IMG/VR virus record: IMGVR_UViG_3300033049_000033
Span: 1 to 64,000 of that record
DNA from: a virus
Lineage: Duplodnaviria > Heunggongvirae > Uroviricota > Caudoviricetes
DNA: 64,000 bases
Strand: one strand, 5' to 3'
Part shown: piece after piece, positions 1 through 64,000 of the stretch
Layout: the number at the start of each line of letters is the position of its first letter
Position numbering within the stretch: position 1 is the first letter of the stretch
Translations under genes and position numbers: made by a program
Notes under the pieces: model-generated
The model's input: only the letters and a program-made list of their open reading frames with translations
Told to the model about the DNA's origin: nothing
Databases searched by the model: none

Positions 1-79
1 TATCGGAATTTTATTATTATCAGGTGGTTTTTTATATTTCATAAATCGTTGGACTGACGTGGACTAAAAATAATTAATC

Positions 80-598
80 ATGCAAGTTAAAATGACCGAA
101 CCAAAAAATCCGCTATTTGTTAAAGATTCCATTAGGACATCTACTGGTAGATATGTGGATTTTAGTAACTTATCACCTCATGTAATTGATATTGAGGATA
201 TTGCACACTCTCTGAGTATGCAATGTAGATTTGGTGGACACTTACCTAAATTCTATAGTGTTGCGCAGCACAGTGTAGAATGTTCTTGGAGGGTATCGGA
301 TGAGAATGCTTTAGAAGCGTTGTTACATGACGCTTCAGAGGCGTATATGTTAGACATGCCAAAGCCATTGAAGAATTTACTTCCTGATTATGAGAAGATA
401 GAAGATGAACTAATGAGTATCATAGCAGCGAAATATAAATTTAATCATCCATTAGTAAAAGAAATTAAGACGGTGGATGCGGAGATGTTACAGCTAGAAT
501 TTGACAGTATAATGCTTGGAGGGGATAAATTTGCTTGCTGGGGACAAGCATTAGCTAAGAAAACGTTCTTGGATAGATATAACGAAATAATTAGCTAA
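80..598 (+). CDS. HD-domain phosphohydrolase, YfbR-like 5'-deoxynucleotidase
   Basis: 172 aa; HD-domain metal-binding motifs (IAHSLSMQ, VAQHSVE, ALLHDASEAYMLDMPKPLK, DYEKIEDEL) resembling HD_3/YfbR. Confidence 0.7.
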   Translation: MQVKMTEPKNPLFVKDSIRTSTGRYVDFSNLSPHVIDIEDIAHSLSMQCRFGGHLPKFYSVAQHSVECSWRVSDENALEALLHDASEAYMLDMPKPLKNLLPDYEKIEDELMSIIAAKYKFNHPLVKEIKTVDAEMLQLEFDSIMLGGDKFACWGQALAKKTFLDRYNEIIS

Positions 599-637
599 TA
601 AAGATTAATAGGTTATGCTTATATATTTATATATAAC

Positions 638-1018
638 ATGCTCAAAAAGTTTAAAAGTAGGAGAGGAAAATTGGAGTTAGGTCTTAAGGGTGAGTTACCC
701 ATTGAGTACCCAAACATAGAAAATATATTGTCATTGGTGGATAGTTATGAAAAAGATAACTTGGATACCATTGACAAATTAAAAAGAGATAAGAGTCTGG
801 AACTAAAGAGGATAAATGGAGCGCTTAAACAAACAATAGATGCCCACGGTCCTATTACAAAAGTTCTTATTGGTAGTAGTTCTAAGCGCATATATGGAGC
901 ATTATTAGCATCGCAACCCAAACCTTCAAATAATATGCCCAAATATTCGATAAAATCAATATTACTGGGGTTTACGTTGGCCTCGGCTTTATTCCTCAGT
1001 ATTTGTCTTTTTTTATAA
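638..1018 (+). CDS. hypothetical protein
   Basis: 126 aa ORF after a short gap from the HD gene; hydrophobic C-terminus; no motif recognised. Confidence 0.35.
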   Translation: MLKKFKSRRGKLELGLKGELPIEYPNIENILSLVDSYEKDNLDTIDKLKRDKSLELKRINGALKQTIDAHGPITKVLIGSSSKRIYGALLASQPKPSNNMPKYSIKSILLGFTLASALFLSICLFL

Positions 1019-1775
1019 ATCTATTATAATAACTGCATAATGGTTGGAGATTCGTATGATGATTTAATCGGATTATATCTTCCTCATTCAGTGCTGAACT
1101 GCTAGGTACAATATGGTCAATATCCCATGTCTTATTAGGTTCTATGATACCGTCTTTTGGATTACCGTAATTATCCCAATTCATCCAATCCTCCCATTGC
1201 GATTCAATATGTAATTTGAATTCATCAAACGAACACCCAAGTATGTCTTGCGTTTTAGACTTCTTACCATATTGTCTAAAGGTTTGTTTAACCAACGTTC
1301 TTACATTATGTCCTAATTTATATAGTGGGTCGGTCTTCGTTTTTTCCTTATGAAGTAGATTTCGCCTATCCTTATATGACTCTCTATACTTTTGTATTTT
1401 TTCTCTATTCTCAACATAATACTTACGGTGCCTATTTCGTTCTTTTTCTATATTGTTTTTTCGATACCCTGAACCATACTCCCTAATCTTATCCTGATTT
1501 TTTTTTCGATACTCCGAACCATATACCTCCATATACACTGTCTGTCGTTCCTTATTTTTCGGGTTATCTCTATATCGTTTATCAGATGCTATTTTACCAC
1601 CTTTGAACCTCCTACCAGACTCCCCCATTTCAACTCCATGTTTTTTAAGAAGTCGATTTATTACCCCTTTACTGACGTTGAATTGTTCACCTATCGCAGG
1701 GGTACCTAACATATCTACCTCATATAAATGGATAATAGTTCCTATTTCTGCACTACTAAATGTGTATTTACTCAT
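996..1775 (-). CDS. HNH homing endonuclease (paralog 1 of 6)
   Basis: C-terminal WDIDHIVPSSSA...NLQPLCSYYNRFIK HNH motif; central GCSFDEFKLHIESQWEDWMNWDNYG block; N-terminal HTH-like segment and basic tandem repeats (Y-x-x-N-K-E-x-I); minus strand among + genes. Confidence 0.8.
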   Translation of the reverse strand: MSKYTFSSAEIGTIIHLYEVDMLGTPAIGEQFNVSKGVINRLLKKHGVEMGESGRRFKGGKIASDKRYRDNPKNKERQTVYMEVYGSEYRKKNQDKIREYGSGYRKNNIEKERNRHRKYYVENREKIQKYRESYKDRRNLLHKEKTKTDPLYKLGHNVRTLVKQTFRQYGKKSKTQDILGCSFDEFKLHIESQWEDWMNWDNYGNPKDGIIEPNKTWDIDHIVPSSSALNEEDIIRLNHHTNLQPLCSYYNRFIKKDKY

Positions 1776-1879
1776 AGTTTGTTTATTATAAATATTTATA
1801 ATAAACCATAAAATCGTTTATTTGCTGAAAATATTTGTTTTATTGATAAATAATGTGTATCTTTGTATAAGTTAAAGGG

Positions 1880-1999
1880 ATGAAAAGATTAGTAATAGTG
1901 ATGATGATTACCCTAGGATTGGGCATAACATCTTGTAATGAGATTGGTACTCTAACCAATTGTGCCGAAGGAACTGGTTTAGCCCCAAGTATTCATTAG
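1880..1999 (+). CDS. small putative secreted/lipo-peptide (39 aa)
   Basis: MKRLVIVMMITLGLGITSC... signal-peptide-like; preceded by TTTG..TATCTTTG promoter at about 1845-1868. Confidence 0.25.
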   Translation: MKRLVIVMMITLGLGITSCNEIGTLTNCAEGTGLAPSIH

Positions 2000-2282
2000 C
2001 CAATTGGCAGATTGTTGTGAACGATGGTGAACACTTCTTATTTGTTGATACTTGTTCGTTTGGATTTTAAGTCTCAGTTAGTTCAGCATCAAAACGAATC
2101 TATGGTTCGTTAATGACTGTTGGGGGAGTACCAGAGAAACCAAAAGTTATAATTCGCTATATTTTTATGGCGACTATACTTGGTTTCTTGATTGGATTAT
2201 TGTTTTAGAAGTAACCATTTACTTCGTCATATATAGTGTATATTTTATTAATCGTTTCAATTACAAAAAATTAGTTAACTGC

Positions 2283-3182
2283 ATGAAGAACAAACCTTTT
2301 AAAATCGCCAGTGGTCGTATCACTGACAGAAATACCCAGTCATTAACGAAGTATCTAAATGAATTATCCGCAATTGACCCATTCACCCCTGAAGAGGAAT
2401 ATGAATGTGGAGTTAAAGCGGCTGCTGGTGACCAAATAGCTAGAAATGAATTGGTTACGAGAAACCTGCGATTTGTGGTTAGTGTAGCTAAAAGTTACGT
2501 TAGAGAGGGGTCACCATTGGGAGACCTTATCAATGAGGGGAATGAGGGTATGACAATTGCAGCAAACAGATATGACCCAACAACGGGCTATAAATTCATT
2601 TCTTACGCTATTTTTTGGATTCGTAGAAACATCATGAACTACTTAGGTGATAACGGACAAATCATCCGTATTCCTAACAACCGTAGAGACGGCATTTCAA
2701 AACTTAAAAGAGAGTTGAGTGATATAGAACAAGTGTTAGGGCGTACTGCAACCTACATGGATTTGATTGATGATAATACCTCTAATGAGCGCATCCAAGA
2801 GTTGGAGTTGTTGACACAAATGGCAGGTCTTAACGTATCCTCAATGGACAAACCATTGGACGTAGAAGGTGCAACAGGTTCTATGTACGAACTTATTGCC
2901 GATGGAACCTTTGGTGATACTGACAAGTTGGTAATTGATAACAGCATGAGTAGAATATTAGAATCAGTACTTAGCCTATTATTACCGATTGAAAGAGCAG
3001 TTATTGAGGCGCGATATGGCCTTAATGGTGGAGCACGACAAACTCTAAAGGAATGTAGTGAGTCTCCTAAAATAAAATCAGATGGTAAAAACATATCCAG
3101 AGAACGGGTTAGACAAATCGAAGCTAAAGCTTTGACAATTCTAAAGGGTCTTATAACTGAACGTGCAATTGAATTAGTATAG
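2283..3182 (+). CDS. RNA polymerase sigma-70 family sigma factor
   Basis: 299 aa; region 2 (NEGNEGMTIAANRYDPTTGYKFISYAIFWIRRNIMNYL) and region 4.2 (ISRERVRQIEAKAL) motifs. Confidence 0.85.
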   Translation: MKNKPFKIASGRITDRNTQSLTKYLNELSAIDPFTPEEEYECGVKAAAGDQIARNELVTRNLRFVVSVAKSYVREGSPLGDLINEGNEGMTIAANRYDPTTGYKFISYAIFWIRRNIMNYLGDNGQIIRIPNNRRDGISKLKRELSDIEQVLGRTATYMDLIDDNTSNERIQELELLTQMAGLNVSSMDKPLDVEGATGSMYELIADGTFGDTDKLVIDNSMSRILESVLSLLLPIERAVIEARYGLNGGARQTLKECSESPKIKSDGKNISRERVRQIEAKALTILKGLITERAIELV

Positions 3183-3183
3183 A

Positions 3184-3372
3184 ATGGCAGAAAAAATTAA
3201 TATACCCGTAAGATTTCCTAACGAATCGTATGCGATAAACGTTCCAATAGATTTGGACGAATTCAAATCTAAAGTGACTTTTGATGATGTTACCTTCGGA
3301 TGGTGGGGCGACATCTATGTAAACATAGAAAATAAATACCTACCTGATAGTAAACTCGTAAAAGAATCGTGA
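3184..3372 (+). CDS. hypothetical protein
   Basis: 62 aa ORF starting 1 nt after the sigma-factor stop; no motif. Confidence 0.35.
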   Translation: MAEKINIPVRFPNESYAINVPIDLDEFKSKVTFDDVTFGWWGDIYVNIENKYLPDSKLVKES

Positions 3373-3412
3373 TTTTGTCATGTTGTTCGATATTTATATT
3401 AAACGATAACTG

Positions 3413-3787
3413 ATGAGTAAAGATTATATACGACAAGTACTTAGAGAGGGCTTAGTGGGAACTATGGGATTAGGTGAGGCTGGAGGTTCCCAAGCACCAG
3501 CAGGTCAACATAGAGACCATCATGAAGACAAAGCTACCGAAGGGGACTATGAGCGTCTTAGGGGTATCTTAAACAATCCTATTATCAACCATGCAGGGGT
3601 TATCGAACAGTTGTGGGGTACAAAGGATGCCACCAAACGAAGTCTATTCCGTAAGAAATTAGGTAAAGAAACTAATGATGAAGGTGGAGTATATGAATTT
3701 GATAAAGAAGAAATGGCTAAATTATTCTCAATTTTAGATAACTTGAAGAATGCCATGTCATCTTCATTAGATAGAGGACAACGTTAA
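3413..3787 (+). CDS. hypothetical protein
   Basis: 124 aa ORF in + chain; no motif. Confidence 0.45.
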   Translation: MSKDYIRQVLREGLVGTMGLGEAGGSQAPAGQHRDHHEDKATEGDYERLRGILNNPIINHAGVIEQLWGTKDATKRSLFRKKLGKETNDEGGVYEFDKEEMAKLFSILDNLKNAMSSSLDRGQR

Positions 3788-3838
3788 AAACTTAAAGTTT
3801 TATTTGCATATATCAAAAATAATCCGTATATTTGTACT

Positions 3839-4057
3839 ATGGATTTAAGATTTAACAACCAATCACTTAAACATGGCATCGATGAACTCGTTGCCAACGA
3901 ACCAAAAATCGTACCTGAGAAGGGCGTTCTTGGTGGCTTTTCAATTGATTTCGTCTCTAATCCAGAGGCAAATACAACTGAGAACATCTTATATAAGGAT
4001 GCTGAGGCCAGAGACCAAGATTTTGAGTTATTAATCGAACACTTAACCAAAGCTTAA
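3839..4057 (+). CDS. hypothetical protein
   Basis: 72 aa ORF; stop overlaps next start. Confidence 0.4.
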   Translation: MDLRFNNQSLKHGIDELVANEPKIVPEKGVLGGFSIDFVSNPEANTTENILYKDAEARDQDFELLIEHLTKA

Positions 4058-4305
4058 TGTTTTTTACTTATTTATTTTATACCACCATATCAATTGGTGT
4101 AATATTTGGAGTATATAAATTATTCTTGTTATTGAAAACTTTATATGAAAAGAAAACCATATTCATATATAATATAACCGACAATAGTGTTCGTAAATGT
4201 GTAAAATGTGATAATAAGCAACGCAAGTTCGAAGGTTATAAAGGTGTCGAATGGAATACCTTTAAGAAGAATCCAAACTGTGCTTGTCGAAAATATGTAG
4301 TATGA
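4057..4305 (+). CDS. hypothetical membrane protein with C-terminal Cys cluster
   Basis: 82 aa; N-terminal TM helix; CVKCDN...CACRK zinc-ribbon-like. Confidence 0.4.
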   Translation: MFFTYLFYTTISIGVIFGVYKLFLLLKTLYEKKTIFIYNITDNSVRKCVKCDNKQRKFEGYKGVEWNTFKKNPNCACRKYVV

Positions 4306-4565
4306 GAGTAGTACAGACCAACGTTAATCAACACATTATGGTTAAGCTAACTCCTAAAGGGATTGAGCATTGGATGGAGGATGTAAACTCGAATCTACCA
4401 ACACACCTCAAACTTACACCAGATATCGTTAAAAATAAAATGGACGACAAAGGGTTCCACACTTTCCAGATTTGGGAGTTTATGGAGATATTCGGAGCAA
4501 AAAGTGGTATGGGAATGCCGACACTATTTGAAACCGAGGTCTTGATAGAAACATCAGTACAATGA
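4302..4565 (+). CDS. hypothetical protein
   Basis: about 87 aa; start at MRVVQ assumed because the upstream ATG overlaps the previous gene; stop overlaps next start (ATGA). Confidence 0.4.
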   Translation: MRVVQTNVNQHIMVKLTPKGIEHWMEDVNSNLPTHLKLTPDIVKNKMDDKGFHTFQIWEFMEIFGAKSGMGMPTLFETEVLIETSVQ

Positions 4566-5224
4566 AAGAGATTAAAGAAACATGTTATAAGGGTACTAGG
4601 ATTCTAATCGGAAACGAGAAGAGAGTAATAACTAATAAGCTAATTGTCAGTATGTTGGCTGCTGGTTTTACCGAGATTTCTATGCCTGTTATCCAACTAT
4701 CTGATACTTTTGATGGTAAGGTGGGCACTGAGAATAACAACCTTATGTATAAGTTTACAGATAGAGGTAATAGAGACCTGTGTTTGGCTCCAGAATATAC
4801 GGCTGTTATACAAGAGTTGGCTAAGACTAAATTGAAGTTTAATAACAATGAAAGGTTATTCTACGTCCAAGAGTGTTTCAGAGGTGAGAAGCCACAAGCT
4901 GGTAGATACAGACAATTCACTCAAGTAGGAGTAGAGGTATTGAATCCTACTGACGACCCTTTAAATGATTTGACTTGGTTAGAGAAATTGGCTAATTTAG
5001 CTGAAGGCATGGTATGGACTTGTCTTCCAGAAGATATAGATTTCACGGTGAACGTGAACATGAATGTGACAAGAGGTTTGGATTATTATAAAGACGGTAA
5101 GGGATTCGAAATTACCATTGATGAGCTTGGCAGTTCCAAGCAAGTAGTTGGAGGAGGAGAGTATGACGGTGGTGTCGGTTTCGCATTGGGACTGGATAGA
5201 ATTTTATCGTTACGCAGAATGTAG
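4562..5224 (+). CDS. minimal histidyl-tRNA synthetase-like class II aaRS catalytic core (HisZ/HisRS paralog)
   Basis: 220 aa; motif 1-like LAPEYTA, motif 2 ECFRGEKPQAGRYRQFTQVGVEV, motif 3 region RGLDYY...GGGEYDGGVGFALGLDRI; no insertion or anticodon-binding domain; motif 3 Arg replaced by Glu. Confidence 0.75.
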   Translation: MKEIKETCYKGTRILIGNEKRVITNKLIVSMLAAGFTEISMPVIQLSDTFDGKVGTENNNLMYKFTDRGNRDLCLAPEYTAVIQELAKTKLKFNNNERLFYVQECFRGEKPQAGRYRQFTQVGVEVLNPTDDPLNDLTWLEKLANLAEGMVWTCLPEDIDFTVNVNMNVTRGLDYYKDGKGFEITIDELGSSKQVVGGGEYDGGVGFALGLDRILSLRRM

Positions 5225-5251
5225 ACGATTAAAAACGACTTCTTTCTGTTA

Positions 5252-5277
5252 GTTGCTATTTATATATAAATAGCAAC
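5252..5277. promoter_or_regulatory. 26-bp perfect AT-rich palindrome immediately upstream of the GIY-YIG gene start
   Basis: GTTGCTATTTATATATAAATAGCAAC; ATG at 5279. Confidence 0.5.
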
Positions 5278-5278
5278 C

Positions 5279-5986
5279 ATGAAACGAGATTTAACAAATG
5301 TAAAGGGATATATCTATAAGCTTACCAGCCCTAATGGTAAGACATACATAGGACAAACAGTTAATAAGAAACAGCGTAAGTATCACTATAATTCGGGAGA
5401 CTTTAAACAACAGACAAAGTTATGGAATAGTGTTAGTAAGTATAATTGGAATCCAGCCGAAACTTATGAAATAATTGAAGAATGTTTATGTGGAGTAGAT
5501 AAAGAGATATTAAATAAACGTGAAACGTATTGGATTGACCATTATAATAGTTTTAAATCTGGGTTAAATTGTAATGTTGGGGGTGATGGGAATTTAGGTA
5601 ACCAGCATAGTGCCGAATCTAAACGTAAAATGAGTGAGGCTAAAATTGGGGTTAAACACCCAGATTGGCGTAACGAGCAAAAAAGAGAATACACTAAAGG
5701 GCGTAAGCATACAGATGAGGCAAAACTTAGAATGAGTGAAGCTAAGATAGCTAACATGACAGATGATGTTAAATCTAAGATTAGTGAAGGGTTGATGGGT
5801 AACCAAAATGGTATAGGTAATTCTGGTAGCCCTAAAAAGGTAGTATGCTTAACCAACAATAAAATATATAATAGTATTAAGGAAGCGGCAAACGAATTGG
5901 GATTACACTCGTCTAATATTATTGCAACTTGTAAAGGTAAACAAAAATATACTGGTGGATATAAATTTAAGTATAATGAAGGATAA
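5279..5986 (+). CDS. GIY-YIG homing endonuclease (I-TevI/Seg-like) with NUMOD3 repeats
   Basis: GYIYKLTSPNGKTYIGQT...RKYHY GIY-YIG motif; repeated HSAESKRKMSEAKIG / HTDEAKLRMSEAKIAN (NUMOD3-like); C-terminal HTH-like KVVCLTNNKIYNSIKEAANELG. Confidence 0.85.
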   Translation: MKRDLTNVKGYIYKLTSPNGKTYIGQTVNKKQRKYHYNSGDFKQQTKLWNSVSKYNWNPAETYEIIEECLCGVDKEILNKRETYWIDHYNSFKSGLNCNVGGDGNLGNQHSAESKRKMSEAKIGVKHPDWRNEQKREYTKGRKHTDEAKLRMSEAKIANMTDDVKSKISEGLMGNQNGIGNSGSPKKVVCLTNNKIYNSIKEAANELGLHSSNIIATCKGKQKYTGGYKFKYNEG

Positions 5987-6725
5987 GAAGAAAATAGTCG
6001 TATTCAGTGGGGCTGGATTGGATAGAGAGTCAGGCGTGAAGACATTTAGAGATAACGAAGATTCTCTGTGGGAGAATTATAATATAGACGATGTGTGTAC
6101 TCCTAACGGATGGAGAAAAGACCCACAATTAGTAACAGACTTCTATAATGAGCGTAGAATGGAATTGGCTAATGTCGAACCTAACGATGCTCATATCGCA
6201 TTAGCCAACTTAGAACGTATTGCCGATGTAGTACATATTACACAAAATGTGACCGATTTATTAGAACGAGGTGGGTCTACATTTGTTCATCACTTACATG
6301 GTGAATTAGGTAAGGTACGAAGCGTAGCTGACGCTAACGAGATATATGATTACGGCACCAAACCTGTTCATTTAGAGGAGGATAGGGCTAAACATAACGC
6401 TAGGCTAAGGCCACACATTGTTTGGTTTGGAGAAATGCCAGACGTAAAGTCGGTTAAGAAAGCATATAAAGTTATATATGAATGCGATGTATTATTGATT
6501 GTAGGTACAAGCCTACAAATTAGTTACACGTTAGATATGTTGATGCAAGCATCGTTAACATGTGAAGTCTATTTCATTGACCCTAACCCAGTTAAATACC
6601 TCGATAGATATACGGATTTAGGTATGATGCCTAATATTACATACATTAAAAAGAATGCTACTGATGGTGTTACAGAAATTGTTAACCGCTTATTAGAACA
6701 AGATGAGTCAGAAGAAGGCAATTAA
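5976..6725 (+). CDS. Sir2-family (sirtuin-like) NAD-dependent protein, zinc-ribbon-less
   Basis: 249 aa from ATG 5976 (overlaps GIY-YIG stop); FSGAGLDRESGV (GAGxS), TQNVTDLLERGG...HHLHG (catalytic His), LLIVGTSLQI; no Cys in the region where sirtuins carry the Zn module. Confidence 0.8.
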   Translation: MKDKKKIVVFSGAGLDRESGVKTFRDNEDSLWENYNIDDVCTPNGWRKDPQLVTDFYNERRMELANVEPNDAHIALANLERIADVVHITQNVTDLLERGGSTFVHHLHGELGKVRSVADANEIYDYGTKPVHLEEDRAKHNARLRPHIVWFGEMPDVKSVKKAYKVIYECDVLLIVGTSLQISYTLDMLMQASLTCEVYFIDPNPVKYLDRYTDLGMMPNITYIKKNATDGVTEIVNRLLEQDESEEGN

Positions 6726-7005
6726 GTACGAGGTATTAGAAGATGCCAAATACGATGAGTTGGGTAAGATTACTGACGTTAGGTATACCGTTAGGTATCA
6801 ATATAGAAATTGGATAGGTATACTAACTTGGAGCTATGTAAAACATAGGGAATCTAGTTATGGTGGGTCATACATGAGAAGAACTACGTTTAAAACAATC
6901 AAAGAGGCGAATAACTTCGTTGAGGAGGTATTGGTTAAAGGAACCCCAGTAAATACATGGTCAGAGAAAACAATCATAAGATATGATTTAGAACATGAAG
7001 ACTAA
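6703..7005 (+). CDS. hypothetical protein
   Basis: 100 aa ORF overlapping the Sir2 3' end. Confidence 0.4.
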   Translation: MSQKKAIKYEVLEDAKYDELGKITDVRYTVRYQYRNWIGILTWSYVKHRESSYGGSYMRRTTFKTIKEANNFVEEVLVKGTPVNTWSEKTIIRYDLEHED

Positions 7006-7378
7006 GGATAAGTCCAAAATTAGATTTAATCTTAGTAGAGGTGACCACTATATGAAGTGGCAGATACGAGACCCACATGGTAATGTTGAATACTACGAAC
7101 CTTCTGAAGTCACTTTAGTGATGGAGGAGTGTGTCTTACGCAACAATAAACGAGGAGCTAAAGAAATATTCAGTGGTGGTGACAAGACTGTTGTCGCTTG
7201 GGTAGAATGTGCGAAAGTAGAGGTATTTAGACGTGTTGCCATCAAGAGTATGAAGGATACTAAGGTTGAATACAATCCTAAAAAACAACCATATTGGTAT
7301 ATCAATGGAGAGGACTCTGATAAAGTAGAGTTGTCCATGATTCATTCAGTAGGGAGGGAGCTATTCACATCAAATTAA
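6995..7378 (+). CDS. hypothetical protein
   Basis: 127 aa ORF; no motif. Confidence 0.45.
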   Translation: MKTKDKSKIRFNLSRGDHYMKWQIRDPHGNVEYYEPSEVTLVMEECVLRNNKRGAKEIFSGGDKTVVAWVECAKVEVFRRVAIKSMKDTKVEYNPKKQPYWYINGEDSDKVELSMIHSVGRELFTSN

Positions 7379-7457
7379 ATCAAATTTATTTTTATTTATA
7401 GTTGTTTTTCTCGAATATTATTCGTATATTTGTAGTACCAAAACATTAAGATAGAAC

Positions 7458-8888
7458 ATGAAAATTAAACAGATTCTGGACGAGATAGCCAATGAGCCGT
7501 CAACTAATAACAAAATGACAATCCTCAGAAAGTATGAGGAAAATAACACACTTAAGAGAGTCCTGTACATGGCCAAATCAAAGAGGCTAAAGTACTATAT
7601 CAAACAAATACCAGAATATATTATACCAGCACTATATCCAAAGATGACACTGGAAGAAGCACTGGAAGAATTAACTCCATTATTAGAACGTACTGTTACT
7701 GGACATGAGGCCATTAAGCATTTAGCAACCATTTTAGGAAGTCTTGAGTCTGATGATGCATACGTTATTGAACGTATCATTGATAGGAGCCTTAAAATTG
7801 ACATGGGCACCTCCAACATCAACAAAGTATTTCCAGCACTAATCGAGAAGACCCCATATATGGGAGCTAAGTCTTTTGATGAGAAACTTGTGCGTAAATT
7901 ATTTGACGGAGTTCAAGTTGACCCTAAGTTAGCTGGTAAGCGTGTATATAGTCAAATCAAAGAAGATGGACGTTATGCAAATGCTATCATTCGTGATGGT
8001 GAAGCCGAATTTGAATCTCGTTCTGGTGAGACAACTCATGTTGGTGATGCACTGGTACTGAAAGAGTTAGCCCAATTTGGAGATTGCGTACTTAACGGAG
8101 AACTTACCATTAAAGGACTTGACCGATATACTGCAAATGGTATCATCGCATCAATCGTTGATATTGAAGGTAAGCGTGAGTCTCGTACCGAAACGGAAAC
8201 ATCTAAAAAGCTTACTAAATTTGAAGGAAAGCATGGTAATTACCCTGAGATGTTAAATAGAATTGAGTATGTTATCTGGGATTGGATTCCAGTAAGTGCA
8301 TATTTTGACCAGAAATGTAACATTCCATATAGAGTTAGGTTAGATTGTGTGTTAGAGTTAAAAACTCTTTATAAAATAACTTTAGTTAGAGTGGTAGAGA
8401 CGATACAAGTGGACACTTATGCTGAGGCAATGGAGCACTTTGTAAATGCTTTAGATAGAGGATTGGAAGGTACTATCGTTAAAGCTAGTGATAGTACATG
8501 GAAACACGGTAAACCAAACTGGCAGGTGAAAATGAAACTTGAGTTGACTCTTGACTTCAGAATCATTGGGTTCAACTATGGAAATAAAGGTACTAAAAAT
8601 GAGAACGTTATTTCAACATTACAAGTGGAATCTGAGTGTGGGTTATTGAAGACCAATCCGTCTGGAATGGACGATGAGATGATGCAATTCGTCACCGATA
8701 ACCAAGATACTCTTATGGGTACGGTTGTGGAAATGAGATGCTGTGGGCTATCCCAAGATAGTAAGGGTAATTGGTCAACGATGCACCCATCAGTAGTGAA
8801 GCTACGTGACGATAAAGATGTTTGTGATACTCTGGAGACGGCAAAGCAGGTTGAAGAGATGGCCAAGTCGTTAGAAACAGAAGTATAA
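7458..8888 (+). CDS. ATP-dependent DNA ligase (T4 Lig-like)
   Basis: 476 aa; motif I KEDGRY (SQIKEDGRYANAII), motif IV EGTIVK, motif V WQVKMK; preceded by AT-rich promoter region. Confidence 0.85.
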   Translation: MKIKQILDEIANEPSTNNKMTILRKYEENNTLKRVLYMAKSKRLKYYIKQIPEYIIPALYPKMTLEEALEELTPLLERTVTGHEAIKHLATILGSLESDDAYVIERIIDRSLKIDMGTSNINKVFPALIEKTPYMGAKSFDEKLVRKLFDGVQVDPKLAGKRVYSQIKEDGRYANAIIRDGEAEFESRSGETTHVGDALVLKELAQFGDCVLNGELTIKGLDRYTANGIIASIVDIEGKRESRTETETSKKLTKFEGKHGNYPEMLNRIEYVIWDWIPVSAYFDQKCNIPYRVRLDCVLELKTLYKITLVRVVETIQVDTYAEAMEHFVNALDRGLEGTIVKASDSTWKHGKPNWQVKMKLELTLDFRIIGFNYGNKGTKNENVISTLQVESECGLLKTNPSGMDDEMMQFVTDNQDTLMGTVVEMRCCGLSQDSKGNWSTMHPSVVKLRDDKDVCDTLETAKQVEEMAKSLETEV

Positions 8889-8902
8889 TAAATAAACAAG
8901 AA

Positions 8903-9148
8903 ATGGGTGAAAGTGAATACTACTTAAAGGCTAAGGAACTTGGGTTGACTGAAATAGATAGATGGGAACAAGGTATTGAACACCACCTAATGTCCGAGAA
9001 GCTTATGTTGTTTCTATGTGACCATGATTTACTTGATTACGATGATTATTTCGGTTGGAAGCAAGGTGGAGACGGAGATAATGGAGAAACGTTAATGTTC
9101 CAGATGGACGCATTCTTCGAGCTATTAGATAATGAATATGACACATAA
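8903..9148 (+). CDS. hypothetical protein
   Basis: 81 aa acidic ORF. Confidence 0.4.
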   Translation: MGESEYYLKAKELGLTEIDRWEQGIEHHLMSEKLMLFLCDHDLLDYDDYFGWKQGGDGDNGETLMFQMDAFFELLDNEYDT

Positions 9149-9486
9149 TGAATAAAAGAGACACACATAAAGTTATCACTAGAGGAGCTAAGGTCAGTAC
9201 AAGAGCAAATGGACAATCATTTTACACTCCATTTGCTCTAATACGAGAACCTATATTCTGGGGATTAATTAATTTTACGTTCAAATACGTGATAATCGAT
9301 TGGACTAAACTTGGACATCCAAGCTTGGTTTGGTATCAAAGATTGGGTACCATGTTTGAGGCTGAAAACTACGGTTCTGCGCACGATGCTTTCATGGCTC
9401 TAGACAAATGTATTGATGCCCATTTTAATAGTATGGAGTACGAGGAACAGATTAAGGTAGTAGAAGAATATAATATAACAATGTAA
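9148..9486 (+). CDS. hypothetical protein
   Basis: 112 aa ORF, ATGA-coupled. Confidence 0.4.
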   Translation: MNKRDTHKVITRGAKVSTRANGQSFYTPFALIREPIFWGLINFTFKYVIIDWTKLGHPSLVWYQRLGTMFEAENYGSAHDAFMALDKCIDAHFNSMEYEEQIKVVEEYNITM

Positions 9487-9499
9487 ACAAATAACAACA

Positions 9500-9739
9500 A
9501 TGGACAACAAATTATTTATTCCAAAAAAGATAAATGTAGGTTACAACAACAGAAGTGATACCTACACAGGAAAATTAGCATACATCATTTATTGGGATGC
9601 TAAGAACAAATTAAGGAAAGAGACATCATGGAATAGCTGGCGTAACCAGAAGATTCCTAACACAGAAATTGAGAACGTACCGACTGAAGGTTTCGTACTT
9701 AATAAAGGTGTTGGTGGACAACGACAAAGTTATGGGTAG
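9500..9739 (+). CDS. hypothetical protein
   Basis: 79 aa ORF. Confidence 0.4.
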   Translation: MDNKLFIPKKINVGYNNRSDTYTGKLAYIIYWDAKNKLRKETSWNSWRNQKIPNTEIENVPTEGFVLNKGVGGQRQSYG

Positions 9740-9762
9740 TTTGCCCTTAAATAAATGAACTA

Positions 9763-10092
9763 ATGAATAAATTACAGAAGGAACAACATAAAGAGATTAA
9801 ACGCCAAATTACAGAAGGCAAATTACCTATAGATAGTGTTATAGGCTGTGCTTCTTTAGGCGTTTTTGATTTAAACAATAATGAAATAAACGAAGGTTAC
9901 GTCATAAAACATAATGACAACTTATTTCTTATACGCTTTTCCAGAAATCAAAAACAATGGGTAGCAAGAGCAAGCGAAGGAATGAATTGGCGTGATTTTG
10001 ATTGGATTTTAAATGTAAGTAAATACTGTGAAATAGTTGCAAATATACACTTTGATAAGTGGGTGTGGGAGCGTTGGCAGCATTGCCTATAA
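9763..10092 (+). CDS. hypothetical protein
   Basis: 109 aa ORF; followed by the conserved intergenic motif at 10091. Confidence 0.4.
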   Translation: MNKLQKEQHKEIKRQITEGKLPIDSVIGCASLGVFDLNNNEINEGYVIKHNDNLFLIRFSRNQKQWVARASEGMNWRDFDWILNVSKYCEIVANIHFDKWVWERWQHCL

Positions 10093-10143
10093 CGGATTGT
10101 ATAAGATTAGTAGCGGAGAATTAACAAATAAAACTTAATTGAA

Positions 10144-10320
10144 ATGAATCAAATATTAATATGTTTCTTATTGCAGTTTGTCTTGTTTATTCCATTCTAT
10201 TTGATTTGGAAAAATGACTGTAAAAATATAGGTAAAGATAACTTGGCAGTGAGCCTGCAAGAAAGATTTATGTATTGGCTAATTCTTTGCCCTATTTGGT
10301 TGATAGGATTGATTACGTAG
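10144..10320 (+). CDS. small membrane protein (58 aa, 2 TM)
   Basis: MNQILICFLLQFVLFIPFYLIW...WLILCPIWLIGLIT; not in the ORF track because it is below 60 aa. Confidence 0.25.
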   Translation: MNQILICFLLQFVLFIPFYLIWKNDCKNIGKDNLAVSLQERFMYWLILCPIWLIGLIT

Positions 10321-10356
10321 CATTACACCCAACGTTTAGTATAAAATTTCGTTTTA

Positions 10357-10779
10357 ATGAATTTTATACCGTGTTATGTTTTAGCACGGTGTAGCAAATA
10401 TAAAAATATGATAAAAGTAAGTTTTGATTTTGATTCTACATTAAGTAGAAATGATGTGGAGAAATACGCAAAAGAATTGATTGATAGAAATATTGAAGTT
10501 TGGATTTGTACGAGTAGATACTCTCCCGAAAATGCCCCTAACAAAGAGTGGAATGATGATTTGTTTTTGGTTGCTGATAGAGTAGGGATAAAAAGAGAAA
10601 ATATAATATTTACAAACTTTGCTAATAAAAGCGAATACTTAAACAACAAAGGTTTTAAATGGCATATTGATGATGATAATATTGAGTTATCATTTATAAA
10701 AACAGATACAGATTTAACTCCAATATTTTTATTTGGTAATAAGAATTGGAAGAATGATTGTGAAAATGCACTAAAGTAG
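10357..10779 (+). CDS. small HAD-superfamily phosphatase (nucleotidase/Pnkp-phosphatase-like)
   Basis: HAD motif I VSFDFDSTL (DxDxT), motif II WICTSRY, Lys then HIDDD motif IV; likely start at MIKVSF (10408). Confidence 0.5.
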   Translation: MNFIPCYVLARCSKYKNMIKVSFDFDSTLSRNDVEKYAKELIDRNIEVWICTSRYSPENAPNKEWNDDLFLVADRVGIKRENIIFTNFANKSEYLNNKGFKWHIDDDNIELSFIKTDTDLTPIFLFGNKNWKNDCENALK

Positions 10780-10847
10780 TGTTAAACATAACGGTACTTG
10801 TGTATGGGTAGGTTTTTGACTTTGAATAATGAACTAAATTAATAGAT

Positions 10848-11096
10848 ATGGTACAAGAAATAGAAATGACAAAAGAAGAGCAAATGACAATGTATATGAA
10901 ATGCTCTAAAAAAGAACTATGTGAAATGCTGATTGAAGCAAATAAGCACTTAAAAAACTTACCTATACACGTTGTTACCCAACGTAGTGAACTGGTTTGT
11001 GATTGTTTGCCAATGAGTACGCAAGTAAGCACTATAAATGGTAGATACATTTGCTGTACTTGTAATAAACCGCTCTTATCACAAACTTGTGGGTAA
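10848..11096 (+). CDS. hypothetical protein with Cys cluster
   Basis: 82 aa; CDC...CCTCNKP zinc-ribbon-like; followed by the intergenic motif. Confidence 0.4.
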   Translation: MVQEIEMTKEEQMTMYMKCSKKELCEMLIEANKHLKNLPIHVVTQRSELVCDCLPMSTQVSTINGRYICCTCNKPLLSQTCG

Positions 11097-11175
11097 CGTT
11101 TAGTATAAGATTAGTGCGCTAAACGATAAACTTTGAATTAAGCACTAACATAGCCAAGCGCATTAATTTTATACA

Positions 11176-11466
11176 TTGTTATATGTAGTGCGTGTAAATA
11201 AAAAACAGAAAATGACACATACAAAAGGGAATGTAATAGTAGAAGAAATAAAGGTTGGTGACATTCATTATGAATACGACCTTGGACTTGGAATTAAAAC
11301 TGAAGTGTTAACCAAACCAACGCTAAATGAAGATGGTAATTGGACTTGGAAAAGCAAGAATGTAAATAGTAATAAAAAAATTGATTATTTGGTTGACCCT
11401 AAATACCCACATTATTCTGCCAACCTTTATGACTATGAGGCTTACAATGTGAAGCATTACATATAA
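11176..11466 (+). CDS. hypothetical protein
   Basis: 96 aa ORF. Confidence 0.4.
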   Translation: MLYVVRVNKKQKMTHTKGNVIVEEIKVGDIHYEYDLGLGIKTEVLTKPTLNEDGNWTWKSKNVNSNKKIDYLVDPKYPHYSANLYDYEAYNVKHYI

Positions 11467-11588
11467 CGTTCTTTGTGTATGAAAAGTAGCCCATGCACAA
11501 GGTTTCGGATTAGTAAAAAGTTAGTAGGCTATTTTTGATAAACATTGTTGTGTAGTAGTACGGATTATTAACCTATAAACTTTATAAA

Positions 11589-11834
11589 ATGGACACAAAA
11601 CAAAAATACGTTAGACTGAAAGAGTATGATGAGATAATAATATTTCCTCAAATAATACAACACTCTGAATTTTCAAACATGAACCCCGTATCTGCTGGAT
11701 TTTGCCATGTGCATAAAGACAAAGTGGTGTGCTTTGGTGAAAGCATAAGTTTAGGATTGAAAAGCAAGGAAGATGATACGCTGATGGCAACTAAACAGAT
11801 ATACGGCTGGGACGCTTTGAAAGCGATAATGTAG
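11589..11834 (+). CDS. hypothetical protein
   Basis: 81 aa ORF; followed by the intergenic motif. Confidence 0.4.
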   Translation: MDTKQKYVRLKEYDEIIIFPQIIQHSEFSNMNPVSAGFCHVHKDKVVCFGESISLGLKSKEDDTLMATKQIYGWDALKAIM

Positions 11835-11864
11835 TATTACACACAACGGTCTAGTATAAACGCA

Positions 11865-12113
11865 GTGCGGATAAATAAAACAAAAATTATGATACATACA
11901 ATACACACAGTAAAAGAAATGTATGCTAAGGAACTTGGTTATGAAAACTGGGAAACTTGCATAAATGACCAACCTAATTATAAAGTAGAAGAATTAATGG
12001 ATGAAGTAGCATTGCGTTTATGCATTGTTGTGAAATCGTTGCCTAGCGAAATTGAAATAGGTAAGGCAATGAGTGATTTAAGCGATATAGCCAATAAGGA
12101 AGCGGAAAGATAA
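11865..12113 (+). CDS. hypothetical protein
   Basis: 82 aa ORF. Confidence 0.4.
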   Translation: MRINKTKIMIHTIHTVKEMYAKELGYENWETCINDQPNYKVEELMDEVALRLCIVVKSLPSEIEIGKAMSDLSDIANKEAER

Positions 12114-12177
12114 TAGGCTATGTTTTACAACTACCAGATAAACCACACCACACCTAACCAATTGAAAATCAATTACT

Positions 12178-12969
12178 ATGACAACAATAATTACAAAGCA
12201 ATCCGAACTCTTTGTGAGTGGTTTAAGTGTAAAAAACTATTCCAAATCCACTATTGACCAATACAACTCTATTCTTAAAAAGTTTTTAAGGTTCTTTCGT
12301 AAGTCCCCTAATAGAATATCATCTGATGAAATAGTCTTGTGGTTATCAAAATTAAAATCATCATCCGCAAAAAGGCAAGCGGTTGGGGCTATTCGCAATT
12401 ATTATACTCACGTAGTTGGTCAACCGAATAAATTCAAGAGAGTACCTTATCCAAAGAAGGAACGAATCCTACCTCAAATATTTTCTCAACAAGTAGTAAT
12501 TAAAAGGATTGGTAGGGTTAAAAATTTTAAGCACAAGATGATTATTTCGGTTCTATATGGTTCGGGAATAAGGCTTTCGGAGTTACTTGATTTAAAATTA
12601 AGTGATATTGACGGGGTTAGGAATACTTTATTCATCAGACATGGAAAGGGAAGAAAGGACCGCATAGTTCCCGTGTCAGTGAAATTAATTTCAGACCTTA
12701 GAAGGTACTTCAAAGAGTATCGACCTAAAGGTTATTTATTTGAAGGGCAAACTGGTGGTAGATATTCAGGGACTTCAGTTCAGAAAATTTGTAAGAAACA
12801 CATGAAGTGCAATCCACATTTATTACGACACCAAAATTTGACACACTTAATAGAATCGGGAGTTCATTTATCTGAAGTAAGTCGTAGGGCTGGTCACTCG
12901 AAAATTTCGACTACACATGATGTTTACAGCCATATAATCACAACATTCAACCCTATAACACTATTATAA
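12178..12969 (+). CDS. tyrosine site-specific recombinase (XerC/D-integrase family)
   Basis: 263 aa; N-terminal SAM-like domain; catalytic R (GIRLSEL), HLLRHQ (HxxR), GHSKISTTHDVYSHI (Tyr nucleophile). Confidence 0.8.
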   Translation: MTTIITKQSELFVSGLSVKNYSKSTIDQYNSILKKFLRFFRKSPNRISSDEIVLWLSKLKSSSAKRQAVGAIRNYYTHVVGQPNKFKRVPYPKKERILPQIFSQQVVIKRIGRVKNFKHKMIISVLYGSGIRLSELLDLKLSDIDGVRNTLFIRHGKGRKDRIVPVSVKLISDLRRYFKEYRPKGYLFEGQTGGRYSGTSVQKICKKHMKCNPHLLRHQNLTHLIESGVHLSEVSRRAGHSKISTTHDVYSHIITTFNPITLL

Positions 12970-12974
12970 TATAT

Positions 12975-13010
12975 TTGGTTTTGTCAAAATAATTTTGTAT
13001 CTTTGTATTA
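12975..13010 (+). promoter_or_regulatory. Bacteroidetes-type promoter (TTTG-N19-TATCTTTG) for the RNA ligase N-fragment gene
   Basis: TTTG at 12975-12978, TATCTTTG at 12998-13005. Confidence 0.55.
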
Positions 13011-13042
13011 CGGAATTGAAGGTCTTCAAAAGAAATGAGAAA

Positions 13043-13843
13043 ATGGAACTAGCGATAGTTAAGTACATAAAAGAACATGGTTTAGCGAAAGCTATTAAAG
13101 ATTTTAGTCTTAAGTCTAGAATTTACCAAGATAAAATTTTACTAAAATATGACCAGCTTAACTCACCATTCGGTAATAGAGAAGTTGAAGAATGTAGAGG
13201 TCTCATTTTAGAACGAGATACTTGGAGAGTTATGTCTCTTGGTCTAACCAAGTTCTATAATTCTGCTGAGGGTCACGCTGCTAAAATTGGTTGGGATACT
13301 GCTAGAGTCTTGAAGAAAGAAGATGGTTGTTGTCATAGAGACACTATCCTTAAGACTGAGGATGGTGATATGACCATTAAAGAAATCTGTGATACTGAAT
13401 ATGCTGGTAAGGTTCTATCTTACGATATTGAATCTGGGGAAACCGTATATGACGAGATAGTAGCTCATTCGACTAAAAATAATATCGATAATTGGTATGA
13501 AATTGAGTTAGAAGATGGTACTACCATTAAATTAACTGCTAACCATAAAGTATGGTTACCGAATCTTAATTGTTACAGGGCAGTAGAAAACCTTACTGAG
13601 GACGATGAATTCTTAGTGTTAAACATTAGTGATATGGAATATATAAAATGTGTCGATAAGTTCGGTAACGAAGTAAAGGATGGTGATTTAGTGGACATAC
13701 AAAAAGCTGGTGCTTATAAGGTTTATAAAAAGAATAGCCAGCTTTACTTTAAACCTTATGGTGAAGAAGAAAGGGTGTCTGCTTATTTTAGTAATGACAT
13801 GGTAAAGTGTGATGAAGATGGATGTTGGTTAGATGTGACCTAA
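13043..13843 (+). CDS. RNA ligase 1 (T4 RnlA-like) N-terminal fragment fused to the N-part of a split intein
   Basis: N-extein ECRGLILERD...ARVLKKEDG (nucleotidyltransferase motif I) ends at 13327; CCHRDTILKTEDG (intein block A) and LTANHKVW (block B) follow; ORF stops at 13843. The upstream ATG at 12995 lies inside the promoter, so 13043 is used. Confidence 0.75.
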   Translation: MELAIVKYIKEHGLAKAIKDFSLKSRIYQDKILLKYDQLNSPFGNREVEECRGLILERDTWRVMSLGLTKFYNSAEGHAAKIGWDTARVLKKEDGCCHRDTILKTEDGDMTIKEICDTEYAGKVLSYDIESGETVYDEIVAHSTKNNIDNWYEIELEDGTTIKLTANHKVWLPNLNCYRAVENLTEDDEFLVLNISDMEYIKCVDKFGNEVKDGDLVDIQKAGAYKVYKKNSQLYFKPYGEEERVSAYFSNDMVKCDEDGCWLDVT

Positions 13844-13957
13844 TCGCATATAGATAGAATTTCACCAAGCACGTTAGAATATTTAGTTTTAAAATAAGAG
13901 GACGATTATCTAACTTTTCCAGTACTTGAGACTATTTATGGTTAAAGGTATTAGATT

Positions 13958-14899
13958 ATGGAAAAGATGATATGTGAAAAGTGTGGTGGTGAGTTTAGTA
14001 ACAAGATGTTTAAGTTGCACGTTAAGAATTCACATTCAGATGAATTTGACTCAAACGAAGATTTAGATAGATTTGTTCTTAAATATCGATTTAACTTAAC
14101 TGATGAATTTCTATCCGAACTCATCTCTGAATACAAAGAGGTGGGTTTGGTTGACCGATTAGTTAAGAAATATAACATACCACATAAAAGTATGTCAGAA
14201 ATACTTTCACTAAATGGCGTTACTTTAAATACCTTTAAGGAAGCTTGCTCACTACCACATAAACATCAAGCTTATGTGGACACATGTAAAGATAGATACG
14301 GTGTGGAGAATGTATCCCAGTTAGAATCAATTCAGAAGAAAAAAGAGGATACATTCCTTAAAAATTATGGTGTAACTAACATCTTCAAAGACCCTGAAGC
14401 GCAAAAGATGTTCGGTGAGGTAATAGAAGAAAGATATGGTAGTAAAAGATTAAGTGGTTGGCACAAATTAGGTGCTGGTGGTAAGATAGAGTGGCTTAAG
14501 CGATTAAATTCCAGTAGGGGTAAGCAATCGAAGCTAGAACTAAGGGTGGGGAATATCTTAACGGATTTAAGTGTTAATTGGGAACCACAATATGAGATTA
14601 AAGGTAAATACTACGACTTCAGAATAAAGGGGTTAAAGTTGCTTATAGAGGTGAATGGAGATTTTTGGCATGCAAATCCTGAGAAATATAGGGCTAACGA
14701 TATACTACCGTTCCCGACTAAGAATGGTGTAAAAAGTGAGATTACTGCCAAATCATTGTGGAAGAAAGATGAAAAAAAATTAAAGATTGCTAGGAATTGT
14801 GGTTTTTTTTGTGTATCTTTGTGGGAGAATGATATGAAATGTATGTCTGACGAAGAGTTAGGTATTAAATTATTAGACATAATAAACAACATTATCTAA
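13958..14899 (+). CDS. free-standing Vsr-like (PD-(D/E)xK) homing endonuclease between the split-intein halves
   Basis: 313 aa; N-terminal CEKCGG zinc-finger-like; C-terminal LLIEVNGDFWHANPEKY resembling the Vsr FxDGxFWH motif. Confidence 0.7.
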   Translation: MEKMICEKCGGEFSNKMFKLHVKNSHSDEFDSNEDLDRFVLKYRFNLTDEFLSELISEYKEVGLVDRLVKKYNIPHKSMSEILSLNGVTLNTFKEACSLPHKHQAYVDTCKDRYGVENVSQLESIQKKKEDTFLKNYGVTNIFKDPEAQKMFGEVIEERYGSKRLSGWHKLGAGGKIEWLKRLNSSRGKQSKLELRVGNILTDLSVNWEPQYEIKGKYYDFRIKGLKLLIEVNGDFWHANPEKYRANDILPFPTKNGVKSEITAKSLWKKDEKKLKIARNCGFFCVSLWENDMKCMSDEELGIKLLDIINNII

Positions 14900-14908
14900 T
14901 TTAATAAG

Positions 14909-15157
14909 ATGGAAGAAAGGTTAAACAGATTAACAGAGCAACGGGGTTCAATGAACAAACAAACAACAACCATAGAGATATTAGACTATATAGAAAATCT
15001 GTTAGAGATAGAGAAGGAAGATTTTAGACGAAAACAATTAAAAGCTGTGTCTGATGGAAATCAAGATTATCATGGTGCGATAACATGTGCAACAGCAAGG
15101 TCTGTTACTATGGGAATACTAAGTACAATAATGACTGACACTATTGATTGTAGGTAA
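14909..15157 (+). CDS. hypothetical protein
   Basis: 82 aa ORF between the endonuclease gene and the C-intein gene. Confidence 0.3.
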   Translation: MEERLNRLTEQRGSMNKQTTTIEILDYIENLLEIEKEDFRRKQLKAVSDGNQDYHGAITCATARSVTMGILSTIMTDTIDCR

Positions 15158-16127
15158 TAACGCAATTATGAAAATAATTAAAATTAAAAGAATTAGTAAG
15201 TTGGCGTCAGACTCTAAGAGGTATGATATCGAGACAAAGAATACTCATAATTTCTTTGCTGATGGTATTCTAGTGCATAACTCTTGCATCAACCTATACT
15301 ACGACTGGATTAAGGAAGAGTGGTTCGCTGCTACTACTGGTATGGCAGAGGGTGAGGGTGAAATCAATAACCGTGAGAATACCTCATTCAACGACTTGTT
15401 CTGGGAAACCGTTAGGAACAAGTATGATGAGGATAAGTTCAAGGATAACTTGGAGATTGGTTTCACTTACGTTTTTGAATTGACCACTCCGTATAATATA
15501 GTTGTTGCACCTCATACCGAATCTAGGGTAACCTTATTAACCATCAGGAGTCTGCGTAACTTAAAAGAGTTAGCCTCATCAATATGTTTTGCGGAAGCCT
15601 ATGGTCTAGGGGTACCAATTGTCGAGGAATATGACCTTAATAGCGGTAATGTTGAATTTCTTTTAAGGACATTCGAGAATATGGACGCTTTTTCGGAGGG
15701 TTACGTAGTTGTAGATGATAAATTCAATCGTATTAAGATAAAGAATCCAAAATACGTAGCGATTCACCATTTAAAATCGAAGACATCTTCATATGCAATT
15801 ATGGAGATAATAAAATCTAATGAAGTAGATGAGTTTATCGCCACATTCCCTGAAAGAGAAGTAGAAATCAAAGCACTTAGGGTTAGTTATAATAACCTAA
15901 TTGTGGAATTAGAAGCTTTGTGGGGCATACTTGAAGTTCATAAACCAAAGAATATTACACCAGCAGAACGTAAGAAATTCGCAACCAAAGTTTTCGAGGT
16001 GGTTGATGTCAACGATAAAAAGACGTTCACAGGGTTATATTTCGGTCTTATGGACGGAAAAGTAACTTCAATTGTGGATTATATCCGAAACATGGACAAT
16101 AAAAGACTTTTCGCTTTATTAACTTAA
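15144..16127 (+). CDS. C-part of split intein fused to RNA ligase 1 C-terminal fragment
   Basis: MKIIKIKRISKLASDSKRYDIETKNTHNFFADGILVHN (Npu DnaE IntC-like) ends at 15281; C-extein starts SCINLYYD so the joined junction reads KEDG-S (T4 Rnl1 motif I is KEDGSL); EGYVVVDDKFNRIKIKNPKYV matches Rnl1. Likely start is the Met at 15168. Confidence 0.75.
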   Translation: MIVGNNAIMKIIKIKRISKLASDSKRYDIETKNTHNFFADGILVHNSCINLYYDWIKEEWFAATTGMAEGEGEINNRENTSFNDLFWETVRNKYDEDKFKDNLEIGFTYVFELTTPYNIVVAPHTESRVTLLTIRSLRNLKELASSICFAEAYGLGVPIVEEYDLNSGNVEFLLRTFENMDAFSEGYVVVDDKFNRIKIKNPKYVAIHHLKSKTSSYAIMEIIKSNEVDEFIATFPEREVEIKALRVSYNNLIVELEALWGILEVHKPKNITPAERKKFATKVFEVVDVNDKKTFTGLYFGLMDGKVTSIVDYIRNMDNKRLFALLT

Positions 16128-16816
16128 AGCAATAGGTCTTTCTTATCTACCCTATTAATTTTACTACACAATGGTTGGAGATTGGCGTAATGGTTTAGCG
16201 CTATCACATCATCTTCACTGTTAGCACTAGATATCGGTACAATATGGTCAATATCCCAACCATATCCGTATTCTCCATTATATTTACCATAATTATCCCA
16301 ATTCATCCAATCCTCCAATTGTGATTCAATATGTAATTTGAATTCATCGAATGAGCACCCAAGTATCTTATAAGTCTTAGATTTTTTAGTGTAGCCGAAC
16401 CTACGAATAGCATGACATATCAAACCTCTTGCAGCAACCGACATTCTAAACACTGGGTCAGTTTTAACTTTCTTTCTCACATAATTATTAATGTGTTCCC
16501 TGTTATTAGTGTCCCACACCTTTTTGTCTTCCCTAATTTTAGATTTGTTATTTTCCCTATACTCTTTCTTTTTCGCTAAAATGCGTTTACGATTTGTGAT
16601 ATGGTACTTTTTTACCCGTTTTTCTATATGCTCTTTATTTTCAATCTCATAGACTCTACGTTTCTCCAATAAAGAATCACGATTCTCATTATAAAGTCTT
16701 CTACGTTCGGCATTAATATTGTCCTTGTTTTGTTCGTATAGTTCTTTACGTTCACGATTTATTCGCTCTTTATTGGCTTCGTACCATTCTTTTTTCCTAA
16801 CCTGTTCCTTAGTCAT
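16124..16816 (-). CDS. HNH homing endonuclease (paralog 2)
   Basis: 230 aa; seven 15-aa basic repeats (KEWYEANKERINRER, KELYEQNKDNINAER ...); C-terminal GCSFDEFKLHIESQLEDWMNWDNYG...WDIDHIVPISSA...NLQPLC. Confidence 0.8.
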   Translation of the reverse strand: MTKEQVRKKEWYEANKERINRERKELYEQNKDNINAERRRLYNENRDSLLEKRRVYEIENKEHIEKRVKKYHITNRKRILAKKKEYRENNKSKIREDKKVWDTNNREHINNYVRKKVKTDPVFRMSVAARGLICHAIRRFGYTKKSKTYKILGCSFDEFKLHIESQLEDWMNWDNYGKYNGEYGYGWDIDHIVPISSANSEDDVIALNHYANLQPLCSKINRVDKKDLLL

Positions 16817-16967
16817 TAGTAATGAGGTTAAAATGCTGTTCCAACAACCAATTAACCAGTTGCGACTTATTTACGCCACCTTCAACCAGTTGGTTGTAGT
16901 TCTCATTTGAGATGGTAACACTTATCTTACCTTTCTTCTCATTCTCTTTTTTCTTTGGTCGTCCCAT
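16809..16967 (-). CDS. ribbon-helix-helix-like small protein (52 aa)
   Basis: MGRPKKKENEKKGKISVTISNENYNQLVEGGVNKSQLVNWLLEQHFNLITND; stop overlaps the HNH start (ATGACTAA); paralog of the 17029-17157 ORF. Confidence 0.45.
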   Translation of the reverse strand: MGRPKKKENEKKGKISVTISNENYNQLVEGGVNKSQLVNWLLEQHFNLITND

Positions 16968-17028
16968 ATCTATTATTCCTTTAATATAAATATGGTGCTA
17001 CTTGGTAAAAGTATGACAAATACAACTT

Positions 17029-17157
17029 TTATTTCTTCTTTTCAAAGTGTTTGGTTAGTAGTGAGTTGATTAGCTTGGATTTATTATAGTTACCTTCCTC
17101 CAGAAGTTTAAGGATTTCGGGTGATAGTGCCACACCTATTTTAGTTTTATCGCTCAT
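17029..17157 (-). CDS. ribbon-helix-helix (CopG/Arc-like) small protein (42 aa)
   Basis: MSDKTKIGVALSPEILKLLEEGNYNKSKLINSLLTKHFEKKK; beta-strand then two helices; TATATTTA -7-like element just upstream. Confidence 0.45.
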   Translation of the reverse strand: MSDKTKIGVALSPEILKLLEEGNYNKSKLINSLLTKHFEKKK

Positions 17158-17180
17158 ACTGGTAAATATACGCTAAAAAC

Positions 17181-17216
17181 TTGCATAAGTCAAATAAATT
17201 TTGTATCTTTGTAATA
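17181..17216 (+). promoter_or_regulatory. family-A promoter (TTGCATAAGTCAAAT...TATCTTTG), rightward, divergent from the RHH operon
   Basis: TTG 17181-17183, TATCTTTG 17204-17211. Confidence 0.55.
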
Positions 17217-17236
17217 TAATTGATGTGGTGGGTGTG

Positions 17237-17264
17237 AATAAGGCAAACGGAATAAGGCAAACGG
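17237..17264. repeat. tandem direct repeat 2 x 14 bp (AATAAGGCAAACGG) in the divergent regulatory region
   Basis: gaataaggcaaacgg gaataaggcaaacgg read directly. Confidence 0.6.
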
Positions 17265-17459
17265 AACAAATAAACAAAGGCGGTTATGGTTACCAACATC
17301 GGTGAGAATCGGTTCTGAGGGTTAGAATCCCAGTCTTATCCACCATCACCCATTGACAACTATAAAAATATTTTACTTTTATGTGGATAAGGACAATAAG
17401 TGGCTGGAGGTTCATTGAAGTTGAACAAACATCACAAGGAATGTGGGTACCAAAAATAG

Positions 17460-17690
17460 ATGATGGTAAAAACAAAACAAGATATAAGGATAACACCGAA
17501 AGAAAAGGCTAAGGAGTTTTTAGAAAAAGCTCGTCCACATGTTGAATATTGGGATTGTAGAAATGACAGCCCATTAGAATACGACCACCTCACAAAAATT
17601 ACCATGATTTGGGTTAACGAAATATTGGATACGTTGGAATGGATGTCGAATATAAAAGTTGGTGATGACATACTTTTAGATGAAAGTTAA
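17460..17690 (+). CDS. hypothetical protein
   Basis: 76 aa ORF after a 240-nt leader. Confidence 0.4.
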   Translation: MMVKTKQDIRITPKEKAKEFLEKARPHVEYWDCRNDSPLEYDHLTKITMIWVNEILDTLEWMSNIKVGDDILLDES

Positions 17691-17713
17691 GACATACCTT
17701 CGACCTAAAAATA

Positions 17714-17974
17714 ATGTATATGATTACTGAAGAAGAATTGGATACTTTAGATACCTTTGGTCGGGAAAATGATGGTTGTTATAGCGACAGATGGGAGTTT
17801 GCTATCCTACCTAGTAATCGTCTTTCTAGAAAAGAACGGAAATTACCAACAACGAAGTGGATGTTATGCTTCGAATCTGAGGTTGACGGTGCGCTGTGCC
17901 TGATTAAGTATCTTAAAGATTTTGATGACCTCAAAAACGTGTACCATGCTATAACTGATAATAAACTAACATGA
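17714..17974 (+). CDS. hypothetical protein
   Basis: 86 aa ORF. Confidence 0.4.
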   Translation: MYMITEEELDTLDTFGRENDGCYSDRWEFAILPSNRLSRKERKLPTTKWMLCFESEVDGALCLIKYLKDFDDLKNVYHAITDNKLT

Positions 17975-18855
17975 ATAGTAAAGAAGTTAAAAGAATACTT
18001 GATTTTGACGCGCTGCAAGCTGCCGAAAAAGTAACAGGTAAATCATATAAAGAGGATAAGGCAACTGAAGCTTTGGGTTTTTTAGGTCATATTGAAAGTT
18101 CAAAAAGGAAAACTGAATTACTAAAATCACTTGGGGATAGTACATTTTCCAATACTGAAGAAGATTACTTAAATATCGTTTCATCTATTGGCTTTGAATC
18201 AGTTTTAATCGAACCTTTTAAAAATAAAGACGGGATAGAAGAGAGACTTCATATAATGTGGGATAGAGAATCCTCAATATTGTTAGTTTTTGACACGCAT
18301 ACATATGGTGATGACGGCAGTTGGGCTAAAAGTGGACAAGAGGTTCCACCACCTAACGTAAATGGTGGTAGTATATACTATAATTGGTCACCTAATGTTA
18401 GGCATGAAAGTCATTGCACTAGTTCTGGTAGTTATGTCGGAAACGGTGACGGGAAGGGTACATATACAACATTATTTAATAGTGATTTTACACCTCATAT
18501 TTTACCAGATGAGTTGAGGATAATTGAACCTATTTTGGATTGGAATCGTTATGACGAATATCAAGAAGCGTTTAATAATTGGTGTGACAAAGTGGACATA
18601 TATATCGAATCAAACCAATTAACATCGATATGGAGTGGTGACCATGATTGTAGAGAAGCTATAAAATTTAGAATAAGTGAGCTTAAAAAGAACGGCACAT
18701 TTGTTAAAAAATGGATTAAGCCACCGTTTTTATGGTTACTCCACTATATGGATAGTAAGACTGAAGGATATGACCATGAAAAAATAACAATGGAAAGGGT
18801 TAATAAACTCCCTAAAGATATTATTGAAGCAATGAATGTGATAAACTTAAAGTAA
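17971..18855 (+). CDS. hypothetical protein
   Basis: 294 aa; ATGA-coupled; no motif. Confidence 0.5.
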   Translation: MNSKEVKRILDFDALQAAEKVTGKSYKEDKATEALGFLGHIESSKRKTELLKSLGDSTFSNTEEDYLNIVSSIGFESVLIEPFKNKDGIEERLHIMWDRESSILLVFDTHTYGDDGSWAKSGQEVPPPNVNGGSIYYNWSPNVRHESHCTSSGSYVGNGDGKGTYTTLFNSDFTPHILPDELRIIEPILDWNRYDEYQEAFNNWCDKVDIYIESNQLTSIWSGDHDCREAIKFRISELKKNGTFVKKWIKPPFLWLLHYMDSKTEGYDHEKITMERVNKLPKDIIEAMNVINLK

Positions 18856-18856
18856 T

Positions 18857-19135
18857 ATGAACACAGACAACACACCAATTAAAGACCCAAAAACATTTAT
18901 CCAATGTGAATGTTTTTCAGAGGGGTTATTATGTACCAATGCTAAAGATGAAAAACAAATTTATTTGGCCATGTTTAGCTACGGTATCGGATATAAACCA
19001 AAACGTTCTATATGGGAACGATTGAGCTATGCTTGGCATCACATTAGAACTGGAGATGTGTGGGATGATGAACTAATCATGGATTATAGCCAAGCTAAGG
19101 AATTAGCTATATGGTTAGAAACCAATACAATATAA
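18857..19135 (+). CDS. hypothetical protein
   Basis: 92 aa ORF. Confidence 0.4.
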   Translation: MNTDNTPIKDPKTFIQCECFSEGLLCTNAKDEKQIYLAMFSYGIGYKPKRSIWERLSYAWHHIRTGDVWDDELIMDYSQAKELAIWLETNTI

Positions 19136-19136
19136 A

Positions 19137-19352
19137 ATGAAACAATTAGACCCTAAAACCGAATACGATAAATTACCAATTGTTATTACCTCACCATTTA
19201 CTGGAAAGGAGTTGACTAAAAGTGAGTTATTATCATACGCAGATGAACCACCAACAATATCTTATGGTAGTGATTATGGTGGACAACTTATTAGCTATTC
19301 TGACGAGGATGAAACGGAAGCTTTATATGTAGTATTAAAATTGTGGGAATAG
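19137..19352 (+). CDS. hypothetical protein
   Basis: 71 aa ORF. Confidence 0.4.
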   Translation: MKQLDPKTEYDKLPIVITSPFTGKELTKSELLSYADEPPTISYGSDYGGQLISYSDEDETEALYVVLKLWE

Positions 19353-19918
19353 TGATGAAACAATTTAAGGCCATTAACAATATTGGACATAGTGCTATGA
19401 ACGACTTTACATATTTCTTTAAACGTAAGTTTTGGCAAATAAGGAATGTTCTTAAATGGTTGCCAATAATTTGGAACCAATTTGATTTTGATTATACCTA
19501 TTCAATCGAGGTTTTCAAATTTCAATTATTGAAACAGGCCGAATTGATGGAAAATAACGGTATGCTGATGAACAGTGAATACCAAGCCAAGCGGATTAGA
19601 ACCATTATTAAGTTAATGGATAGAGTATATGATGAGTATTATGGTATGGAGTATTTTGATACTGTCACAAAACTATATGGTGAGTTCGAATACGTGTTTG
19701 AACCAATAGGTGAGACCATGTATAATCCCATCACTAAGGAAGAAGAGGAACTAAGTGAAATGAAAAAGGTTTGGGTTAATGAATATACGGAAAACGAATT
19801 GAAGCGTATAGACCTTCATATTGGAGAATTAATATCACACGCTCAGGAAAAGCAAAAGAAGGCTCATAGAGTGCTTTGGTTATTAATAGAACATAACATT
19901 CAAGGTTTTTGGGATTAG
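19343..19918 (+). CDS. hypothetical protein
   Basis: 191 aa ORF. Confidence 0.45.
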   Translation: MGIVMKQFKAINNIGHSAMNDFTYFFKRKFWQIRNVLKWLPIIWNQFDFDYTYSIEVFKFQLLKQAELMENNGMLMNSEYQAKRIRTIIKLMDRVYDEYYGMEYFDTVTKLYGEFEYVFEPIGETMYNPITKEEEELSEMKKVWVNEYTENELKRIDLHIGELISHAQEKQKKAHRVLWLLIEHNIQGFWD

Positions 19919-19937
19919 ATAATTTTAATTAAGTACA

Positions 19938-20315
19938 ATGAGCGAGACAGTACATTATAGAGGGTCAATTGAAGAGGTTTATCCACCAGAGGGAGTAACG
20001 ATGAAACAACACCTAACAGATTTGATAGTCGCTATTGGTATACCATACGACCCTATTAGTATAGGATGTGGTTACACCGATGAAGATGGATTTATAGAGA
20101 TATATGCTTATGAAGAGTATTACTATCATAGAAAAACTAAGACGTTATATCAGTACGTGGAGAAGAAGGAGTTAGATGCTGAAGGTGATATTATTGAAGC
20201 ATTTGAAAATGAAGATAATACTATTGGATTTGAACTTAGATTTTACAACGGTGGGGCTGGATTAGAGGAATGTCTTGACGAAGCCATTGATAAATTAAAT
20301 AAACAAAGACAATGA
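19938..20315 (+). CDS. hypothetical protein
   Basis: 125 aa acidic ORF. Confidence 0.45.
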   Translation: MSETVHYRGSIEEVYPPEGVTMKQHLTDLIVAIGIPYDPISIGCGYTDEDGFIEIYAYEEYYYHRKTKTLYQYVEKKELDAEGDIIEAFENEDNTIGFELRFYNGGAGLEECLDEAIDKLNKQRQ

Positions 20316-20530
20316 AAGCGAGTAAAATAAAAAAGAAGATTTTATTAGATATACGCATATTTGTGATTAATATACCATTACTAATATTTGGATGGTTTTC
20401 TTCTCAATATGTGTCTGAACCATTATTTGACGTGCCAGATGTTATTCACATATTATCTATGCTATTTTCTACACTAATCTCAATATATCTAATACTTAGT
20501 TGGCTATTTTATGATAAATTGTATAACTAA
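20312..20530 (+). CDS. small membrane protein
   Basis: 72 aa; 2 predicted TM helices. Confidence 0.4.
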   Translation: MKASKIKKKILLDIRIFVINIPLLIFGWFSSQYVSEPLFDVPDVIHILSMLFSTLISIYLILSWLFYDKLYN

Positions 20531-20638
20531 GGACTGGTTATTGTCAAATTAAATCGGTATCTTTGCCGTATATGGGTACTTTAACCGCGCAGTATCTCAT
20601 TATATAATAGCGGATTTTTATTAACTAACAAAAAACAA

Positions 20639-22117
20639 ATGCTAACAAGTTTATTATTATTTGGGACGCCAGCCGTATTCCTTTTTGGAATATTTCTATA
20701 TGTTCTAACACTAAGAAGGGTTGTACCCACCAATGCTGTACATATCGTACAAAGAGGTAAACAAACAGTATCCTACGGTGTAGGTCAAGACAGTGGAAAT
20801 GTCTATTACGAATTTCCAGTATGGTTACCCGTAATCGGAGTAGCGAAAAGGTCATTGCCAGTGTCCAACTTTGATATTTCGTTGCAAGCCTATTCTGCTT
20901 ATGATTTAGACAGAGTACCATTCCTAGTGGATGTGATGGCGTTCTTTCACATTGCCAATCCTAATAAGGCGGCAGAAAAAGTCGAAAGTTTCGGAGAATT
21001 GCAAGGACAATTGACAGACGTTGTGAGAGGTGCCGTAAGGTCTATTCTTGCCAAGTCCAATCTTGAGGATATTATGGAGGAAAGAGCAACATTTGGTAAA
21101 CAATTTACTGATGCCGTAAAAGACGACCTTGAAAGTTGGGGTGTTGAAAGTGTAAAGAGTATTGAACTTATGGACGTTCGTGATGAAGACGGTAGTTTAG
21201 TAATCCACAACATCATGGCTAAGAGAAAGTCTGCTATTGAGAAAGAAAGTAGAGAAGAAGTAGCTCAGAACAATCAATTGGCTGAACAAGCTGAACTTGA
21301 ATCCAGACAAAAGGTAGCAGTAACCAAAGCAGATACTGAGAAAATTGCAGGTGAAGCATTGGCACAATCTAACCAAGCAATTGGTATCGCTAAAGCGGAA
21401 TCATATAGACAGTCTGGTATTGCAGACCAAGAAGCTTTGTCTGACATTGCTAAAGCAGCAAGGTCTACAGCCGAACAAGAAATGGAGGTTGTTAAAGTAA
21501 ATGAGATTAAGCAAGCTGAAATCGATAAGGAGCGAGTGATTATCTTCGCAGACCAAGAGAAGCGTAAGAAAGAGATTGCAGCCGATGCAGACAAGTATAA
21601 CGTAGAGGTTGAAGCACAAGCGAAGCTTGAAGCGGCTAAAAGAAGTGCGGAAGGTATTAAGGAAGTTGGTATTGCTGAAGCCGATGTAGTTCTTGCAAAT
21701 GGTACATCTGTTGCGGAAAGTAAGAAATTGCTTGAACTTGCACGAGTTATTGCAGAGATTACTTTGGCCAAGGATATTGGTGAGAACCAAGAGTATCAAG
21801 ATTATTTGATTCGTCAAGCCGAAGTAGAAGTAAGTAAGGTAGTTGGTATCGCCCAACAAGAAGCTCTAGGAAAAGCATTGGAAAGTGCAGACCTACAGAT
21901 GCTTGTGAATAGCGGAGATGTGAACACAGGAATCAGTGGATTCGCTGACCTATTGTCTTCTAAAGGTGGTAGCCAAGTGAATGGCTTCCTTGAGGCTTTG
22001 AAGCAAACTGAGGAAGGTAAGAAAGTTCTTGCACTTCTAGGTGGATTAGGTGGTGGTACTACAGGAGTACCAACGAAAGTTGCAAACGGAGTGCCAAAGG
22101 CATCAAAAGTTGACTAA
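20639..22117 (+). CDS. SPFH/band-7 (flotillin-like, YqiK-type) membrane protein
   Basis: 492 aa; N-terminal TM; SPFH core (VHIVQRGKQTV...FLVDVMAFFHIANPNKAAEKVESFGELQ); long Ala/Glu/Lys-rich coiled-coil tail. Confidence 0.75.
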   Translation: MLTSLLLFGTPAVFLFGIFLYVLTLRRVVPTNAVHIVQRGKQTVSYGVGQDSGNVYYEFPVWLPVIGVAKRSLPVSNFDISLQAYSAYDLDRVPFLVDVMAFFHIANPNKAAEKVESFGELQGQLTDVVRGAVRSILAKSNLEDIMEERATFGKQFTDAVKDDLESWGVESVKSIELMDVRDEDGSLVIHNIMAKRKSAIEKESREEVAQNNQLAEQAELESRQKVAVTKADTEKIAGEALAQSNQAIGIAKAESYRQSGIADQEALSDIAKAARSTAEQEMEVVKVNEIKQAEIDKERVIIFADQEKRKKEIAADADKYNVEVEAQAKLEAAKRSAEGIKEVGIAEADVVLANGTSVAESKKLLELARVIAEITLAKDIGENQEYQDYLIRQAEVEVSKVVGIAQQEALGKALESADLQMLVNSGDVNTGISGFADLLSSKGGSQVNGFLEALKQTEEGKKVLALLGGLGGGTTGVPTKVANGVPKASKVD

Positions 22118-22135
22118 GTAGTCATTAGGTATGAT

Positions 22136-22172
22136 AAAAAGTGGATGATTCGTTTGAGTCATCCACTTTTTT
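22136..22172 (+). terminator. rho-independent terminator after the SPFH gene
   Basis: GTGGATGA-10 nt loop-TCATCCAC then TTTTTT; preceded by AAAAA. Confidence 0.7.
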
Positions 22173-22216
22173 GATTAAAATTTGTTAGTCTGGATTATTT
22201 TACCTATCTTTGTATT

Positions 22217-22507
22217 ATGAAACATATACTAATAACTGAGAATACTAAGTGGACAACATATGAAGGTGTTAGTCGACCATTTAAAGAGTGTGAAGATACA
22301 CACTTAGTTAATATTGTCAACCATGTTAACATGGTTGACAATCCAAGTAAGGTTATGATAAGTAAAGTCTGCATGAAAATTCTTATAGATAGAGGCATTA
22401 GTCTGGATATGTTAGATTATGCTCAGATACCACATAAAGATTCCAACGGAGATTGGGCTGTTTGGAGTTATGAAACTTCCCAACCTAAAGTATTACAGTC
22501 GAATTAA
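22217..22507 (+). CDS. hypothetical protein
   Basis: 96 aa ORF. Confidence 0.4.
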   Translation: MKHILITENTKWTTYEGVSRPFKECEDTHLVNIVNHVNMVDNPSKVMISKVCMKILIDRGISLDMLDYAQIPHKDSNGDWAVWSYETSQPKVLQSN

Positions 22508-22543
22508 ATCTGCATAAGTCGAATTAAATCTGCATAAGTCGAA
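22504..22543. repeat. 2 x 20 bp tandem duplication of a promoter -33 region (TTAAATCTGCATAAGTCGAA)
   Basis: direct repeat read in sequence; followed by TATCTTTG at 22553-22560. Confidence 0.6.
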
Positions 22544-22564
22544 TTAATTTAGTATCTTTGTATT

Positions 22565-22966
22565 ATGAATAACCCAAGAAACTTTTTAATCTATATTAGT
22601 ATCTTCATCTTCGCACTAAGCGGAATGGGTTTTATGAAAATTATTCCAGAGGAAGTGTCTGAGTCTTTCGTTGTATTAAAGAAGTACGGCAAACAAGAGT
22701 CTTATAAGCGTAGGGTACACACTGACTTTATTCTTGTTATGAAAAATGAGTGTGATGATGTTGTGAGTTTAAAAGTAACACCTACAGCATTCTATAAGGC
22801 GGCTAAGGATAAGATAATGTATTTTTCATTAACTAAAGATGACGTACTATGCTATAATTATCCTTGGTATATAAACAATCCTTGGTTAAGTGTGTCACTA
22901 CTAACGTTAGTGGTAATATCTGGATTCGCAATAATGGTAACCATAGTATTTAGATTTACAGAATAA
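22565..22966 (+). CDS. hypothetical membrane protein
   Basis: 133 aa; TM helices at both ends. Confidence 0.45.
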   Translation: MNNPRNFLIYISIFIFALSGMGFMKIIPEEVSESFVVLKKYGKQESYKRRVHTDFILVMKNECDDVVSLKVTPTAFYKAAKDKIMYFSLTKDDVLCYNYPWYINNPWLSVSLLTLVVISGFAIMVTIVFRFTE

Positions 22967-22971
22967 GAATC

Positions 22972-23526
22972 ATGAAATATAATTTTGAAGTGATACCAGA
23001 CCAGCAGACACCCAACACTCCTCAGATAGAGGATGTCAAGATGTTTATTGAGGAACATTCTGAAGTAATCTCTAGATTTAAGCGTAACGCTGAGTTAACA
23101 CCTAACGCTATCGGTCTAGCCGCTAATCAATGTAACCTTAATGGGGAGCGACTCAATCTGCGTATGGCAGCGATTAAGACCGTTAAGGGTCATGAGACAC
23201 GTATCGCAATAGACCCGAAGATTACGAAAGCATATGGTATGCTTAGGACGAAGATTGAGGGGTGTCTCACATGGGTAGGTAGGAGCATTGTAGCAGATAG
23301 ATACTTTTTCGTGGATGTTGAGTTCTATACTCCTGACGGAGAGTTCCACCAAGAGACACATAAAGGGTTCCAAGCGCAAGTATGGCAACACGAAATCAAT
23401 CACCTTAATGGTGTTGAAGAAGATGTCGAAACATTTTTCGTTGACGTACCAGTAGTTAAGGTTCAGAGAAATGACCCGTGTCCATGTGATAGTGGAAAGA
23501 AATTTAAGCGTTGCTGTATAGAATGA
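22972..23526 (+). CDS. def: peptide deformylase with C-terminal SEC-C zinc motif
   Basis: motif 1 AIGLAANQ, motif 2 EGCLTWVG, motif 3 QHEINHLNG; C-terminal CPCDSGKKFKRCC (SecA-C-terminus-like). Confidence 0.85.
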   Translation: MKYNFEVIPDQQTPNTPQIEDVKMFIEEHSEVISRFKRNAELTPNAIGLAANQCNLNGERLNLRMAAIKTVKGHETRIAIDPKITKAYGMLRTKIEGCLTWVGRSIVADRYFFVDVEFYTPDGEFHQETHKGFQAQVWQHEINHLNGVEEDVETFFVDVPVVKVQRNDPCPCDSGKKFKRCCIE

Positions 23527-23546
23527 AAAATAAATAGAATAATATC

Positions 23547-23753
23547 ATGGCACTACTAAAAGAAAATGTAAGGCTAAATAAGGCTACAGCTCTAATTGAA
23601 TCATTAGATGATAATGAAGAAAATAATTTGATTAGGTATTACATCAGTAATCAAAATTCATGCATACAAGAGAAGGATGATAAATTACGAGAGTATGACG
23701 AATTTTTCCGTAAATTAAGTCAATTTTTACCTAATAATCATAACATATTCTAA
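23547..23753 (+). CDS. hypothetical protein
   Basis: 68 aa ORF. Confidence 0.4.
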   Translation: MALLKENVRLNKATALIESLDDNEENNLIRYYISNQNSCIQEKDDKLREYDEFFRKLSQFLPNNHNIF

Positions 23754-23908
23754 TGAGTGAAAATAAAATAGAGCCAAGTAATCGATTGACATTCCCATTT
23801 ATGGTAGTGGTAACAGTAGCTTTAATGTATATCCTTGCGTTTCATAATATGAGAGACAAGTATCGTGAGTGTAAAGAAGGGGTTAAAGTAGAAATAATTA
23901 CAGAATAA
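23753..23908 (+). CDS. small membrane protein (51 aa)
   Basis: TAATG overlap with the previous stop; MSENKIEPSNRLTFPFMVVVTVALMYILAFHN... Confidence 0.3.
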   Translation: MSENKIEPSNRLTFPFMVVVTVALMYILAFHNMRDKYRECKEGVKVEIITE

Positions 23909-23945
23909 TTTGCATATGTCAAATATTTTACCTATCTTTGTTGTT
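23909..23945 (+). promoter_or_regulatory. family-A promoter TTTGCATATGTCAAATATTTTACCTATCTTTG
   Basis: TTTG 23909-23912; TATCTTTG 23933-23940. Confidence 0.6.
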
Positions 23946-23973
23946 CATTAATAATAACCAAAAATCATAAAAA

Positions 23974-24510
23974 ATGAATAAATTCGTAATAGTAGTAATT
24001 GTTGCAATTCTTGGATTAGGCGTAACTGCCGCTATTATTGGCATTCCAGCAAGCAATAAAGAGATTGAGCTTCGCTCTACAATTGGAAAGCAAGAACAAG
24101 TTCGTGAAGGATTTTACGACAAAATGTGGAAAGTAATTGCTCAAAAGGCAGAAATCTCCAACAAGTATAAAGAGGATTTTCAGGAAATATACCCAGAACT
24201 TATCGCTGGTCGATATGGTGATGAGAAAGGTGGCTCTCTTATGAAATGGATTCAAGAATCTAACCCTGAGTTTGACACGTCACTATATCTAAGCTTAATG
24301 AATTCAGTTGAATCAGAACGTACATCATACTTGATGGAAGAGAAGAAGCTATTAGATTTGGCCAACTCGCACAAGATTCTAAGATTGACATTCCCGACAA
24401 ATCTATTTTTATCAGGTAGAGCAGAAATAAACATTAAAGTCGTTAGTTCCGATAAAACCAAGGAAATCCTTGAGACTGGGATTGATAACGATGTGAAGCT
24501 ATTCAACTAA
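23974..24510 (+). CDS. LemA-like membrane-anchored protein
   Basis: 178 aa; N-terminal TM; helical body; C-terminal LRLTFPTNLFLSG resembling the LemA FPNNLVAG motif. Confidence 0.45.
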   Translation: MNKFVIVVIVAILGLGVTAAIIGIPASNKEIELRSTIGKQEQVREGFYDKMWKVIAQKAEISNKYKEDFQEIYPELIAGRYGDEKGGSLMKWIQESNPEFDTSLYLSLMNSVESERTSYLMEEKKLLDLANSHKILRLTFPTNLFLSGRAEINIKVVSSDKTKEILETGIDNDVKLFN

Positions 24511-24521
24511 GATAGCGACAG

Positions 24522-25226
24522 ATGTTAATTTGGGGGGCAATTCTTATACCTATATGTACAGCGTTCATTCTGCTATATTTCTTTAAGCATGATACGACTT
24601 GGTGGGAATTTTTTATACCACTACTCGTTTCGCTTCTATTGATTGGTGGTTCAAAAGCCATTATCGAACATTCGCAAGTGACCACTACTGAATATTGGGG
24701 TAGTCTTGTTGATAAAGTAGAGTATTACGAAGCTTGGAACGAATATATTCATCGTACATGTACCCGTACTGTTAGTTGTGGTAAGGATTGTACAACTACC
24801 CAAACATATGATTGCTCATATGTCCAATATCATTCAGCATATTGGGTAATTAGAACTACTACTAATGAAACGGTACGTATCACTCAGAGCCAGTATAAGG
24901 GCTTTGTAAAGAAATTCGGTAACCAAAAGTTTGTCAACCTACATAGAAATTACCATACTGATGATGGTGACAAGTATTATAGTGCATGGCCTAAAGATAA
25001 GTTGAGGGCAACGCCTGTCACCACTGAGCACACCTACGAGAATAGGGTTAAAGCGTCTGACCTTACCCTATTCGACTTGGGTAAAGTAAGTGAGGAAGAA
25101 GTTGGACAATACGGACTTAAAGGCTATCCTAAGATTACGGATAACTATAAGATGAAGGCTATCTTAGGTGACAATAGTGAAGATGCTAAGATTGCAGATA
25201 AAAAAATTCCAATACCTCAACGGTAA
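24522..25226 (+). CDS. membrane protein, N-terminal part (frame 0) of a gene interrupted at an A7 tract
   Basis: 234 aa; 2 N-terminal TM helices; ends 8 codons after the A7 run at 25200-25206. Confidence 0.5.
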   Translation: MLIWGAILIPICTAFILLYFFKHDTTWWEFFIPLLVSLLLIGGSKAIIEHSQVTTTEYWGSLVDKVEYYEAWNEYIHRTCTRTVSCGKDCTTTQTYDCSYVQYHSAYWVIRTTTNETVRITQSQYKGFVKKFGNQKFVNLHRNYHTDDGDKYYSAWPKDKLRATPVTTEHTYENRVKASDLTLFDLGKVSEEEVGQYGLKGYPKITDNYKMKAILGDNSEDAKIADKKIPIPQR

Positions 25227-25674
25227 GTTGGGACATAAAAAGGAGGTTAAACTATTTGTAATTGTACTTAGGAACCAACCTAGAGAAGCTGGACATTACC
25301 AAGAATGGTTATGGACAGGAGCTAATATGAACGAATTCGTTATCTGTATTGGAGTTGATGATAAACGAAACGTCCAATGGTGCCACCCATTTTCGTGGAC
25401 TAGAAATGAACTACTTAAGGTGGAAACCAGAGAGTTTGTTCAAGCACAGAAGGTTCTGAACTTAAGTGCGTTAGCTGACTTCACCGAGACTAAGATTGAT
25501 GTAGGGTTTGTGAGAAGAGACTTCAAAGAGTTTAGCTATCTAACAGTAGAGCCACCAATGTGGTCAATATTGTTAACCTATTTCCTTACGTTGTTAGTCA
25601 ATATCGGACTTAGCTTCTGGTTAGTGAATAACGAATTCAATGATAACTTAAGAGGGCGAAAACGATGGAATTAA
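25168..25674 (+). CDS. membrane protein, C-terminal part (+1 frame) continuing after the A7 tract
   Basis: 168 aa ORF overlapping the previous one by 59 nt; C-terminal TM helices; probably a single gene with a +1 slippage site or a 1-nt homopolymer error. Confidence 0.45.
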   Translation: MTIVKMLRLQIKKFQYLNGKLGHKKEVKLFVIVLRNQPREAGHYQEWLWTGANMNEFVICIGVDDKRNVQWCHPFSWTRNELLKVETREFVQAQKVLNLSALADFTETKIDVGFVRRDFKEFSYLTVEPPMWSILLTYFLTLLVNIGLSFWLVNNEFNDNLRGRKRWN

Positions 25675-25850
25675 ACGAATACGATAAAGAGTTCTTAATG
25701 GATTATACCCAACCACTTAGTGAGTTAATTGCACTAACTGGAAAAACCAGAGGACAATTGGCCGAGTTTAAAGATTTCGTATATGATAATAATCAAATAT
25801 ATGTATACGAATCAAAATATTACCACTACCACAAATCTAATAAAGGATGA
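25665..25850 (+). CDS. hypothetical protein
   Basis: 61 aa ORF. Confidence 0.35.
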   Translation: MELNEYDKEFLMDYTQPLSELIALTGKTRGQLAEFKDFVYDNNQIYVYESKYYHYHKSNKG

Positions 25851-25883
25851 TAATTGATAGCATAAAGTATACATTTATTACGA

Positions 25884-26162
25884 ATGGAGAATAAAGAAGA
25901 CGAAATGAAATATTGGTTCTGCGTGATAGGACCTGCTAAAAAGAGTGATATTCCAGAGGGTGGCGATTACCCAATACGACAGTCAACCAAAAAAGCATAT
26001 TTCCGCATGTTCCCCGACCAAGAAGAGTATTCTTGCGCTAGTGGATGGGGAATTGACCAAGATATGAAGAACGTTTTCGGTAAGCTTAGAAGTCTTAAAA
26101 GTCTAAACTTAAAGAAGTACGAGAAATTGAAAGAACAAATATTGAACACTTCTTATGAATGA
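25884..26162 (+). CDS. hypothetical protein
   Basis: 92 aa ORF. Confidence 0.4.
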   Translation: MENKEDEMKYWFCVIGPAKKSDIPEGGDYPIRQSTKKAYFRMFPDQEEYSCASGWGIDQDMKNVFGKLRSLKSLNLKKYEKLKEQILNTSYE

Positions 26163-26541
26163 GAAAGCATTAAATAAAGAAGAACGTTTCGTTTGTGAAA
26201 TGGTCTGGGGAGGGGTACCAACAGAGGCTAAGGTTGCTAGAGATAGTAGATTCTTTCAAGATGGTATGACCAGACATCAGAATGGCGAATGGAAAGACCT
26301 CTGGAAACAAGAAACTCACCGAGAATATAACCCAGATAACCTATTGGAATGGTTCAGCACCTATTTCAATCGAGGGTTACCCCAATGTAGTTTTCTATTA
26401 GATTTATGTGATGGTAACTATATGAAACTAAGAGAGTTAGAAGTGCAAATCAAAGATAAATTTGTATTCTATTGTCCAGGCAACAAAGAAGAGGTAGCTA
26501 AAGTAATGGCATTCACTAAAGATTGGAGAAATAATAGATGA
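26155..26541 (+). CDS. hypothetical protein
   Basis: 128 aa ORF. Confidence 0.4.
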   Translation: MNEKALNKEERFVCEMVWGGVPTEAKVARDSRFFQDGMTRHQNGEWKDLWKQETHREYNPDNLLEWFSTYFNRGLPQCSFLLDLCDGNYMKLRELEVQIKDKFVFYCPGNKEEVAKVMAFTKDWRNNR

Positions 26542-26909
26542 AAAATATACTAATAGTATTATTGATGTTACCTATGAGCTTACTAGCACAAGATGTTGCT
26601 GGTAAGTGGGGAGGTGGATGTATGTGGAAGAACATCTACGATGATGGTAAACCCAATAAGTATGCTGATATTTCAATAGTGTTCGAACATAAAGGTGGTA
26701 GTGTTTATACTGGCCATTGTAGAGAAGTGAATATACGTGAAGAGGGTGACACCATAATAATGACTTACGATATCGGTATTTTCATGAATGGTAATGGCGG
26801 TATGATGCCATTGAGTAAGTTAGAAATATTAATTTCTCAAGACACCGACTTAATTCTAAGGTTATTAAATAAAAGTTTTACAAAACTTGTAATTGTCAAC
26901 TATTTTTAG
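26538..26909 (+). CDS. hypothetical secreted protein
   Basis: 123 aa; N-terminal signal peptide MKNILIVLLMLPMSLLAQD. Confidence 0.45.
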   Translation: MKNILIVLLMLPMSLLAQDVAGKWGGGCMWKNIYDDGKPNKYADISIVFEHKGGSVYTGHCREVNIREEGDTIIMTYDIGIFMNGNGGMMPLSKLEILISQDTDLILRLLNKSFTKLVIVNYF

Positions 26910-26949
26910 TATCTTTACATTATAATAGGAATATACGCAGAACAAGCTA

Positions 26950-27255
26950 ATGAGATTATTTTTACTATCTATACTTATATTATTAAGTACTATAATTCAG
27001 GCTCAAAACGTTGGGGTTGCTACAAATGATGGTGATACTCTATTTATAAGAGGTGATATGTATAAGTTAATTGTTCAGTCGTGGGATAATGTCATCAATG
27101 AACCAATACCAACACTTATATGTGTAGAAAATTTAATAGAGAAGCAGAATTATATTATCGAGTGCGAAAAAAAGAGAATTAGAGCAGAAAAGATGGACAG
27201 GTGGTTCGATAGTAAGAGAAGGTATTTTCTATTCTTCACAATACCACTTAATTAA
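26950..27255 (+). CDS. hypothetical secreted protein
   Basis: 101 aa; signal peptide MRLFLLSILILLSTIIQAQN; preceded by a family-A promoter at about 26885-26920. Confidence 0.45.
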   Translation: MRLFLLSILILLSTIIQAQNVGVATNDGDTLFIRGDMYKLIVQSWDNVINEPIPTLICVENLIEKQNYIIECEKKRIRAEKMDRWFDSKRRYFLFFTIPLN

Positions 27256-27267
27256 AAGCAAGTAATT

Positions 27268-27477
27268 ATGACAATAGCAACAGGAATATCAATAGCGTTC
27301 ATGGCGATATTATGTATTGGAGTAGGAATTCCAGTAAAAGCTATATATGATATGGGTAAAGATAATAAGAAAAAATACGGTACTTGGGGTTTACCTAAGT
27401 CAAATGTTAAAAAAAATGGAAAAAAATCAGACAAAGGGTTGTTTTTCTCAAAAATAAGGAGTATCTTTGTATCATAA
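27268..27477 (+). CDS. small membrane protein with Lys-rich tail
   Basis: 69 aa; TM then KKNGKKSDKG. Confidence 0.4.
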   Translation: MTIATGISIAFMAILCIGVGIPVKAIYDMGKDNKKKYGTWGLPKSNVKKNGKKSDKGLFFSKIRSIFVS

Positions 27478-27498
27478 TTAATTAACTGTAAAACAAGA

Positions 27499-28209
27499 AT
27501 GGCGATTTCAGTATTTTTATCACACCAGCTAACATTTAGCTTTGAAGAGGACAAGTTTACGCAATGTTCAAAAACAGAAGCAGTGCGTTACCTGAAAGGT
27601 CTTTACTCTAATAAGACCAGATTTGAGGCAGACTTTTTAAGTGAGTTTGCACCACAAAAGATTTTTGACCCGATTAGAGAATTTATGCTAGAGTCTTGGG
27701 ACGATGCAACTAAATTCACCTATGAGGAAGCGTTTAAGCTTACAGACGAGACTTTCCAACGAATGGTTTTCACATCAGTCGATATTGCTGACATGATGGA
27801 ACACTTAGGAAAGGAAAAGGTAAAAACCGATGGTATACATGTCTCACGTAAAGTATTTGACCGAGATGGAGAATACGTTGAAGACAAAGAGTATGATAAC
27901 GTTTATGAAACCTACCGTATAAATGGTAGTGAGCTAGGACTGAGGACAGCCGTTTATGCAGTGAGATGCTGGTGTACCTCTACCGAGAACGAGCATTGGC
28001 TATGGATTGATGAGCAGTACGCTTCCGACCCACTTGCCGCTATTGCAAGCACGTTCCATATGCATGAAAATGTAATTCCACATATCACGGAATTAAAGAG
28101 ACAGGGTGATATTATGCTAGTTGAACTAGATAGTGATATCACTCCTGAAGGGAATTCAAGACCCTTAACTAAAGATGAGTACTTTGGTCTATTGACCTCT
28201 GAGACATAA
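27499..28209 (+). CDS. hypothetical protein
   Basis: 236 aa; no motif. Confidence 0.5.
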   Translation: MAISVFLSHQLTFSFEEDKFTQCSKTEAVRYLKGLYSNKTRFEADFLSEFAPQKIFDPIREFMLESWDDATKFTYEEAFKLTDETFQRMVFTSVDIADMMEHLGKEKVKTDGIHVSRKVFDRDGEYVEDKEYDNVYETYRINGSELGLRTAVYAVRCWCTSTENEHWLWIDEQYASDPLAAIASTFHMHENVIPHITELKRQGDIMLVELDSDITPEGNSRPLTKDEYFGLLTSET

Positions 28210-28236
28210 TGATTTATTAACCAAAAACAAATAGCT

Positions 28237-28473
28237 ATGAAAAACAAGCAAATTGTAATACTAGAGCCATCTACTAATACTCACTCTTTGGCAGCAGAGA
28301 GCGTAGAAGTAACTGACTTGGGCGGTGGAAACCTAAAACTTAAAGTTGAAGGTTCAGGCATCGTAACCCACGGTGAGCATGGTGTTGTGAGAACAGAAGC
28401 TCCTGACGTAATCAAATACGTTCAGCAAGAGTTGAACCCTATCACAAATGCGTTTCAAAACGCATACGACTAA
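28237..28473 (+). CDS. hypothetical small protein, probably highly expressed
   Basis: 78 aa; immediately followed by a strong intrinsic terminator. Confidence 0.45.
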   Translation: MKNKQIVILEPSTNTHSLAAESVEVTDLGGGNLKLKVEGSGIVTHGEHGVVRTEAPDVIKYVQQELNPITNAFQNAYD

Positions 28474-28497
28474 GGTCGTTAGGAGTATATACGAACA

Positions 28498-28532
28498 AAA
28501 CGCCATAGGATTTCCTATGGCGTTTTTTTTAC
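28498..28532 (+). terminator. rho-independent terminator
   Basis: AAACGCCATAGGA-loop-TCCTATGGCGTTT then TTTTTT. Confidence 0.8.
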
Positions 28533-28539
28533 ATGACAT

Positions 28540-28908
28540 ATGAAATTCCTAATAAAAACAACATATAAAACTTACGGAGCTAAAGACGTAACCCACCACA
28601 ATTTTAAAGGAGGTTGGTTATCTCTTACTAATAAGAGAATAATATCGTTAACTATAGGTTCGGACATTAATCATGTTCGTTGCTGTGGGAATATAATCAA
28701 AGAACTATATGTCCCTCCTCATCTTAAATCCATATGGGTAGATGTTCATCAGAACATAACCAATATTAAGGAGCTGATGGGTACCGATATTAGAATAGTC
28801 TACATTGACTTCACTAAACATGGTAGTGACGTATTTGGTACCACCATGTTAGAGATAGAATTATTAAGTAATCAACTATCACGAATTAGCGCTACACTTG
28901 CATCATAG
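28540..28908 (+). CDS. LRR_5/BspA-like repeat paralog family member 1
   Basis: I-x-E-L-x-V-P-x-x-L repeat and ITNIKEL terminal motif; first of a tandem array. Confidence 0.5.
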   Translation: MKFLIKTTYKTYGAKDVTHHNFKGGWLSLTNKRIISLTIGSDINHVRCCGNIIKELYVPPHLKSIWVDVHQNITNIKELMGTDIRIVYIDFTKHGSDVFGTTMLEIELLSNQLSRISATLAS

Positions 28909-28928
28909 CATTTCGATATTTTGTACCA

Positions 28929-29333
28929 ATGGCCAGAGTAATAAATAAAATCAATTATACGTGTAGGGTAATCGAAGAGACTGATAAGAATCTAGTTGAA
29001 CTTGAGATATCCGAAGGTGCTGAACAAATTTTCTGTGAGAATAATAAGCTAACAGAACTTATTGTTCCTGAAGGTGTTAAAGTAGTATTTTGTGGGGACA
29101 ATGAGTTGACTGAACTTATATTACCTAGCACTGTAACAGCCTTAGATGCTACAAACAATCCAAATCTTAAAAAGGTGACATTACCTGAAAGAATGATATG
29201 GGCTAATTTAGATACGAACACCGAAGTAATTAATCTTAAACAGGTGTCTAAGGACAAAGATATGGTTGTTAGATTCATACCACTTAGTAGTCGAGAAAAT
29301 TGGCGAGAAAGCACTAATATGTTTGTAAGATAA
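28929..29333 (+). CDS. LRR-like paralog family member 2
   Basis: LVELEISEGAEQIF / LTELIVPEGVKVVF / LTELILPSTVTAL repeats; TEVINLKQV motif. Confidence 0.55.
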   Translation: MARVINKINYTCRVIEETDKNLVELEISEGAEQIFCENNKLTELIVPEGVKVVFCGDNELTELILPSTVTALDATNNPNLKKVTLPERMIWANLDTNTEVINLKQVSKDKDMVVRFIPLSSRENWRESTNMFVR

Positions 29334-29887
29334 TGGAAAATAGACACAGAGTAATGGGTCAAATCAGTAAAAGTATATTAGGCTCTGCACTAAGTGTAGA
29401 CGGCATCACACATCCGATATACCCTACAAGTACTTTAGATATTAATGAAAGGCTAAAGGATGTATTCGTATCCAATTGGATTGATTACTCAAGTATGTGG
29501 GCTAATGATTGGGTTGATGTTATCATTTACCGCAACACTAAGGCTAAGATAGCTAAGTTTATTAATTCACCTACTTTAGAGAGAGTTGAATTCCCAGATA
29601 CTATTAAGATGGTTTTGTTGAATGGTGAGAATGTTAATAGAGTAGTGATGGCCGAAGGTGTTGAGTTCTTCTTTGCTAGAAAGTGTAAGAATTTGAAAGA
29701 GATATACTTGCCGAGGTCGATTAAGAAAGCTGTTCTTCCTTCTACCTGCACAGTTATTAATTTTGAGGAAGTAAGTGCCAACGTTAATATGGAGGTTGTT
29801 TATGATGCTAAGTATCTTATTGAAATAGATGAAATAAGAAATATTATGGCACAAATACTGAGAGATAATGTAGATATTAATGTTTGA
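29333..29887 (+). CDS. LRR-like paralog family member 3
   Basis: LERVEFPDTIKMVLL, LKEIYLPRSIKKAVLP repeats; CTVINFEEV motif; start overlaps previous stop. Confidence 0.55.
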   Translation: MENRHRVMGQISKSILGSALSVDGITHPIYPTSTLDINERLKDVFVSNWIDYSSMWANDWVDVIIYRNTKAKIAKFINSPTLERVEFPDTIKMVLLNGENVNRVVMAEGVEFFFARKCKNLKEIYLPRSIKKAVLPSTCTVINFEEVSANVNMEVVYDAKYLIEIDEIRNIMAQILRDNVDINV

Positions 29888-30275
29888 TGGTTATGTCGTC
29901 ACGACAGACGGTCAAATACAGGTATTAAAGTATAATCACCACAACGAGGGATGGGTGAACTTTAATAAGTTAATGATTAATATTAGACCATACCTTAAAC
30001 CAATAGTGGGTAGAGATGAATATGGTAGCGTATCATTAATATCGTTGGAGATAAAGGAAATTGTGTTTCCGTTGGCCGTTAGAAGTATTACGTTAGTCGG
30101 ATGTAAATTCGATAACGTAGAGTTATCCATTCCATTATATAGTGGGAGCACCGCAAGGATATTTAGATGTGATAATCTTAAGATTAGGAACATAATGCAT
30201 TGGGCGGCATCTGATGATGCTAGTCTAACATTTGGGATAGGTAACATTCCAACAGAAGGATTAGGGTTTGAGTGA
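29880..30275 (+). CDS. LRR-like paralog family member 4
   Basis: IKEIVFPLAVRSITLVGCKFDNVELSIP repeats. Confidence 0.5.
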   Translation: MFDGYVVTTDGQIQVLKYNHHNEGWVNFNKLMINIRPYLKPIVGRDEYGSVSLISLEIKEIVFPLAVRSITLVGCKFDNVELSIPLYSGSTARIFRCDNLKIRNIMHWAASDDASLTFGIGNIPTEGLGFE

Positions 30276-30714
30276 TATAGAACGTAAGATAGGGATAGCT
30301 AAGTATCGTGGTACTGATAAATATGACAGTATATTGTCCGAGGTATCAGTTGTATACTTGTATGATAATACAGAAGAGTTAATACTGTACGGTGACTACA
30401 TTAGGGAATTTAGACTTAAGTCGTTACACCCACTTAATTTACTATCCATATGTAACGCAACCAATTTAGAAAAATTTATCATTGGGGGGTTTGTTTTTGG
30501 AGGAACCCCCATGGCGACCACTATAAGTCCCATAACTGAATTATTGTTGCCACCTAACCTTCAAGAATTAGATATTCGTGCATTACACTTGAAGGAGGTG
30601 TATTTGCCAGATTCAATAACACTTGCTATAGTGAATAGTAAAACTTTTGTTGTAAATCAGCACGATTTTATCAGAAATAATAATAAAGTACTAAGATATG
30701 TCAAATTTGAATAA
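30268..30714 (+). CDS. LRR-like paralog family member 5
   Basis: ITELLLPPNLQELDI, LKEVYLPDSITLAIV repeats. Confidence 0.5.
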   Translation: MSDIERKIGIAKYRGTDKYDSILSEVSVVYLYDNTEELILYGDYIREFRLKSLHPLNLLSICNATNLEKFIIGGFVFGGTPMATTISPITELLLPPNLQELDIRALHLKEVYLPDSITLAIVNSKTFVVNQHDFIRNNNKVLRYVKFE

Positions 30715-30892
30715 TATACAGGAGTATGAACCATTAAATAAGGATTCATTTGATAGGTTCACGTCAACCTATTTAGATAACCAAGCCAAAGCAATGGAAA
30801 AGGCTTTATTATACGTTAGAAGGGCAGAAATTATGATAAATCACCACAATGAGACAGTTAATATTATAACCTTCTTATTCAAAAACCTATGA
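30698..30892 (+). CDS. hypothetical protein
   Basis: 64 aa ORF inside the array; no family motif. Confidence 0.35.
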   Translation: MSNLNNIQEYEPLNKDSFDRFTSTYLDNQAKAMEKALLYVRRAEIMINHHNETVNIITFLFKNL

Positions 30893-31167
30893 TAGAAAAT
30901 AAAGATATATTTAATCTCGATATGTATCAGGATAAACCCATTAGGTTTCTCCCACCTGCAACTATGATGTCTGGTCTTGGTGAGCATTTAGAGCATTTCG
31001 AACATGGTGTACCTCTTATGAACATGACAATAATAGACCACAGTATTTTACTACCACCTAAGCCAAATGGTGAGGCTTTTGAATTGGCTATAGATAGGAT
31101 AGGGATAATGTTCCGAACGCTGGCCGATAAGAAGTCTGGACTAACTTTTTTATTCGAAGATTTATGA
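30889..31167 (+). CDS. hypothetical protein
   Basis: 92 aa ORF inside the array. Confidence 0.4.
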   Translation: MIENKDIFNLDMYQDKPIRFLPPATMMSGLGEHLEHFEHGVPLMNMTIIDHSILLPPKPNGEAFELAIDRIGIMFRTLADKKSGLTFLFEDL

Positions 31168-31826
31168 GCATTATAAGACTGAATAGTTGGGGACAACAAA
31201 TAGCTTCGTATTGGCCACAGATACCTAATAACACTCTATTTGGTGAATATCATTACATCGGTATGAACGATAATTACCTAATAACACCTGAGAATAACGT
31301 TGAAATTGACGACCATGATGGCATCCCATTTATCAGAGTATCTGTTGAGCATCATGCAATGGATTACTTTGTACTGTATAATAATCCACTAAATGCTATA
31401 AAGATACTTAATGTGCGTGGCGACTTAATACAGAAGTTACTAATAGAAGACTCAGTACCTTACATAATTGTAAGAGCGCCTATGGTCACAGAACTAACCC
31501 TTCCTGACGGTATTATTGCATTGGTGATGCATAACATAGGATTTAAAGAGATAATGGTTCCTCAGAGCCTTAAATTCCTTGTGGTGCCACACGACATACA
31601 TATAATCAATTTAGAAGAACTGAAATATAGAGACGATGTAACCATTATCATTAATAACAAACAGAATGAGGTTAGAAGGATGCTAGACTCACCAACTCAT
31701 CAATTACACACCCAAATATTTAAAGATGAAAGAATTACTGACCCTCTTATGGAAATGCAGCCCTTTTCCAGCAATGATAGAACTCATATTATTGATGATG
31801 GACTTCCTACTTGGGAGGATGAGTGA
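31164..31826 (+). CDS. LRR-like paralog family member 6
   Basis: VTELTLPDGIIALVMHNIGFKEIMVPQSLKFLVVP; IHIINLEEL motif. Confidence 0.55.
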   Translation: MSIIRLNSWGQQIASYWPQIPNNTLFGEYHYIGMNDNYLITPENNVEIDDHDGIPFIRVSVEHHAMDYFVLYNNPLNAIKILNVRGDLIQKLLIEDSVPYIIVRAPMVTELTLPDGIIALVMHNIGFKEIMVPQSLKFLVVPHDIHIINLEELKYRDDVTIIINNKQNEVRRMLDSPTHQLHTQIFKDERITDPLMEMQPFSSNDRTHIIDDGLPTWEDE

Positions 31827-31942
31827 TGGTAGACCCATCGGCATCGTAAGTAGGGAAGGGTGGAAACGTATGGATGAAATGGATGATGCTGCTGAACGCA
31901 TATTCGAAATTGAGCGAGATAAATTAAATGGACTAAAATGAC

Positions 31943-31978
31943 TTGCATATGTCAAATATTTTACGTATCTTTGTGATA
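31943..31978 (+). promoter_or_regulatory. family-A promoter ACTTGCATATGTCAAATATTTTACGTATCTTTG
   Basis: TTG 31943-31945; TATCTTTG 31966-31973. Confidence 0.6.
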
Positions 31979-32232
31979 TGCACGTTTTAATTCTTCTATT
32001 CTTACTGGCGGCTGTACTAATATTTGGCACTATATGGTTGATATATAGTATGATACGTAGTAAAATTATGTTATTTCTGGGATATAAACAATATGAGTTG
32101 ACCAAAATTTTATCTTTTGGTGGCTTTAAAGTAGACTTTGTGTGGAAAAAGACTGATAATGAGGTACTTGCGATGTCTAGAAGATACGACATTGTAACTG
32201 AAATCAAACCTAACAACAGGAAAGTAAGATGA
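31978..32232 (+). CDS. small membrane protein
   Basis: 84 aa; N-terminal TM MHVLILLFLLAAVLIFGTIWLIY. Confidence 0.4.
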   Translation: MHVLILLFLLAAVLIFGTIWLIYSMIRSKIMLFLGYKQYELTKILSFGGFKVDFVWKKTDNEVLAMSRRYDIVTEIKPNNRKVR

Positions 32233-32296
32233 GTGGAGTATATTGTGGTGGAGGTGGAAAAGAGTTTATTAATAAAACTAAACATATCTGTATATC

Positions 32297-32746
32297 GTGA
32301 AATATGTAGTAGGACATTATATAGATTATGATGGTAACATAGAATACTTAGAGAATAATAAACGTTATATTCTCCCATCTAAGAAGTTACAAGAGATTTA
32401 TATCCCAGATGGCGCGATAAGTGTAGAAATATTAAGTGTTAGTTGTCAAAGTATTATACTACCTTCTTCAGTAATTAAATTAAACTTACATTGTGAGGAT
32501 ATTAATGAAGTAGTGTTACCTGTCAACCCAGAATTAGACTACTTCAGTTTGACTACAAAGACGAAGATTAAGAATCTAAATGATTTGGTAGGATTCAATG
32601 GCATAGTAGATATATGGACATTAAAACATGAGGATTATCCATATCGATTTAGGCCAAGTGTTAGTATTATACTCATTGAAGCAGACACTGAATATGAATT
32701 AGAAGGATATAAAGAAGATGCAAAACAAGAACTTCAAGAACGATAA
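32297..32746 (+). CDS. LRR-like paralog family member 7
   Basis: LQEIYIPDGAISVEIL, IILPSSVIKLNL, INEVVLPVNPEL; TKIKNLNDL motif. Confidence 0.55.
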   Translation: MKYVVGHYIDYDGNIEYLENNKRYILPSKKLQEIYIPDGAISVEILSVSCQSIILPSSVIKLNLHCEDINEVVLPVNPELDYFSLTTKTKIKNLNDLVGFNGIVDIWTLKHEDYPYRFRPSVSIILIEADTEYELEGYKEDAKQELQER

Positions 32747-33125
32747 ACGTAAAGAACCTAACGGTTGGTATGTAACTAAATCTGGTAAGGAAGAACCATT
32801 ACTAGAGAGGTTTCCACAAGAGTTAGAAATTAAAGAATTACACATCGCTGAAGGTGTGTATCGGGTGGTGATGAATAATATTCCAGATATGGAACTATTT
32901 CTACCTAACAGTCTAAGTAGTATTGCACTACATAATTGTGGTATTAAAGAAGTAACCCTACCAAAGGATACTTATTATGTTACAATCCCTACAAATACCA
33001 CTATAACTAATCTAAATGAAGTAGCCAATAATAAGAACATTTCTATTAAGATATATAAAAATGTAGATGAGCCAACTCTCCGACAAGAGAGTAGAGTCGT
33101 AGAAGTATTTCACATAGCAATATAA
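32718..33125 (+). CDS. LRR-like paralog family member 8
   Basis: IKELHIAEGVYRVVM, MELFLPNSLSSIAL, IKEVTLPKDTYYVTIP; TTITNLNEV motif. Confidence 0.55.
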   Translation: MQNKNFKNDKRKEPNGWYVTKSGKEEPLLERFPQELEIKELHIAEGVYRVVMNNIPDMELFLPNSLSSIALHNCGIKEVTLPKDTYYVTIPTNTTITNLNEVANNKNISIKIYKNVDEPTLRQESRVVEVFHIAI

Positions 33126-33535
33126 TGGACGGATATATTACATTAATGGACGGTAGCATAAGACCAATACAAAAATCTGGTCACTATGATATTATTTGTA
33201 ACGAGTTAACTAATGAGGTTGAGGTAAGACATGAAAGACTGTCTTACATGTCATCTCATATGACAAATACAGTTAAGGTCGTTACAAATGGAGTTAACAT
33301 AGCTGAATTGGTATTACCCAAAGCTACTGAAGCTTTAGAAATATACGATTCGGTAGACATAGAGACCACGGGAATATTTGGCCAGAGAACTAAGCGGTAT
33401 GGGAGTAAAATAAATAGCCCAATGACCTTACCAAAGGCCATCAAATACGTGCAAATACCATTAGGTATCAAGATAACTAATCTAGGGGATTTCAAAGGTA
33501 ATAAAAAAGTAGATATACGATTTAGAATAAGATGA
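33125..33535 (+). CDS. LRR-like paralog family member 9
   Basis: IAELVLPKATEALEI; IKITNLGDF motif. Confidence 0.5.
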   Translation: MDGYITLMDGSIRPIQKSGHYDIICNELTNEVEVRHERLSYMSSHMTNTVKVVTNGVNIAELVLPKATEALEIYDSVDIETTGIFGQRTKRYGSKINSPMTLPKAIKYVQIPLGIKITNLGDFKGNKKVDIRFRIR

Positions 33536-34038
33536 ACGATGAAAGCATAGTATCACGAGACCTCCTTAAAACAATGGAGAGTCCAAGGGGTCGACAAATA
33601 CGACACACTATTAACATTCCAGTAGGTGAATTTGATTATGATGAGATAGTAATAACAGATGGTGTAACAGACCTTAATGTATTCTATGCAGATGATGTTA
33701 AATTAACCCTCCCAGAGAGCGCATTCAATATCAATACTGAATATTCTAAGATAACTGAGTTAAACCTCTCTACTCACTTGTATAGAGGTAAGATACGCTC
33801 TGACACTAAGATAGTTAACGAGGATGATATACCTGAAATCACTAAGGAGCAATCTAGTAATGGCTGGCGCCCAACCGCAGACCTAGAATTCGTCACGGAA
33901 TCAAGCTTAGATATGGTACGATTACAAGGATGTTGGATATGTATGGGTGAAGTCACCAAAGAAATAGTCCATATATGTGCTAAAACCCCAGAACATCATA
34001 GTTTTGAGGTGGGAGAACGATTAATAATATTAAAATAA
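33532..34038 (+). CDS. LRR-like paralog family member 10 with C-terminal CxxC...HIC zinc-ribbon-like tail
   Basis: VKLTLPESAFNINTEYSKITELNL; C-terminal CWICMGEVTKEIVHIC. Confidence 0.5.
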   Translation: MNDESIVSRDLLKTMESPRGRQIRHTINIPVGEFDYDEIVITDGVTDLNVFYADDVKLTLPESAFNINTEYSKITELNLSTHLYRGKIRSDTKIVNEDDIPEITKEQSSNGWRPTADLEFVTESSLDMVRLQGCWICMGEVTKEIVHICAKTPEHHSFEVGERLIILK

Positions 34039-34048
34039 AGTTTATACA

Positions 34049-34528
34049 ATGAAAAATACGCTAGTGACATCTGAAACAGCTATGATGGCCAAAGACAAGG
34101 GCTTTGATTGGAATTGTCCTAACTATTCTAACGAGTATGGTGCGTTAAAGAATATTGATAATTACTTAAACGTATTCTGGTCGTGTAATTCTAATGTACA
34201 ATATAATTGTCGATTCTATAACATCAAAAATAAGGACAAACTGATTAAGATGATGATAATACCTAGCCAATCTATTCTACAGCAATGGCTTAGAGAGGAA
34301 TGTAACATCCATATATCAGTACATAAGAACGTCTACAAGAATTCCGACCATGATGATTTTGTAACCGAGTTTACGGCAACCATTAATGACTTTGATAAGA
34401 CACATATTGATTATAATGAGGGGCTGAGGTTCTCTACCAAAATACCTGAGCATGCACATGCTAGCGATAAATCATCATATGAAGATGCACTTGAAGAAGC
34501 ACTAACTATAGGATTGGGAATGATATGA
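34049..34528 (+). CDS. hypothetical protein (paralog of the next ORF)
   Basis: 159 aa; shares MAKDKGF / ILQQWLREECNIHISVHKN with the 34525 ORF. Confidence 0.45.
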   Translation: MKNTLVTSETAMMAKDKGFDWNCPNYSNEYGALKNIDNYLNVFWSCNSNVQYNCRFYNIKNKDKLIKMMIIPSQSILQQWLREECNIHISVHKNVYKNSDHDDFVTEFTATINDFDKTHIDYNEGLRFSTKIPEHAHASDKSSYEDALEEALTIGLGMI

Positions 34529-34932
34529 TATTGAAATACGAAACATGTTTATTAGCCAAAGAGAAAGGTTATCCACAAGGAGAGACCTACGATTTCTGGA
34601 TGGCCGATGCTAAAACCATAACGGATAAGCATTATCGAAGCTTCTTAGGTCTTAATGACGAAGAATTTGAAGCACTGTTAGCTGCTCCGACACAAGACCG
34701 TATTGAGAGGTGGCTTAGGGATGAACAATCTATATACCTTAAAGCCCACCCAATCAACACAGGTCAATTGGTTCTTAATTGGGAATTTGTAATATTCTTT
34801 TTAAAGCAACCATTAGAAGGGACTGATGGATTTCATAATAAAATGTCTCTACACGTAGAACCTTACTTCTGGAATTCATACGAAGAAGCTACAGAAGCTG
34901 GCATACAAGAAGCATTGAGACAAATCAAATGA
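34525..34932 (+). CDS. hypothetical protein (paralog of the previous ORF)
   Basis: 135 aa; LAKEKGY / IERWLRDEQSIYLKAHPIN. Confidence 0.45.
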   Translation: MILKYETCLLAKEKGYPQGETYDFWMADAKTITDKHYRSFLGLNDEEFEALLAAPTQDRIERWLRDEQSIYLKAHPINTGQLVLNWEFVIFFLKQPLEGTDGFHNKMSLHVEPYFWNSYEEATEAGIQEALRQIK

Positions 34933-35429
34933 GTAGTAGACTCGACATTAATAGAAGAATGTCCAAATATTCAGCAGATAATGTCGTATATAACACACTT
35001 GACCTATTACCACAAGAACTTGACCAGTTCAGTGACCTTATTATAGATGAAGGGGTTAACACTATTTTTATATACAATTTCTCCCACCCCCAACTGACAT
35101 TACCTAATAGTGCGACAATTATAGTTCTATCCCATTCTCCTATTCCTAACTTGACCTTACCTGACAGTAGCCATAGATTTATTAGAACATTTCTGATAAA
35201 TAATAAGACTAATGTAAGTAATTTACATGAATACATTAATAAGACTCATAAAAATACCGACATAAATTATTGTAATAGTCAAGAGGATATTAGTTGTATA
35301 GTTTGTGATAGACAACTTAAGAGTGAGACTTATACAAATAAAGACGTACATATTTGTATGAGTAAGCGCTTCACTGACGGAACTGATGCCTATAGGCATC
35401 AATTTAAGAAGTTATTTTTTCTTAAATAG
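34929..35429 (+). CDS. LRR-like paralog family member 11 with C-terminal CxxC...HIC tail
   Basis: LTLPNSATIIVLSHSPIPNLTLPDSSHRFI; TNVSNLHEY; CIVCDRQLKSETYTNKDVHIC. Confidence 0.5.
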   Translation: MSSRLDINRRMSKYSADNVVYNTLDLLPQELDQFSDLIIDEGVNTIFIYNFSHPQLTLPNSATIIVLSHSPIPNLTLPDSSHRFIRTFLINNKTNVSNLHEYINKTHKNTDINYCNSQEDISCIVCDRQLKSETYTNKDVHICMSKRFTDGTDAYRHQFKKLFFLK

Positions 35430-35430
35430 A

Positions 35431-35467
35431 TTTGCATATGTCAAATCTTTTTCGTATCTTTGTACTA
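35431..35467 (+). promoter_or_regulatory. family-A promoter TTTGCATATGTCAAATCTTTTTCGTATCTTTG
   Basis: TTTG 35431-35434; TATCTTTG 35455-35462. Confidence 0.6.
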
Positions 35468-35543
35468 TAAATCAACGGGAGGACACTATTCAAATTTATA
35501 CGACCAAGAACACGAGAGGTACGAACCACTTAAACCAATAATT

Positions 35544-35954
35544 ATGGAAAACAGTAAAACATATGGTAGTTGGAAAGTAACTACTGAAGGAGATGTCGAA
35601 GGTAAAAGTATAAAATATCTTGGAGATTTTATTGGTAATCTAGAAGATATAGCTTTTCATTTAGCTAATAAGTGCTTCTACTCTCTTAGATTCACAAAGC
35701 TTGAGGAAATTAATGAGTATGAGATTACCAATAAAGATGTGAATATTAGCTTCGACAATCTTTATTCTACTGAAGACCTCTTACCTGCTGCTAAAGAATT
35801 GTTCTCAGACAACCCAACAGTGTTGGTCGAGAAAAGTAACTTCTATAATAGTGTTAGGTTAAGAACCACCAAAAAGGTTACACCAGACAAACGTGCAGAG
35901 GCGTTGGCTAAACTATCAACAGAAGACAAGAAAGTCTTAGGTTTACTAAAGTAA
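35544..35954 (+). CDS. hypothetical protein
   Basis: 136 aa from MENSKTYGSW; the upstream in-frame ATG at 35460 lies inside the promoter. Confidence 0.45.
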   Translation: MENSKTYGSWKVTTEGDVEGKSIKYLGDFIGNLEDIAFHLANKCFYSLRFTKLEEINEYEITNKDVNISFDNLYSTEDLLPAAKELFSDNPTVLVEKSNFYNSVRLRTTKKVTPDKRAEALAKLSTEDKKVLGLLK

Positions 35955-35956
35955 TA

Positions 35957-36217
35957 GTGGGACAACCTATGCTTCCGCTTGTAGGTAAACCAGTCGTTGG
36001 TAAGAAGTACCACATGACTTGGGGATTGAGTAAAGGTGTGGTTGGTAAGTGCTACCAAGTTGATGAAGACGATAAAACGGCACTACTAAGAACACCAAGC
36101 ACAGCCAAACCATTTAAGTATCCTGTGCCGTGGAGCCAATTACTCCATACTAGAGCACAACAAGATAGAATTGAACAAGGGCTAGACCCTTACGAAGGAG
36201 ATAAACCACTAACGTAA
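35957..36217 (+). CDS. hypothetical protein
   Basis: 86 aa ORF. Confidence 0.4.
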   Translation: MGQPMLPLVGKPVVGKKYHMTWGLSKGVVGKCYQVDEDDKTALLRTPSTAKPFKYPVPWSQLLHTRAQQDRIEQGLDPYEGDKPLT

Positions 36218-36219
36218 CC

Positions 36220-36417
36220 ATGAGTTATAAAGAAGTACGAATGAAACAAGAGATTAAGGATAGGAGATACATTGCCAAGTTAGAAGCGGCAGTCAAGAAA
36301 ATTCCAAACATATATATGGAAGGTGCAATGGATAAGGATTGGGGATACACTGGTGATGACCTAGACATACGACAAGATAAGTACCAGAAGAAAGTTGACA
36401 AATTAATACGAAACTGA
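36220..36417 (+). CDS. hypothetical protein
   Basis: 65 aa ORF. Confidence 0.35.
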   Translation: MSYKEVRMKQEIKDRRYIAKLEAAVKKIPNIYMEGAMDKDWGYTGDDLDIRQDKYQKKVDKLIRN

Positions 36418-36481
36418 TGGAGAAACGCACCGCACAGGTAATAATGTTACCCACAAACAAGACCACCCTGTATGTGACTAC

Positions 36482-37006
36482 ATGGGCTTGCACTATAATG
36501 CTTTAGATAATGACTATAAAAACTATCAAAAGCAACATCTATACTTTACAGTTGAAGAGGATATTGTTGAGGGAGATTGGTACTACGTGTCAGGAGGTGT
36601 AGGGCAATCAGTTGGTGTATACCAAGCAGAGGCTAATCCAGTTAACAACGACTGGCGACATAAAATTGTTGCAACCACTGATTTACTTTGGGTACATGCA
36701 ACAGGAATGGTTACAATACCCCGACCTAAAGTTAGATTCGTAATGGACTTCTGTAATAAGCCAGTTAAAACGGTGGAAATTGAATATACTTCGGCTGGTT
36801 ATGCTAATGCCATGCACATGGATTCTGGAGTAGCACCTGACGTATCTAAGGTAAAGGTGAATATTAATAATGAAATTACTATCCTAGACCCCACCCTGTA
36901 CTCTAAAGAAGAATTAATCGATGCAATCTATTCATATTGGAATGAACTACATGGAGACGGACAGCATAACCCAAAGCTAATCAACTGGATTAAAAACACA
37001 TTATAA
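36482..37006 (+). CDS. hypothetical protein
   Basis: 174 aa ORF. Confidence 0.45.
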   Translation: MGLHYNALDNDYKNYQKQHLYFTVEEDIVEGDWYYVSGGVGQSVGVYQAEANPVNNDWRHKIVATTDLLWVHATGMVTIPRPKVRFVMDFCNKPVKTVEIEYTSAGYANAMHMDSGVAPDVSKVKVNINNEITILDPTLYSKEELIDAIYSYWNELHGDGQHNPKLINWIKNTL

Positions 37007-37257
37007 TGAAGAGTGAGAAAATGCAAGCAGTTATCGATATGGCACTCATTATGGGGCTGAGGTTCAATGAGCCTGATAATTATCCTGACATGCTTGAGAG
37101 AGAGATTGTACTCTTCAATGGCGCCAACACACAACGTATACTAATAGACACTACGCAAGAATGGGACGAAATCTACAAAGTATTAGGTGAGGAACTCATA
37201 AAGTTTGGTGAGATACAAAAAGCTCAAGAAATTAATATCGCATTAAACCCTTGGTGA
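37006..37257 (+). CDS. hypothetical protein
   Basis: 83 aa; ATGA-coupled. Confidence 0.4.
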   Translation: MKSEKMQAVIDMALIMGLRFNEPDNYPDMLEREIVLFNGANTQRILIDTTQEWDEIYKVLGEELIKFGEIQKAQEINIALNPW

Positions 37258-37904
37258 TGAGAGAAAAAGTCAATATACAATTACTTCCGACAACAAAATA
37301 TCCAGCAATTGCTCAAAGTAGTATTGATGTGGGTACCCTATATGGATGGGTGGATAGCGCAATCAGAACTCCACATAAATTAGTCCACATGTATTTCACA
37401 ACCGATGAACGGGTGACGAAAGATGATGTGTGGGTTATAACAGATACCCAAGAGGTACTTAATCTTCAAGATTTTGTGAGTACCACGGTAAGATTTAGAG
37501 AGAACTGTAAGAAAATCGTAGCAACTACTGATAGGTCGTTGACTGTTGACTTAGGTCATCTATGTGTAGACCATCTACCACAACCTACGGATATGTTTAT
37601 CGAAGAGTATTGTAAGAACCCTACTGATGAGGTAATGGTTACCTTTGAAGCGAAACCTAAGCCTGATGGATGGCGAGAGGGTTTCCTTAAATATGGTATT
37701 GAGCATGATGAAATACAGGTAAAGGTTAATGAACTTAACTACATCGATATTTCTTTTATTAGAGAGAATTTTACCATAGAAGAGGTTCAAGGTCTAGTCG
37801 CCAAATTAGAGGGAATACCTATTGACTCACATGGAGAGCCTCTTTCAGGTATTCCCGAAATATGGAAAAATACCATAGATATGTGGTGCGCACCATTTAA
37901 ATAG
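37251..37904 (+). CDS. hypothetical protein
   Basis: 217 aa ORF. Confidence 0.45.
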   Translation: MVMREKVNIQLLPTTKYPAIAQSSIDVGTLYGWVDSAIRTPHKLVHMYFTTDERVTKDDVWVITDTQEVLNLQDFVSTTVRFRENCKKIVATTDRSLTVDLGHLCVDHLPQPTDMFIEEYCKNPTDEVMVTFEAKPKPDGWREGFLKYGIEHDEIQVKVNELNYIDISFIRENFTIEEVQGLVAKLEGIPIDSHGEPLSGIPEIWKNTIDMWCAPFK

Positions 37905-37907
37905 AAG

Positions 37908-38240
37908 ATGATGAACAAACCAGATAGATGGGTAGTTGTAAAGATTACCAAGAAAGGTACAGAGGACGTGTATAAGGTCTTTGCAACATGGATGGGTGGT
38001 TACCTTGGTGGTGACGCTTGGAGGATGAATAGTGGTATCGTAAGCGTTGTAGACGCTGACATCACACTAACCTTTATTGGACACTCTGGCTCCGAATATG
38101 AATGCCCCAAGGGAAGTTACGGATTCAGCGCCTATACTCAAGGAGCACTTGAAAGTCTAATAAGTCGTGTAGAAGAAGATGGCTATGTAATGACCATTAT
38201 GGATAAAGATTCTGACTTTCTTAACATGGTATTCGTATAA
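37908..38240 (+). CDS. hypothetical protein
   Basis: 110 aa ORF. Confidence 0.4.
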   Translation: MMNKPDRWVVVKITKKGTEDVYKVFATWMGGYLGGDAWRMNSGIVSVVDADITLTFIGHSGSEYECPKGSYGFSAYTQGALESLISRVEEDGYVMTIMDKDSDFLNMVFV

Positions 38241-38275
38241 GTCAATTATATAGATGATATTAACGCAGATATAAT

Positions 38276-38503
38276 ATGAAAATGTCAGAACAAGAATATA
38301 CAAAAGACCCATTCAATATGTTTTATGTTGTTTCGATGATAGAAGATGACTTATATAAGGATGAGACAGCGCTGATAGCTGTAGAGTATAAAGCAGAGAC
38401 AGCTAACGGAACCAACGCTTATTATAATGGTGGCGTAGAGATGTTGAAGGATAACATCGCTAAGAAAAAGGAACTAATTAAACAATACACACCTAAAGGA
38501 TAA
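38276..38503 (+). CDS. hypothetical protein
   Basis: 75 aa ORF. Confidence 0.4.
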   Translation: MKMSEQEYTKDPFNMFYVVSMIEDDLYKDETALIAVEYKAETANGTNAYYNGGVEMLKDNIAKKKELIKQYTPKG

Positions 38504-38757
38504 TGGACAACAAGGATAATCTAGAACTATTAGAGGGGCTTATGTTACGAGCCTTCAACGCTGGTCGTAAGTATGAACAAGGCGAACAAGTATCTTGGGA
38601 CACATATAATAAGCTTACAGGCTTCCAAAAACCCAATACAGAACTAACATTTGAACAATGGTATAATGAGGGTCAAGCATATCCAGAAGCATGTGATAGC
38701 TTCCAATCATCAGCTAAGGATGATGTAAAGGACGAAGATATGACAGGATATGAGTAA
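38503..38757 (+). CDS. hypothetical protein
   Basis: 84 aa ORF. Confidence 0.4.
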   Translation: MDNKDNLELLEGLMLRAFNAGRKYEQGEQVSWDTYNKLTGFQKPNTELTFEQWYNEGQAYPEACDSFQSSAKDDVKDEDMTGYE

Positions 38758-38774
38758 AGTTAAAGTATAATAAT

Positions 38775-39212
38775 ATGAGAGAAGATGAATTAGAGCTAAG
38801 ACTTAAGAAATCAAACGGGTACCTTAAGCAAGTTATCGATAGTGGTAATTTTGGTAAAAAATCCACGGGTATACTGCGAAAAGCAATAGTCGATAATAAG
38901 GTAGCGTTGGACTTGGTAGATGTTATTATACCAGAGCCAGTAGAGGAAAAGGTAGTGGAAATTAAATCACCACCGAATAAGATGGTGGAGTTATTAGATA
39001 GGCATCAATCTGGTGACCTAACGTTAGAGGAATACGTTGAACAAGTAAACTTACTAGAGATACCAAAAGCTCAAGAAGCGATACAACAATGTTTAGAAGA
39101 CCCTAACGGATGGCTTAATGATAATTACCCATACTTCAATATGGTGGATAGAAAACAATGGTTCAAAGCTATGACAGCTTATGGTACATACCTTACTAAC
39201 CTATCACGATAA
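38775..39212 (+). CDS. hypothetical protein
   Basis: 145 aa ORF. Confidence 0.45.
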   Translation: MREDELELRLKKSNGYLKQVIDSGNFGKKSTGILRKAIVDNKVALDLVDVIIPEPVEEKVVEIKSPPNKMVELLDRHQSGDLTLEEYVEQVNLLEIPKAQEAIQQCLEDPNGWLNDNYPYFNMVDRKQWFKAMTAYGTYLTNLSR

Positions 39213-39387
39213 TATGGCTTGTTATACACCATATTGTTGGGGAGATTGTGATGAATGTATAGCTGAGAAGAAAGCATACGAAGAGTCCATTGCCGAATGT
39301 CCATATAGGAAAGAGTGTCATTGGGTAGTAGTACACACCAAACAAGATAGATGTACACACTGTAACGAAACTTTTGATTATCCATGA
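39181..39387 (+). CDS. Cys-rich small protein
   Basis: 68 aa with 9 Cys (CYTPYCWGDCDEC...CPYRKEC...CTHC). Confidence 0.4.
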   Translation: MVHTLLTYHDNMACYTPYCWGDCDECIAEKKAYEESIAECPYRKECHWVVVHTKQDRCTHCNETFDYP

Positions 39388-39797
39388 ACCAAGTACGTGA
39401 CGATGAGTATGGATTTATAGAGACTATGAATGGAGAAGTAGTTTCTCTCAGAGGAGTCACCAAAATACTGCCGAAAGATGACTGCCCATACCCTCATTCC
39501 AAATACCTCAATAGTAGTTGGAGTATATTAGGAGCCACCGATTTAGTATATACTAATGACTTAGGTAATAATACGTTGGTGATTGCCGTAGGAGCCTTTA
39601 GTAAAATACATTTAAAGAGACTGCTGGTTCCAAAAAGAGTAGCCAATCTCCTGATATATAGTGGAGTAACAATTGATGAGCCTGTGTATATAGGTGATAA
39701 GTTAAAAGACATAACAGCCCCAATAGAAATCCAATTCGTCAATCTTGAAGATAAGTTTAATGTAGATGAAGAAGAATTATCTATACTATTTGTATAA
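39384..39797 (+). CDS. hypothetical protein
   Basis: 137 aa ORF. Confidence 0.4.
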   Translation: MNQVRDDEYGFIETMNGEVVSLRGVTKILPKDDCPYPHSKYLNSSWSILGATDLVYTNDLGNNTLVIAVGAFSKIHLKRLLVPKRVANLLIYSGVTIDEPVYIGDKLKDITAPIEIQFVNLEDKFNVDEEELSILFV

Positions 39798-39865
39798 GTC
39801 AAAATAAATCAGTATCTTTGTAACACATCAAAACTAAGATAAATAGAAAGAAACGATAAACTGTA

Positions 39866-40150
39866 ATGGAAGACCCAATCAAATTCAGAGCATGGGATAT
39901 TCGAGCCAAAGCAATGGTTTATGATGCATGTATATTAACAGGAGTAAGAAATCTTGTTACGGTAAACGAAGAACACTTTAATTCGCCATTTTCATTCTTT
40001 GACGGATGCATTTGGATGCAGTACACTGGTTATAATGACATCGTTGATGCTGAGGTATACGAATCTGATGTGGTAAGGGTGAAGGATGCTAGGGATAACG
40101 AGGGGTACACTATGTCCCACCATCGAATAATTCGTGGTATGACGAGCTAA
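39866..40150 (+). CDS. hypothetical protein
   Basis: 94 aa; preceded by a TATCTTTG promoter at about 39805-39830. Confidence 0.4.
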   Translation: MEDPIKFRAWDIRAKAMVYDACILTGVRNLVTVNEEHFNSPFSFFDGCIWMQYTGYNDIVDAEVYESDVVRVKDARDNEGYTMSHHRIIRGMTS

Positions 40151-40300
40151 TGGATGAAAGTATTATGACCGCATGTGGTAGAGACCTTAACAAGTGGAAA
40201 GGAATACTATCACCTGTATGGGAGAATACGTATGGCGATTTCTTAAGCAATTGGATGCTAATGGATAGATGTAAGAGTTGTGAAAAGAAAGCCTTGAAGA

Positions 40301-40582
40301 ATGTTTGAAGATAGAATGCTAATATATAGCAAACAAGAGTACATTGTTAATACACTCACAATTAGGCCAGAAGAGGTACCCTCAATCACAGAAATACAAA
40401 GCATCAACGCTACCGACATAACAATCTTTAATCTAGATAAATCAGATATAGTAATATCTGGCACATTTAAGCTACTTAACTTAGATAATCTACACAATAC
40501 AGTAACAATAAACAATATAGAAAAATACCTCCATAGAGACAATATAGATATAACACTATCAGCCACAATAGATAATGGTTGA
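40301..40582 (+). CDS. LRR-like paralog family member 12 (second cluster)
   Basis: ITIFNLDKSDIVISGTFKLLNLDNLHNTVTINNIEKYL. Confidence 0.45.
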   Translation: MFEDRMLIYSKQEYIVNTLTIRPEEVPSITEIQSINATDITIFNLDKSDIVISGTFKLLNLDNLHNTVTINNIEKYLHRDNIDITLSATIDNG

Positions 40583-41072
40583 TAACATAAGAACAGTAAC
40601 GTACCTATCTGCCTACACAACTATTAATACAAGAACATCTCTAACACTACCAACAGAAGATGCTCTCAAAATTAAACATATAAAGATATTGAATGGTGGA
40701 ACATCTTTACTCCTCCTCAACGAATTGACGGCACATATAGATACGCCAGATACATTGGATATTGTAGAGGCCAAACATCTTAGCAAACTATCAATAAACT
40801 TGCCAATAACAATAATAGAAGCTAATATTAATAACAACGTAACAATACCCAACATAGAAGAATTGATACCACACGTTCATAAACTACGAAGACAACAAGA
40901 AATGCAAGGGCTTTGGTCAACAGTGGGAATAAGATGGTACCCAGATATGGGAAGAGAGAGCTTTTGCTGGCACTGTTCTATAGATACAGTAATACCAGAA
41001 GGCTATTCACATATATGTGTTATAGGGACAACTGATAATGTAACGCCATTATTTACGGTACATGCCGACTAA
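40575..41072 (+). CDS. LRR-like paralog family member 13 with CxxC...HIC tail
   Basis: VTIPNIEELIP; CWHCSIDTVIPEGYSHIC. Confidence 0.5.
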   Translation: MVDNIRTVTYLSAYTTINTRTSLTLPTEDALKIKHIKILNGGTSLLLLNELTAHIDTPDTLDIVEAKHLSKLSINLPITIIEANINNNVTIPNIEELIPHVHKLRRQQEMQGLWSTVGIRWYPDMGRESFCWHCSIDTVIPEGYSHICVIGTTDNVTPLFTVHAD

Positions 41073-41109
41073 CCCAACAGTATAAAAGTATAAAACTGAC
41101 CAAACAATA

Positions 41110-41583
41110 ATGGAGATAAAACCAAAAGCCGAACCGATAATAGCCAAGACCGATAAAGTCTGCTATAAGATACTATATAAGATTAACCCACTTGAGCGTG
41201 ATGCCGAAAGTCTACTGAAATGCCATGAGGACGAACTAATATATAAAACCAATATCATGATGCCTAACATAGAGCTTGTCTCCGTAAGAGAAAAGTTTTC
41301 TAATGGGTTTAAATGGTTTGTAGATATGGGATACCACTCTAGAACTAAAGTTAACTCCGAAGAAAGAGTGGTTAGACTAGACTGCAATAATTGTTGGTAT
41401 AAATGCATAATACCCAAAGGTGCTAAATACTATGAAGGGATGGATGAGAATAATAGAGAGTCTTACTCATCTGATAGTATCATGGTAATAGAGCTAATTG
41501 AAACTGAAAGCTTTTATGAGAAGATTAGGATGAAAAAGGAATATAGTAAGATGCAGAAGAATGATAGAAAGTCTGGAAGATAA
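41110..41583 (+). CDS. possible family member with CNNC..KC cluster
   Basis: MMPNIELVSV; CNNCWYKCIIP. Confidence 0.35.
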   Translation: MEIKPKAEPIIAKTDKVCYKILYKINPLERDAESLLKCHEDELIYKTNIMMPNIELVSVREKFSNGFKWFVDMGYHSRTKVNSEERVVRLDCNNCWYKCIIPKGAKYYEGMDENNRESYSSDSIMVIELIETESFYEKIRMKKEYSKMQKNDRKSGR

Positions 41584-41594
41584 TCCCCACTATA

Positions 41595-42059
41595 ATGTTT
41601 GAAGATATGATAAATCACACAGGTAGGTATGGTTGGGTCAGACATACGTTAGATATAAGTGAACAACAACTAAAGGCCGTTGGAGAATTAGAGATACTCG
41701 ATGGTGATTTAGTGGTACTGAAAAACTTCGACAACACTAAAGTAATACTACCACACATTACCAATATGGGGCTGGACGCAAAGGCATCTAATATATCAGA
41801 GATAGAGTTTACCCCTACGGAAGGATTTATACTTCTTGACATAGGGACAAACATAGTCAATATAGAAGAGCTGAAAAATAAATCATGCGTTTTTATCGAG
41901 TACTCCTCTAAGTCTGACGTAAGAATCTGTTCATGCTGCTCAAAGCTCCTTAATGAGGGGACGGTACATATCTGCATGCAGAAGAAATTCGACTCCGTAG
42001 AGGAAGCATTTGTAAACAAGGACATGTCTTTCTTCACTTGTAAGCCACGTTCTCTTTAA
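41595..42059 (+). CDS. LRR-like paralog family member 14 with CxxC...HIC tail
   Basis: TNIVNIEEL; CSCCSKLLNEGTVHICMQKKF. Confidence 0.5.
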   Translation: MFEDMINHTGRYGWVRHTLDISEQQLKAVGELEILDGDLVVLKNFDNTKVILPHITNMGLDAKASNISEIEFTPTEGFILLDIGTNIVNIEELKNKSCVFIEYSSKSDVRICSCCSKLLNEGTVHICMQKKFDSVEEAFVNKDMSFFTCKPRSL

Positions 42060-42268
42060 AAGGGTGATAGGTATCCGTTAAGAACTTTAATTAGCACCTG
42101 TGCCCTATTTCAGGGTAGTGGTAAAAGGTGTTGTTTTGTGGGTAAAAGTGGTAAACGGTGGTATAAGTAGTTGAGATATAGCTTATTATAGTGTTTATTC
42201 TTTTTAGAAATATCACTCTGTAAATAAAATTAGTCACTTTTTATACTTTGTTATTGTATAACATTGTA

Positions 42269-42286
42269 TGTACACATTTGTGTACA
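42269..42286. repeat. 18-bp palindrome TGTACACA-TT-TGTGTACA (copy 1)
   Basis: perfect inverted repeat; also at 42746-42763, 43765-43782 and 56180-56197, degenerate at 43167-43183. Confidence 0.8.
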
Positions 42287-42300
42287 AGGGTGGTATTAGA

Positions 42301-42336
42301 TTTGCATATGTTGATTTTTATTTGTACCTTTGTGTA
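42301..42336 (+). promoter_or_regulatory. promoter TTTGCATATGTTGATTTTTATTTGTACCTTTG (copy 1 of a duplicated promoter)
   Basis: TTTG 42301-42304; TACCTTTG 42325-42332; near-identical copy at 43875-43910. Confidence 0.6.
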
Positions 42337-42744
42337 ATGAAAAAATCAATAATAATAGTGTTCGTAGTGTTATGTATCGTAGTGTCATCTTCAGTTGATA
42401 GTCACTCAGTTGTCAATGATAGGTGGGAGGCACCAAGTAGTGCCGATACACTTAAAAATCCTTATACTAATAGTGCTGAAACATTTATCGTTGGTAAAAA
42501 ATTATTTAAACAAATGTGCGCCATATGTCATGGTAATAGAGGTAGAGGTAATGGAATCGGTGGAATCGGTCTACCGACCAAGCCGACAAATCTCACATCT
42601 AAGGTTATTCAAGGGCAAACCGATGGTGCCATTTTTTGGAAAATATCTGAGGGGAGGATTCCAATTTCACCAATGGCACCATATAAAAGCATATTAAAAG
42701 AAGACCAAAGGTGGGGGTTGGTTAATTATATTAGGACATTATAG
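42337..42744 (+). CDS. c-type cytochrome (class I, c551/c552-like) with signal peptide
   Basis: MKKSIIIVFVVLCIVVSSSVDS signal peptide; CAICH heme-binding CXXCH; distal Met in ISPMAPYK; start at 42337 because the upstream MYTFVY is translation of the palindrome. Confidence 0.8.
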   Translation: MKKSIIIVFVVLCIVVSSSVDSHSVVNDRWEAPSSADTLKNPYTNSAETFIVGKKLFKQMCAICHGNRGRGNGIGGIGLPTKPTNLTSKVIQGQTDGAIFWKISEGRIPISPMAPYKSILKEDQRWGLVNYIRTL

Positions 42745-42777
42745 ATGTACACATTTGTGTACATAGGGATAATTATA

Positions 42778-43164
42778 ATGTCACCTTCGGTGTTTCCTAT
42801 ACTCTTGTGGTGTGGGCTTATATTCATGGTATTGTTTATAGTACAAGCTATGAATATTCAGGTATATGGCAGAATGAGAGGAAATCAATACCTCATTGAT
42901 AATTTGTCTGAACTTAGTGCGGAAATCCGAATGGAGGGTAATAAGAATTGTTTGAGTTATCACTCTGAGCATATAATGTTCGTTAATGAGACTAAGACTT
43001 TGTTTGGGGATTACGTTATATTTGGACAAGCACCCAGTGAACAATATAGTGGCATTGTCTGGCGTGGTAGTACATTGCATTATTTTTTGAAGCGCAAGTT
43101 TGTGGAGCAACGAATACCCACTAAATCCTATGGATATGACAGTAGCATAGTAGAGCCTATGTAG
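42778..43164 (+). CDS. hypothetical membrane-anchored protein
   Basis: 128 aa from MSPSVFPILLWCGLIFMVLFIV; follows palindrome copy 2. Confidence 0.45.
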   Translation: MSPSVFPILLWCGLIFMVLFIVQAMNIQVYGRMRGNQYLIDNLSELSAEIRMEGNKNCLSYHSEHIMFVNETKTLFGDYVIFGQAPSEQYSGIVWRGSTLHYFLKRKFVEQRIPTKSYGYDSSIVEPM

Positions 43165-43180
43165 TATGTACACATTTGTG

Positions 43181-43783
43181 TCATAGCATGTTATTTTGTT
43201 TAATATATCGGTTAGTATAACTACATAATGGTTGTAGGTTAGTGTAATGATTTAGCTTAATAACATCAGAGACATTTTTAGCTGTGGCCAATGGTATTAT
43301 ATGGTCAACATCCCATGCTACGTTAGGCTTATCGGGGGTACCGTTCCAGTTACCTTTATTATTCCAATTCATCCATTCTTCGAATTGTCTTTCTAAATGT
43401 AAGAGTAGCTCTTCGTAAGTACATCCCAATATTAACTCAGTTTTACTTGGTTTAGGTGTACCTATCTGATTAAATGATGCCCAGATGCAGGTTTTAATAT
43501 TTTTTTTTAGTTTATACAATGGGTCTTGAATTATTTTGTTACGTTGATATTCCCTCATATGTTCTTTATTATTAGCCCTCCATGTTCTTCCGTAGTCTAA
43601 TTGTTGTTGTTTATTTTTATCGTACCATTCTTTTTTCTGTTTTGCTATTTTATCAGCATTTCTTTTTAGGTATGCTTTTCTTACTTCTTTATTGTATGCC
43701 ATATTATTTGCGTTTCTTAATAAATATGAGATAATAAGTAGAAGTACACATTTATCATCTTTTATGTACACAAATGTGTACAA
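43181..43783 (-). CDS. HNH homing endonuclease (paralog 3)
   Basis: WDVDHIIPLATA...NLQPLCSYTNRYIK; GCTYEELLLHLERQFEEWMNWNNKG; true start probably MAYNKE at 43702 because the first 27 codons read through the palindrome. Confidence 0.75.
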   Translation of the reverse strand: MYTFVYIKDDKCVLLLIISYLLRNANNMAYNKEVRKAYLKRNADKIAKQKKEWYDKNKQQQLDYGRTWRANNKEHMREYQRNKIIQDPLYKLKKNIKTCIWASFNQIGTPKPSKTELILGCTYEELLLHLERQFEEWMNWNNKGNWNGTPDKPNVAWDVDHIIPLATAKNVSDVIKLNHYTNLQPLCSYTNRYIKQNNML

Positions 43784-43874
43784 AGGTTAATATTCGTGCT
43801 TGATTGTTAATCATACAACTAAGGTAGGTATTATATATTAGACTACCAAACTTTTCTTCTACTATTATATGAAA

Positions 43875-43910
43875 TGAAGTTTTATTTGTGTATGTCGATT
43901 TTTATTTGTA
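43875..43910 (+). promoter_or_regulatory. promoter copy 2 (TTTGTGTATGTCGATTTTTATTTGTACCTTTG)
   Basis: direct repeat of the 42301-42336 promoter; bounds the cytochrome-c/HNH cassette. Confidence 0.55.
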
Positions 43911-43989
43911 CCTTTGTTGGCATGAATGATAACTCAGTAATGGCAATTATAGCTATATGTTTTTTTGGATTATGGCCATATCAATAAGT

Positions 43990-44400
43990 ACACTTCCAAA
44001 AATGGAGGTTGCGAAGGAAAAGACTAAACAATTAGAGTATCAGTGGAAGATTGATTCGGTTGCATCATTAGGTGCAACCCCGTTAGATATATAGGTTTAC
44101 TGTGTGAAAAAGGTAACGGTATAATAGGACGCGGAAAATCGTTATCTGGTATCCTCATATATTATCATGAGTCTTCGGGCAAAAGTGAGGGTATCTGACC
44201 GCAGTTTAATGGATTTGACTGGCGCTCCTGAAGGGAATGCTGGTCTTTTCTATCTGGTAGTTTTAACAACGTGCAGGCGATTTTAGGTCAACGTCCCTCT
44301 GATTTCTCCACCATGCTATCTCAATTGGCGCCTGTCTTAATGACACTTCAAATATAAGGACAATAAATGAGACCACCAAATAAAAATAAAAGTTTTTTAT
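43990..44400 (+). other. about 400-bp ORF-free, hairpin-rich region (candidate structured RNA or leader)
   Basis: no ORF of 60 aa or more on either strand; GGTTGCATCATTAGGTGCAACC hairpin, CTTCGG tetraloop hairpin, higher local GC than the flanks. Confidence 0.3.
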
Positions 44401-44412
44401 TCAGGGTTTTAT

Positions 44413-44622
44413 TTGTATATTTGTAGCATGAAAAAATTCACAACACATTATTTACCTGAAAATGTTCATCTTACTCATATGCGAGAAGATGAACAAGAAT
44501 TCACTAAGGGTAGAACCAGTACATATATGTGGGGATATACTGATGGTAAACGAGATAGAAACTATGACGGGTATTACAAACATGTTGATATAATGAATAT
44601 ACAATATAGATTATTCACTTGA
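44413..44622 (+). CDS. hypothetical protein
   Basis: 69 aa; family-B promoter upstream. Confidence 0.4.
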   Translation: MYICSMKKFTTHYLPENVHLTHMREDEQEFTKGRTSTYMWGYTDGKRDRNYDGYYKHVDIMNIQYRLFT

Positions 44623-44660
44623 AATTTGGTAGTGTCGGATTAATTGTTTATCATTGTACT

Positions 44661-44867
44661 ATGGGAAAGAATTATGAGTTAGTAAAGTTTGTTATCCACA
44701 TGGATGAATTGGGGGATAGAAGTTCTATTGTCGCAGTATCTAAGGATAGGAGCAGGTTGGAAGATTATTGTAATTATACTTTCAATGTTCTAACTGGTAA
44801 AGGTTCTGGTGCTGAAATATATCGGGATTATTATTTAATCGTTGAAACTGATTTACAGATAGTATGA
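44661..44867 (+). CDS. hypothetical protein
   Basis: about 68 aa from MGKNYELV, directly after a family-B promoter. Confidence 0.4.
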   Translation: MGKNYELVKFVIHMDELGDRSSIVAVSKDRSRLEDYCNYTFNVLTGKGSGAEIYRDYYLIVETDLQIV

Positions 44868-45034
44868 AACAGATTATGACATTTTCTAAGGGTTTCTTGG
44901 CCTTAGCGATAATTGGCTCTTTGTTGGGGTTTGGGGTTATACTATTAGGTGAGTATTTCGTTGCGAGGGCGATATTATTTATATTGATACTGGCGTTATG
45001 TTATAGTGCTGGAAAACTAATTGAAACATTTTAA
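44864..45034 (+). CDS. small membrane protein (56 aa, 2 TM)
   Basis: MKQIMTFSKGFLALAIIGSLLGFGVILLGEYFVARAILFILILALCYSAG; ATGA overlap. Confidence 0.3.
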   Translation: MKQIMTFSKGFLALAIIGSLLGFGVILLGEYFVARAILFILILALCYSAGKLIETF

Positions 45035-45036
45035 GT

Positions 45037-45321
45037 ATGAAAACAATACATGAGATATTAGTACTGGTTAATAACGTATTCCATCAAGGGAGTCAAATGG
45101 GGTTATGTTCTGCTGCAATGAGTGTAAAGTATGCAAACGATATAACTATGGATGAATTCTTTGTATTCAAGAAATATCTTAAACATTCGCTTATAGGTCA
45201 TAAGCAATTCTATGATTGGCAAGAAAGAAAGACGATGGATAGTACCAAATTTGCGTGGAAACCCAACACTACTAAGCCAAGAATTGCTTGGTTGGATAAA
45301 CATTTAGAACTTACAAAATGA
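45037..45321 (+). CDS. hypothetical protein
   Basis: 94 aa ORF. Confidence 0.4.
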   Translation: MKTIHEILVLVNNVFHQGSQMGLCSAAMSVKYANDITMDEFFVFKKYLKHSLIGHKQFYDWQERKTMDSTKFAWKPNTTKPRIAWLDKHLELTK

Positions 45322-45626
45322 AAGACAAGGATTTTATTGGGATGGAGCTTAACGGCTTTATATGTAGTGTACAACATGAGACAGGTTCATTGGAGTGGCA
45401 TAACCCCATTAATGGGGGGCTTTCGATATATGCCACTCCAAATTACAGTGAAGATAATGTTGTACCATTTGACTACTCAATTGATGGGGATTATTACCAT
45501 GTATTTGATTTAGAGTTCCCAGAAGGATTGGATGAGGGAACTAAGAAGGACTGGTATATGAATATGTTGCTTGGGGTAATATTAATTGCAACGGTTCACT
45601 ATCAGAGTTTGGAATTGTCAAATTAA
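45318..45626 (+). CDS. hypothetical protein
   Basis: 102 aa ORF. Confidence 0.4.
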   Translation: MKDKDFIGMELNGFICSVQHETGSLEWHNPINGGLSIYATPNYSEDNVVPFDYSIDGDYYHVFDLEFPEGLDEGTKKDWYMNMLLGVILIATVHYQSLELSN

Positions 45627-45643
45627 TTGTTTATCATTGTAGT

Positions 45644-46120
45644 ATGGAAATTATTAAAGAGATTATTCCGATTAAATTAAGTCCCATGCAAGGACATATG
45701 GTTCTTTTCACTAAAGGGCACTATACTAATCACGAGTGTAACCAACTAGAGGGGTTGAGGATGATATGGGCTATTAGGTGTGGTCTGGATTATGAACACA
45801 CAAAGGATGGTCAATCAGATGAATACATTGCTGATGAATTATTCAGAATTATTCAAAAGTTGATGCCGAATAAGGCAGTCAGAATGTGGGAGATTCTTCA
45901 TAAGGAATTGGCAAACGGGTCTTACCAATATGAAGGATTAAATGCCATTGAAAGAACCATCATGGTTTATCGGTCTGAGTTGTTTGGTATGCGAGTGAGG
46001 GAGAAAGTGGGTAATAAGTGGCATTGGTTAATGACGTTTCCTAAGTCTAAGAAACAAGTACTCAACAGAATACTAAGAGGGAATGGTCGATATAATGATT
46101 ATAAAAAACTTGTAGTATAA
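45644..46120 (+). CDS. hypothetical protein
   Basis: 158 aa ORF. Confidence 0.45.
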   Translation: MEIIKEIIPIKLSPMQGHMVLFTKGHYTNHECNQLEGLRMIWAIRCGLDYEHTKDGQSDEYIADELFRIIQKLMPNKAVRMWEILHKELANGSYQYEGLNAIERTIMVYRSELFGMRVREKVGNKWHWLMTFPKSKKQVLNRILRGNGRYNDYKKLVV

Positions 46121-46397
46121 TGGAAGGGAAAGACGTATCTTATTTGTGGCAAGCATCTTGTGAAGATGGTATTATCTTAGACTACAAAGAGCTAATTGAT
46201 GATAAGAAGATGGCAACCATTGCCAATAAGTGTGCGGCCTATGGTTAATAGGACAGCTCTACGTAATTTAGAGAGCTTAGGGTTAATCAAAATGGGGGAC
46301 ATTGATAGAAGTCCGACTAAAGAAGACATTGAGAAATACAAAGAAATATTTGGTAGTCTCGAATAATAAACGTAGATTTGTTTCAAAGGAAAAGACA

Positions 46398-46607
46398 ATG
46401 GCTAAGAAAACTGAAAAAAGATTTAAGGTTTGGATTCATATTGAAGAGCAAACTAATGTTAAGGATGGTTTAGGTGAGGGATTAGATGATGTTACCTACG
46501 AAGACTTAGAGGAAACGATGAGTGCTGGAACATTTCTTACAGAAGATGAAGCGTGTAAACACATGGACTACCTTAATGCGATGTACATGACAAGTGGGAA
46601 TGCCTAA
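46398..46607 (+). CDS. hypothetical protein
   Basis: 69 aa from MAKKTEKRF after a family-B promoter. Confidence 0.4.
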   Translation: MAKKTEKRFKVWIHIEEQTNVKDGLGEGLDDVTYEDLEETMSAGTFLTEDEACKHMDYLNAMYMTSGNA

Positions 46608-46642
46608 GGATTTTGAGATTATTTTTACAAAAACTACAATAG

Positions 46643-46981
46643 ATGAGTGAGAAGGTAGAAGATTTAGGGTTACATTTCAGTTGTACTGGAATGGTATTGG
46701 GTAATATGTGGGGTGGGGGGAGTGGTGTCTATGAGACACGTCTTTTTGAGGCTGAAAATTACGACACATTAGTTAAGATAGTAGAGGAGGCGTTTTATGA
46801 TAGAACTTTAGACAAGGGGTTCGGTTTTGAGAGTCTGGTAGGAGCATTCATGGTAGTAACGGAAAGTCGTTCAATCAAGTATAAGGGTCTTAACTACGTT
46901 ACCAAATTGTATCGAGATTTTGAAGTGGGACACTTGGAAGAAGAGAGCCTATTGACTATTCAATCATTAGTAGGATATTAA
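46643..46981 (+). CDS. hypothetical protein
   Basis: 112 aa ORF. Confidence 0.4.
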   Translation: MSEKVEDLGLHFSCTGMVLGNMWGGGSGVYETRLFEAENYDTLVKIVEEAFYDRTLDKGFGFESLVGAFMVVTESRSIKYKGLNYVTKLYRDFEVGHLEEESLLTIQSLVGY

Positions 46982-47044
46982 AAATAAATTTGGTGGTTAC
47001 GAATTAATTACTACCTTTGTATTAAACAATTAAAACATAAAACA

Positions 47045-47233
47045 ATGACGTGGAAGGAAATGTTAGCAGACCTCAAATTATTGAGTGAAGAACAACTGAA
47101 TCAGGATGCAACTGTATGCCTAATGGATATGGAGGAAGCCATCAAGATTGAGCGATTTGGTGAAATTACCGATGAACACAAATTGGATGGTGTGTTGGAT
47201 GATGGGCATATTATTCTCGAAATAGATTTTTGA
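47045..47233 (+). CDS. hypothetical protein
   Basis: 62 aa acidic ORF. Confidence 0.35.
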   Translation: MTWKEMLADLKLLSEEQLNQDATVCLMDMEEAIKIERFGEITDEHKLDGVLDDGHIILEIDF

Positions 47234-47234
47234 T

Positions 47235-47597
47235 ATGAAATTCATAAGACTATTCTTAACAGGTACAGAGCGTCAAACTAATGCCGCGTACAACAAGATA
47301 TTCAGACTATTACCATCGACTGAAACAAGTCTATGTGAATTTGATGTTGAAGAAGAGAATATGTATGTAGTTGAACTGAACATTCAACCCGACAATGTGG
47401 TTGGTCAGATGAATAAGATACCCTTGGTATCGGCTGAAGTAATTGAGTTTCCTGAAGAGGTGCAAGCTATCATTGATACCTTTGTCGATGAGACCTATAC
47501 GGAGTGTACGAGGATTGAAAATGAATTGAAACCATTGGGTTGGACATTTAATTGGTATCTGGATGCTATACCGTATTACATAAGAAAAATCAAATAA
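47235..47597 (+). CDS. hypothetical protein
   Basis: 120 aa ORF. Confidence 0.4.
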   Translation: MKFIRLFLTGTERQTNAAYNKIFRLLPSTETSLCEFDVEEENMYVVELNIQPDNVVGQMNKIPLVSAEVIEFPEEVQAIIDTFVDETYTECTRIENELKPLGWTFNWYLDAIPYYIRKIK

Positions 47598-47608
47598 ACT
47601 TTACTGAT

Positions 47609-47893
47609 ATGAAAACAATTACAACTAAGGACATTAAGGCAGGTAATGAACATATAACTTACGCTCAGGAGGGTTCTATTAGTATCAGAGGTAATATCAA
47701 CGAATTAAAGGCTTACGTTGAGGATGTGAATGAAGCTATTAAGGATTCAGGTAATGAATTGCCAAATCGCATTACGGATATGTTCTTTACCATAGAGGTT
47801 GAGTATCAAGCGTTTTATGGTCTCGACTTAGATAATTGGAGTATCGTTAAAGTAGGTGATGAGGTAGAAGAGTTTGTGTCAGAAGGCGAATAA
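47609..47893 (+). CDS. hypothetical protein
   Basis: 94 aa from MKTITTKD. Confidence 0.4.
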   Translation: MKTITTKDIKAGNEHITYAQEGSISIRGNINELKAYVEDVNEAIKDSGNELPNRITDMFFTIEVEYQAFYGLDLDNWSIVKVGDEVEEFVSEGE

Positions 47894-47931
47894 GATTTGG
47901 TAGTCTGGAAATTTATTCTTAATATTACATT

Positions 47932-48516
47932 ATGGAAACAATCGTATCAGTAGAAGTAAACGGAAAGACAATCGAACTGTATCAATCGGAGGGTGATTCT
48001 AGGGATTGGGATAACGCTTGTCAAATGATATTTGCAGGGGGACATAAACATTATGGAGACAAGCATGATGTGGAGTTTGGTGAGTATAATAGTATGCAAC
48101 ACTTCATCGAGCAAGGTGAGGTAGACGTAAGAAAGCAATTGAAGGATGTTGTTGTTTGCGTACCTATCTATTTGTATTCACATTCAGGAGTGACCATATC
48201 AACTTCACCATTTAGTTGTCCGTGGGATAGTGGATGTTGTGGGTTTGCCGTGGTAACTAAAGCCGACATTCGTAAAATGCAAGGTATTAAACGAGTTACC
48301 AAGAAACACATTGACGATGCGGCACGTTACCTTGAAGGTGAAGTTGAGACATTAGCCCAAGAAATAAGTGGTGAAGTATATGGTTTCATCATTGAAGATG
48401 AGGATGGGGAACATGAGGATAGCTGTGGAGGGTTTTACGGTTCAGACTTGGATAAGAATGGTATGAGTGATTACTTAGACCAAGAACAAATTGATGAATT
48501 AACTAACGCATGGTAA
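47932..48516 (+). CDS. hypothetical protein
   Basis: 194 aa ORF. Confidence 0.45.
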   Translation: METIVSVEVNGKTIELYQSEGDSRDWDNACQMIFAGGHKHYGDKHDVEFGEYNSMQHFIEQGEVDVRKQLKDVVVCVPIYLYSHSGVTISTSPFSCPWDSGCCGFAVVTKADIRKMQGIKRVTKKHIDDAARYLEGEVETLAQEISGEVYGFIIEDEDGEHEDSCGGFYGSDLDKNGMSDYLDQEQIDELTNAW

Positions 48517-48577
48517 ATAAATTTGGTAGTATGGAATTTTATCACTATCTTTACAAAGAACTTAAAGACTTAATTAA

Positions 48578-49405
48578 ATGCCTAATCACGTAACGAATAT
48601 TGTAGATTTTTCAGGGATTGATGCAGAAAAAGCTGCACTTGCACTATATGAAGACGGAGAATTTAACTTTGGTTTTGCACCAATGCCTAAAGAACTTGTA
48701 GGGACACGTAGCCCTGCTAAAGTAGTAAGTGAGGCAGAATTAGCTGTAGAGATTGTAGAGTTCGAGGCAAGAGACTATAAGGAAGCGATGGGTCGTAGCT
48801 TCAGCCTCACCCGTGAGCAGAGTGATACGCTTATAATGAAGTATGGGACTAACAATTGGTATGATTGGGCTTGTGATAATTGGGGTACGAAATGGGCAGG
48901 GTACGATGGAGATTTAATCACTCCAACACAGTGTATGTTTCAGACAGCATGGTCAACTCCATTCCCTGCAATGGTTCTATTGAGTTTGAAGTACCCCGAA
49001 GTAACCCTTATAGTTCAATTTTCTGATGAAGATTTCGGTTCTAATGTAGGGACGTATGAAATTTTGAACGGTATTAAGATTGTGGACAATGTACCCGAAT
49101 ATGGGTATGAAAGTCTTGAGATGGCATTCAAAATTCAGGGAGAAAAGGAATATCAATTGGACTGGATTTTTGAACAATTTGAAGATACCAATGAAGGACA
49201 AGAAAAGTTCCATTCTGAATTAGATACTAACGACTACATTGCTTGGGCAGCCGACAAGATAGTAGAACTGAGTTATTTACCTGATGGGCATATATCGGTA
49301 TTTATCCTTAAATACCTTGAAAAACAATCAGTTACGGCACAAAACTTCGAGCTTGCCAAAGATATTAAGGAAAGAATTGATGGAATAGTTGGAGAAACCA
49401 AATAA
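48578..49405 (+). CDS. hypothetical protein
   Basis: 275 aa; NWYDWACDNWGTKW motif of unknown function. Confidence 0.45.
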   Translation: MPNHVTNIVDFSGIDAEKAALALYEDGEFNFGFAPMPKELVGTRSPAKVVSEAELAVEIVEFEARDYKEAMGRSFSLTREQSDTLIMKYGTNNWYDWACDNWGTKWAGYDGDLITPTQCMFQTAWSTPFPAMVLLSLKYPEVTLIVQFSDEDFGSNVGTYEILNGIKIVDNVPEYGYESLEMAFKIQGEKEYQLDWIFEQFEDTNEGQEKFHSELDTNDYIAWAADKIVELSYLPDGHISVFILKYLEKQSVTAQNFELAKDIKERIDGIVGETK

Positions 49406-49590
49406 ATTGCTTACCTTTGTAATACAAGGATGTAACAATAACACGTAGTAACGGATACTACCCCGAACATAGTGGAATACTGTAAGCGCAAGATAGGAGA
49501 TGCCTATACGAGGCCACGATTCAAAAATGATAGCTTACATGCAGAAGGGTTCAGTCGCAATGCCGTTAACATCCAACTAAAAAGAATTAT

Positions 49591-49791
49591 ATGATATTTT
49601 TTACTATACTAATGATGGTCATAAGCATATTCGCTATGATTACCCATATTTTAATCTGCCCATTATTTGGGTTTGGAGCTTGGTTAGCAGGGGTGTTCAA
49701 TGTAACGACTTCAAAATTAATGGAGTACACGTTAGCAGGTATGATATTACCCTATGTAATATTAGCGGTAGTAGGAATCAGTTTAGGTTGA
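49591..49791 (+). CDS. small membrane protein
   Basis: 66 aa; 2-3 TM helices; followed by a terminator. Confidence 0.4.
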   Translation: MIFFTILMMVISIFAMITHILICPLFGFGAWLAGVFNVTTSKLMEYTLAGMILPYVILAVVGISLG

Positions 49792-49823
49792 GACAGGAGT
49801 TTGTCAACTTTAACTTCAGTTTG

Positions 49824-49856
49824 AAAGCCTGCCCTTATGGGTGGGCTTTCTTTTTG
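49824..49856 (+). terminator. rho-independent terminator
   Basis: AAAGCCTGCCC-TTAT-GGGTGGGCTTT then TTTTTG. Confidence 0.65.
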
Positions 49857-49924
49857 AAAAATAAATTTGGTAGTGTGGATTATTATGCGTAGATTTGTTT
49901 CACACTAAAGAAAAACTATAAGAC

Positions 49925-50524
49925 ATGGGGCAATATTATACACCTGCCATATTAGGCAAAGACAAATTCAAAGGCAAGGACTTACAAATCATTTGGCATG
50001 CAAATGCTCATAACTGTAAGAATACTACCACCAGAGGTGATAATAGTACATACGAATCAATTACGGGTTTGAAACTCATGGAACATTCTTGGATGGAAAA
50101 CGGATTCGTTGGATTGGTAGAAGCTCAACTAACCGATGAACCTAAAAGACTGGTCTGGTCTGGTGATTATGCCGAGCCTGAATTTGAAGGTGGTGCTACT
50201 ATAAGTAACCTATGCGAGGAGACTTATAAGTCTATGGAAGCAGCACCAACGCTGAATAATTCAGCTATGGAAGGATTTCCTTTCTTGGTAAACCATTCCA
50301 AAAAGGTGTATGTGGATAAGCGAAATACACCTTTAGATACTGATGGATGGCAAATACATCCATTACCACTATTAACCTGTGAAGGTAACGGTGGAGGTGG
50401 TGGAGACTTCCGAGGTAATGACCCAGACGAGCTAATAGGTAGTTGGGCAAGGGATTTAATCCAAGTAGTTAGCGAAAAGCCAAGCGATGAGTTCAAAGAA
50501 CTGAAATTTAATTTGGTAGAGTAA
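49925..50524 (+). CDS. hypothetical protein
   Basis: 199 aa ORF. Confidence 0.45.
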   Translation: MGQYYTPAILGKDKFKGKDLQIIWHANAHNCKNTTTRGDNSTYESITGLKLMEHSWMENGFVGLVEAQLTDEPKRLVWSGDYAEPEFEGGATISNLCEETYKSMEAAPTLNNSAMEGFPFLVNHSKKVYVDKRNTPLDTDGWQIHPLPLLTCEGNGGGGGDFRGNDPDELIGSWARDLIQVVSEKPSDEFKELKFNLVE

Positions 50525-50573
50525 AATTATTTACCTACCTTTACACCTATAAACGAGATAAACTAAGTAAAAC

Positions 50574-51212
50574 ATGGGATATACCACAAATTTTCAGGGA
50601 GAGTTCGGACTTAATAAGGAACTAACACCAACGCTTAAAACTTTCTTAGAGAAGTTAGCCGATACTAGGCGAATGAGTAGGGTTGTAGATGTTGATTTCG
50701 GTGTGGAGGGTGAGTTCTACGTGGAGAATGATGAATTGGGCGTTACGGATAACAATAATCCTAGTCGCACTCAACCAGGACTATGGTGTCAATGGATTCC
50801 AACCGAAGATGGTATGGGTATTGAGTGGGATTGTAACGAAAAGTTCTACAATTATTCAGAGTGGTTAGTATATATCATAGATACTATTTTAGCCCCTAAC
50901 GGTTATGTGTTAAATGGTACAGTAGAATACCGTGGAGAGGAATTTAGTGATATTGGTGAGTTAGTAGTTGAAGATAACCAAGTGTATTTTAGACCACATA
51001 AGGGGGCTGACATTATGTATGACAAAGACCTTAATCCAAAATCGGTTTGGATGGATAAGGTAGAAACTACCGTAGATGAAGCTGATGTTGACGAAAGTGA
51101 AGATGTGCAATTCCTTAGAACTCTGGTAGTCGAACTGGAAAATGGTATGGGCGATGAGGCGATTCAACTCATTGAGGATAAAATTGAAGAAAAACTTGCA
51201 CAGTCTAAATAA
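50574..51212 (+). CDS. hypothetical protein
   Basis: 212 aa ORF. Confidence 0.45.
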   Translation: MGYTTNFQGEFGLNKELTPTLKTFLEKLADTRRMSRVVDVDFGVEGEFYVENDELGVTDNNNPSRTQPGLWCQWIPTEDGMGIEWDCNEKFYNYSEWLVYIIDTILAPNGYVLNGTVEYRGEEFSDIGELVVEDNQVYFRPHKGADIMYDKDLNPKSVWMDKVETTVDEADVDESEDVQFLRTLVVELENGMGDEAIQLIEDKIEEKLAQSK

Positions 51213-51252
51213 GTTACCTATATTTGTGTCATACTAATCAAAACAACAAACA

Positions 51253-52254
51253 ATGAGCAACGAAACAGTAGAAATGCCTGAGATTAATATTAGTCAAGAG
51301 ACCAAAGATATTCTTGTGGAATTCGGCTTGGATTTCGAAATTCTGAAAAGAGAAAAGGCCATCATTAATGGGGGGTTTAATGTTCTACCTGCAACAGGTG
51401 AAGAGGGCTTAGATTACGCAGCAGACCGTGTACTGGAATTCACTGATGATACCGTATTAACGTTATCGGATTATTACACGTTGATTAATAGTAAGACCAT
51501 GGAGGAGCTGAACTCTGTGAAAGCAGGGTACACAACATCACAAAACAGTGAGATTGTTGAGATGGTACTTCAGGGTATTGCGGTGTTCGGGGACAAACTA
51601 TCTGTATATCAGGCAATGTCAATCAATGGGGGTCGTAAAGTTATGATTCAACTAAAGATTGAGGGTGAAGCTATTGTGGGTAAGGATGTTGTTACACGTT
51701 ATGTAACTATTATTGATAGCAATGATGGTAGTACTGGGCTTAGTGTTGGGGTATCCAATCAAACCTTGAGCTGTATGAATCAGTTTTTCGCATTCTACAA
51801 GGCAGGTAGCCGCTTCCGTCACACGGCAAGTATTAAGCAGAAAATTGCAGCGCTTCCAAGTCTGATTACTTCAGCTATGGATAGTGAGATGCAGATTATC
51901 AGCAGCTTCAGAGATTTTGAGTCAACAGCCGCCACTAATAAATTGGTGAACCAATTAGTTAATAAATTGGTGGGTATTGACCGTACATGCTCTGAGCGTG
52001 AGCTGTCAGAATCTTCAACTAAGAAGATTAACATTATGAATGCCTTGTACGATAATATTGGGCATCAAATGGCTGGGGATGAGAAGGGAAACAATCTTTG
52101 GGGTCTGTTTTCAGGGGTAACACGATGGACAACTTATACCAAGCAAGCTCCTACACGAGAGAATGGTAGAATTGAAAGCTTGGCAGGTGGTACTAACTAT
52201 AAAACCAATATGGATGCTTTCAACTTCTTGAAAGGATATATCGAAAAACTGTAG
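51253..52254 (+). CDS. hypothetical protein
   Basis: 333 aa ORF; no motif. Confidence 0.5.
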   Translation: MSNETVEMPEINISQETKDILVEFGLDFEILKREKAIINGGFNVLPATGEEGLDYAADRVLEFTDDTVLTLSDYYTLINSKTMEELNSVKAGYTTSQNSEIVEMVLQGIAVFGDKLSVYQAMSINGGRKVMIQLKIEGEAIVGKDVVTRYVTIIDSNDGSTGLSVGVSNQTLSCMNQFFAFYKAGSRFRHTASIKQKIAALPSLITSAMDSEMQIISSFRDFESTAATNKLVNQLVNKLVGIDRTCSERELSESSTKKINIMNALYDNIGHQMAGDEKGNNLWGLFSGVTRWTTYTKQAPTRENGRIESLAGGTNYKTNMDAFNFLKGYIEKL

Positions 52255-52295
52255 AATAAATTTGTTTAATTCAAAAAAATTCGTAACTTAGCGAT

Positions 52296-52997
52296 ATGAA
52301 AACCGAAACAAGAAAGCTAATCAATGGTGCAACCCTCACACTCGTGAAGGATAATAGTATGGATTTCCAGAAAGGGGATGTGGTTCTGGTAACAGACCCA
52401 TGCTATTGGTTCGATGAGGAAGACAAGGAAGCAGGGTTTGACCTATGGGCTGAGTTCAATTGTGTAATGTTCCCAGAGAACTGGAGTACGCAACCTGATA
52501 AAGATAAACTTTGGAAATATTGTACCGTTAAGTATGTAACACGAGAGGGTGTGGAAACTAATTTCCTAATGACCTCTACGGCACATGGGGACGGGTGTTA
52601 TGATGTTGGAGGGGACGGTGGAACTGAGAGAGTCTCTGGTGGAGAAACGGCAGTTGACGCAGGGTGTTTTGCCGTTGTGAAACTGGAGGAAGCAAAACGT
52701 TTTAAGAGCTTCAGGTCTAACTTGGAGACGACAAGCGGCACTGTTATAAGATTCCTCAAAGATGGACAAGTGAATGTGGACGGGGAGAGTATGACGGGGA
52801 GTATTGAGTGTGATACCGACCCTGATTGTAATTGTAATATGTGTGGTGAGAGTGCAGAGTGGTGTGAGTGTAACGATGACTTCTGTGAGGTGTGTGGTGA
52901 AAGTGAAGATAAGTTTAATTGTTTGTGTGAAGACTGTGATTCGTGTGGTGAGAAAATCGAATATCAAGAAACGTGCAATTGTAATGATGAGGGTTAA
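52296..52997 (+). CDS. hypothetical protein with acidic Cys-rich C-terminus
   Basis: 233 aa; last 60 aa CDTDPDCNCNMCGESAEWCECNDDFCEVCGESEDKFNCLCEDCDSCGEK. Confidence 0.45.
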   Translation: MKTETRKLINGATLTLVKDNSMDFQKGDVVLVTDPCYWFDEEDKEAGFDLWAEFNCVMFPENWSTQPDKDKLWKYCTVKYVTREGVETNFLMTSTAHGDGCYDVGGDGGTERVSGGETAVDAGCFAVVKLEEAKRFKSFRSNLETTSGTVIRFLKDGQVNVDGESMTGSIECDTDPDCNCNMCGESAEWCECNDDFCEVCGESEDKFNCLCEDCDSCGEKIEYQETCNCNDEG

Positions 52998-52999
52998 GA

Positions 53000-53260
53000 A
53001 TGAGTGTATATGTGGGAGGATTGGTCATCAAGGGGATAGCCTTTGAGATACATGGTGAGAGATATATGCATCCTGAATTGGATTGTCATGGTCAAAGATT
53101 ACATAATGGATACGATTATTATGATGTGTACACTATGGGTACCAAATTGGGGTGTCTGGATTGTATAAATGAAGGTCATCCGTTTTATAAGTTACCAACA
53201 GTAGAAGAACTAAAGAAATATTTGGATGGTAAGGATTTTTTTAGTACCTTTAACCCATAA
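53000..53260 (+). CDS. hypothetical protein
   Basis: 86 aa ORF. Confidence 0.4.
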   Translation: MSVYVGGLVIKGIAFEIHGERYMHPELDCHGQRLHNGYDYYDVYTMGTKLGCLDCINEGHPFYKLPTVEELKKYLDGKDFFSTFNP

Positions 53261-53272
53261 TCAAACAATAAG

Positions 53273-53536
53273 ATGAATACAGAACTACAATCATTATTTG
53301 ATAATCCACTATTCAGTCAATGGACAGGTAGCGGCAAGGTTGTAACCATTTATGATGATGAAGGTACGTTTATCGTACTGGTAAATCAGGGTAAAAAGAA
53401 TGGTGAGCACACTTATGACATCTTTAGATTTTTTAGCTTCGGCAATTTAGAGGTTTGGAATGTGAGCTGTGATTATGAAGGATGTGATACTAAAGAAGCA
53501 ATGGATAATATGACCAAATATTACACAGGACAATAA
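53273..53536 (+). CDS. hypothetical protein
   Basis: 87 aa ORF. Confidence 0.4.
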   Translation: MNTELQSLFDNPLFSQWTGSGKVVTIYDDEGTFIVLVNQGKKNGEHTYDIFRFFSFGNLEVWNVSCDYEGCDTKEAMDNMTKYYTGQ

Positions 53537-53727
53537 TGGAAGAACTTTACATTCGAGCTATCAAGGGAGCGATTCTTAAGCTCAAGAACCCAAAGACATC
53601 TGAAGAAGACCGCACTGAAGCAATGAGGGCAGCAGGTAGGAATTTAGGTAAACTCAGGTTAATAAATGAGGGGTTTTATCTTGACTTATTAGAGGAATAT
53701 AAAACGGTAATACCTTATGACGGGTGA
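53536..53727 (+). CDS. hypothetical protein
   Basis: 63 aa ORF. Confidence 0.35.
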   Translation: MEELYIRAIKGAILKLKNPKTSEEDRTEAMRAAGRNLGKLRLINEGFYLDLLEEYKTVIPYDG

Positions 53728-53730
53728 ATC

Positions 53731-54414
53731 TTAAAATTCGTCCCTCTTTATATATCTATTGTTATAACTACATAGAGGTTGTTGATTTTTGAAATGGCAT
53801 AGTTCTAATAATTCGTTTTCCGTATTCGCTGTTGATAATGGAATTATATGGTCTAAATCCCAACCATGATTAAGTTCTCCATTATATTTACCATAGTTAT
53901 CCCAATCCATCCAATCCTCCCATTGTGACTCAATATGTAGTTTGAATTCTTCGTAAGTACATCCCAGTATTTTATATGTCGTAGAAGTCTTAGAGTATCC
54001 CTTATCTTTGAGTAATATAGAAATCCTACTTCTTAAATTAATTGTCAGTTTATATAGTGGGTCTTTTGCCACCCTATTAGTACGATAATTTCTATTGTAT
54101 TCTCTAATTTTTTCTCTATTGGAGTCATAGTACTTTTTCTTTGCTAATTTTGTTTGTTCTGGTCGTTCTCTGTTATAAGCTACTAACCTATCTTTATTCT
54201 TTTTTGCGTATTGCTTAGTCGTTTCTTTAATTGTATCTTTATTAATAATACGATATTCTTTGATATAAGCCTTTATATGTTCCTTATTAGCTTCACGCCA
54301 TTTTCTTCTTCTTATTAATCGCGCTTCTTTGGTTTGTTTCATTATGTTGTTTTTATATAAATATGGGGGAACTTGTAAAAATGTTAAGGAATGCATGAAG
54401 ACCTCCAGAAACAA
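53731..54414 (-). CDS. HNH homing endonuclease (paralog 4)
   Basis: basic repeats; GCTYEEFKLHIESQWEDWMDWDNYG...WDLDHIIPLSTA...NQQPLC. Confidence 0.8.
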   Translation of the reverse strand: MFLEVFMHSLTFLQVPPYLYKNNIMKQTKEARLIRRRKWREANKEHIKAYIKEYRIINKDTIKETTKQYAKKNKDRLVAYNRERPEQTKLAKKKYYDSNREKIREYNRNYRTNRVAKDPLYKLTINLRSRISILLKDKGYSKTSTTYKILGCTYEEFKLHIESQWEDWMDWDNYGKYNGELNHGWDLDHIIPLSTANTENELLELCHFKNQQPLCSYNNRYIKRDEF

Positions 54415-54436
54415 TATATCGCTTGTTTACCAGTAT

Positions 54437-54472
54437 AATTTGGTAGTGTCGGATTAATTGCTTACCTTTAGA
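54437..54472 (+). promoter_or_regulatory. family-B promoter AATTTGGTAGTGTCGGATTAATTGCTTACCTTTA
   Basis: TTTG 54439-54442; TACCTTTA 54463-54470; ATG at 54475. Confidence 0.6.
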
Positions 54473-54474
54473 CT

Positions 54475-54768
54475 ATGAAAAAATTACTACTATTACTATT
54501 TGTAGGAGCATTGGGCTTCACATCTTGCGAACTGCCTATTAAGCCAGTTGACGACCCTAAACACAGCACTAACGTGACTCTATTGGAAGCCGTGAAAGAT
54601 ACTGTGCCTGTCCTGATTCAGGATAACATTATCTATGTGTTCAATGAAGATGGCCATGTTGAGTATAAGGTAACCCAATACGACCCATCTGATACGTTCG
54701 GTGGAGGTGTTATTATGTGTTTTATTATGTGTGTCATTTTTTTAATATTCATTATGTTTAATAATTAG
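54475..54768 (+). CDS. hypothetical exported protein with C-terminal TM
   Basis: 97 aa; signal/lipobox-like LLLLFVGALGFTSC; C-terminal hydrophobic tail. Confidence 0.45.
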   Translation: MKKLLLLLFVGALGFTSCELPIKPVDDPKHSTNVTLLEAVKDTVPVLIQDNIIYVFNEDGHVEYKVTQYDPSDTFGGGVIMCFIMCVIFLIFIMFNN

Positions 54769-54773
54769 TAATC

Positions 54774-54959
54774 ATGGCTGAACAAGAACAAAATCAAGAA
54801 TTACGTTGCTGCTGTTGTGGTAGTGATGATATTGAATTGAAGGTGTGGAAGAACTTGAAGACAGGTCATATTGATGATTCTGCGGCTGATGGGGACGATG
54901 ACCACTTCTGCAATAACTGTGAAGTGCATGGACAATTTGAATGGGTAGATGTGGATTAA
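54774..54959 (+). CDS. small zinc-ribbon protein
   Basis: 61 aa; CCCCGSDD...CNNCEVHG; paralog of the 59049 ORF. Confidence 0.4.
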   Translation: MAEQEQNQELRCCCCGSDDIELKVWKNLKTGHIDDSAADGDDDHFCNNCEVHGQFEWVDVD

Positions 54960-54987
54960 CTAAATTTTTATATCTTTGTGGTGATGG

Positions 54988-55407
54988 ATGATGAGTATAG
55001 ATACGGGATTAAAAGATATAAACAATCGAATTCCAAAGATAAATGAGGGTGGGTGTGGAGTGTTCGCTATCCTATTATGGAATGAACTCCGACAGTTGGA
55101 TATATGGACACGACCAATAGCCTTTATGGATAAGAAGCCCGTCTGGTCATTGTATCATGTGGCACTTAAATATGACGGTTATTACTTTGATAGTGATGGA
55201 GTACACGAGGAAATGACCAAATATGGATATAATATCGAGGAGTGTATGCCACTAGACGTGTTACAAGTTGAAGCTAGTGATGAGGCTCTATGGTCTTCTG
55301 GATTTGACCGAGCATTTATACCCAATTTAAGGTCAGAGCTTCGAACATTGGGATTTAGAGTGCTCACCCAGAAGAGGGAAATGGATATAATGGCAACTAA
55401 TTTTTAA
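54988..55407 (+). CDS. hypothetical protein
   Basis: 139 aa ORF. Confidence 0.4.
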   Translation: MMSIDTGLKDINNRIPKINEGGCGVFAILLWNELRQLDIWTRPIAFMDKKPVWSLYHVALKYDGYYFDSDGVHEEMTKYGYNIEECMPLDVLQVEASDEALWSSGFDRAFIPNLRSELRTLGFRVLTQKREMDIMATNF

Positions 55408-55420
55408 GATAATGAGAATT

Positions 55421-55458
55421 AATTTGGTAGTGTGGATTTAATTTGTATCTTTGTATTA
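55421..55458 (+). promoter_or_regulatory. family-B promoter AATTTGGTAGTGTGGATTTAATTTGTATCTTTG
   Basis: TTTG 55423-55426; TATCTTTG 55446-55453. Confidence 0.6.
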
Positions 55459-55471
55459 AACAATTAAAACA

Positions 55472-55702
55472 ATGAAACGAAAATTATATTACACGGTAGA
55501 TATAGAGTTCTACGATGGGAACGTTGAAATGGGTCCTACTGGTCATAAGCAAGTTAATGTCTATGAAGCTATCGACAACGAAATAAAACCGTTGGTATTG
55601 GGAATAGATGCTGACTTGAGTGATGTATCTATCGAGGTTATTCAGAACTGGTTAGAAGATAACGGTTTTGGTGATGTTTATTACGAAACAATTGCACTAT
55701 AA
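55472..55702 (+). CDS. hypothetical protein
   Basis: 76 aa ORF. Confidence 0.4.
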   Translation: MKRKLYYTVDIEFYDGNVEMGPTGHKQVNVYEAIDNEIKPLVLGIDADLSDVSIEVIQNWLEDNGFGDVYYETIAL

Positions 55703-55711
55703 TAATACACT

Positions 55712-56176
55712 ATGGGAACAAGAAGCCTAACAAAATTTATTCAGACTTACAAAGATGGGAAGTCTGGAAAAATAAAGAACCAAAAGATTGCCAGTGTTTA
55801 CCGACAGTTCGATGGTTATCCATCGGGACATGGTTTGGAGTTGGCAGAATTCTTAACCAGTGGTACATTAGTTAATGGTATTGGAGGTGGACACAACAAA
55901 GTGTTCAATGGTGTTGGCTGTATGGCTGCCCAGATGGTTGCAGAATTCAAAGATGGAGCTGGTGGTATCTACTTACGTAACCCTTCAACTATTGCGAACT
56001 GGGAAGATTACGAGTATCTAGTATATGGAGACTTCGATACCCAAGAGATTAGACTTAAAGTAAGAAGTATTGGAGGGTATCACGATAACGTCAAAGACAA
56101 GTGGGTTTCCAAAGGTAAGACTATCTTTGATGGTACACCTGCCGAATTCCTTAATAGTAAACTGGTAGAAGAGTAA
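55712..56176 (+). CDS. hypothetical protein
   Basis: 154 aa; Gly-rich. Confidence 0.45.
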   Translation: MGTRSLTKFIQTYKDGKSGKIKNQKIASVYRQFDGYPSGHGLELAEFLTSGTLVNGIGGGHNKVFNGVGCMAAQMVAEFKDGAGGIYLRNPSTIANWEDYEYLVYGDFDTQEIRLKVRSIGGYHDNVKDKWVSKGKTIFDGTPAEFLNSKLVEE

Positions 56177-56204
56177 TTATGTACACAAATGTGTACATAA
56201 GAAC

Positions 56205-56710
56205 TTAAAAGTCAATTTGGTCACATTTTATATACCTATTGACGTATGAGCATAGTGGTTGAAGATTAGTATAATGATTCAGTCTGATTACATCTTCTTC
56301 TGATGTTGCTGACGAAATTGGTATTATATGGTCAATATCCCAACCATAGTTCAGTTCACCATTATATAAGCCCCTATTATCCCAGTTCATCCATGATTCA
56401 AAGTTAGATTCCAAATGTAGCTTAAATTCTTCAATTGTGCAACCTAAAATCTCATATGTAGTAGATTTTTTTGTATAATTATACATTCTAAATATATTAC
56501 CAATCATTCTCTTAACTTTTCTTTTTAGTAAATAAATTGGGTCGTTGAGACTCTTGGTTTTATTCCAAGAAGACCTACTTTTACTAATCTTATTCTATCT
56601 GACATAACAATATCATTAGTTAAACAATATTTTTTATATTGTTTTCTCATTATTTTTTCCATTAAGAATGTGATTCGAACTGGTTCTGCCTTAAATTTCC
56701 GTATATTCAT
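56205..56710 (-). pseudogene. decayed HNH homing endonuclease (paralog 5, frameshifted)
   Basis: 100-aa C-terminal ORF (56205-56507) retains GCTIEEFKLHLESNFESWMNWDNRG...WDIDHIIPISSA...NLQPLC; upstream DPIYLLKRKVKR continues in frame without a start; the repeat-like segment MRKQYKKYC (56525-56710) is in another frame; A/T homopolymer runs. Confidence 0.6.
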
Positions 56711-56796
56711 ATATATGAAACTTTAGTAAAAAGTCAATAATGTTTGGAAATGTAAATATTTTTACTATCTTTGTTTCAATATTAAAACAACAACTA

Positions 56797-57516
56797 ATGA
56801 AAAAGACAAAGACTCCAACTGGTTATGTGATATATAAAGGGCCATCACAGCTTAACGGTAAAGAAATAGTCGCTATTGTTACCATGAAATCGACTAATAT
56901 AAAAACGGGTAACATGGCTCAATTGTGGATATTATTAGAAGGTCTGAACCCTGTTGAGGCAAGCCAAACCAAAGCTGATGATGCTATTTGTGGTTCGTGT
57001 CAATTTAGGCAATCTTTAGGTGGTGCTTGTTATGTGAATATCGGACAAGCACCAGGTATTATCTTTAGAGCCTATAATAAGGGTAACTATCCATTTGCTC
57101 ACGATTATAGTGTTTTTGAAGGTAAAAGTATGCGATTTGGTGCTTATGGCGACCCTGCGGCAATTCCTTTGGATATTCTAACTAAGTTGAAAGCGGTTGT
57201 TACTAATAACACTTCATACACACACCAATGGAAAAATAACGATAATAAAGCATTGAAAGATGTATCAATGGCAAGTGTTGACAACCTATTAGAAGCTGAA
57301 CAAGCCAAAGAAAGAGGTTATAGGTGGTTCAGGGTAACTAATGACATTGAAACGCTTAGAAGCGATGAAATAATTTGCCCTAACTATACAAGTAACGTAC
57401 AATGCAAAGATTGTAAGTTATGTAGTGGCAATGGTGCGAAGGGTGCAAAGTCTATTGTAATACCAAGTCACGGCTCATGGAAAGGTAGGTTTACGGAAGT
57501 AACAAGTCACGCTTAA
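56797..57516 (+). CDS. hypothetical protein
   Basis: about 239 aa from MKKTKTPTGY after a TATCTTTG promoter; several Cys (CGSCQ, CKDCKLCSG). Confidence 0.45.
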   Translation: MKKTKTPTGYVIYKGPSQLNGKEIVAIVTMKSTNIKTGNMAQLWILLEGLNPVEASQTKADDAICGSCQFRQSLGGACYVNIGQAPGIIFRAYNKGNYPFAHDYSVFEGKSMRFGAYGDPAAIPLDILTKLKAVVTNNTSYTHQWKNNDNKALKDVSMASVDNLLEAEQAKERGYRWFRVTNDIETLRSDEIICPNYTSNVQCKDCKLCSGNGAKGAKSIVIPSHGSWKGRFTEVTSHA

Positions 57517-58174
57517 CGTATCTATTAACATAACTACATAACGGTTGGAGATTGTTGAACTTGTTAAGGTTCAATACTTCTTCTTCTGTTATTGCGGAGC
57601 TACTAGGTATTATGTGGTCAATATCCCATGTCTTATCAGGCTCTACGATACCATCTTTAGGGTTACCATAATTATCCCAATTCATCCAATCCTCCCATTG
57701 TGATTCGATATGTGATTTGAATTCATCGAATGAACACCCCAATATTTCGTGGGCTTTAGATTTTTTAGTATAACCGCCTTCAACTATTTTAAGGCGTATT
57801 AGGCTCCTGACGTTTTTACTTAACCTATATAGTGGGTCGTGTTTCCTTTCATGGTATCGCTTTAAGTTGTATTGTAACTTAGCGGTTTTATTCTCTACAT
57901 ATCGATTGCGGTCTTTTCCCCTCATCCAATCTCGATTATCTTCTCTATATTGCTTATGGTATTCAGTCCTAACGTCTATATTATCTTGATAATACTTAGC
58001 ATTCTGTTGACTTATTCTATCCTTCATACATAATTTACAATGGTATTTGTATCCGTCTGGCGTATTTTTATTCTTATAGAATTCGTTAAGTGGTTTTTCT
58101 ATTTCACATTTACTACATATCTTCATGGTTAGTCTTTTATATAAATAGTGATGAATGTATGAAAGTCTTCCCAC
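57491..58174 (-). CDS. HNH homing endonuclease (paralog 6) with N-terminal zinc ribbon
   Basis: CSKCEIEKP...YHCKLCMKDR; GCSFDEFKSHIESQWEDWMNWDNYG...WDIDHIIPSSSA...NLQPLC. Confidence 0.8.
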   Translation of the reverse strand: MGRLSYIHHYLYKRLTMKICSKCEIEKPLNEFYKNKNTPDGYKYHCKLCMKDRISQQNAKYYQDNIDVRTEYHKQYREDNRDWMRGKDRNRYVENKTAKLQYNLKRYHERKHDPLYRLSKNVRSLIRLKIVEGGYTKKSKAHEILGCSFDEFKSHIESQWEDWMNWDNYGNPKDGIVEPDKTWDIDHIIPSSSAITEEEVLNLNKFNNLQPLCSYVNRYVKRDLLLP

Positions 58175-58232
58175 ACATGGAAGTAATTAAAGAAAATTTG
58201 TATAAGTCGATTTAATTACTTATCTTTACGCT

Positions 58233-58502
58233 ATGAGTAAAGAAAGAAGTATATTCCATTTACATCGATACACACCTATTGTATCGATGTATTGGACTTT
58301 TAGTACCCGTAAAATCATTTATGAGTGTCAATGTGGTAAGCGTGAGGTTAGACAAGTCTATCGTAATTTTGGAGATGAATTTCCGATAGATACAGCCATA
58401 ATGTTAAGTAATACCGACTTTAACGCAATATTAAATGGTGAAGAGTATGAGTATCTTAGCGAGCATATGGTAATTTTGAAAAAATATTTGATTAAGGACT
58501 AA
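58233..58502 (+). CDS. hypothetical protein
   Basis: 89 aa ORF after a hybrid promoter. Confidence 0.4.
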   Translation: MSKERSIFHLHRYTPIVSMYWTFSTRKIIYECQCGKREVRQVYRNFGDEFPIDTAIMLSNTDFNAILNGEEYEYLSEHMVILKKYLIKD

Positions 58503-58582
58503 TACCTACGCATGGTTCATGGTCGAAACGATTTGATGAGGAAAAAGTTGCATAAGTCAAATTAATTACTTATCATTGTACT

Positions 58583-58894
58583 ATGGAAACAAAATACGAA
58601 CAAGTTGAGGTAATAGTGGATAGTATGATAGATGACCTAAAGATGGTTACTAAGGTACTATGTACCGATGAGGACTTTGATAAGTGTGAAGATGAGGCAT
58701 ACGAAGTCCCACGATATATTACTGCTGATAAACACGGGTTTCATTTGGAGTACGCTATGCTATCTATTGAACATGGCGGTACGATTAAGTGTAAGGCTCT
58801 TGGTGAGGACTTCGGTGAGGAACTTTCACTTACCGTTAATGAATTAAGTTGGGGTGAGATTATTGAATTACATAATCAAGTATTTGCCGTTTAA
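58583..58894 (+). CDS. hypothetical protein
   Basis: 103 aa acidic ORF after a GTTGCATAAGTCAAATT..TATCATTG promoter. Confidence 0.4.
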   Translation: METKYEQVEVIVDSMIDDLKMVTKVLCTDEDFDKCEDEAYEVPRYITADKHGFHLEYAMLSIEHGGTIKCKALGEDFGEELSLTVNELSWGEIIELHNQVFAV

Positions 58895-59048
58895 TTTGGT
58901 AGTGTGAATATTAATCCGTACGGCAATGGCTGAAGTGGACGTAACTCAGCAAGGATTTGTTGAAGCTATTGATACAGCCGTTACCTCTGCGGCAAATAAT
59001 TATTAATCAAAGTTTGGTGGTTACGAATTAATTACTTACCTTTACGCT

Positions 59049-59237
59049 ATGAGCGACACAATAGAAGTAGGTAGATGCAGCGAATGTGATTCAACCGAGG
59101 TTGATGAGTTGCGATGGATAAATGTCAATACTGACGATACTACGGGTAGTGGGGGTGATGGGCATAACAATGAATGGTGCAATAATTGTGGAGAATACAC
59201 AGAAATCAAATACGCAAACGAACCAATACCAAAATGA
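59049..59237 (+). CDS. small zinc-ribbon protein
   Basis: 62 aa; CSECDS...CNNCGE; paralog of the 54774 ORF. Confidence 0.4.
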   Translation: MSDTIEVGRCSECDSTEVDELRWINVNTDDTTGSGGDGHNNEWCNNCGEYTEIKYANEPIPK

Positions 59238-59485
59238 ATAAAGGAGCAGTATTATTAAGTGCGGTAGGTGAAAGCAACATTGCCGTTATCAATTGTAGGG
59301 GGCTAACCCCCGAAGAAGTGAATACTAAAGTAGTTACCGCTTTAGAGGAACATTACGATGAGGCGGTTTTGAATGTTGATTTTGATTGGGAGGAGTTCGA
59401 CAATAACTATAAGCCTGATACTATGGAGGTTGAGTTTGAAGATGGGCGAAGAAATGTAGAGGTTGAACAAACTTGGATATATTGA
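59234..59485 (+). CDS. hypothetical protein
   Basis: 83 aa from MNKGAVLL (ATGA overlap). Confidence 0.4.
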   Translation: MNKGAVLLSAVGESNIAVINCRGLTPEEVNTKVVTALEEHYDEAVLNVDFDWEEFDNNYKPDTMEVEFEDGRRNVEVEQTWIY

Positions 59486-59486
59486 G

Positions 59487-59801
59487 ATGAGCAGAGTATT
59501 ACGAAATAATTCAGACGGCTCAATTAGTCATATTAACGTAGGACATTACAATGGTAACTCGTTCTATATAACTACGGCTGACTATGCTCGTATAGTCGGG
59601 ATGGATGCCGATAATACTGAAGAATATTATCGGACTCAACATGCAGGTTGTGCCGAGGAGGACATTCAAGATTTAATTGAACGTTCAATCACTACCGAAT
59701 TTTTACTATATCGGATGGCAGTTGAAACGGGTATCACTAAAGACCCTTGTATAAGATATGATGGAGAATATCACGAAGTAATAAGACCAGAAGTGAATTA
59801 A
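59487..59801 (+). CDS. hypothetical protein
   Basis: 104 aa from MSRVLRNN. Confidence 0.4.
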   Translation: MSRVLRNNSDGSISHINVGHYNGNSFYITTADYARIVGMDADNTEEYYRTQHAGCAEEDIQDLIERSITTEFLLYRMAVETGITKDPCIRYDGEYHEVIRPEVN

Positions 59802-59855
59802 ATTTGGAAGTGTGAAATATTATGCGTAGATTTGTTTCTCACTAAAACGATAAAC

Positions 59856-60206
59856 ATGAGCGCAACCATTTACACCACACCCGAAGACATTAAAGTGCCA
59901 ACAGTAGATTTTAGCGATATGGCTAAATATCGCAAAGACGAACAACGATACATTAATGAAGTTGTATCGTGGTGTAAAAAGTATGGTAGTGGTAATCTAC
60001 GTGGAGAAGAAATTTCAATTCCACACGCTGATAGTGCTGCCTACTATGTAATACAATCACTAAGACCGTTAGTATTACTTAACCTGAACATTGGCGATGC
60101 TTGGGATAGTCCACACGCTGACCTCTTAACCGCAAAGCGCGTAAAAGAAATGGTTGAGAATAAAAAGGCTATCGAGAAATTATTCCCACCAAGACCATTA
60201 GTTTAA
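59856..60206 (+). CDS. hypothetical protein
   Basis: 116 aa from MSATIYTTP after a family-B promoter. Confidence 0.4.
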   Translation: MSATIYTTPEDIKVPTVDFSDMAKYRKDEQRYINEVVSWCKKYGSGNLRGEEISIPHADSAAYYVIQSLRPLVLLNLNIGDAWDSPHADLLTAKRVKEMVENKKAIEKLFPPRPLV

Positions 60207-60262
60207 TTTGGATATTAGAAAACTTTTACTATCTTTGTACTGAACAATTAAAATAAGAAGCA

Positions 60263-60445
60263 ATGAGCGTTAAGCTAAAGAAAGGTGAGGACATTACAAT
60301 TAATATGCCGTTCACCTATACAATTGGGGATGAAGGACCTGTATCGGGTAAGATACTGGAAACCATTGAAGATTGTGAGAATGAAGTTATACTTGAACTT
60401 CATCGTGGGGACTTTGGGGATGTTTTTTTAACCGCAGAAAAATGA
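60263..60445 (+). CDS. hypothetical protein
   Basis: 60 aa ORF. Confidence 0.35.
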   Translation: MSVKLKKGEDITINMPFTYTIGDEGPVSGKILETIEDCENEVILELHRGDFGDVFLTAEK

Positions 60446-60759
60446 AACGAACAGTATATTACATAGCAAGACGCATTAGTTCAGACGAAAGTACCATAGC
60501 TATCATAACTTGTACTATGGTATCAGATGGTGATGCTGAGACTGCTATTAAGAAAGCGGTTAAGGTGTGGGCTACAACCAAGGCATCTACCACAACTTTG
60601 AACTATACTGGTGGAGATTTCAACTACGGTGATTTGGCTATTGAGAGTAGTTCAGAATTGGTTACTTGTTTGAAAAATGTTGGCATTACTAATTTAGTGG
60701 TTCAAGTCATTTCATTGGATGGTGATACGCATAATTTCGACACAAACCTAAACGGTTAA
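60442..60759 (+). CDS. hypothetical protein
   Basis: 105 aa ORF. Confidence 0.4.
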   Translation: MKRTVYYIARRISSDESTIAIITCTMVSDGDAETAIKKAVKVWATTKASTTTLNYTGGDFNYGDLAIESSSELVTCLKNVGITNLVVQVISLDGDTHNFDTNLNG

Positions 60760-60772
60760 AAGTGTCTCATTA

Positions 60773-60810
60773 GATTTGGATATGTCATTTTAATTACTTA
60801 CCTTTACAAT
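60773..60810 (+). promoter_or_regulatory. family-B promoter TAGATTTGGATATGTCATTTTAATTACTTACCTTTAC (near-identical copy at 61404-61440)
   Basis: TTTG 60775-60778; TACCTTTA 60799-60806. Confidence 0.6.
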
Positions 60811-60816
60811 ATAAAC

Positions 60817-61137
60817 ATGAAAACATTCGGACAATTAGTATTAGCATTGGTGTTGGGAGGGCTTAACGTCTTCTTAGGAGCGCAAGTCTTCCTAACATTA
60901 TGGAGTTGGTTTATTGTAACCACGTTTAGTGAATACGGAGTTCAACCGTTACTATGGGTTGAGGCATTTGGAATCGGCTTACTGATTGCGCTGATTAAAT
61001 TCAGTGCGACTGATATAACTGATGAACAAACGAACAGAACCTATTCGCAAAATATAACGAGAGCCTTAACCGTTACATTTGTATATTTGTTGGTATTGGC
61101 TATAGGTTGGATTACCTTTCAATATATGCCAGTATGA
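60817..61137 (+). CDS. hypothetical membrane protein
   Basis: 106 aa; 3 TM helices. Confidence 0.45.
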   Translation: MKTFGQLVLALVLGGLNVFLGAQVFLTLWSWFIVTTFSEYGVQPLLWVEAFGIGLLIALIKFSATDITDEQTNRTYSQNITRALTVTFVYLLVLAIGWITFQYMPV

Positions 61138-61424
61138 TGGAGCGTTACAAATATGAGTACCACGGATGGCAGATAATTGTCTACATGAACGGGGACATCA
61201 AAATATCTCGCAACGGTGAAGATAGAACCTATGGTATAGGCGTTATTGCCAAGATTGAACAGAACAAGGAGTATGTATATCTATACTATCCTGAAGGTAA
61301 TTTTGTTCAAGTAAAATTCGAACAGGCAGACTTCTTAGTGATTGATGAGTTCAATTCAGATGGCGAGTTCGTGGATAGTATCGGCTCACACGTATTTGAA
61401 TTAGATTTGGATATGTCATTTTAA
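61134..61424 (+). CDS. hypothetical protein
   Basis: 96 aa from MMERYKYEY (ATGATG overlap). Confidence 0.4.
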   Translation: MMERYKYEYHGWQIIVYMNGDIKISRNGEDRTYGIGVIAKIEQNKEYVYLYYPEGNFVQVKFEQADFLVIDEFNSDGEFVDSIGSHVFELDLDMSF

Positions 61425-61441
61425 TTACTTACCTTTACACT

Positions 61442-61696
61442 ATGTCAAAAACAATAAGATTAACAGTTAACCTCACGTTCAGCGAAAAGGTTGTAACCGA
61501 TGAAGATATGCAAGAAATTGTAAACAACGTAGGCGAGGCTATCGACTATCAGATACAAAAGATAGGTGTTGCCCCCGAAGAAAGCGATGTACTAACCGAT
61601 GTGGTTGAAGTAATGAACCATTTTCAGGGGCTAAATACCATAAATCATTCAATCTATGATAGTGGAGTATGTAAGTGTATGGGACGGTGGTTATGA
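61442..61696 (+). CDS. hypothetical protein
   Basis: 84 aa ORF. Confidence 0.4.
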   Translation: MSKTIRLTVNLTFSEKVVTDEDMQEIVNNVGEAIDYQIQKIGVAPEESDVLTDVVEVMNHFQGLNTINHSIYDSGVCKCMGRWL

Positions 61697-61980
61697 AGTT
61701 AGAAGCTATTGCGACTATGACCCCGAAACAACAATAGTTAGCAATATCGAACAAGTTGATGTTGAAGAGAAATTGACAAATTATTTGGAGATATGAAAAA
61801 TAATACCTATATTTGTTTTATCAAGTTGGCAATATTGCTATGAACATCTAAAGATTAGAAATTATCGGACAAAGACATCAACTTTTCATTAAAATTGCCA
61901 ATCCAGTTAAGAATGACATCTTTAGGAATGAAGATTTAACAAGAGCCAATAAGATATTTGGTAAAGGTAAATTCACAGTT

Positions 61981-62607
61981 TTGGCGTTTCACCACCAATG
62001 GTTATATGGTCAATCTGCTGTTGTTAATGTGATTGAGACACTTAAAAAGTGTAATCCTGAAACCGCCACAAGTTATTCACCATTTGCAGTAGATGGTTGG
62101 AATGGAGATTTAGATACGTGGTTGAAGCAAGTTACGGCTATCATTTCCGTACAAACCAATCCGCTACACCCAAGAGGTATCGGGTACGAGGGGTTTTGGA
62201 TGCTGAATGAATCAGACCCAACCATGAGAACTCATTGTGATTATGGCGATAACAACGATGGAATTACGGTGATTGATGCTATTGAGCAAAAGTATTGCAT
62301 GATGAACATCTACGATGAAGACCATGAGTATATCCATATTTCCAATTTACCTAAGTTATACCCGTCAGATACAAGGTCGTACTTAAAATTGTATTACCCC
62401 GAAATGATGGTTAATTGTAAAGACTATTATAGTCATCGTAAGTTTTCAGATGAAAAGATAAAAGAACTGGTAAAGACTAATGTTCAAGACAATGGCAAAT
62501 TAAATGTCATTACGAATAAATACGATGTTTTGACATTACCTGAATTGAAAAAGATTTTTCCTGCAATGAGAAAACAGTTCGCAGAATCAAAACTGTTAGT
62601 GTCCTAA
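61981..62607 (+). CDS. hypothetical protein
   Basis: 208 aa ORF. Confidence 0.45.
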   Translation: MAFHHQWLYGQSAVVNVIETLKKCNPETATSYSPFAVDGWNGDLDTWLKQVTAIISVQTNPLHPRGIGYEGFWMLNESDPTMRTHCDYGDNNDGITVIDAIEQKYCMMNIYDEDHEYIHISNLPKLYPSDTRSYLKLYYPEMMVNCKDYYSHRKFSDEKIKELVKTNVQDNGKLNVITNKYDVLTLPELKKIFPAMRKQFAESKLLVS

Positions 62608-62623
62608 GCAACCACTATTTATT

Positions 62624-62833
62624 ATGGAAATTGGCGATAAAATTATTTGGTCAGACCATTATGGTTATGATGTGGGTTGGCTTAGTAGTCAGAATAACAC
62701 TGAGGCTTCATTTAAGCTCATTACAGGCACTCGAAAGGGTGCAACGGTGTCCAAACCTATTGAACAAGTAGAAGGGTTCACAGAGGAGAACTATGAGCGC
62801 CATTCAAAAAGATTTGGGGAAAAGATTTGGTAG
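62624..62833 (+). CDS. hypothetical protein
   Basis: 69 aa ORF. Confidence 0.4.
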   Translation: MEIGDKIIWSDHYGYDVGWLSSQNNTEASFKLITGTRKGATVSKPIEQVEGFTEENYERHSKRFGEKIW

Positions 62834-62861
62834 TGTGGATTTAATTGCTTAGATTTGTTTC

Positions 62862-63005
62862 ATGATACTACGATTCAGAATACATTACGATGATTCTTCA
62901 TATTGCTGCCCCGATTGCGGTAAGCCTTGCGAAGAGTGTACACCTATTGATTGGGGCTACGATTGTCCCGATTGTGACATTCATTTTGAAACACCTGACG
63001 TATGA
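62862..63005 (+). CDS. small zinc-ribbon protein (47 aa)
   Basis: MILRFRIHYDDSSYCCPDCGKPCEECTPIDWGYDCPDCDIHFETPDV; below the 60-aa track cutoff. Confidence 0.35.
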   Translation: MILRFRIHYDDSSYCCPDCGKPCEECTPIDWGYDCPDCDIHFETPDV

Positions 63006-63184
63006 CACAGAACGAGAAAGCGGTAATCAGACTTAATAGTATTGACATTCCAGCCTTTGAGGATAACGATACCGTATATATAACGGTTGAGGAGACTAAT
63101 TTAGAGATTGCGATATACGAAATTGAACACCAAGCAACGAGATTTAACGAGTGTATTAAAGAAGACCCAACTTATTTTGGATAA
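63002..63184 (+). CDS. hypothetical protein
   Basis: 60 aa ORF. Confidence 0.35.
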   Translation: MTQNEKAVIRLNSIDIPAFEDNDTVYITVEETNLEIAIYEIEHQATRFNECIKEDPTYFG

Positions 63185-63222
63185 TATTTGGTAGTTACGA
63201 ATTAATTACTTAGCTTTACACT

Positions 63223-63699
63223 ATGACAAACTACAAGATTAAATGGGAGATAGACATCGAGGCAACGAGCCACGAAGAAGCAGCTAAAAAAGCATTAGAA
63301 CTCCAAAAGGACGATTCATCGTTAGCGACTATCTTTTCGGTAACAGACATGAATGGTTACTGTAAAGAAATCGATGTTCAGATTCAAGATGAAATGATTG
63401 ACCATATTGGCAACATCAAGCGTATCATTGGTAGGTATGGTTATTTTACTACCTTTGATGTTGAGGCTGATAGTTCACCATCGATTAATAGTATAGGTAA
63501 TGTGATGCAATTGGCTGAATGTTTCTATCTTGACTACGCTACTTGTACTACATATATCGGTAGTAGGGAAGAGAGCGAAGAAGATTTAACCTATGAGCAG
63601 TTAGGTTCGGTTGACCCATTTATCGTAGAACATATCTCTTCATTAGCTGACGATTGGGAAGCGGAAAGTCTTAGAACGGAGAAAAGAATTGCTAATTAA
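63223..63699 (+). CDS. hypothetical protein
   Basis: 158 aa acidic ORF. Confidence 0.45.
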   Translation: MTNYKIKWEIDIEATSHEEAAKKALELQKDDSSLATIFSVTDMNGYCKEIDVQIQDEMIDHIGNIKRIIGRYGYFTTFDVEADSSPSINSIGNVMQLAECFYLDYATCTTYIGSREESEEDLTYEQLGSVDPFIVEHISSLADDWEAESLRTEKRIAN

Positions 63700-63757
63700 T
63701 TTGGTAGTTACAAATAAGTTACCTATATTTGTTTCACACTAACGAAAACTATAAGAC

Positions 63758-64000
63758 ATGGCATTAGAATTGAGGAAGGTTAAAATACATAATGATATGA
63801 GCGAAGAAACTACGTGTTTCTCTGCTGAAATGTGGGAGAATGGCGTTCATATCGGCTATGTTAAAAATGATGGTCGTGGTGGGTGCGATAACATTACTCC
63901 TACTAAGGATAATGCTAAATTGGCGTATAGCTACGAAGAGGACTATCGTAAGGACTATAACTATGAGAACTTTCCCATTGCGCATTTGCTCGATGAATGG
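63758..64000 (+). CDS. hypothetical protein (5' part, runs off the window end)
   Basis: ATG at 63758 directly after a family-B promoter and the conserved leader CTATAAGACATGG; open to the window end; preferred over the antisense 63764-63985 ORF. Confidence 0.45.
   Translation, partial: MALELRKVKIHNDMSEETTCFSAEMWENGVHIGYVKNDGRGGCDNITPTKDNAKLAYSYEEDYRKDYNYENFPIAHLLDEW

Follow-up and report, generated by a model that had tools for sequence, protein, structure and literature searches.

A lineage-specific multigene family of small, predicted leucine-rich-repeat proteins in a large uncultured marine phage

Genes and transcription units at the locus

The DNA analysed here, hereafter the window, is a 64,000-nucleotide stretch from a large, uncultured marine phage whose genome has a G+C content of 35%. 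On its plus strand, between positions 28540 and 42059, the members of one family of small proteins (93-220 aa, 12 to 15 copies) alternate with unrelated open reading frames (ORFs). The array sits in an accessory region, where its neighbours are small non-structural ORFs, with genes for a sigma factor, a ligase, Sir2 and a deformylase nearby, and no structural genes were recognised in the window. The features are as follows, with orthologs in related phages given by their labels.

28497..28533, +: intrinsic-terminator-like hairpin, 13-bp stem then a T run, located after the conserved gene pair 27499/28237 and ahead of the first member
28540..28908, +: member, 122 aa, no zinc tail; HMM E 9.6e-7 before inclusion, leave-one-out 21.6 bits, hhalign 98.7%; ortholog absent from the TARA relative
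28929..29333, +: member, 134 aa; leave-one-out 52.6 bits; L001 ortholog, 54% identity
29333..29887, +: member, 184 aa; leave-one-out 34.1 bits; ortholog P0005/L001, 52% identity
29880..30275, +: possible degenerate member, 131 aa; HMM E 0.02-0.03, hhalign 1.8%; not significant alone, one of the three best-scoring non-members
30268..30714, +: member, 148 aa, TTG start; leave-one-out 27.7 bits, hhalign 99.1%
30698..31167, +: two interleaved small ORFs (30698, 30889; 64 and 92 aa), non-members; HMM E about 1-2
31164..31826, +: member, 220 aa, with N- and C-terminal extensions of low confidence
31943..31973, +: class A promoter of Bacteroidota type, TTG-N20-TATCTTTG, 5 nt upstream of the 31978 start codon (ATG)
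31978..32232, +: small membrane ORF, 84 aa, non-member; maximum Kyte-Doolittle hydrophobicity 2.95
32297..32746, +: member, 149 aa, GTG start; leave-one-out 43.3 bits; L017 ortholog, 35% identity
32718..33125, +: member, 135 aa; leave-one-out 69.8 bits; ortholog P0006/L017, 49% identity
33125..33535, +: member, 136 aa, 18-residue insertion within one repeat; leave-one-out 29.1 bits; orthologs L017 (27%) and L001 (25%)
33532..34038, +: member, 168 aa, zinc-type tail CWIC-x9-HIC; leave-one-out 26.0 bits; L001 ortholog 51% identical, with CIYC-x9-HIC kept
34049..34932, +: two interleaved ORFs (34049, 34525; 159 and 135 aa) that belong to another paralog family, phrog_12005
34929..35429, +: member, 166 aa, tail CIVC-x14-HIC
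35432..35462, +: class A promoter opening the unit at 35.4-39.8 kb (mostly unrelated phage ORFs)
39384..39797, +: possible degenerate member, 137 aa (LKRLLVPKRV ... QFVNLEDKF); HMM E 0.004-0.008, hhalign 3.0%; score overlaps the best shuffles
39790..39820, +: class A-like promoter opening the last unit
40301..40582, +: truncated member of 93 aa that covers just the N-terminal two thirds; matches L001 18460-18954 (a full-length 164-aa member with TEVLNIEEL and CGIC-x9-HIC) at 45% identity across 67 aa, E 4e-16
40575..41072, +: member, 165 aa, tail CWHC-x11-HIC; HMM E 3.6e-7 before inclusion, leave-one-out 20.9 bits
41595..42059, +: member, 154 aa, tail CSCC-x9-HIC; leave-one-out 28.7 bits; final gene, followed by a 240-nt gap and then the promoter at 42302

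The Bacteroidota promoter pattern occurs 28 times on the plus strand against 3.6 expected matches, and the sites delimiting the region lie at 27439, 31943, 35432, 39790 and 42302; a 46-nt repeat at the 31943 promoter recurs at 35423 with 85% identity. The original prediction had described a single operon broken by a promoter and a small membrane ORF at 31.9 kb. Both of these elements are present, but the single operon gives way to four promoter-delimited units, with a strong intrinsic terminator directly before the first member. No recognisable promoter of its own was found for the first sub-array, which directly follows that terminator, and its expression depends on read-through or an undetected promoter; the TARA relative has the same hairpin, with a class A promoter between it and the ortholog of 28929. 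The overlaps of starts with preceding stops (-1, -4, -8, -17 and -29 nt) are real, but genes of the region outside the family show them just as often. Placement in a phage early region was likewise overstated, with promoter type and the lack of recognised structural genes as its only basis.

The host is probably a member of the Bacteroidota, because the genome combines TTG-N19-TAnnTTTG promoters, an absence of Shine-Dalgarno sequences and a Bacteroidota-type cytochrome c gene. The nearest cellular homologs of this neighbouring cytochrome c gene belong nearly all to the Bacteroidota, which form a large majority, and to allied phyla of the FCB group (Ignavibacteriota, Chlorobiota).

Family membership, repeats and predicted fold

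Twelve ORFs of the window are certain paralogs by sequence statistics, ten of them at 28540-35429 and two at 40575-42059. An all-vs-all BLASTP comparison of 141 plus-strand ORFs with composition correction linked ten ORFs at E 1.6e-7 to 9e-3, and one HMM iteration brought in 40575-41072 (E 3.6e-7) and 28540-28908 (E 9.6e-7). Each of the 12 was recovered by a profile built from the other 11 (20.9-69.8 bits, E 2e-6 to 2e-21), whereas shuffles of the left-out sequence reached at most 10.3 bits (best of 200) and the other 129 ORFs at most 11.4 bits. The hhalign probability was at least 98.7% for the 12 members and at most 3.4% for everything else, and when all six frames of the full 64 kb were scanned with a core HMM of 60 residues, these 12 and no others came up. 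The mini-LRR family is thus real, as originally proposed; it is a lineage-specific multigene family whose members align far above chance after composition correction. The earlier count of at least 11-15 paralogs becomes 12 certain members plus the truncated 40301-40582 and two ORFs that may be degenerate members (29880-30275, 39384-39797); these two score next best, neither being significant by itself. Non-family ORFs are interleaved. The ORF at 41110-41583, which carries CNNC...C without HIC, was rejected as a member (HMM E about 4-7); it matches phrog_13450 at E 9e-10 and is an unrelated phage ORF.

Pairwise identities of just 15-32% between paralogs, in a genome of 35% G+C with many small ORFs rich in Leu, Ile and Asn, could raise the suspicion of a compositional artefact. 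We give this explanation practically no credence: the BLASTP links are significant despite composition correction, the leave-one-out scores (21-70 bits) stand clear of both shuffles and non-members from the same genome, and one and the same fold comes out of two independent structure models. Together with hhalign and the six-frame scan, the sequence comparisons have already refuted it.

Each protein has about 3-4 repeat units of approximately 20 residues (about 19-21) of the form L-x-L-P-x-x-V-x-x-L, and the most canonical repeats of the family are found in 28929..29333 (LTELIVPEGV, LTELILPSTV and LKKVTLPERM). The core alignment displays these L-x-L-P repeats together with the shared distal motif T-x-I-x-N-L-x-E that had been noted earlier; its Asn is invariant and sits in the last turn (T-x-I-x-N-L), while in the earlier repeats the strand is followed by Pro and an Asn ladder is missing. 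The predicted structure superposes on solved leucine-rich-repeat (LRR) proteins and not on other folds, so that the modelling points to a minimal LRR solenoid, in agreement with the original prediction.

The further assignment to the LRR_5/BspA type stands as an affinity between profiles, not as formal membership. Among ten members searched with hmmscan, the best Pfam LRR_5 score was 13.1 bits (28929, E 0.089) against a gathering cutoff of 27.7 bits, and the others gave no match. The family profile, however, found the structures 4fdw (E 4.4e-6) and 4fd0 (E 2.4e-5) in the PDB and matched 20,631 representative sequences, the top ones being proteins of 1,000-6,000 aa with 10-26 matched stretches; four of five large matches checked score 581-1,465 bits with LRR_5 and the fifth 47 bits, which also exceeds the cutoff. 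Aligned to LRR_5 segments by hhalign, the family reaches 86.6% probability (E 4.5e-6) over only 29 columns. Of the LRR_5 consensus L-x-x-I-x-I-P-x-x-V-x-x-I-G-x-x-A-F-x-x-C, the first half alone is present and G..AF..C is missing, and the repeats are a shortened derivative of the BspA/LRR_5 type.

The cysteine-histidine tail and turnover among related phages

A C-terminal C-x2-C-x9-14-H-I-C element is invariant in seven sequences, namely four members in the window and three proteins encoded by related phages, which group as one subfamily in a simple tree and keep all four ligands at 20-50% overall identity. Such a tail had been ascribed to five ORFs of the window with a spacer of 8-12 residues; it is present in all but 41110, with spacers of 9 (33532), 14 (34929), 11 (40575) and 9 residues (41595), hence 9-14. 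In 32718..33125, a vestigial H-I-A stands in place of H-I-C. Model confidence over the CxxC segment is low (pLDDT about 60). The motif probably binds zinc and would stabilise the C-terminal end of the short solenoid.

Small zinc modules frequently bind DNA or RNA, and the invariance of the ligands among such diverged sequences could also indicate that the tailed subfamily, perhaps even the whole family, binds nucleic acid or acts in regulation, with the CCHC element as the functional part and the LRR as mere scaffold. This is very unlikely in our judgement, since the cysteines are missing from eight of the 12 members, which otherwise keep the fold, the tailed members of the window are acidic (pI 4.8, 5.1 and 5.7) or neutral (34929, pI 7.0), and no Pfam zinc-finger family matches the members.

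Outside the window, the family was found in only two other marine metagenome phages, and it is absent from PHROGs, the viral structure library and cultured phages. The TARA relative, whose flanks are 65-95% identical, carries five copies against 12-15 in the window; in sixteen more distant relatives the upstream gene pair is retained and family members are missing, and one relative carries mobile elements at the site of the array. Orthologs pair across the three phages for six members, the gene order 32297-32718-33125 is conserved in the third phage at just 27-49% identity, and several paralog-specific columns are conserved between orthologs. Because orthologs pair in this way and paralogs share no similarity at the DNA level, the duplications are old, and the rapid diversification claimed earlier has to be qualified; faster turnover is suggested only by the copy numbers and by a median ortholog identity of 51%, compared with 69% for neighbouring genes (p = 0.012). 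Other small ORFs of the region are equally diverged (34-44%), and the lower identity could reflect relaxed constraint instead of an arms race. Between or near members, no DNA repeats were found besides the promoters and one 31-nt motif match, and no template/variable repeat pair of a diversity-generating retroelement lies near the genes. The family would have arisen by old tandem duplications and then been kept, lost or expanded differently among related phages.

The array might instead be evolutionary debris, made up of old duplicates that selection hardly maintains, if at all, and that have no copy-specific functions, as the low identity of the paralogs, the truncation of 40301, the two degenerate-looking ORFs and the patchy occurrence among relatives (five copies in a close one, none in others, one of which carries mobile elements at the site) would allow. 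We consider this highly improbable: all 12 reading frames are intact, and unconstrained ORFs of such age would not stay open; moreover, in three phages the orthologs can still be recognised and keep their synteny at 27-54% identity, and the motif residues and zinc ligands are invariant.

Candidate functions and comparison with known systems

The proteins are predicted to be cytoplasmic, and no signal peptide or membrane/hydrophobic segment is present in any family member. The best explanation, which we hold tentatively and at somewhat less than an even chance, is a family of cytoplasmic mini-LRR binding modules with one partner per paralog, most likely a host protein. Each paralog would be a separate protein-binding module recognising its own partner during infection, and if that partner is most likely a host protein, the role would be the takeover or neutralisation of host defence. 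The earlier suggestion of decoys or binders of host defence proteins would be plausible for an LRR scaffold; among defence and anti-defence models, PADLOC gave one chance-level match (E 0.0046) and NCBIfam and PHROGs none. A stronger version, which we regard as unlikely, sees the array as a repertoire of recognition modules, each of which would bind and neutralise, or serve as a decoy for, its own sensor or effector of host immunity, so that the repertoire would decide which Bacteroidota strains can be infected. If true, this repertoire would be a viral counterpart to the LRR-based recognition by host immune receptors, and the minimal LRR with its zinc cap would represent a new, compact scaffold for binding.

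Any protein can be the partner of an LRR scaffold, and the closest sequence relatives, cellular BspA-type LRR_5 proteins, are mostly surface or adhesion proteins. The mini-LRR proteins might therefore act on the phage's own proteins, as assembly chaperones or adaptors, virion-associated proteins or ejected internal proteins. This alternative is rather doubtful, given the position of the genes among small non-structural ORFs in a window with no recognised structural gene, the lack of signal peptides, and a copy number that varies among close relatives (core genes about 80% identical), which is unusual for assembly factors.

The mini-LRR family is not catalogued in phages. The closest known systems are BspA/TpLRR proteins of the LRR_5 type (PF13306), such as Bacteroides ovatus BACOVA_01565 (PDB 4fdw) and the 143-residue BACCAP_00569 (PDB 4oju). 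Compared to these, the phage repeat has about 20 residues instead of 23-25 and is missing the G-x-x-A-F-x-x-C half; the proteins have just 3-4 repeats and no signal peptide, surface anchor or sorting domain, and only the phage family has the conserved terminal T-x-I-x-N-L-x-E turn and the CCHC tail. LRRCT capping motifs of extracellular LRR proteins use disulfides outside the cell. The phage tail resembles them in that a cysteine-containing element follows directly on the final repeat, where the solenoid end is exposed, but CxxC...HxC in a cytoplasmic phage protein suggests metal binding instead. To type III effector LRRs (IpaH1.4, IpaH9.8, SspH1, SlrP, YopM) and internalins, no sequence relationship is detectable; the phage proteins have far fewer repeats and no NEL ubiquitin-ligase domain or secretion signal, their host is a bacterium, and binding of host proteins is putative here. 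Multigene repeat-protein families of large eukaryotic viruses have been linked to host range. The FNIP/IP22 LRR families of mimiviruses and CroV (e.g., CroV588), the poxvirus ankyrin families and the ASFV MGFs differ from the phage family in host domain, repeat type and protein size, and the viral structure library gave no significant match to it; nevertheless, the poxvirus, ASFV and giant-virus families share with it tandem paralogs whose number varies between relatives while the flanking core genes are conserved.

The mini-LRR family and its borders

Small ORFs are tightly packed on the plus strand between 28.5 and 42.1 kb of the window. When the 141 non-overlapping plus-strand ORFs of the window were compared by composition-corrected, all-vs-all BLASTP, 16 matches (E 1.6e-7 to 9e-3) linked ten of them, and only three other paralog pairs were found in the whole window. 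The ten-ORF profile then pulled in 40575-41072 (E 3.6e-7) and 28540-28908 (E 9.6e-7), after which the family was closed at 12 members, named here by start coordinate (28540, 28929, 29333, 30268, 31164, 32297, 32718, 33125, 33532, 34929, 40575, and 41595). The original prediction, made from the sequence alone, had called for an all-vs-all alignment and a family HMM, which recovered these 12 members, and its range of 11-15 paralogs agrees with 12 certain members, one truncated member, and up to two possible ones.

The similarity might in principle be a compositional artefact, and the original prediction had itself named loss of alignment after composition correction as grounds for rejecting it. 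This explanation is excluded: with each member left out in turn, a profile of the rest recovered it at 20.9-69.8 bits in all 12 cases, against at most 10.3 bits for the best of 200 shuffles of that protein and at most 11.4 bits for the best of 129 non-members. Scanning the entire 64 kb in six frames with a 60-residue core model returned the same 12 and no hidden fragments, and hhalign gave probabilities of at least 98.7% for the 12 members and at most 3.4% for all else. Since leave-one-out, six-frame scan, and hhalign all separate the 12 members, the alignment, like the BLASTP links, survives composition correction. Other ORFs of the array were classified as follows:

30698, 30889, 31978, 34049, and 34525, plus strand: interleaved non-members, 31978 being a membrane ORF
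40301-40582, plus strand: truncated member of 93 aa, matching the N-terminal part of a related phage's 164-aa protein at 45% identity (E 4e-16)
39384-39797 and 29880-30275, plus strand: possible degenerate members only, inside the array and always the next-best scorers

The 164-aa counterpart of 40301 is a match to the family HMM and has the distal motif (T-x-I-x-N-L-x-E) as well as the zinc-type tail (C-terminal CxxC...HIC), while the scores of 39384 and 29880 overlap those of shuffled sequences. ORF 41110-41583, previously listed as a zinc-tailed member, was rejected (HMM E 4-7); it belongs to phrog_13450 and has a CNNC...C pattern without HIC. Two further paralog pairs lie nearby (34049-34932 and 36482-37904), namely 34049/34525 (phrog_12005) and 36482/37251 (phrog_15656), each also present in at least two copies in a related TARA Oceans phage; duplication thus characterises this genome region as a whole.

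Repeat type, fold, and zinc-type tail

No member scored above threshold in Pfam, where LRR_5 came closest (13.1 bits; cutoff 27.7), and PHROGs, NCBIfam, and PADLOC gave nothing meaningful for the members. The relationship to BspA-type repeats is nevertheless clear at the profile level. The family profile matches two LRR structures from Bacteroides, 4fdw (E 4.4e-6) and 4fd0 (E 2.4e-5), and hhalign of the family against an alignment of LRR_5 segments gave a probability of 86.6% (E 4.5e-6) over 29 columns only. An exhaustive family-profile search of 1.84 billion representatives matched 20,631 proteins, the top ones being 1,000-6,000 residues long with 10-26 separate stretches that match profile positions ~33-91; of five large matches checked with Pfam LRR_5, four scored 581-1,465 bits and the fifth (P0114) 47 bits. 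The phage repeat, just ~20 residues long, has retained one half of the LRR_5 unit, L-T-E-L-x-L-P-x-x-V-x-x-L, and lacks the other, G-x-x-A-F-x-x-C. Hence the earlier LRR_5/BspA-like assignment stands as profile-level homology (4fdw, hhalign), whereas Pfam LRR_5 membership fails by score and by repeat architecture. AlphaFold models agree with the profile-level assignment, and the family consists of minimal LRR solenoids, among the shortest encountered in this analysis. As all members lack a hydrophobic segment and the majority are acidic, they are taken to be soluble and cytoplasmic, in contrast to cellular BspA-type proteins, which are mostly surface proteins.

A tail of the form C-x2-C-x9-14-H-I-C is common to 33532, 34929, 40575, and 41595, and all four ligand positions are invariant at a mutual identity of merely 25-29%; the predicted tail thus holds for these four and, for lack of HIC, not for 41110. 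The motif was also found in three related-phage proteins:

CIYC-x9-HIC: related-phage ortholog of 33532
CGIC-x9-HIC: 18460-18954 of locus L001, from the TARA relative
CGTC-x9-HIC: fragment on the 1.4-kb contig of a third phage

The tailed members group as a single clade in a simple neighbour-joining tree (no bootstrap), and tail-less members retain remnants such as H-I-A and H-I-S at the tail position. The ligand pattern and its conservation suggest that the motif binds metal; in the AlphaFold model the CxxC segment is of low confidence. A regulatory or nucleic-acid role for this tail seems improbable.

Transcription units and genomic setting

Matches to TTG-N17-21-TAnnTTTG, the Bacteroidota promoter type, number 28 on the plus strand of the window (sites 1835-63731), against 3.6 expected. 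Class A promoters (TTGCATATGTCAAAT...TATCTTTG) are found up to ~44 kb and class B promoters (TTGGTAGTGTGGATT...TAGATTTG) from 46 kb onward, and the two, both of the form TTG-N19-TAnnTTTG, may be temporal classes. The phage has at least two sigma factors, one encoded at 2283-3182 and another just upstream of the window. Four units are delimited in the region by class A or A-like sites at 27439, 31943, 35432, 39790, and 42302, in place of the single operon originally envisaged:

27.5-31.8 kb, plus strand: unit 1, five certain members
32.0-35.4 kb, plus strand: unit 2, five members
35.5-39.8 kb, plus strand: unit 3, for the most part unrelated ORFs
39.9-42.1 kb, plus strand: unit 4, two members and the truncated one

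Across 46 nt, the promoters at 31934 and 35423 share 85% identity, and some promoters lie just 5 nt upstream of an ATG. An intrinsic terminator with a 13-bp stem (28497-28533) directly precedes the first member, with no recognisable promoter between the two; the TARA relative has this hairpin too, with a class A promoter after it. The start/stop overlaps noted in the original prediction are real (-1, -4, -8, -17, and -29 nt) but are a property of the whole region rather than of the family, and the starts have no visible Shine-Dalgarno sequence in front of them.

No structural genes were recognised in the window, and the phage genes identified include:

In the window: sigma-70-type factor, Sir2 protein, ATP-dependent DNA ligase
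In the window: fractured RNA ligase with intein parts, Band_7 protein, peptide deformylase
Just upstream of the window (locus L110, 1-4341, contig Ga0310979_100293): second sigma factor, NUDIX hydrolase, IF3 homolog, class II tRNA-synthetase-like protein

The Sir2 gene has a GIY-YIG homing endonuclease as its neighbour. The RNA ligase is seemingly fractured into three ORFs (12995-16127), which together resemble a split intein whose halves flank an endonuclease gene:

12995-13843: RNA_lig_T4_1 N-terminal part and Hint/intein N-part
13958-14899: free-standing DUF7487/Vsr-like endonuclease
15144-16127: intein C-terminal splicing motif at its start

Downstream of the array, an 18-nt palindrome, TGTACACATTTGTGTACA, is present in five copies (42269-42286, 42746-42763, 43167-43184, 43765-43782, and 56180-56197), a total of 9 strand matches where 0.2 would be expected. 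The palindrome could act as a terminator or as a site of recombination or homing; the 'MYTFVY' ORF starts reported by the ORF finder were dismissed as its artefacts. It brackets three gene cassettes:

42337-42744: secreted cytochrome c-like protein (CxxCH)
42745-43164: 139-aa membrane ORF
43181-43783, minus strand: HNH endonuclease

The nearest cellular homologs of the cytochrome c (45-58% identical) belong in large majority to Bacteroidota, and adding allied FCB-group phyla accounts for nearly all of them. These homologs and the promoter type point to a Bacteroidota host, and the related contigs originate from TARA Oceans and other marine metagenomes.

Distribution, evolution, and proposed role

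The family is very rare. Neither megablast of the region nor tblastn of one member against 50,697 phage records gave a match, nor did a scan of IMG/VR with one member, and in a word-index homolog search across 5.8 billion proteins the sole matches were the window's own proteins plus two orthologs. Among the best 150 of the 20,631 proteins from the exhaustive search, the only small ones were the window's own. LR745206, a 635-kb uncultured phage, has two genes in common with the window and zero family members. No phage counterpart was found in PHROGs, the phage records, the viral structure library, or the literature searched, which covered phage LRR families and phage multigene families in general.

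The TARA relative (loci L001/L008) has five members, with flanking genes 65-95% identical to those of the window, and the third phage (locus L017) has orthologs of 32297 (35%), 32718 (49%), and 33125 (27%) in the same order, preceded by the end of a zinc-tailed gene. For six members, the partner in the neighbour-joining tree is an ortholog from another phage and not a paralog, and paralogs show no DNA-level similarity; the duplications are therefore old, predating the split of these phages. Recent duplication, a recent gene accordion, and retroelement-driven (DGR-type) diversification were rejected. Several signs point to a faster turnover of the family than of neighbouring genes: median ortholog identity is 51% against 69% for the neighbours (one-sided Mann-Whitney p = 0.012, n = 5, 20), copy number differs two- to three-fold between window and TARA relative, 16 more distant relatives have the upstream pair 27499/28237 with no family member nearby, and a close relative (L007) carries an HNH endonuclease and an IS605-type TnpB at the site after that pair. 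'Rapidly diversified' accordingly applies at most to ortholog identity and copy number, not to the duplications. The pair itself (27499-28209, 236 aa; 28237-28473, 78 aa) is shared, with 41-95% identity, by at least 20 related phage contigs (loci including L006, L009, L011, L013, L016, and L098-L108) and forms the upstream border of the variable region.

Each copy has been individually maintained across long evolutionary distances, and decay of the members into relics is correspondingly a poor explanation. An apparent split of a 134-aa member at L002 3375-3388 was rejected as a pseudogene or frameshift, the run of Ns there being a TARA scaffold gap. As ortholog pairs are only ~50% identical, saturation of their synonymous sites is probable; all other copies are 99.7-100% identical. 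In five ortholog pairs, several columns that distinguish paralogs, notably in the first strand, are conserved between orthologs, a pattern that would be expected if each paralog had its own fixed partner and that hints at such an arrangement.

The members are thus minimal, cytoplasmic LRR solenoids encoded in promoter-driven operons of an accessory region. We propose a protein-binding role, since LRR solenoids are protein-binding scaffolds and the best structural matches of the family are target-recognition domains of bacterial effectors. During infection each paralog would have its own protein target, most probably of host origin, with the CCHC element as a putative cap that stabilises the short solenoid; we put this forward tentatively, as a reading somewhat short of an even chance. 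Binding to phage proteins, or association with the virion, would call on the same scaffold and appears unlikely. A specific anti-defence role, as raised in the original prediction, is compatible with the data and is a doubtful candidate at present.

The family's importance hinges on its function. Its interest lies in an unusually clear phage multigene family and in a very small, possibly zinc-capped LRR scaffold. If the paralogs do bind host defence or housekeeping proteins, they would be natural probes for the cell biology and immunity of marine Bacteroidota, which are poorly studied, as well as a compact scaffold for binder engineering; even as relics, they would document the growth and shrinkage of an old gene family at a variable phage locus. 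By sequence, the family is closest to BspA/LRR_5 repeats, and by structure to the LRR domains of IpaH/SspH/YopM and the internalins. In large eukaryotic viruses, tandem families of repeat-protein binders are a hallmark and shape host range; these multigene families are the closest by genome biology, and the array would be a clear phage example of such a tandem binder family on an LRR scaffold.

Follow-up and report, generated by a model that had tools for sequence, protein, structure and literature searches.

The closest described analogues of the locus reported here are the PeSL (promoter-early stem-loop) cassettes of T4-like phages (Arbiol et al. 2010, PMC2839356; Comeau et al. 2014, PMC4122927). 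These cassettes combine early promoters for the host sigma factor with stem-loops, and near-identical copies of both are scattered through the variable, ORFan-rich part of large, lytic-type phages. The motifs occupy the gaps from one gene's stop codon to the following start codon, and differences in gene content among relatives start and stop at them. Outside T4-like phages, the entry and exit of genes in the variable regions of large phages is little documented. Phages also carry free-standing homing endonuclease genes of the HNH / His-Me finger type, of which the T4 mob genes are an example; these are small, intergenic, often antisense genes with a promoter of their own, found as several paralogs per genome, variable in presence, and inserted with a clean empty site at a unique position in or near a conserved gene. 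Among phage auxiliary genes, the usual electron carriers are the plastocyanin and ferredoxin of cyanophages, host-derived redox proteins behind early promoters in lytic-type phages. In addition, genes for the bc1 complex and for Ccm have been listed for a Nitrosospira phage (preprint 10.64898/2026.05.02.722434).

We analysed a 64-kb stretch of DNA (the window) that encodes a DNA ligase, an RNA ligase, a sigma factor and homing endonucleases, consistent with its earlier assignment to a phage. The locus of interest (Table 1) follows a fixed order: an iteron-bearing non-coding block, an 18-bp palindrome (PAL#1), a sigma-A promoter, a position of variable content (slot X), PAL#2, ORF2, PAL#3, a spacer and a second sigma-A promoter. 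The same order is found in the metagenome contigs L042/L043 and L059, none of which has the cytochrome c gene or the HNH gene that are present in the window. PAL#1 has orthologs at positions 279–296 of L042 and 298–315 of L059, and PAL#2 at 650–667 of L042 (1 mismatch) and 690–707 of L059; the left promoter is also kept in L042 and L059, and the right spacer and promoter are homologous to L042 1076–1218 and L059 1119–1245. Because both promoters and three PALs occur in relatives without cytochrome or HNH gene, the repeats predate the cargo. The scaffold is known from three lineages only, and these alone therefore do not polarise gain versus loss of the cytochrome. The non-coding block is 75–78% identical to that of L042 and L059, as compared with 50–55% for the neighbouring ORF2 DNA, and its motif order is recognisable beside a palindrome in distant relatives. 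A locus-specific 20-mer from the iteron block had 0 matches in metagenome contigs, and megablast of positions 41000–45500 against phage records gave no match. The gene immediately upstream (41595–42059) is an ORFan, having itself as its only match in 5.8 billion proteins and no relatives in IMG/VR, and hence cannot serve as a synteny anchor.

Table 1. Features of the locus, and the additional palindrome copy, in window coordinates.
Feature	Position	Strand	Remarks
Non-coding block upstream of slot X	42036–42266		4–5 GTGG(T/G)AAA iterons at 42117–42165, then an AT-rich stretch
PAL#1	42269–42286		TGTACACATTTGTGTACA, exact, 18 bp; ends 14 nt before the left promoter's −33 element
Left promoter	42301–42332	+	Bacteroidetes sigma-A type; TTTG at −33, TACCTTTG as −7 box
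Cytochrome c, monoheme, class I (135 aa)	42337–42744	+	CAICH; distal ligand Met113; N-terminal hydrophobic signal-like segment
PAL#2	42746–42763		TGTACACATTTGTGTACA, exact; begins 1 nt past the cytochrome stop, ends 14 nt before the ORF2 ATG
ORF2 (128 aa)	42778–43164	+	N-terminal hydrophobic segment
PAL#3, left remnant	43167–43181		First 15 nt; split by the HNH insertion; HNH stop codon overlaps the degenerate arm
Insertion (598 bp)	43182–43779	−	Missing from L042 and L059
HNH-type endonuclease gene (173 aa)	43181–43702	−	Inside the insertion
Promoter-like motif of the HNH gene	43718–43728		ATATTTATTA; inside the insertion
Duplicated part of PAL	43765–43779		Inside the insertion
PAL#3, complete copy	43765–43782		Exact, other strand; located 5' of the HNH gene
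Right spacer and right sigma-A promoter	43783–43916	+	Promoter at 43885–43916
Stretch downstream of the right promoter	43922–44390	+	21-aa hydrophobic ORF (43922–43987), then about 400 nt without an ORF >45 aa
Fifth PAL	56180–56197		Exact; 11-bp arms over 56177–56200

ORF2 had homologs in 2 clusters only among 1.84 billion representatives (P0091, 46% identity; P0092, 40%), and these occupy the position of ORF2 in L042/L043 and L059; judged by these positions, ORF2 is a resident gene of the locus. Its similarity to the gene that follows the right promoter in L059 was too weak to be accepted (E-values of 0.2–0.7). The content of slot X, by contrast, differs between lineages: where the window has the cytochrome gene, the relatives have small membrane ORFs, namely a 66-aa ORF with one more short ORF-like stretch behind it in L042/L043 and an 84-aa membrane ORF in L059. 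At the left breakpoint, similarity to the relatives ends at the start codon (GTAATG). L042 and L043 are 98% identical to each other as far as roughly the right promoter, where they part. The motifs bound all three differences (slot X, the HNH insertion and the split of L042 from L043), just as indels are bounded in PeSL regions, which bears out the earlier proposal that palindromes and promoters mark the borders of variable gene content.

Both promoters of the locus conform to the Bacteroidetes sigma-A consensus, in which the −7 box spans −12 to −5 (PMC9723704). A scan of the window for the family TTTG-N16-21-TAnnTTTG found 21 members on the + strand versus 1 on the − strand, and these host-type promoters become dense at the scaffold. 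A sigma-70 promoter scan was uninformative (47 sites versus 41 expected). The predicted start site of the left promoter is the A of the cytochrome ATG, which would give a leaderless mRNA. Rfam had no match at gathering thresholds and, under lenient settings, a sub-threshold match to an L20 leader only, so none that is credible for the stretch downstream of the right promoter, where positions 44090–44385 are not unusually structured (fold z-score of +0.37).

The protein encoded in slot X scored 42.3 bits against PF00034 (cut-off 21.3) and 37.8 bits against PF13442 (cut-off 27), and it keeps C61-A-I-C64-H65 and M113 together with all 27 invariant columns of the family (19 sequences). Its AlphaFold model has a mean pLDDT of 85, exceeding 90 in the mature domain, and the best match of the model in the PDB is a cytochrome c552 (target-normalised TM of 0.80, rmsd of 1.5 Å); ActE of alternative complex III (ACIII) is also among the best matches. 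On this profile and model evidence the identity as a cytochrome c is genuine, with a predicted class I fold, as the sequence-only reading had claimed. The phage protein matches cytochrome c552 (PDB 9vr0, 7o9u) and ActE (6lod_E, 6f0k_E, 6btm_E) in fold, CXXCH motif, Met ligand and size. At the N-terminus, MKKSIIIVFVVLCIVVSSSV resembles a Sec signal and would be the counterpart of the export signal of c552 and ActE; among homologs the hydrophobic N-termini vary ahead of W30. Unlike c552 and ActE, this cytochrome is phage-encoded; three extra residues (IPI) precede its PMA ligand loop, and the C-terminal KK of its homologs is missing. The public gene call (P0001, 158 aa) bears an N-terminal extension, MYTFVY, that is simply the translated palindrome, as had been pointed out.

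Like the electron carriers of other phages, the cytochrome appears to be a host-derived redox protein placed behind an early promoter in a lytic-type phage. It differs from them in being a soluble monohaem cytochrome c that stands alone in a phage of Bacteroidota; tblastn found no counterpart in 50,697 phage records, and IMG/VR had none, in line with the earlier remark that such a gene is unusual for a phage, and it represents a rare sort of auxiliary gene. The nearest bacterial homologs are 53–58% identical, and a Bacteroidota host is the probable source. These homologs lead a cluster that consists of the cytochrome c, a 380–430-aa protein and a small cytochrome of about 90 aa. Their gene neighbourhoods are not ACIII or oxidase operons and lend no support to the suggestion that the phage protein is a donor to cbb3 oxidase or nitrite reductase; the cytochrome points instead to this uncharacterised three-gene Bacteroidota redox cluster as the likely host partner. 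ORF2 was considered as a counterpart of the 243–399-aa proteins that follow the bacterial cytochromes and was rejected as unrelated.

Deleting the 598-bp insertion restores collinearity with L042 and L059 from the end of ORF2 to the right promoter. The insertion has left a 15-nt PAL remnant on one side and a full PAL on the other. The catalytic motif WD-x-DH-x-x-P ... N-x-QPLCS-x-x-NR is invariant in 10 sequences of the encoded family, 7 of which match Pfam HNH only weakly (best E-value of 0.002); the window protein itself scores 17.0 bits against a gathering cut-off of 21.4. PHROG 1035, annotated as endonuclease VII, matched this protein with an E-value of 3e-6 and a paralog with 3e-19, a search of the HNH profile against PDB sequences gave no match, and the structural model (pLDDT of 56, below 50 over the C-terminal domain) was too poor for a fold search. 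The HNH label of the sequence-only reading is probable, with a Pfam score that stays below threshold. The gene shares with free-standing homing endonuclease genes its small size, intergenic antisense position, own promoter motif, paralogs elsewhere in the genome, variable presence and clean empty site. Unlike those genes, it sits in a dispersed, putatively regulatory palindrome and not at a unique site in or near a conserved gene, its insertion left a partial duplicate of that palindrome, and its family has more than 1,700 members with no Pfam assignment, matching Pfam HNH below threshold only.

The palindrome copies reported previously (three exact, at 42269, 42746 and 43765; one degenerate, with 3 mismatches over 43167–43184) were all verified, and a fifth, exact copy had been overlooked. 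It lies between the stop codon of the gene at 55712–56176 and the 3' end of a convergent, truncated HNH paralog at 56205–56507. The window contains 9 strand-matches to PAL versus 0.2 expected, and PAL is the sole repeated hairpin among its 23 perfect hairpins. A downstream T-run is absent at all window copies, a terminator scan listed none of them, and no copy combines a GC-rich stem with a T-run, as a Rho-independent terminator does; a classical intrinsic terminator is not established at the window PALs. The exact 18-mer is present in 32 IMG/VR stretches, with several copies per contig, and many of these contigs encode proteins just 35–50% identical to those of the window, such that PAL is kept in distantly related phages of ~120 kb. 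In the relatives it is nearly always intergenic and close against stop codons, usually 0–18 nt past the stop and about 50–75 nt before the next start codon. In L007, L026 and L055, PAL forms the apex of a GC-clamped stem that is followed by a T-run, and folding of PAL RNA gave hairpins of −8 to −16 kcal/mol. What is conserved in PAL is its sequence: variants carry one-sided changes with zero compensatory pairs, a pattern that recognition by a protein would explain no less well than an RNA hairpin would. Going by its distribution, PAL is an element common to the whole phage lineage.

We consider it probable that the locus consists of a conserved scaffold into which two independent insertions were made, with PAL acting as a boundary and exchange junction in the manner of PeSLs. 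This reading builds on what was observed: a scaffold with a variable slot and with empty and filled sites, a PAL that is conserved across the lineage, and a cytochrome whose identity is established. In it, PAL would be a transcript-boundary hairpin (a terminator, attenuator or 3'-end stabiliser) and, by analogy with PeSLs, might as a dispersed identical repeat also provide a junction for gene exchange. One HNH subclade would land at PAL, and the 598-bp HNH gene with its own promoter motif would have entered PAL#3 in this way. The cytochrome would be made early, exported by Sec, matured by the haem-attachment system of the host, and would feed a periplasmic redox partner of the host. As in PeSL regions, host-sigma early promoters and stem-loops recur here as near-identical repeats in a variable, ORFan-rich part of a large, lytic-type phage, the motifs fall between one gene's stop codon and the next gene's start, and gene-content differences among relatives start and stop at them. 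Unlike PeSLs, the locus belongs to another host lineage and uses the promoter consensus TTTG / TAnnTTTG rather than sigma-70, has one fixed, AT-rich 18-bp palindrome in place of variable G/C-tract stems, and keeps that exact sequence across very divergent phages. Moreover, promoter and stem-loop are separable, with about 21 promoters and 5 PALs: PAL#1 alone lies directly upstream of a promoter, PAL#3 and the right promoter are some 100 nt apart and the remaining promoters have no PAL beside them, from which we conclude that the two are not an obligate composite as they are in PeSLs. Terminator activity and minicircles have been demonstrated for PeSLs, whereas for PAL both would be putative.

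Three other explanations were weighed. The sequence-only reading has all three genes (cytochrome c, ORF2 and HNH) arriving recently and together, as a mobile cassette that was inserted by promoter duplication. In agreement with this, no local promoter pair is more alike than the one on either side of these genes, whose 34-nt copies (42300–42333 and 43884–43917) are 31/34 identical and share an exact 20-mer (42313–42332 and 43897–43916), and the flanks of the PAL copies around the genes are similar too (28/35 identical); the promoter repeat itself is real, although the second coordinate given for it was about 10 nt off. Within the family of about 21 promoters, however, the pair ranks only second of 210 by similarity and another pair, 10 kb apart, is more alike (35/38), so the duplication is not unique. 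L042/L043 and L059 hold both promoters and three PALs at orthologous positions without cytochrome or HNH gene, and ORF2 is common to these relatives. Nor is there a mark of recent acquisition, since the locus has no GC or skew anomaly and the nearest cytochrome homologs are merely 53–58% identical. We regard a single cassette as highly improbable; as read from the alignments, cytochrome and HNH gene stem from separate events. A different possibility is that PAL serves first and foremost as a target site for the neighbouring HNH-type nuclease. The enzyme would cut at or next to the palindrome, possibly recognising it as an extruded cruciform in the manner of an endonuclease-VII-like enzyme, repair of the broken PAL would copy the gene in, dispersed PALs would be landing pads, and any regulation would be secondary. 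Where the site is empty, in L042 and L059, there is one PAL; where it is filled, in the window, the order is partial PAL, HNH gene, full PAL. The closest outside homologs, in L060 (69% identical), L062 (55%) and L064 (52%) and also in L004/L066, L080 and L096, have PAL-like sequences at both ends, and a stop-overlapping TGACACAAATGTGTAC junction like that of the window recurs in L060. In L080, a GGGGTTA flank at the upstream PAL is matched by its reverse complement, TAACCC, at the 3' half-PAL, which looks like one extended palindrome divided by the HNH gene. Of the HNH genes in the window, the two that are associated with PAL are each other's closest paralogs (57% identity), at a second site an HNH gene is present in L049 and missing from L048, and the endonuclease VII annotation of the best PHROG match would also fit. 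Against this, four intact PALs beside an intact HNH gene would expose the phage to self-cleavage unless its DNA is protected or merely nicked, most PALs in relatives have no nearby HNH gene, and free-standing endonuclease genes go into intergenic DNA anyway, which is the habitat of PAL. In the window, 3 of the 5 PAL copies abut HNH genes and 4 of the 6 HNH paralogs have no adjoining PAL, so the tie between palindrome and nuclease gene proposed earlier is supported as a partial link. Among IMG/VR loci with HNH homologs, 76 of 80 lack a nearby PAL, and sharing of flanks across the 80 loci (29) was barely above that of a control (17), indicating that the link is confined to one HNH subclade. We judge a primary role as nuclease target to be rather unlikely, though not negligible.

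It is also conceivable, though unlikely, that PAL is an operator for a dimeric phage or host regulator of the neighbouring promoters, its boundary position being a consequence. The identity of the 18-mer among such divergent phages, the one-sided variants and the lack of T-runs at the window copies would be expected of an operator, and the 8-2-8 geometry sets half-site centres 10 bp apart. PAL#1 ends 14 nt ahead of a −33 element, PAL adjoins the −7 box in L048, and in about 10 relatives it sits 50–65 nt upstream of the homolog of gene 3413. By contrast, no DNA-binding protein or domain was found among conserved neighbours such as gene 3413, the distance from PAL to promoter ranges from overlap to about 100 nt, the copies at 42746, 43167 and 56180 have no nearby promoter, and the constant feature is nearness to a stop codon. 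Some PAL copies have GC clamps and T-runs, and the central TT is sense-oriented in about 16 of 19 copies between tandem genes (manual reading), which a symmetric dimer would not need. A more far-reaching scenario seems doubtful to us: that an endonuclease-VII-like HNH subclade homes specifically into a conserved regulatory palindrome, perhaps because it recognises the extruded cruciform, that dispersed PALs and promoter repeats make up a built-in cassette-exchange system of uncultured ~120-kb Bacteroidota phages, and that this system captured, among other things, a periplasmic host cytochrome, expressed as the first early, leaderless gene so as to tap respiration or the handling of redox stress in the infected host.

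With three lineages, one slot of differing cargo, and a nuclease site that is empty in some and filled in others, the locus is a clean sequence-level case of gene entry and exit in an uncultured Bacteroidota phage group, and suggests that boundary repeats of the PeSL kind are a solution of wider use. A 20-mer search of 596 Gb of prokaryote genomes returned 3 matches only, one of which, L044, encodes a phage homolog; the 18-mer is near lineage-specific, and could serve as a marker for these phages and for mis-binned contigs in metagenomes.

We found homologs of ORF2, the resident gene downstream of the cytochrome c gene, in only two clusters among 1.84 billion representative proteins. Both clusters lie on short metagenome contigs (L042/L043 and L059) that, judged by sequence, are the closer relatives of the window locus. 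The three lineages share one order of elements: a non-coding block with iterons, an 18-bp palindrome (TGTACACATTTGTGTACA; PAL), a sigma-A promoter, a variable gene position (slot X), PAL, ORF2, PAL, a spacer and a second sigma-A promoter. Identity between lineages is 75–78% in the left non-coding block, as against only 50–55% in ORF2 DNA. Similarity between the window and its relatives reaches the start codon of slot X and then ends; in the window this slot contains the cytochrome c gene, in L042/L043 it contains a 66-aa ORF with another short ORF-like stretch behind it, and in L059 a membrane ORF of 84 aa. Past ORF2, the relatives have one PAL, which leads straight into the spacer and right promoter; the window has a 15-nt PAL remnant, an HNH gene and a complete PAL. 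Removal of 598 bp (43182–43779) makes the window collinear with L042/L043 and L059, indicating that both promoters and all three PALs are older than the cargo. Since the scaffold is shared, ORF2 is resident, and the different slot X cargo together with the separate 598-bp insert indicates that the cytochrome and HNH genes represent two separate events. The sequence-only reading had described what looked like a single, recently acquired or mobile cassette of cytochrome c, membrane ORF and HNH gene, inserted by promoter duplication. Its observations were confirmed, and its interpretation was supported only in part: PAL and the promoters do bound variable content, and the relatives, which have both promoters, three PALs and ORF2 without the cytochrome or HNH gene, argue against one three-gene unit. 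Moreover, the GC content of the cytochrome gene is ordinary relative to the window and thus gives no sign of recent acquisition.

Identity between L042 and L043 is 98% for 1,036 nt and breaks down at roughly the position of the right promoter, marking another exchange bounded by the same promoter motif. The gene driven by the right promoter in L059 encodes a 105-aa protein, and that in L043 is also protein-coding and truncated at the contig end. Instead, the ~400 nt past the right promoter in the window (43988–44390) contain no ORF >45 aa and no credible Rfam match, with a fold stability that is not unusual (z = +0.37). On the left, the iterons of the conserved non-coding block are followed by an AT-rich stretch, and the same order of block elements (a GCACGTTTG-like box, a T-run, iterons and further direct repeats) lies beside a PAL in seven distant relatives (L005, L008, L010, L020, L021, L022 and L028). 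The block is a candidate origin or control element of the early region; we observed no GC-skew flip at it.

All four PAL positions listed in the sequence-only reading, including the degenerate one, were re-found, with 0.2 matches expected by chance in the dinucleotide-shuffled window, and a fifth, exact copy that it had overlooked lies at 56180. PAL is the sole recurring hairpin among 23 perfect hairpins in the window. Long perfect palindromes with one occurrence each are also present, and those at 1781 and 58261 are just upstream of other HNH paralogs.

Coordinates of window features (strand where assigned)
Feature	Position	Strand	Remark
Non-coding iteron block	42036–42266		
GTGG(T/G)AAA repeats	42117–42165		4–5 copies, roughly 10-nt spacing
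PAL, exact	42269, 42746		
PAL, exact	43765	opposite	
PAL, degenerate	43167		3 mismatches
PAL, exact	56180		between stop of gene 55712–56176 and 3' end of truncated HNH paralog
ORF2	42778–43164	+	128 aa
Promoter 20-mer, exact	42313, 43897		
Promoter copies, 34 nt	42300–42333, 43884–43917		31/34 identical
Sigma-A promoters, examples	3803, 22181, 42301, 43885, 62826	+	consensus match
HNH-like paralogs (n=6)	996–1775, 16124–16816, 43181–43702, 53731–54414, 56205–56507, 57491–58174	antisense	between + strand genes
ATATTTAT(A/T)(T/A) motif	43718–43728; upstream of 54342 and of 58126	-	precedes HNH genes
ATATTTAT(A/T)(T/A) motif	3389–3400	+	precedes gene 3413
Single-occurrence palindromes	1781–1806, 5252–5277, 22313–22342, 28497–28526, 58261–58291		longest 30 bp, at 22313

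The exact 18-mer is present in 32 IMG/VR stretches, several of which share the same 120–135-kb contigs, and many PAL-bearing contigs encode homologs of window proteins at 35–50% identity (sigma factor, gene 3413, DUF932 and the HNH family). By this sequence evidence, PAL is an element spread across the whole phage lineage. A search of 596 Gb of bacterial and archaeal genome sequence gave only three matches to the 20-mer TA + PAL, all in MAG contigs of 29–103 kb (L044, L045 and L046). L044 (PLXT01000052.1) is filed under a Methanobacterium MAG; because one of its proteins is a homolog of window protein 47932–48516, it is probably a mis-binned phage contig. PAL is nearly always intergenic, typically 0–18 nt past a stop codon and 50–75 nt ahead of the next start codon. 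In three other contigs (L007, L026 and L055) it caps an extended GC-clamped stem with a T-run behind it, forming a canonical terminator. The window copies have no T-run and none was detected by a terminator scan; as RNA hairpins they have folding energies of -8 to -16 kcal/mol. PAL variants carry changes in one arm without compensation in the other, so the sequence itself, beyond mere pairing, is conserved. The central TT/AA is not the same at orthologous sites in the window, L042/L043 and L059, which would most simply be caused by conversion between oppositely oriented PAL copies.

The sequence-only reading had placed a duplicated promoter at 42301–42336 and 43875–43910; the repeat is real, with the second coordinate about 10 nt off, and it is not a unique duplication. 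The Bacteroidetes sigma-A consensus is TTTG-N16-21-TAnnTTTG, with the -7 box spanning -12 to -5 (PMC9723704). This motif occurs 21 times on the + strand of the window and once on the - strand, with 13 copies beyond 42 kb. The promoter pair around the cytochrome locus is 32/38 identical, ranking second of 210 pairs, and is exceeded by a pair 10 kb apart (49897/59834; 35/38 identical), indicating at the sequence level a promoter family rather than a one-off duplication. The -7 box of the left promoter ends at 42332, and the predicted start site, 42337, is the A of the cytochrome ATG, so the cytochrome mRNA is predicted to be leaderless. Several other sigma-A promoters have an ATG 4–5 nt past the -7 box, likewise predicting leaderless early mRNAs. 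A second conserved motif, ATATTTAT(A/T)(T/A), lies 13–16 nt ahead of the ATG in HNH genes and gene 3413, and also precedes gene 3413 homologs in about 10 relatives. The motif may mark a phage-specific class of promoters, with the phage's own sigma factor (2283–3182) perhaps recognising it.

The cytochrome gene itself is a well-supported class I cytochrome c with a CXXCH site and Met ligand, as the sequence-only reading had claimed. Scores for PF00034 and PF13442 each exceed the curated Pfam cut-off, and alignment with 18 homologs showed that 27/27 invariant positions are kept, including C61, C64, H65 and the ligand M113, with a 3-residue insertion ahead of the ligand loop in the phage protein. 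The AlphaFold model is confident for the mature domain and matches cytochrome c552 (TM 0.80, rmsd 1.5 Å) as well as the alternative complex III monohaem subunit; there are matches at the sequence level too. The true start is the ATG at 42337, and the N-terminal MYTFVY of the public gene call (P0001, 158 aa) is an artefactual extension that is, as had been proposed, the translated palindrome. A 125,635-bp contig on record encodes an identical protein. The nearest homologs are 53–58% identical and, where a source is named, mostly from Bacteroidota (Fluviicola, Flavobacteriales, Cyclobacterium, Pontibacter). We detected no homolog in 50,697 phage records or in IMG/VR, consistent with the view that the gene is unusual for a phage. 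Precedents for phage redox genes include bc1 and Ccm genes in a Nitrosospira phage (preprint); in the collections searched we found no second Bacteroidota phage with a stand-alone soluble cytochrome c.

In six bacterial contigs (L034, L036, L037, L039, L040 and L041) the cytochrome homolog heads a gene cluster, of which the phage carries only this first gene. The second gene encodes 380–430 aa in all of them but L036, where it encodes 243 aa, and this larger protein has no Pfam or NCBIfam match; the third encodes about 80–93 aa, with weak cytochrome c matches in the one scanned. The cluster often lies amid RND efflux/metal-efflux, HMA, Usp, SHOCT, DUF5676 and CRP/FNR genes, neighbourhoods that lend no support to the suggested partnership with cbb3 oxidase or nitrite reductase. 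ORF2 was considered as a counterpart of the bacterial cytochrome's neighbour and rejected, being unrelated to that protein.

More than 1,700 proteins make up the HNH family, and no precomputed Pfam domain is attached to any of them; the family matches Pfam HNH at sub-threshold score only, has an invariant DH...N...N motif and matches a PHROG family carrying the annotation endonuclease VII. The predicted structure was of too low a quality for a fold test. The closest HNH homologs outside the window, in L060 (69% identity), L062 (55%) and L064 (52%), have PAL-like sequence at both ends: the 5' copy 60–80 nt upstream of the ATG, ahead of a ATATTTAT(T/A)A motif, and the 3' copy over or just past the stop codon. 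L060 and the window share the junction TGACACAAATGTGTAC. This arrangement recurs in L004/L066, L080 and L096. The L080 gene has GGGGTTA flanking its upstream PAL and the reverse complement, TAACCC, flanking the half-PAL at its 3' side, as though the gene had divided an extended palindrome in two. At another site, the window (53731–54414) and L049 (2536–2820) carry an HNH gene after a homolog of 53509–53724, and L048 has only a 72-nt gap (5286–5358). The paralog at 56205–56710 appears frameshifted or truncated, with its catalytic C-terminal 100 aa in one frame and the N-terminal part in another.

PAL may be a target of the HNH nuclease: 3/5 window copies adjoin HNH genes, and the two PAL-associated genes are mutual closest paralogs (57% identity). 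However, 4/6 window paralogs and 76/80 IMG/VR homolog loci have no PAL nearby, and a general shared-flank test across HNH loci barely exceeded its control; the association is thus not general, and the earlier proposal of a palindrome tied to the HNH gene holds for part of the family. Alternatively, PAL may be an operator for a dimeric regulator. Both possibilities are partly compatible with the most likely account, one of hairpin and exchange, under which PAL would form a hairpin at transcript boundaries and attenuate, terminate or stabilise transcripts and, as a dispersed identical repeat alongside the promoter family, would supply short homologies for gene swapping. One HNH subclade would insert at PAL, by PAL-to-PAL recombination or by nuclease cutting of PAL. 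From its host-type promoter the cytochrome would be produced early; after export and maturation by the host it would interact with a host periplasmic partner.

The nearest described system is the PeSL cassettes of T4-like phages, in which repeated sigma-70 early promoters and stem-loops occupy hyperplastic regions and promoter and terminator activity, motif-bounded indels and minicircles have been demonstrated (PMC2839356; PMC4122927). The window phage differs in host lineage and promoter type (Bacteroidetes sigma-A), and has a single fixed palindrome in place of variable stems. Its promoter/stem-loop coupling is loose, and its palindrome is extremely conserved in sequence across divergent phages and doubles as an HNH insertion site. 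The locus is best filed as a PeSL-like boundary-repeat system, of inferred mechanism, from a group of uncultured Bacteroidota phages; it carries a rare cytochrome c as cargo and an HNH subclade associated with the palindrome.

The window has 36% GC, is transcribed almost entirely on the + strand, and encodes an ATP-dependent DNA ligase, RNA-ligase-like proteins, a sigma factor and homing endonucleases. We found no close cultured relative; the best sigma-factor matches in phage records are <38% identical. An RNA-ligase-like gene (12995–16127) looks split, with ORFs 12995–13843 and 15144–16127 corresponding to phrog_562 positions 37–108 and 107–366, and a homing-endonuclease-like ORF (13958–14899) between them. 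A tyrosine-integrase-like ORF (12178–12969; phrog_1, E = 6e-36) is present in this otherwise lytic-looking large phage genome, with homologs in L010 and L027.

Follow-up and report, generated by a model that had tools for sequence, protein, structure and literature searches.

A conserved, oriented near-palindrome between variable accessory genes in a clade of uncultured phages

At positions 56180-56197 of a 64,000-nt stretch of DNA from an uncultured tailed phage (IMG/VR record IMGVR_UViG_3300033049_000033, positions 1 to 64,000; "the window" hereafter means this whole stretch) the plus strand reads TGTACACAAATGTGTACA, a palindrome-like 18-mer that lies beside a decayed HNH endonuclease gene and recurs in the 42.3–43.8 kb region. 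The question raised by this locus is what the repeated element is and whether it belongs to the HNH genes beside it. A reading of the sequence alone had claimed that the 18-mer is the reverse-complement form of the palindrome at 42.3–43.8 kb, and exact matching confirmed this: the AA form is also present at 43765-43782, and its reverse complement TGTACACATTTGTGTACA is on the plus strand at 42269-42286 and 42746-42763. The window thus holds four exact copies of the form TGTACACA-AA/TT-TGTGTACA, starting at 42269, 42746, 43765 and 56180. Five copies had been counted, and this stands for four of them as exact matches; the fifth, at 43166-43184 (ATGTACACATTTGTGT-CAT; placed at 43167 by the mismatch search), corresponds to the 20-mer ATGTACACATTTGTGTACAT, to which the 18-mer commonly extends (flanking A...T), minus 1 nt in the right arm. 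The description of the palindrome as "perfect" did not hold, the 8-bp arms being separated by two non-complementary central bases (AA/TT) that give every copy an orientation. Outside the 20-mer, the flanks are not conserved. When up to three mismatches were allowed, five sites were found in the window against 0.15 expected, a number reached in none of 100 shuffles, in agreement with the earlier view that the recurrence is not due to chance. Similarly, TGTACA-N(0–30)-TGTACA occurs at four sites in the window (0.26 expected), and lone half-sites outside the five copies are at chance level, with six observed and approximately six expected. All five copies are intergenic in a window of which approximately 88% is coding, and 4.3 kb of the source genome beyond the window contained no additional copy. 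The 18-mer is a real, non-random and conserved element. Its copies and the features around them are as follows.

996-1775, 16124-16816, 43181-43702, 53731-54414, 56205-56710 and 57491-58174, all minus strand: the six HNH paralogs
3413-3787, plus strand: gp3413, a speculative candidate DNA-binding protein, whose homologues directly follow the motif in at least 10 distant relatives
42269-42286, plus strand: copy 1, exact match, TT centre on the plus strand, inside a 277-nt spacer
42301-42332, plus strand: promoter P1, Bacteroidota sigmaA-type, TTTG-N20-TACCTTTG, from a pattern scan
42337-42744, plus strand: cytochrome c gene (Pfam PF00034, 2e-10), the accessory cassette between copies 1 and 2
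42746-42763, plus strand: copy 2, exact match, TT centre on the plus strand
42778-43164, plus strand: ORF128, a 128-aa ORFan whose N-terminus is hydrophobic, forming the cassette that separates copies 2 and 3
43166-43184, plus strand: copy 3, TT centre on the plus strand, 20-mer lacking 1 nt of the right arm
43181-43702, minus strand: HNH/EndoVII-like gene, intact, forming the cassette that separates copies 3 and 4 and inverted with respect to the neighbouring genes
43765-43782, minus strand: copy 4, TT centre on the minus strand, 62 nt upstream of the ATG of HNH gene 43181-43702
43885-43916, plus strand: promoter P2, a near-duplicate of P1
56180-56197, minus strand: copy 5, exact match, AA on the plus strand and TT on the minus strand
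56205-56710, minus strand: decayed HNH gene, with homology left only in the C-terminal part (56226-56573)

Copy 1 lies 14 nt upstream of the -33 box of P1, and the ATG of the cytochrome c gene is only 5 nt past P1, so the mRNA started there is probably leaderless. The best named homologues of the cytochrome c, approximately 50% identical, are found in Flavobacteriales and Cytophagales; the gene is missing in the relatives L237 and L230 (see below), and a search of viral contigs for its homologues, made to see whether such cassettes travel with the motif, found none. Copy 2 begins 1 nt past the cytochrome c stop codon and lies 14 nt ahead of the ATG of ORF128, for which there were no Pfam or PHROG matches and no relative in viral contigs. 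Copy 3 overlaps the stop codon of HNH gene 43181-43702, and it is the deletion in this copy that makes the TGA on the opposite strand. One ATATTTATTA box is present between copy 4 and the ATG of the same gene, with an additional half-site GTACACATTT near copy 4 at 43744-43753. P1 and P2 are identical at 31 of 37 positions (42300-42336 versus 43884-43920). Copy 5 begins 3 nt past the stop codon of orf55712 and ends 7 nt short of that of the HNH pseudogene. An exact-product look-up of orf55712 returned no record, and none of the relatives of orf56740 in viral contigs (at most 52% identity) was accompanied by the motif.

The pattern TTTG-N18-21-TAnnTTTG occurs at 21 sites in the window against 1.7 expected, and 20 of these are on the plus strand, ahead of genes. 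TTTG/TAnnTTTG is the sigmaA promoter of Bacteroidota, with a -7 box spanning -12 to -5 (PMC9723704), and the abundance of promoters of this type together with the cytochrome c homologues identifies the predicted host as a member of the Bacteroidota. The phage clade is probably lytic; signs of lysogeny were not seen. Several other roles for the motif were considered and rejected. If the motif were part of a promoter, its TTTG serving as the -33 box or CACATTTG as the -7 box, the spacings to the partner box would be wrong or non-conserved. A "GATATTTATTA" box found downstream of the motif in relatives is unenriched in the window (5 versus 6.2 expected). The motif matches neither GGA-N5-TCC nor CTAA-N5-TTAG, the LexA (SOS) boxes of Bacteroidota (PMC8565304), and a replication origin was discarded on the basis of a monotonic cumulative GC skew.

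Sequence, architecture and position of the motif are conserved well beyond the window. Megablast of 41–46 kb and 54–59 kb found no match among 50,697 phage records and tblastn with the window sigma factor reached a maximum of 37.5% identity, pointing to no cultured relative. The exact 18-mer was present in 32 IMG/VR contig stretches, and many of the contigs with the motif encode proteins 40–60% identical to the sigma factor, the HNH family and other ORFs of the window. These contigs (approximately 50–370 kb) carry one to three copies each, often as pairs 160–290 bp apart. In at least 10 relatives the motif is syntenic, located just after a sigma-70-family gene (window homologue 2283-3182) or one small ORF behind it and approximately 55–65 nt upstream of a conserved gene of 100–130 aa (window homologue 3413-3787, gp3413); the window and its closest relatives have no motif between these two genes. 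The arms are invariant and the 4-nt centre differs by lineage (ATTT, TTTT, AATT, ATAT), always consisting of A/T, and such a combination of invariant arms and variable A/T centre is typical of dimeric operators. No compensatory changes were found in the arms across relatives. In the relatives the motif lies 0–18 nt past the upstream stop codon in 9 of 15 clear cases. Where an orientation could be assigned to the asymmetric centre, it ran in the direction of transcription in 21 of 27 cases, both counts being moderate evidence since they derive from crude gene calls and many of the sites are orthologous. The motif is 13–14 nt before a -33 box in window copy 1, L237, L003 and L006; copies 2, 3 and 5 have no adjoining promoter, and copy 1 and the copies of L009/L021 are far from any upstream gene end. 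The motif usually follows shortly on a stop codon, precedes the next promoter or start codon and bounds variable accessory genes.

The variability of these genes is evident from close relatives. The metagenome contig Ga0307989_1001941 (L202/L237) is syntenic with 42.1–56.2 kb at approximately 70–80% nucleotide identity, with approximately 80% for the part syntenic with 45.7–56.2 kb, and its motif lies 2–3 nt past the stop codon of the orf55712 homologue, the same place as copy 5. At this site the arms agree with those of copy 5 in each of their 16 bases, with a flipped centre (TT, not AA) and variable neighbouring bases, and homology with the window stops 13 nt beyond the motif, where the window pseudogene starts. 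The orthologue of copy 1 in L237, at position 592, is identical at 18 of 18 bases with diverged flanks. At the location orthologous to 42.08–42.34 kb, L236–L239 carry three direct copies approximately 400 nt apart, all co-directional and with no HNH gene among them, in the order motif, sigmaA-type promoter, two small membrane ORFs (ORF54 and ORF56 in L237), motif, 390 nt free of ORFs, motif, and then promoters and an ORF-free stretch; the second of these motifs is 3 nt past a stop codon. The corresponding order in the window is copy 1, P1, cytochrome c, copy 2, ORF128, copy 3, the inverted HNH gene, copy 4, approximately 100 nt, P2 and what is left of the second small ORF. In L237 a motif copy follows the homologous small ORF; precisely this copy is lacking in the window, and the 1.54-kb window block bracketed by P1 and P2 is missing from L237 and L230. 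Three identical variant copies (TGATACACATATGTGTACA) are present in L230, each sharing bases with the TGA stop codon of a small ORF, and the three copies of L232 have a degenerate left arm and a kept right arm, with loss of pairing. The gene content between copies differs completely among the window, L237, L230 and L232, making this a hyperplastic stretch, and the ORFs beside the motif, in relatives and window, are almost all ORFans with no Pfam family. On these gene predictions, the motif separates small accessory genes in the hyperplastic stretch.

The architecture of the motif resembles that of a bacterial toxin-antitoxin (TA) operator. The 18-mer is composed of two TGTACA boxes (positions 1–6 and 13–18) with a 6-bp spacer, 12 bp centre to centre, and all four exact copies read TGTACA-CA(TT/AA)TG-TGTACA. 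The yefM-yoeB operator was defined experimentally by paired 5'-TGTACA-3' boxes with 12-bp spacing, box pairs of this kind are found no more than 80 bp from the start of yefM in a variety of genomes, and the spacers of TA operators are diverse (Kedzierska, Lian & Hayes 2007, PMC1802561); the phage copies agree with this operator in both box and spacing. In 185,579 genomes (596 Gb) the exact 18-mer was found in 53 scattered stretches, so that it is not an abundant bacterial repeat, the alternative against which the sequence-only reading had set its proposal. Approximately 17 of these 53 bacterial stretches directly precede Phd/YefM antitoxin genes (including those of L169, L135, L167 and L152; PF02604 at 9e-20 in L169 and 3e-7 in L135). 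A 4.2-kb Bacteroides-type plasmid accounts, in multiple copies, for ten of the 17; it carries the motif, a sigmaA-type promoter, the antitoxin and a YoeB toxin (PF06769, 8e-11) in this order, and the remaining bacterial stretches comprise terminator apexes, an unrelated repeat in one MAG and single hits. By our estimate the genome collection may hold in the order of 10^5 TA operators, so some exact matches to the 18-mer would be expected by number alone, and the meaningful resemblance would be that of the 12 box bases at the right spacing, which we estimate as an approximately 1-in-4000 coincidence for a random palindrome.

The phage copies differ from YefM-YoeB operators in being without TA genes, in their conserved 6-bp spacer, largely fixed as CATTTG in the phage clade, and in that several lie between cistrons without a promoter. 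Profiles for Phd/YefM (10 sequences) and YoeB (3 sequences) found nothing in the 19,927 ORFs of the window and the fetched phage-clade loci (best E 0.26–0.57); with these profiles the genes beside the 18-mer in bacterial loci were recovered, as was a TA pair in the unrelated viral locus L287. No phage copy had an antitoxin gene within approximately 80 bp followed by a YoeB gene. Because no homologue of Phd/YefM or YoeB is detectable in the phage DNA examined, the phage copies are, as far as homology detection reaches, orphans with respect to TA genes. A scan of viral contigs for ATGTACA-N6-TGTACAT, aimed at spacer preference, gave hits at approximately chance level with diverse spacers and was uninformative. 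The copies might be orphan operators of the YefM-YoeB type in a lytic Bacteroidota phage clade, at which a host antitoxin or antitoxin-toxin complex would bind phage DNA, a specific proposal that we consider improbable. Two uses could be envisaged, namely a sensor, by which the cassettes would switch on when labile antitoxin vanishes after host shut-off, and a DNA decoy that would perturb TA-based abortive-infection defence. A full-text literature search found no report of phage-borne TA-operator decoys, and if the binder were a host Phd/YefM antitoxin phages and TA systems would be interacting in a new way, through operator DNA.

The best reading of the data as a whole, which may well be correct although we hold it tentatively, is that the motif marks the boundaries of gene cassettes as an operator-type element recognised by a protein. 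Accordingly worded, a clade of uncultured Bacteroidota phages would place an 18–20-bp operator-type site at the boundaries of accessory cassettes, and a dimeric DNA-binding protein would sit on it, the candidates being a host Phd/YefM-type antitoxin complex or a phage HTH protein (e.g. of the gp3413 family). The bound protein would repress or insulate transcription across the cassette boundaries. Being identical and nearly symmetric, the copies could double as crossover points at which a genome acquires, loses or inverts cassettes (cytochrome c, ORFans, HNH), and exchange of cassettes at motif copies would then be the reason why HNH genes sometimes adjoin the motif. The data establish that the motif is conserved, where it lies, how it is built, that it is independent of the HNH genes and that the cassettes vary; protein binding, a regulatory effect and a role in recombination are what we infer for it. 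Copies 2 and 3, like several of the copies in relatives, have no promoter downstream and so cannot be called the "operator of a promoter". With regard to the phage candidate, the C-terminal 75 residues of the gp3413 family (window 3413-3787) are strongly conserved, the AlphaFold model of gp3413 is of medium confidence (pLDDT 76–82 in the C-terminal part) and Foldseek with this model returned nothing significant; these observations are weak evidence, compatible with a small HTH regulator located behind its own operator. A role of gp3413 as an autoregulator acting via the motif was rejected, the window lineage being without a motif upstream of the gene.

The proximity of HNH genes had been taken by the sequence-only reading to indicate either a homing or target site of these endonucleases or an operator controlling them. 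The six HNH paralogs are all on the minus strand, unlike 127 of the 140 crude gene calls in the window, which are on the plus strand. Support for the family is weak to moderate (Pfam HNH E 0.002–0.009, with 0.0022 for the pseudogene 56205-56710 and 0.0088 for 43181-43702, all below the curated cut-off), and 43181-43702 matches PHROG "endonuclease VII" at 2.9e-6. The gene beside copy 5 is indeed decayed, as described earlier, consisting of minus-strand ORFs 56205-56507 and 56525-56710 in which alignment with intact homologues, at 60–66% identity, is confined to the C-terminal 116 residues. Three of the five window copies do touch HNH genes, copies 3 and 4 bracketing 43181-43702 and copy 5 lying near the pseudogene, but these contacts involve only two of the six paralogs. 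Such contacts are what would be expected if an HNH paralog binds or nicks the palindrome and so spreads its own gene beside the motif, as are the two HNH genes of L003 that are flanked by copies (one 4 nt from the stop codon, like copy 5), the deletion in copy 3, which abuts the intact HNH gene, and the comparison with HNH-free relatives that had been proposed: L202/L237 has an intact motif after its orf55712 homologue and no HNH gene, as expected of a recipient allele. We nevertheless regard a homing or recognition site as very improbable. The other four paralogs have neither the motif nor a remnant half-site nearby, and the two adjoining it are not sister paralogs (57% identity, each nearer to non-adjacent ones) and do not form a clade. 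Arrays of copies without HNH genes exist, as do HNH insertion sites and empty sites without the motif: HNH 53731-54414 is absent from L202, where the empty site has no motif, and L236/L238, near-identical to L237, carry an HNH gene lacking in L237 at a site that is also without the motif. The commonest conserved location, next to the sigma gene, is HNH-free in most relatives. Furthermore, four intact copies coexist with an intact HNH gene in one genome, only copy 3 being altered, whereas a self-encoded cleavage target is normally not left intact. Co-occurrence of the site with the endonuclease family and presence of the site in HNH-free alleles, the pattern of homing, was found for copy 5 only. 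Free-standing HNH/GIY-YIG homing sites resemble this locus in that an endonuclease gene lies in a spacer beside conserved sequence with its presence polymorphic among close relatives; the difference is that here the site is intact in carriers, most copies have no endonuclease, and most paralogs and several insertion sites have no motif. Specificity for HNH genes, on which the earlier proposal had been made to depend, is largely refuted by related phages that carry the motif at HNH-free sites, and the operator was the better of the two ideas in that the motif is operator-like, without being a dedicated operator of the endonucleases. Because an HNH-free relative has the motif at the identical place, comparison of the two sequences indicates that the motif predates the HNH insertion at 56.2 kb and that HNH genes move independently of it. 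The association between motif and HNH genes is incidental, which corrects a tempting inference: a palindrome adjoining an HNH gene need not be a homing site.

The orientation of the centre raises a different explanation, that of an RNA-level element, in which a 7–10-bp hairpin (loop AUUU) at the 3' ends of cistrons would attenuate or terminate transcription or protect or process mRNA, possibly with a hairpin-specific phage protein. Co-direction with transcription is predicted by function at the RNA level and not by a symmetric dimer site, and the position shortly past stop codons, the predicted hairpins of -8 to -16 kcal/mol with z-scores down to -6, and a terminator scan in which copy 5 was called terminator-like on the minus strand are all consistent with it. 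In L006 and L025 the flanks lengthen the stem and a T-run follows, giving a canonical terminator with the motif at its apex. These two are exceptions, however, as in most of the 55 dereplicated instances the stem is extended by at most 1 bp and there is no T-run; a canonical terminator of the window lies elsewhere, at 49823-49850. The stem sequence itself is conserved, beyond pairing and without covariation, the L232 and L230 variants lose the left arm or cut the stem to 5 bp yet persist as identical arrays, the loop sequence of copy 5 is opposite to that of its orthologue at the same site, and the distance of copy 1 and the L009/L021 copies from upstream gene ends also argues against an RNA-level element, which we consider doubtful. 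Rfam searches of the whole window, of 41.9–44.6 kb and of L237 returned nothing significant. Alternatively, the motif could be a pure recombination linker with no trans-acting factor, recombination between copies and conserved promoters shuffling cassettes among co-infecting phages and gene conversion homogenising the copies. The complete difference in between-copy cassettes among relatives, the copy precisely absent from the window, the inverted centre at an orthologous site (copy 5 versus L202/L237), the three identical variant copies of L230, which suggest concerted evolution, and the opposite orientation of the centres of copies 3 and 4, which flank an inverted cassette, are consistent with this explanation. 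We consider it distinctly unlikely, since 18–20 bp is short for efficient homologous recombination, the sole readable insertion (1.54 kb) is bracketed by 32-nt promoters and not by the motif, identity of the arms across phages of 40–60% identity needs selection on the sequence, and shuffling does not account for the syntenic single copies beside the sigma gene in at least 10 phages.

The operator-type boundary element, which we prefer, shares features with known systems. Like the "stoperators" of mycobacteriophage L5, reportedly described by Brown et al. in 1997, it comprises multiple sites in short intergenic spacers with an orientation bias relative to transcription. Stoperators are said to be asymmetric 13-mers present in 20–30 copies in temperate phages with a known repressor, and the repressor sites in short intergenic spacers, which are orientation-biased, reportedly block elongation and not initiation; the element described here differs in being a palindrome with few copies and with no sign of lysogeny. 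To our knowledge, most of the regulatory DNA of uncultured Bacteroidota phages is unknown, and a short, exactly conserved element that marks plug-in points of accessory genes (a host-like cytochrome c, mobile HNH genes) would provide a handle for locating variable regions and regulators in metagenomic phage contigs.

[quoted passage not shown] 2010, PMC2839356; Comeau et al. 2014, PMC4122927). By analogy, the PeSL may be regarded as the nearest functional counterpart of the motif and the YefM-YoeB operator as its nearest architectural match. Membership in either class fails on at least one defining feature, because there is no adjacent TA gene and the composite of promoter and terminator is inconsistently present. 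The motif differs from PeSLs in that the conserved part is an exact A/T-rich 18–20-mer, often promoter-less and mostly without terminator features, present in one to five copies per genome in phages of a predicted Bacteroidota host. Both are short intergenic inverted-repeat elements of variable (hyperplastic) regions that flank ORFans or accessory genes, some copies of the motif being associated with host-type promoters as well, and comparison of the window, L237, L230 and L232 found the motif concentrated in variable regions flanking ORFans. Copy 1 has the PeSL layout of a stem-loop upstream of a promoter, as do L237, L003 and L006.

Six paralogous free-standing genes for HNH/EndoVII-like proteins with repetitive, basic N-termini were identified in the window, together with two further ORFs of related interest.
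996-1775, 16124-16816, 43181-43702, 53731-54414, 56205-56710 and 57491-58174, all minus strand: HNH/EndoVII-like genes
5279-5986, plus strand: GIY-YIG / NUMOD-like ORF, from precomputed Pfam marks on L244, a locus reaching upstream of the window
15144-16127: weak match to an intein-splicing domain (PF14890, E 1e-5, below cut-off)
The presence of HNH/EndoVII-like genes differs between near-identical metagenomic relatives (L236/L238 vs L237), indicating that these genes are currently mobile. The GIY-YIG / NUMOD-like ORF represents a second class of homing endonuclease, in addition to the HNH genes. The ORF with the weak PF14890 match adjoins the HNH gene at 16124-16816.

A total of 21 Bacteroidota-type promoters with the pattern TTTG-N18-21-TAnnTTTG were found in the window, 20 of them on the plus strand, and all share a long consensus. 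Two of them (42301-42332 and 43885-43916) are near-identical and lie on either side of a 1.54-kb insertion, which gives the promoters themselves the appearance of recombination linkers. At 42337-42744 the phage carries a gene for a class-I cytochrome c whose N-terminus resembles a signal peptide, an unusual auxiliary gene in a phage. The protein shares approximately 50% identity with proteins of Flavobacteriales and Cytophagales, and the closest relatives lack the gene. The ATG follows 5 nt after the end of the gene's sigmaA-type promoter, suggesting a leaderless mRNA.

A different sequence, the ATATTTAT(A/T)(A/T)A box, was located 10-17 nt 5' of the ATG of the HNH genes 996-1775 and 43181-43702 and of the gp3413 family (homologues of the window gene 3413-3787), and occurs also in many relatives.
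3388-3400: box
1788-1800, minus strand: box
43718-43728, minus strand: box
The box showed no statistical enrichment within the window; it may represent a second promoter class, perhaps for the phage sigma factor.

Two kinds of sequence feature were observed near the motif, the near-palindrome with two TGTACA boxes.
Window 43783-44430; L237 1012-1408 and 1540-1790: long stretches without ORFs and richer in G+C
Window 42100-42170; L237 430-470; L009 8410-8450; L021 about 10380-10420: iteron-like repeats GGTAAAAGTGG / AAATTGTGG
In relatives, copies of the motif border the ORF-free stretches together with a promoter and a terminator. The stretches are candidate non-coding RNAs, with no family match in Rfam. 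The iteron-like repeats adjoin the motif and are kept across distant relatives (L009 and L021 being motif-bearing); they may serve as an origin or as another binding site.

One Bacteroides-type plasmid of approximately 4.2 kb, carrying relaxase, Rep and Phd/YefM-YoeB genes, was present in ten of the bacterial-genome stretches containing the exact 18-mer (L132, L141, L150, L155, L157, L160, L166, L172, L174 and L181). These assemblies are labelled Helicobacter, Geodermatophilus, Bathyarchaeia, Collinsella and others, a distribution that probably reflects cross-contamination or mis-binning of public genomes.

The phage encodes two sigma factors, with IF3 and NUDIX genes also nearby.
2283-3182: sigma-70 family protein, regions 1.2, 2 and 4
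L244 471-1097, upstream of the window: second sigma factor, region 4
4562-5224: HisRS-like protein
5922-6725: SIR2
7458-8888: ATP-dependent DNA ligase
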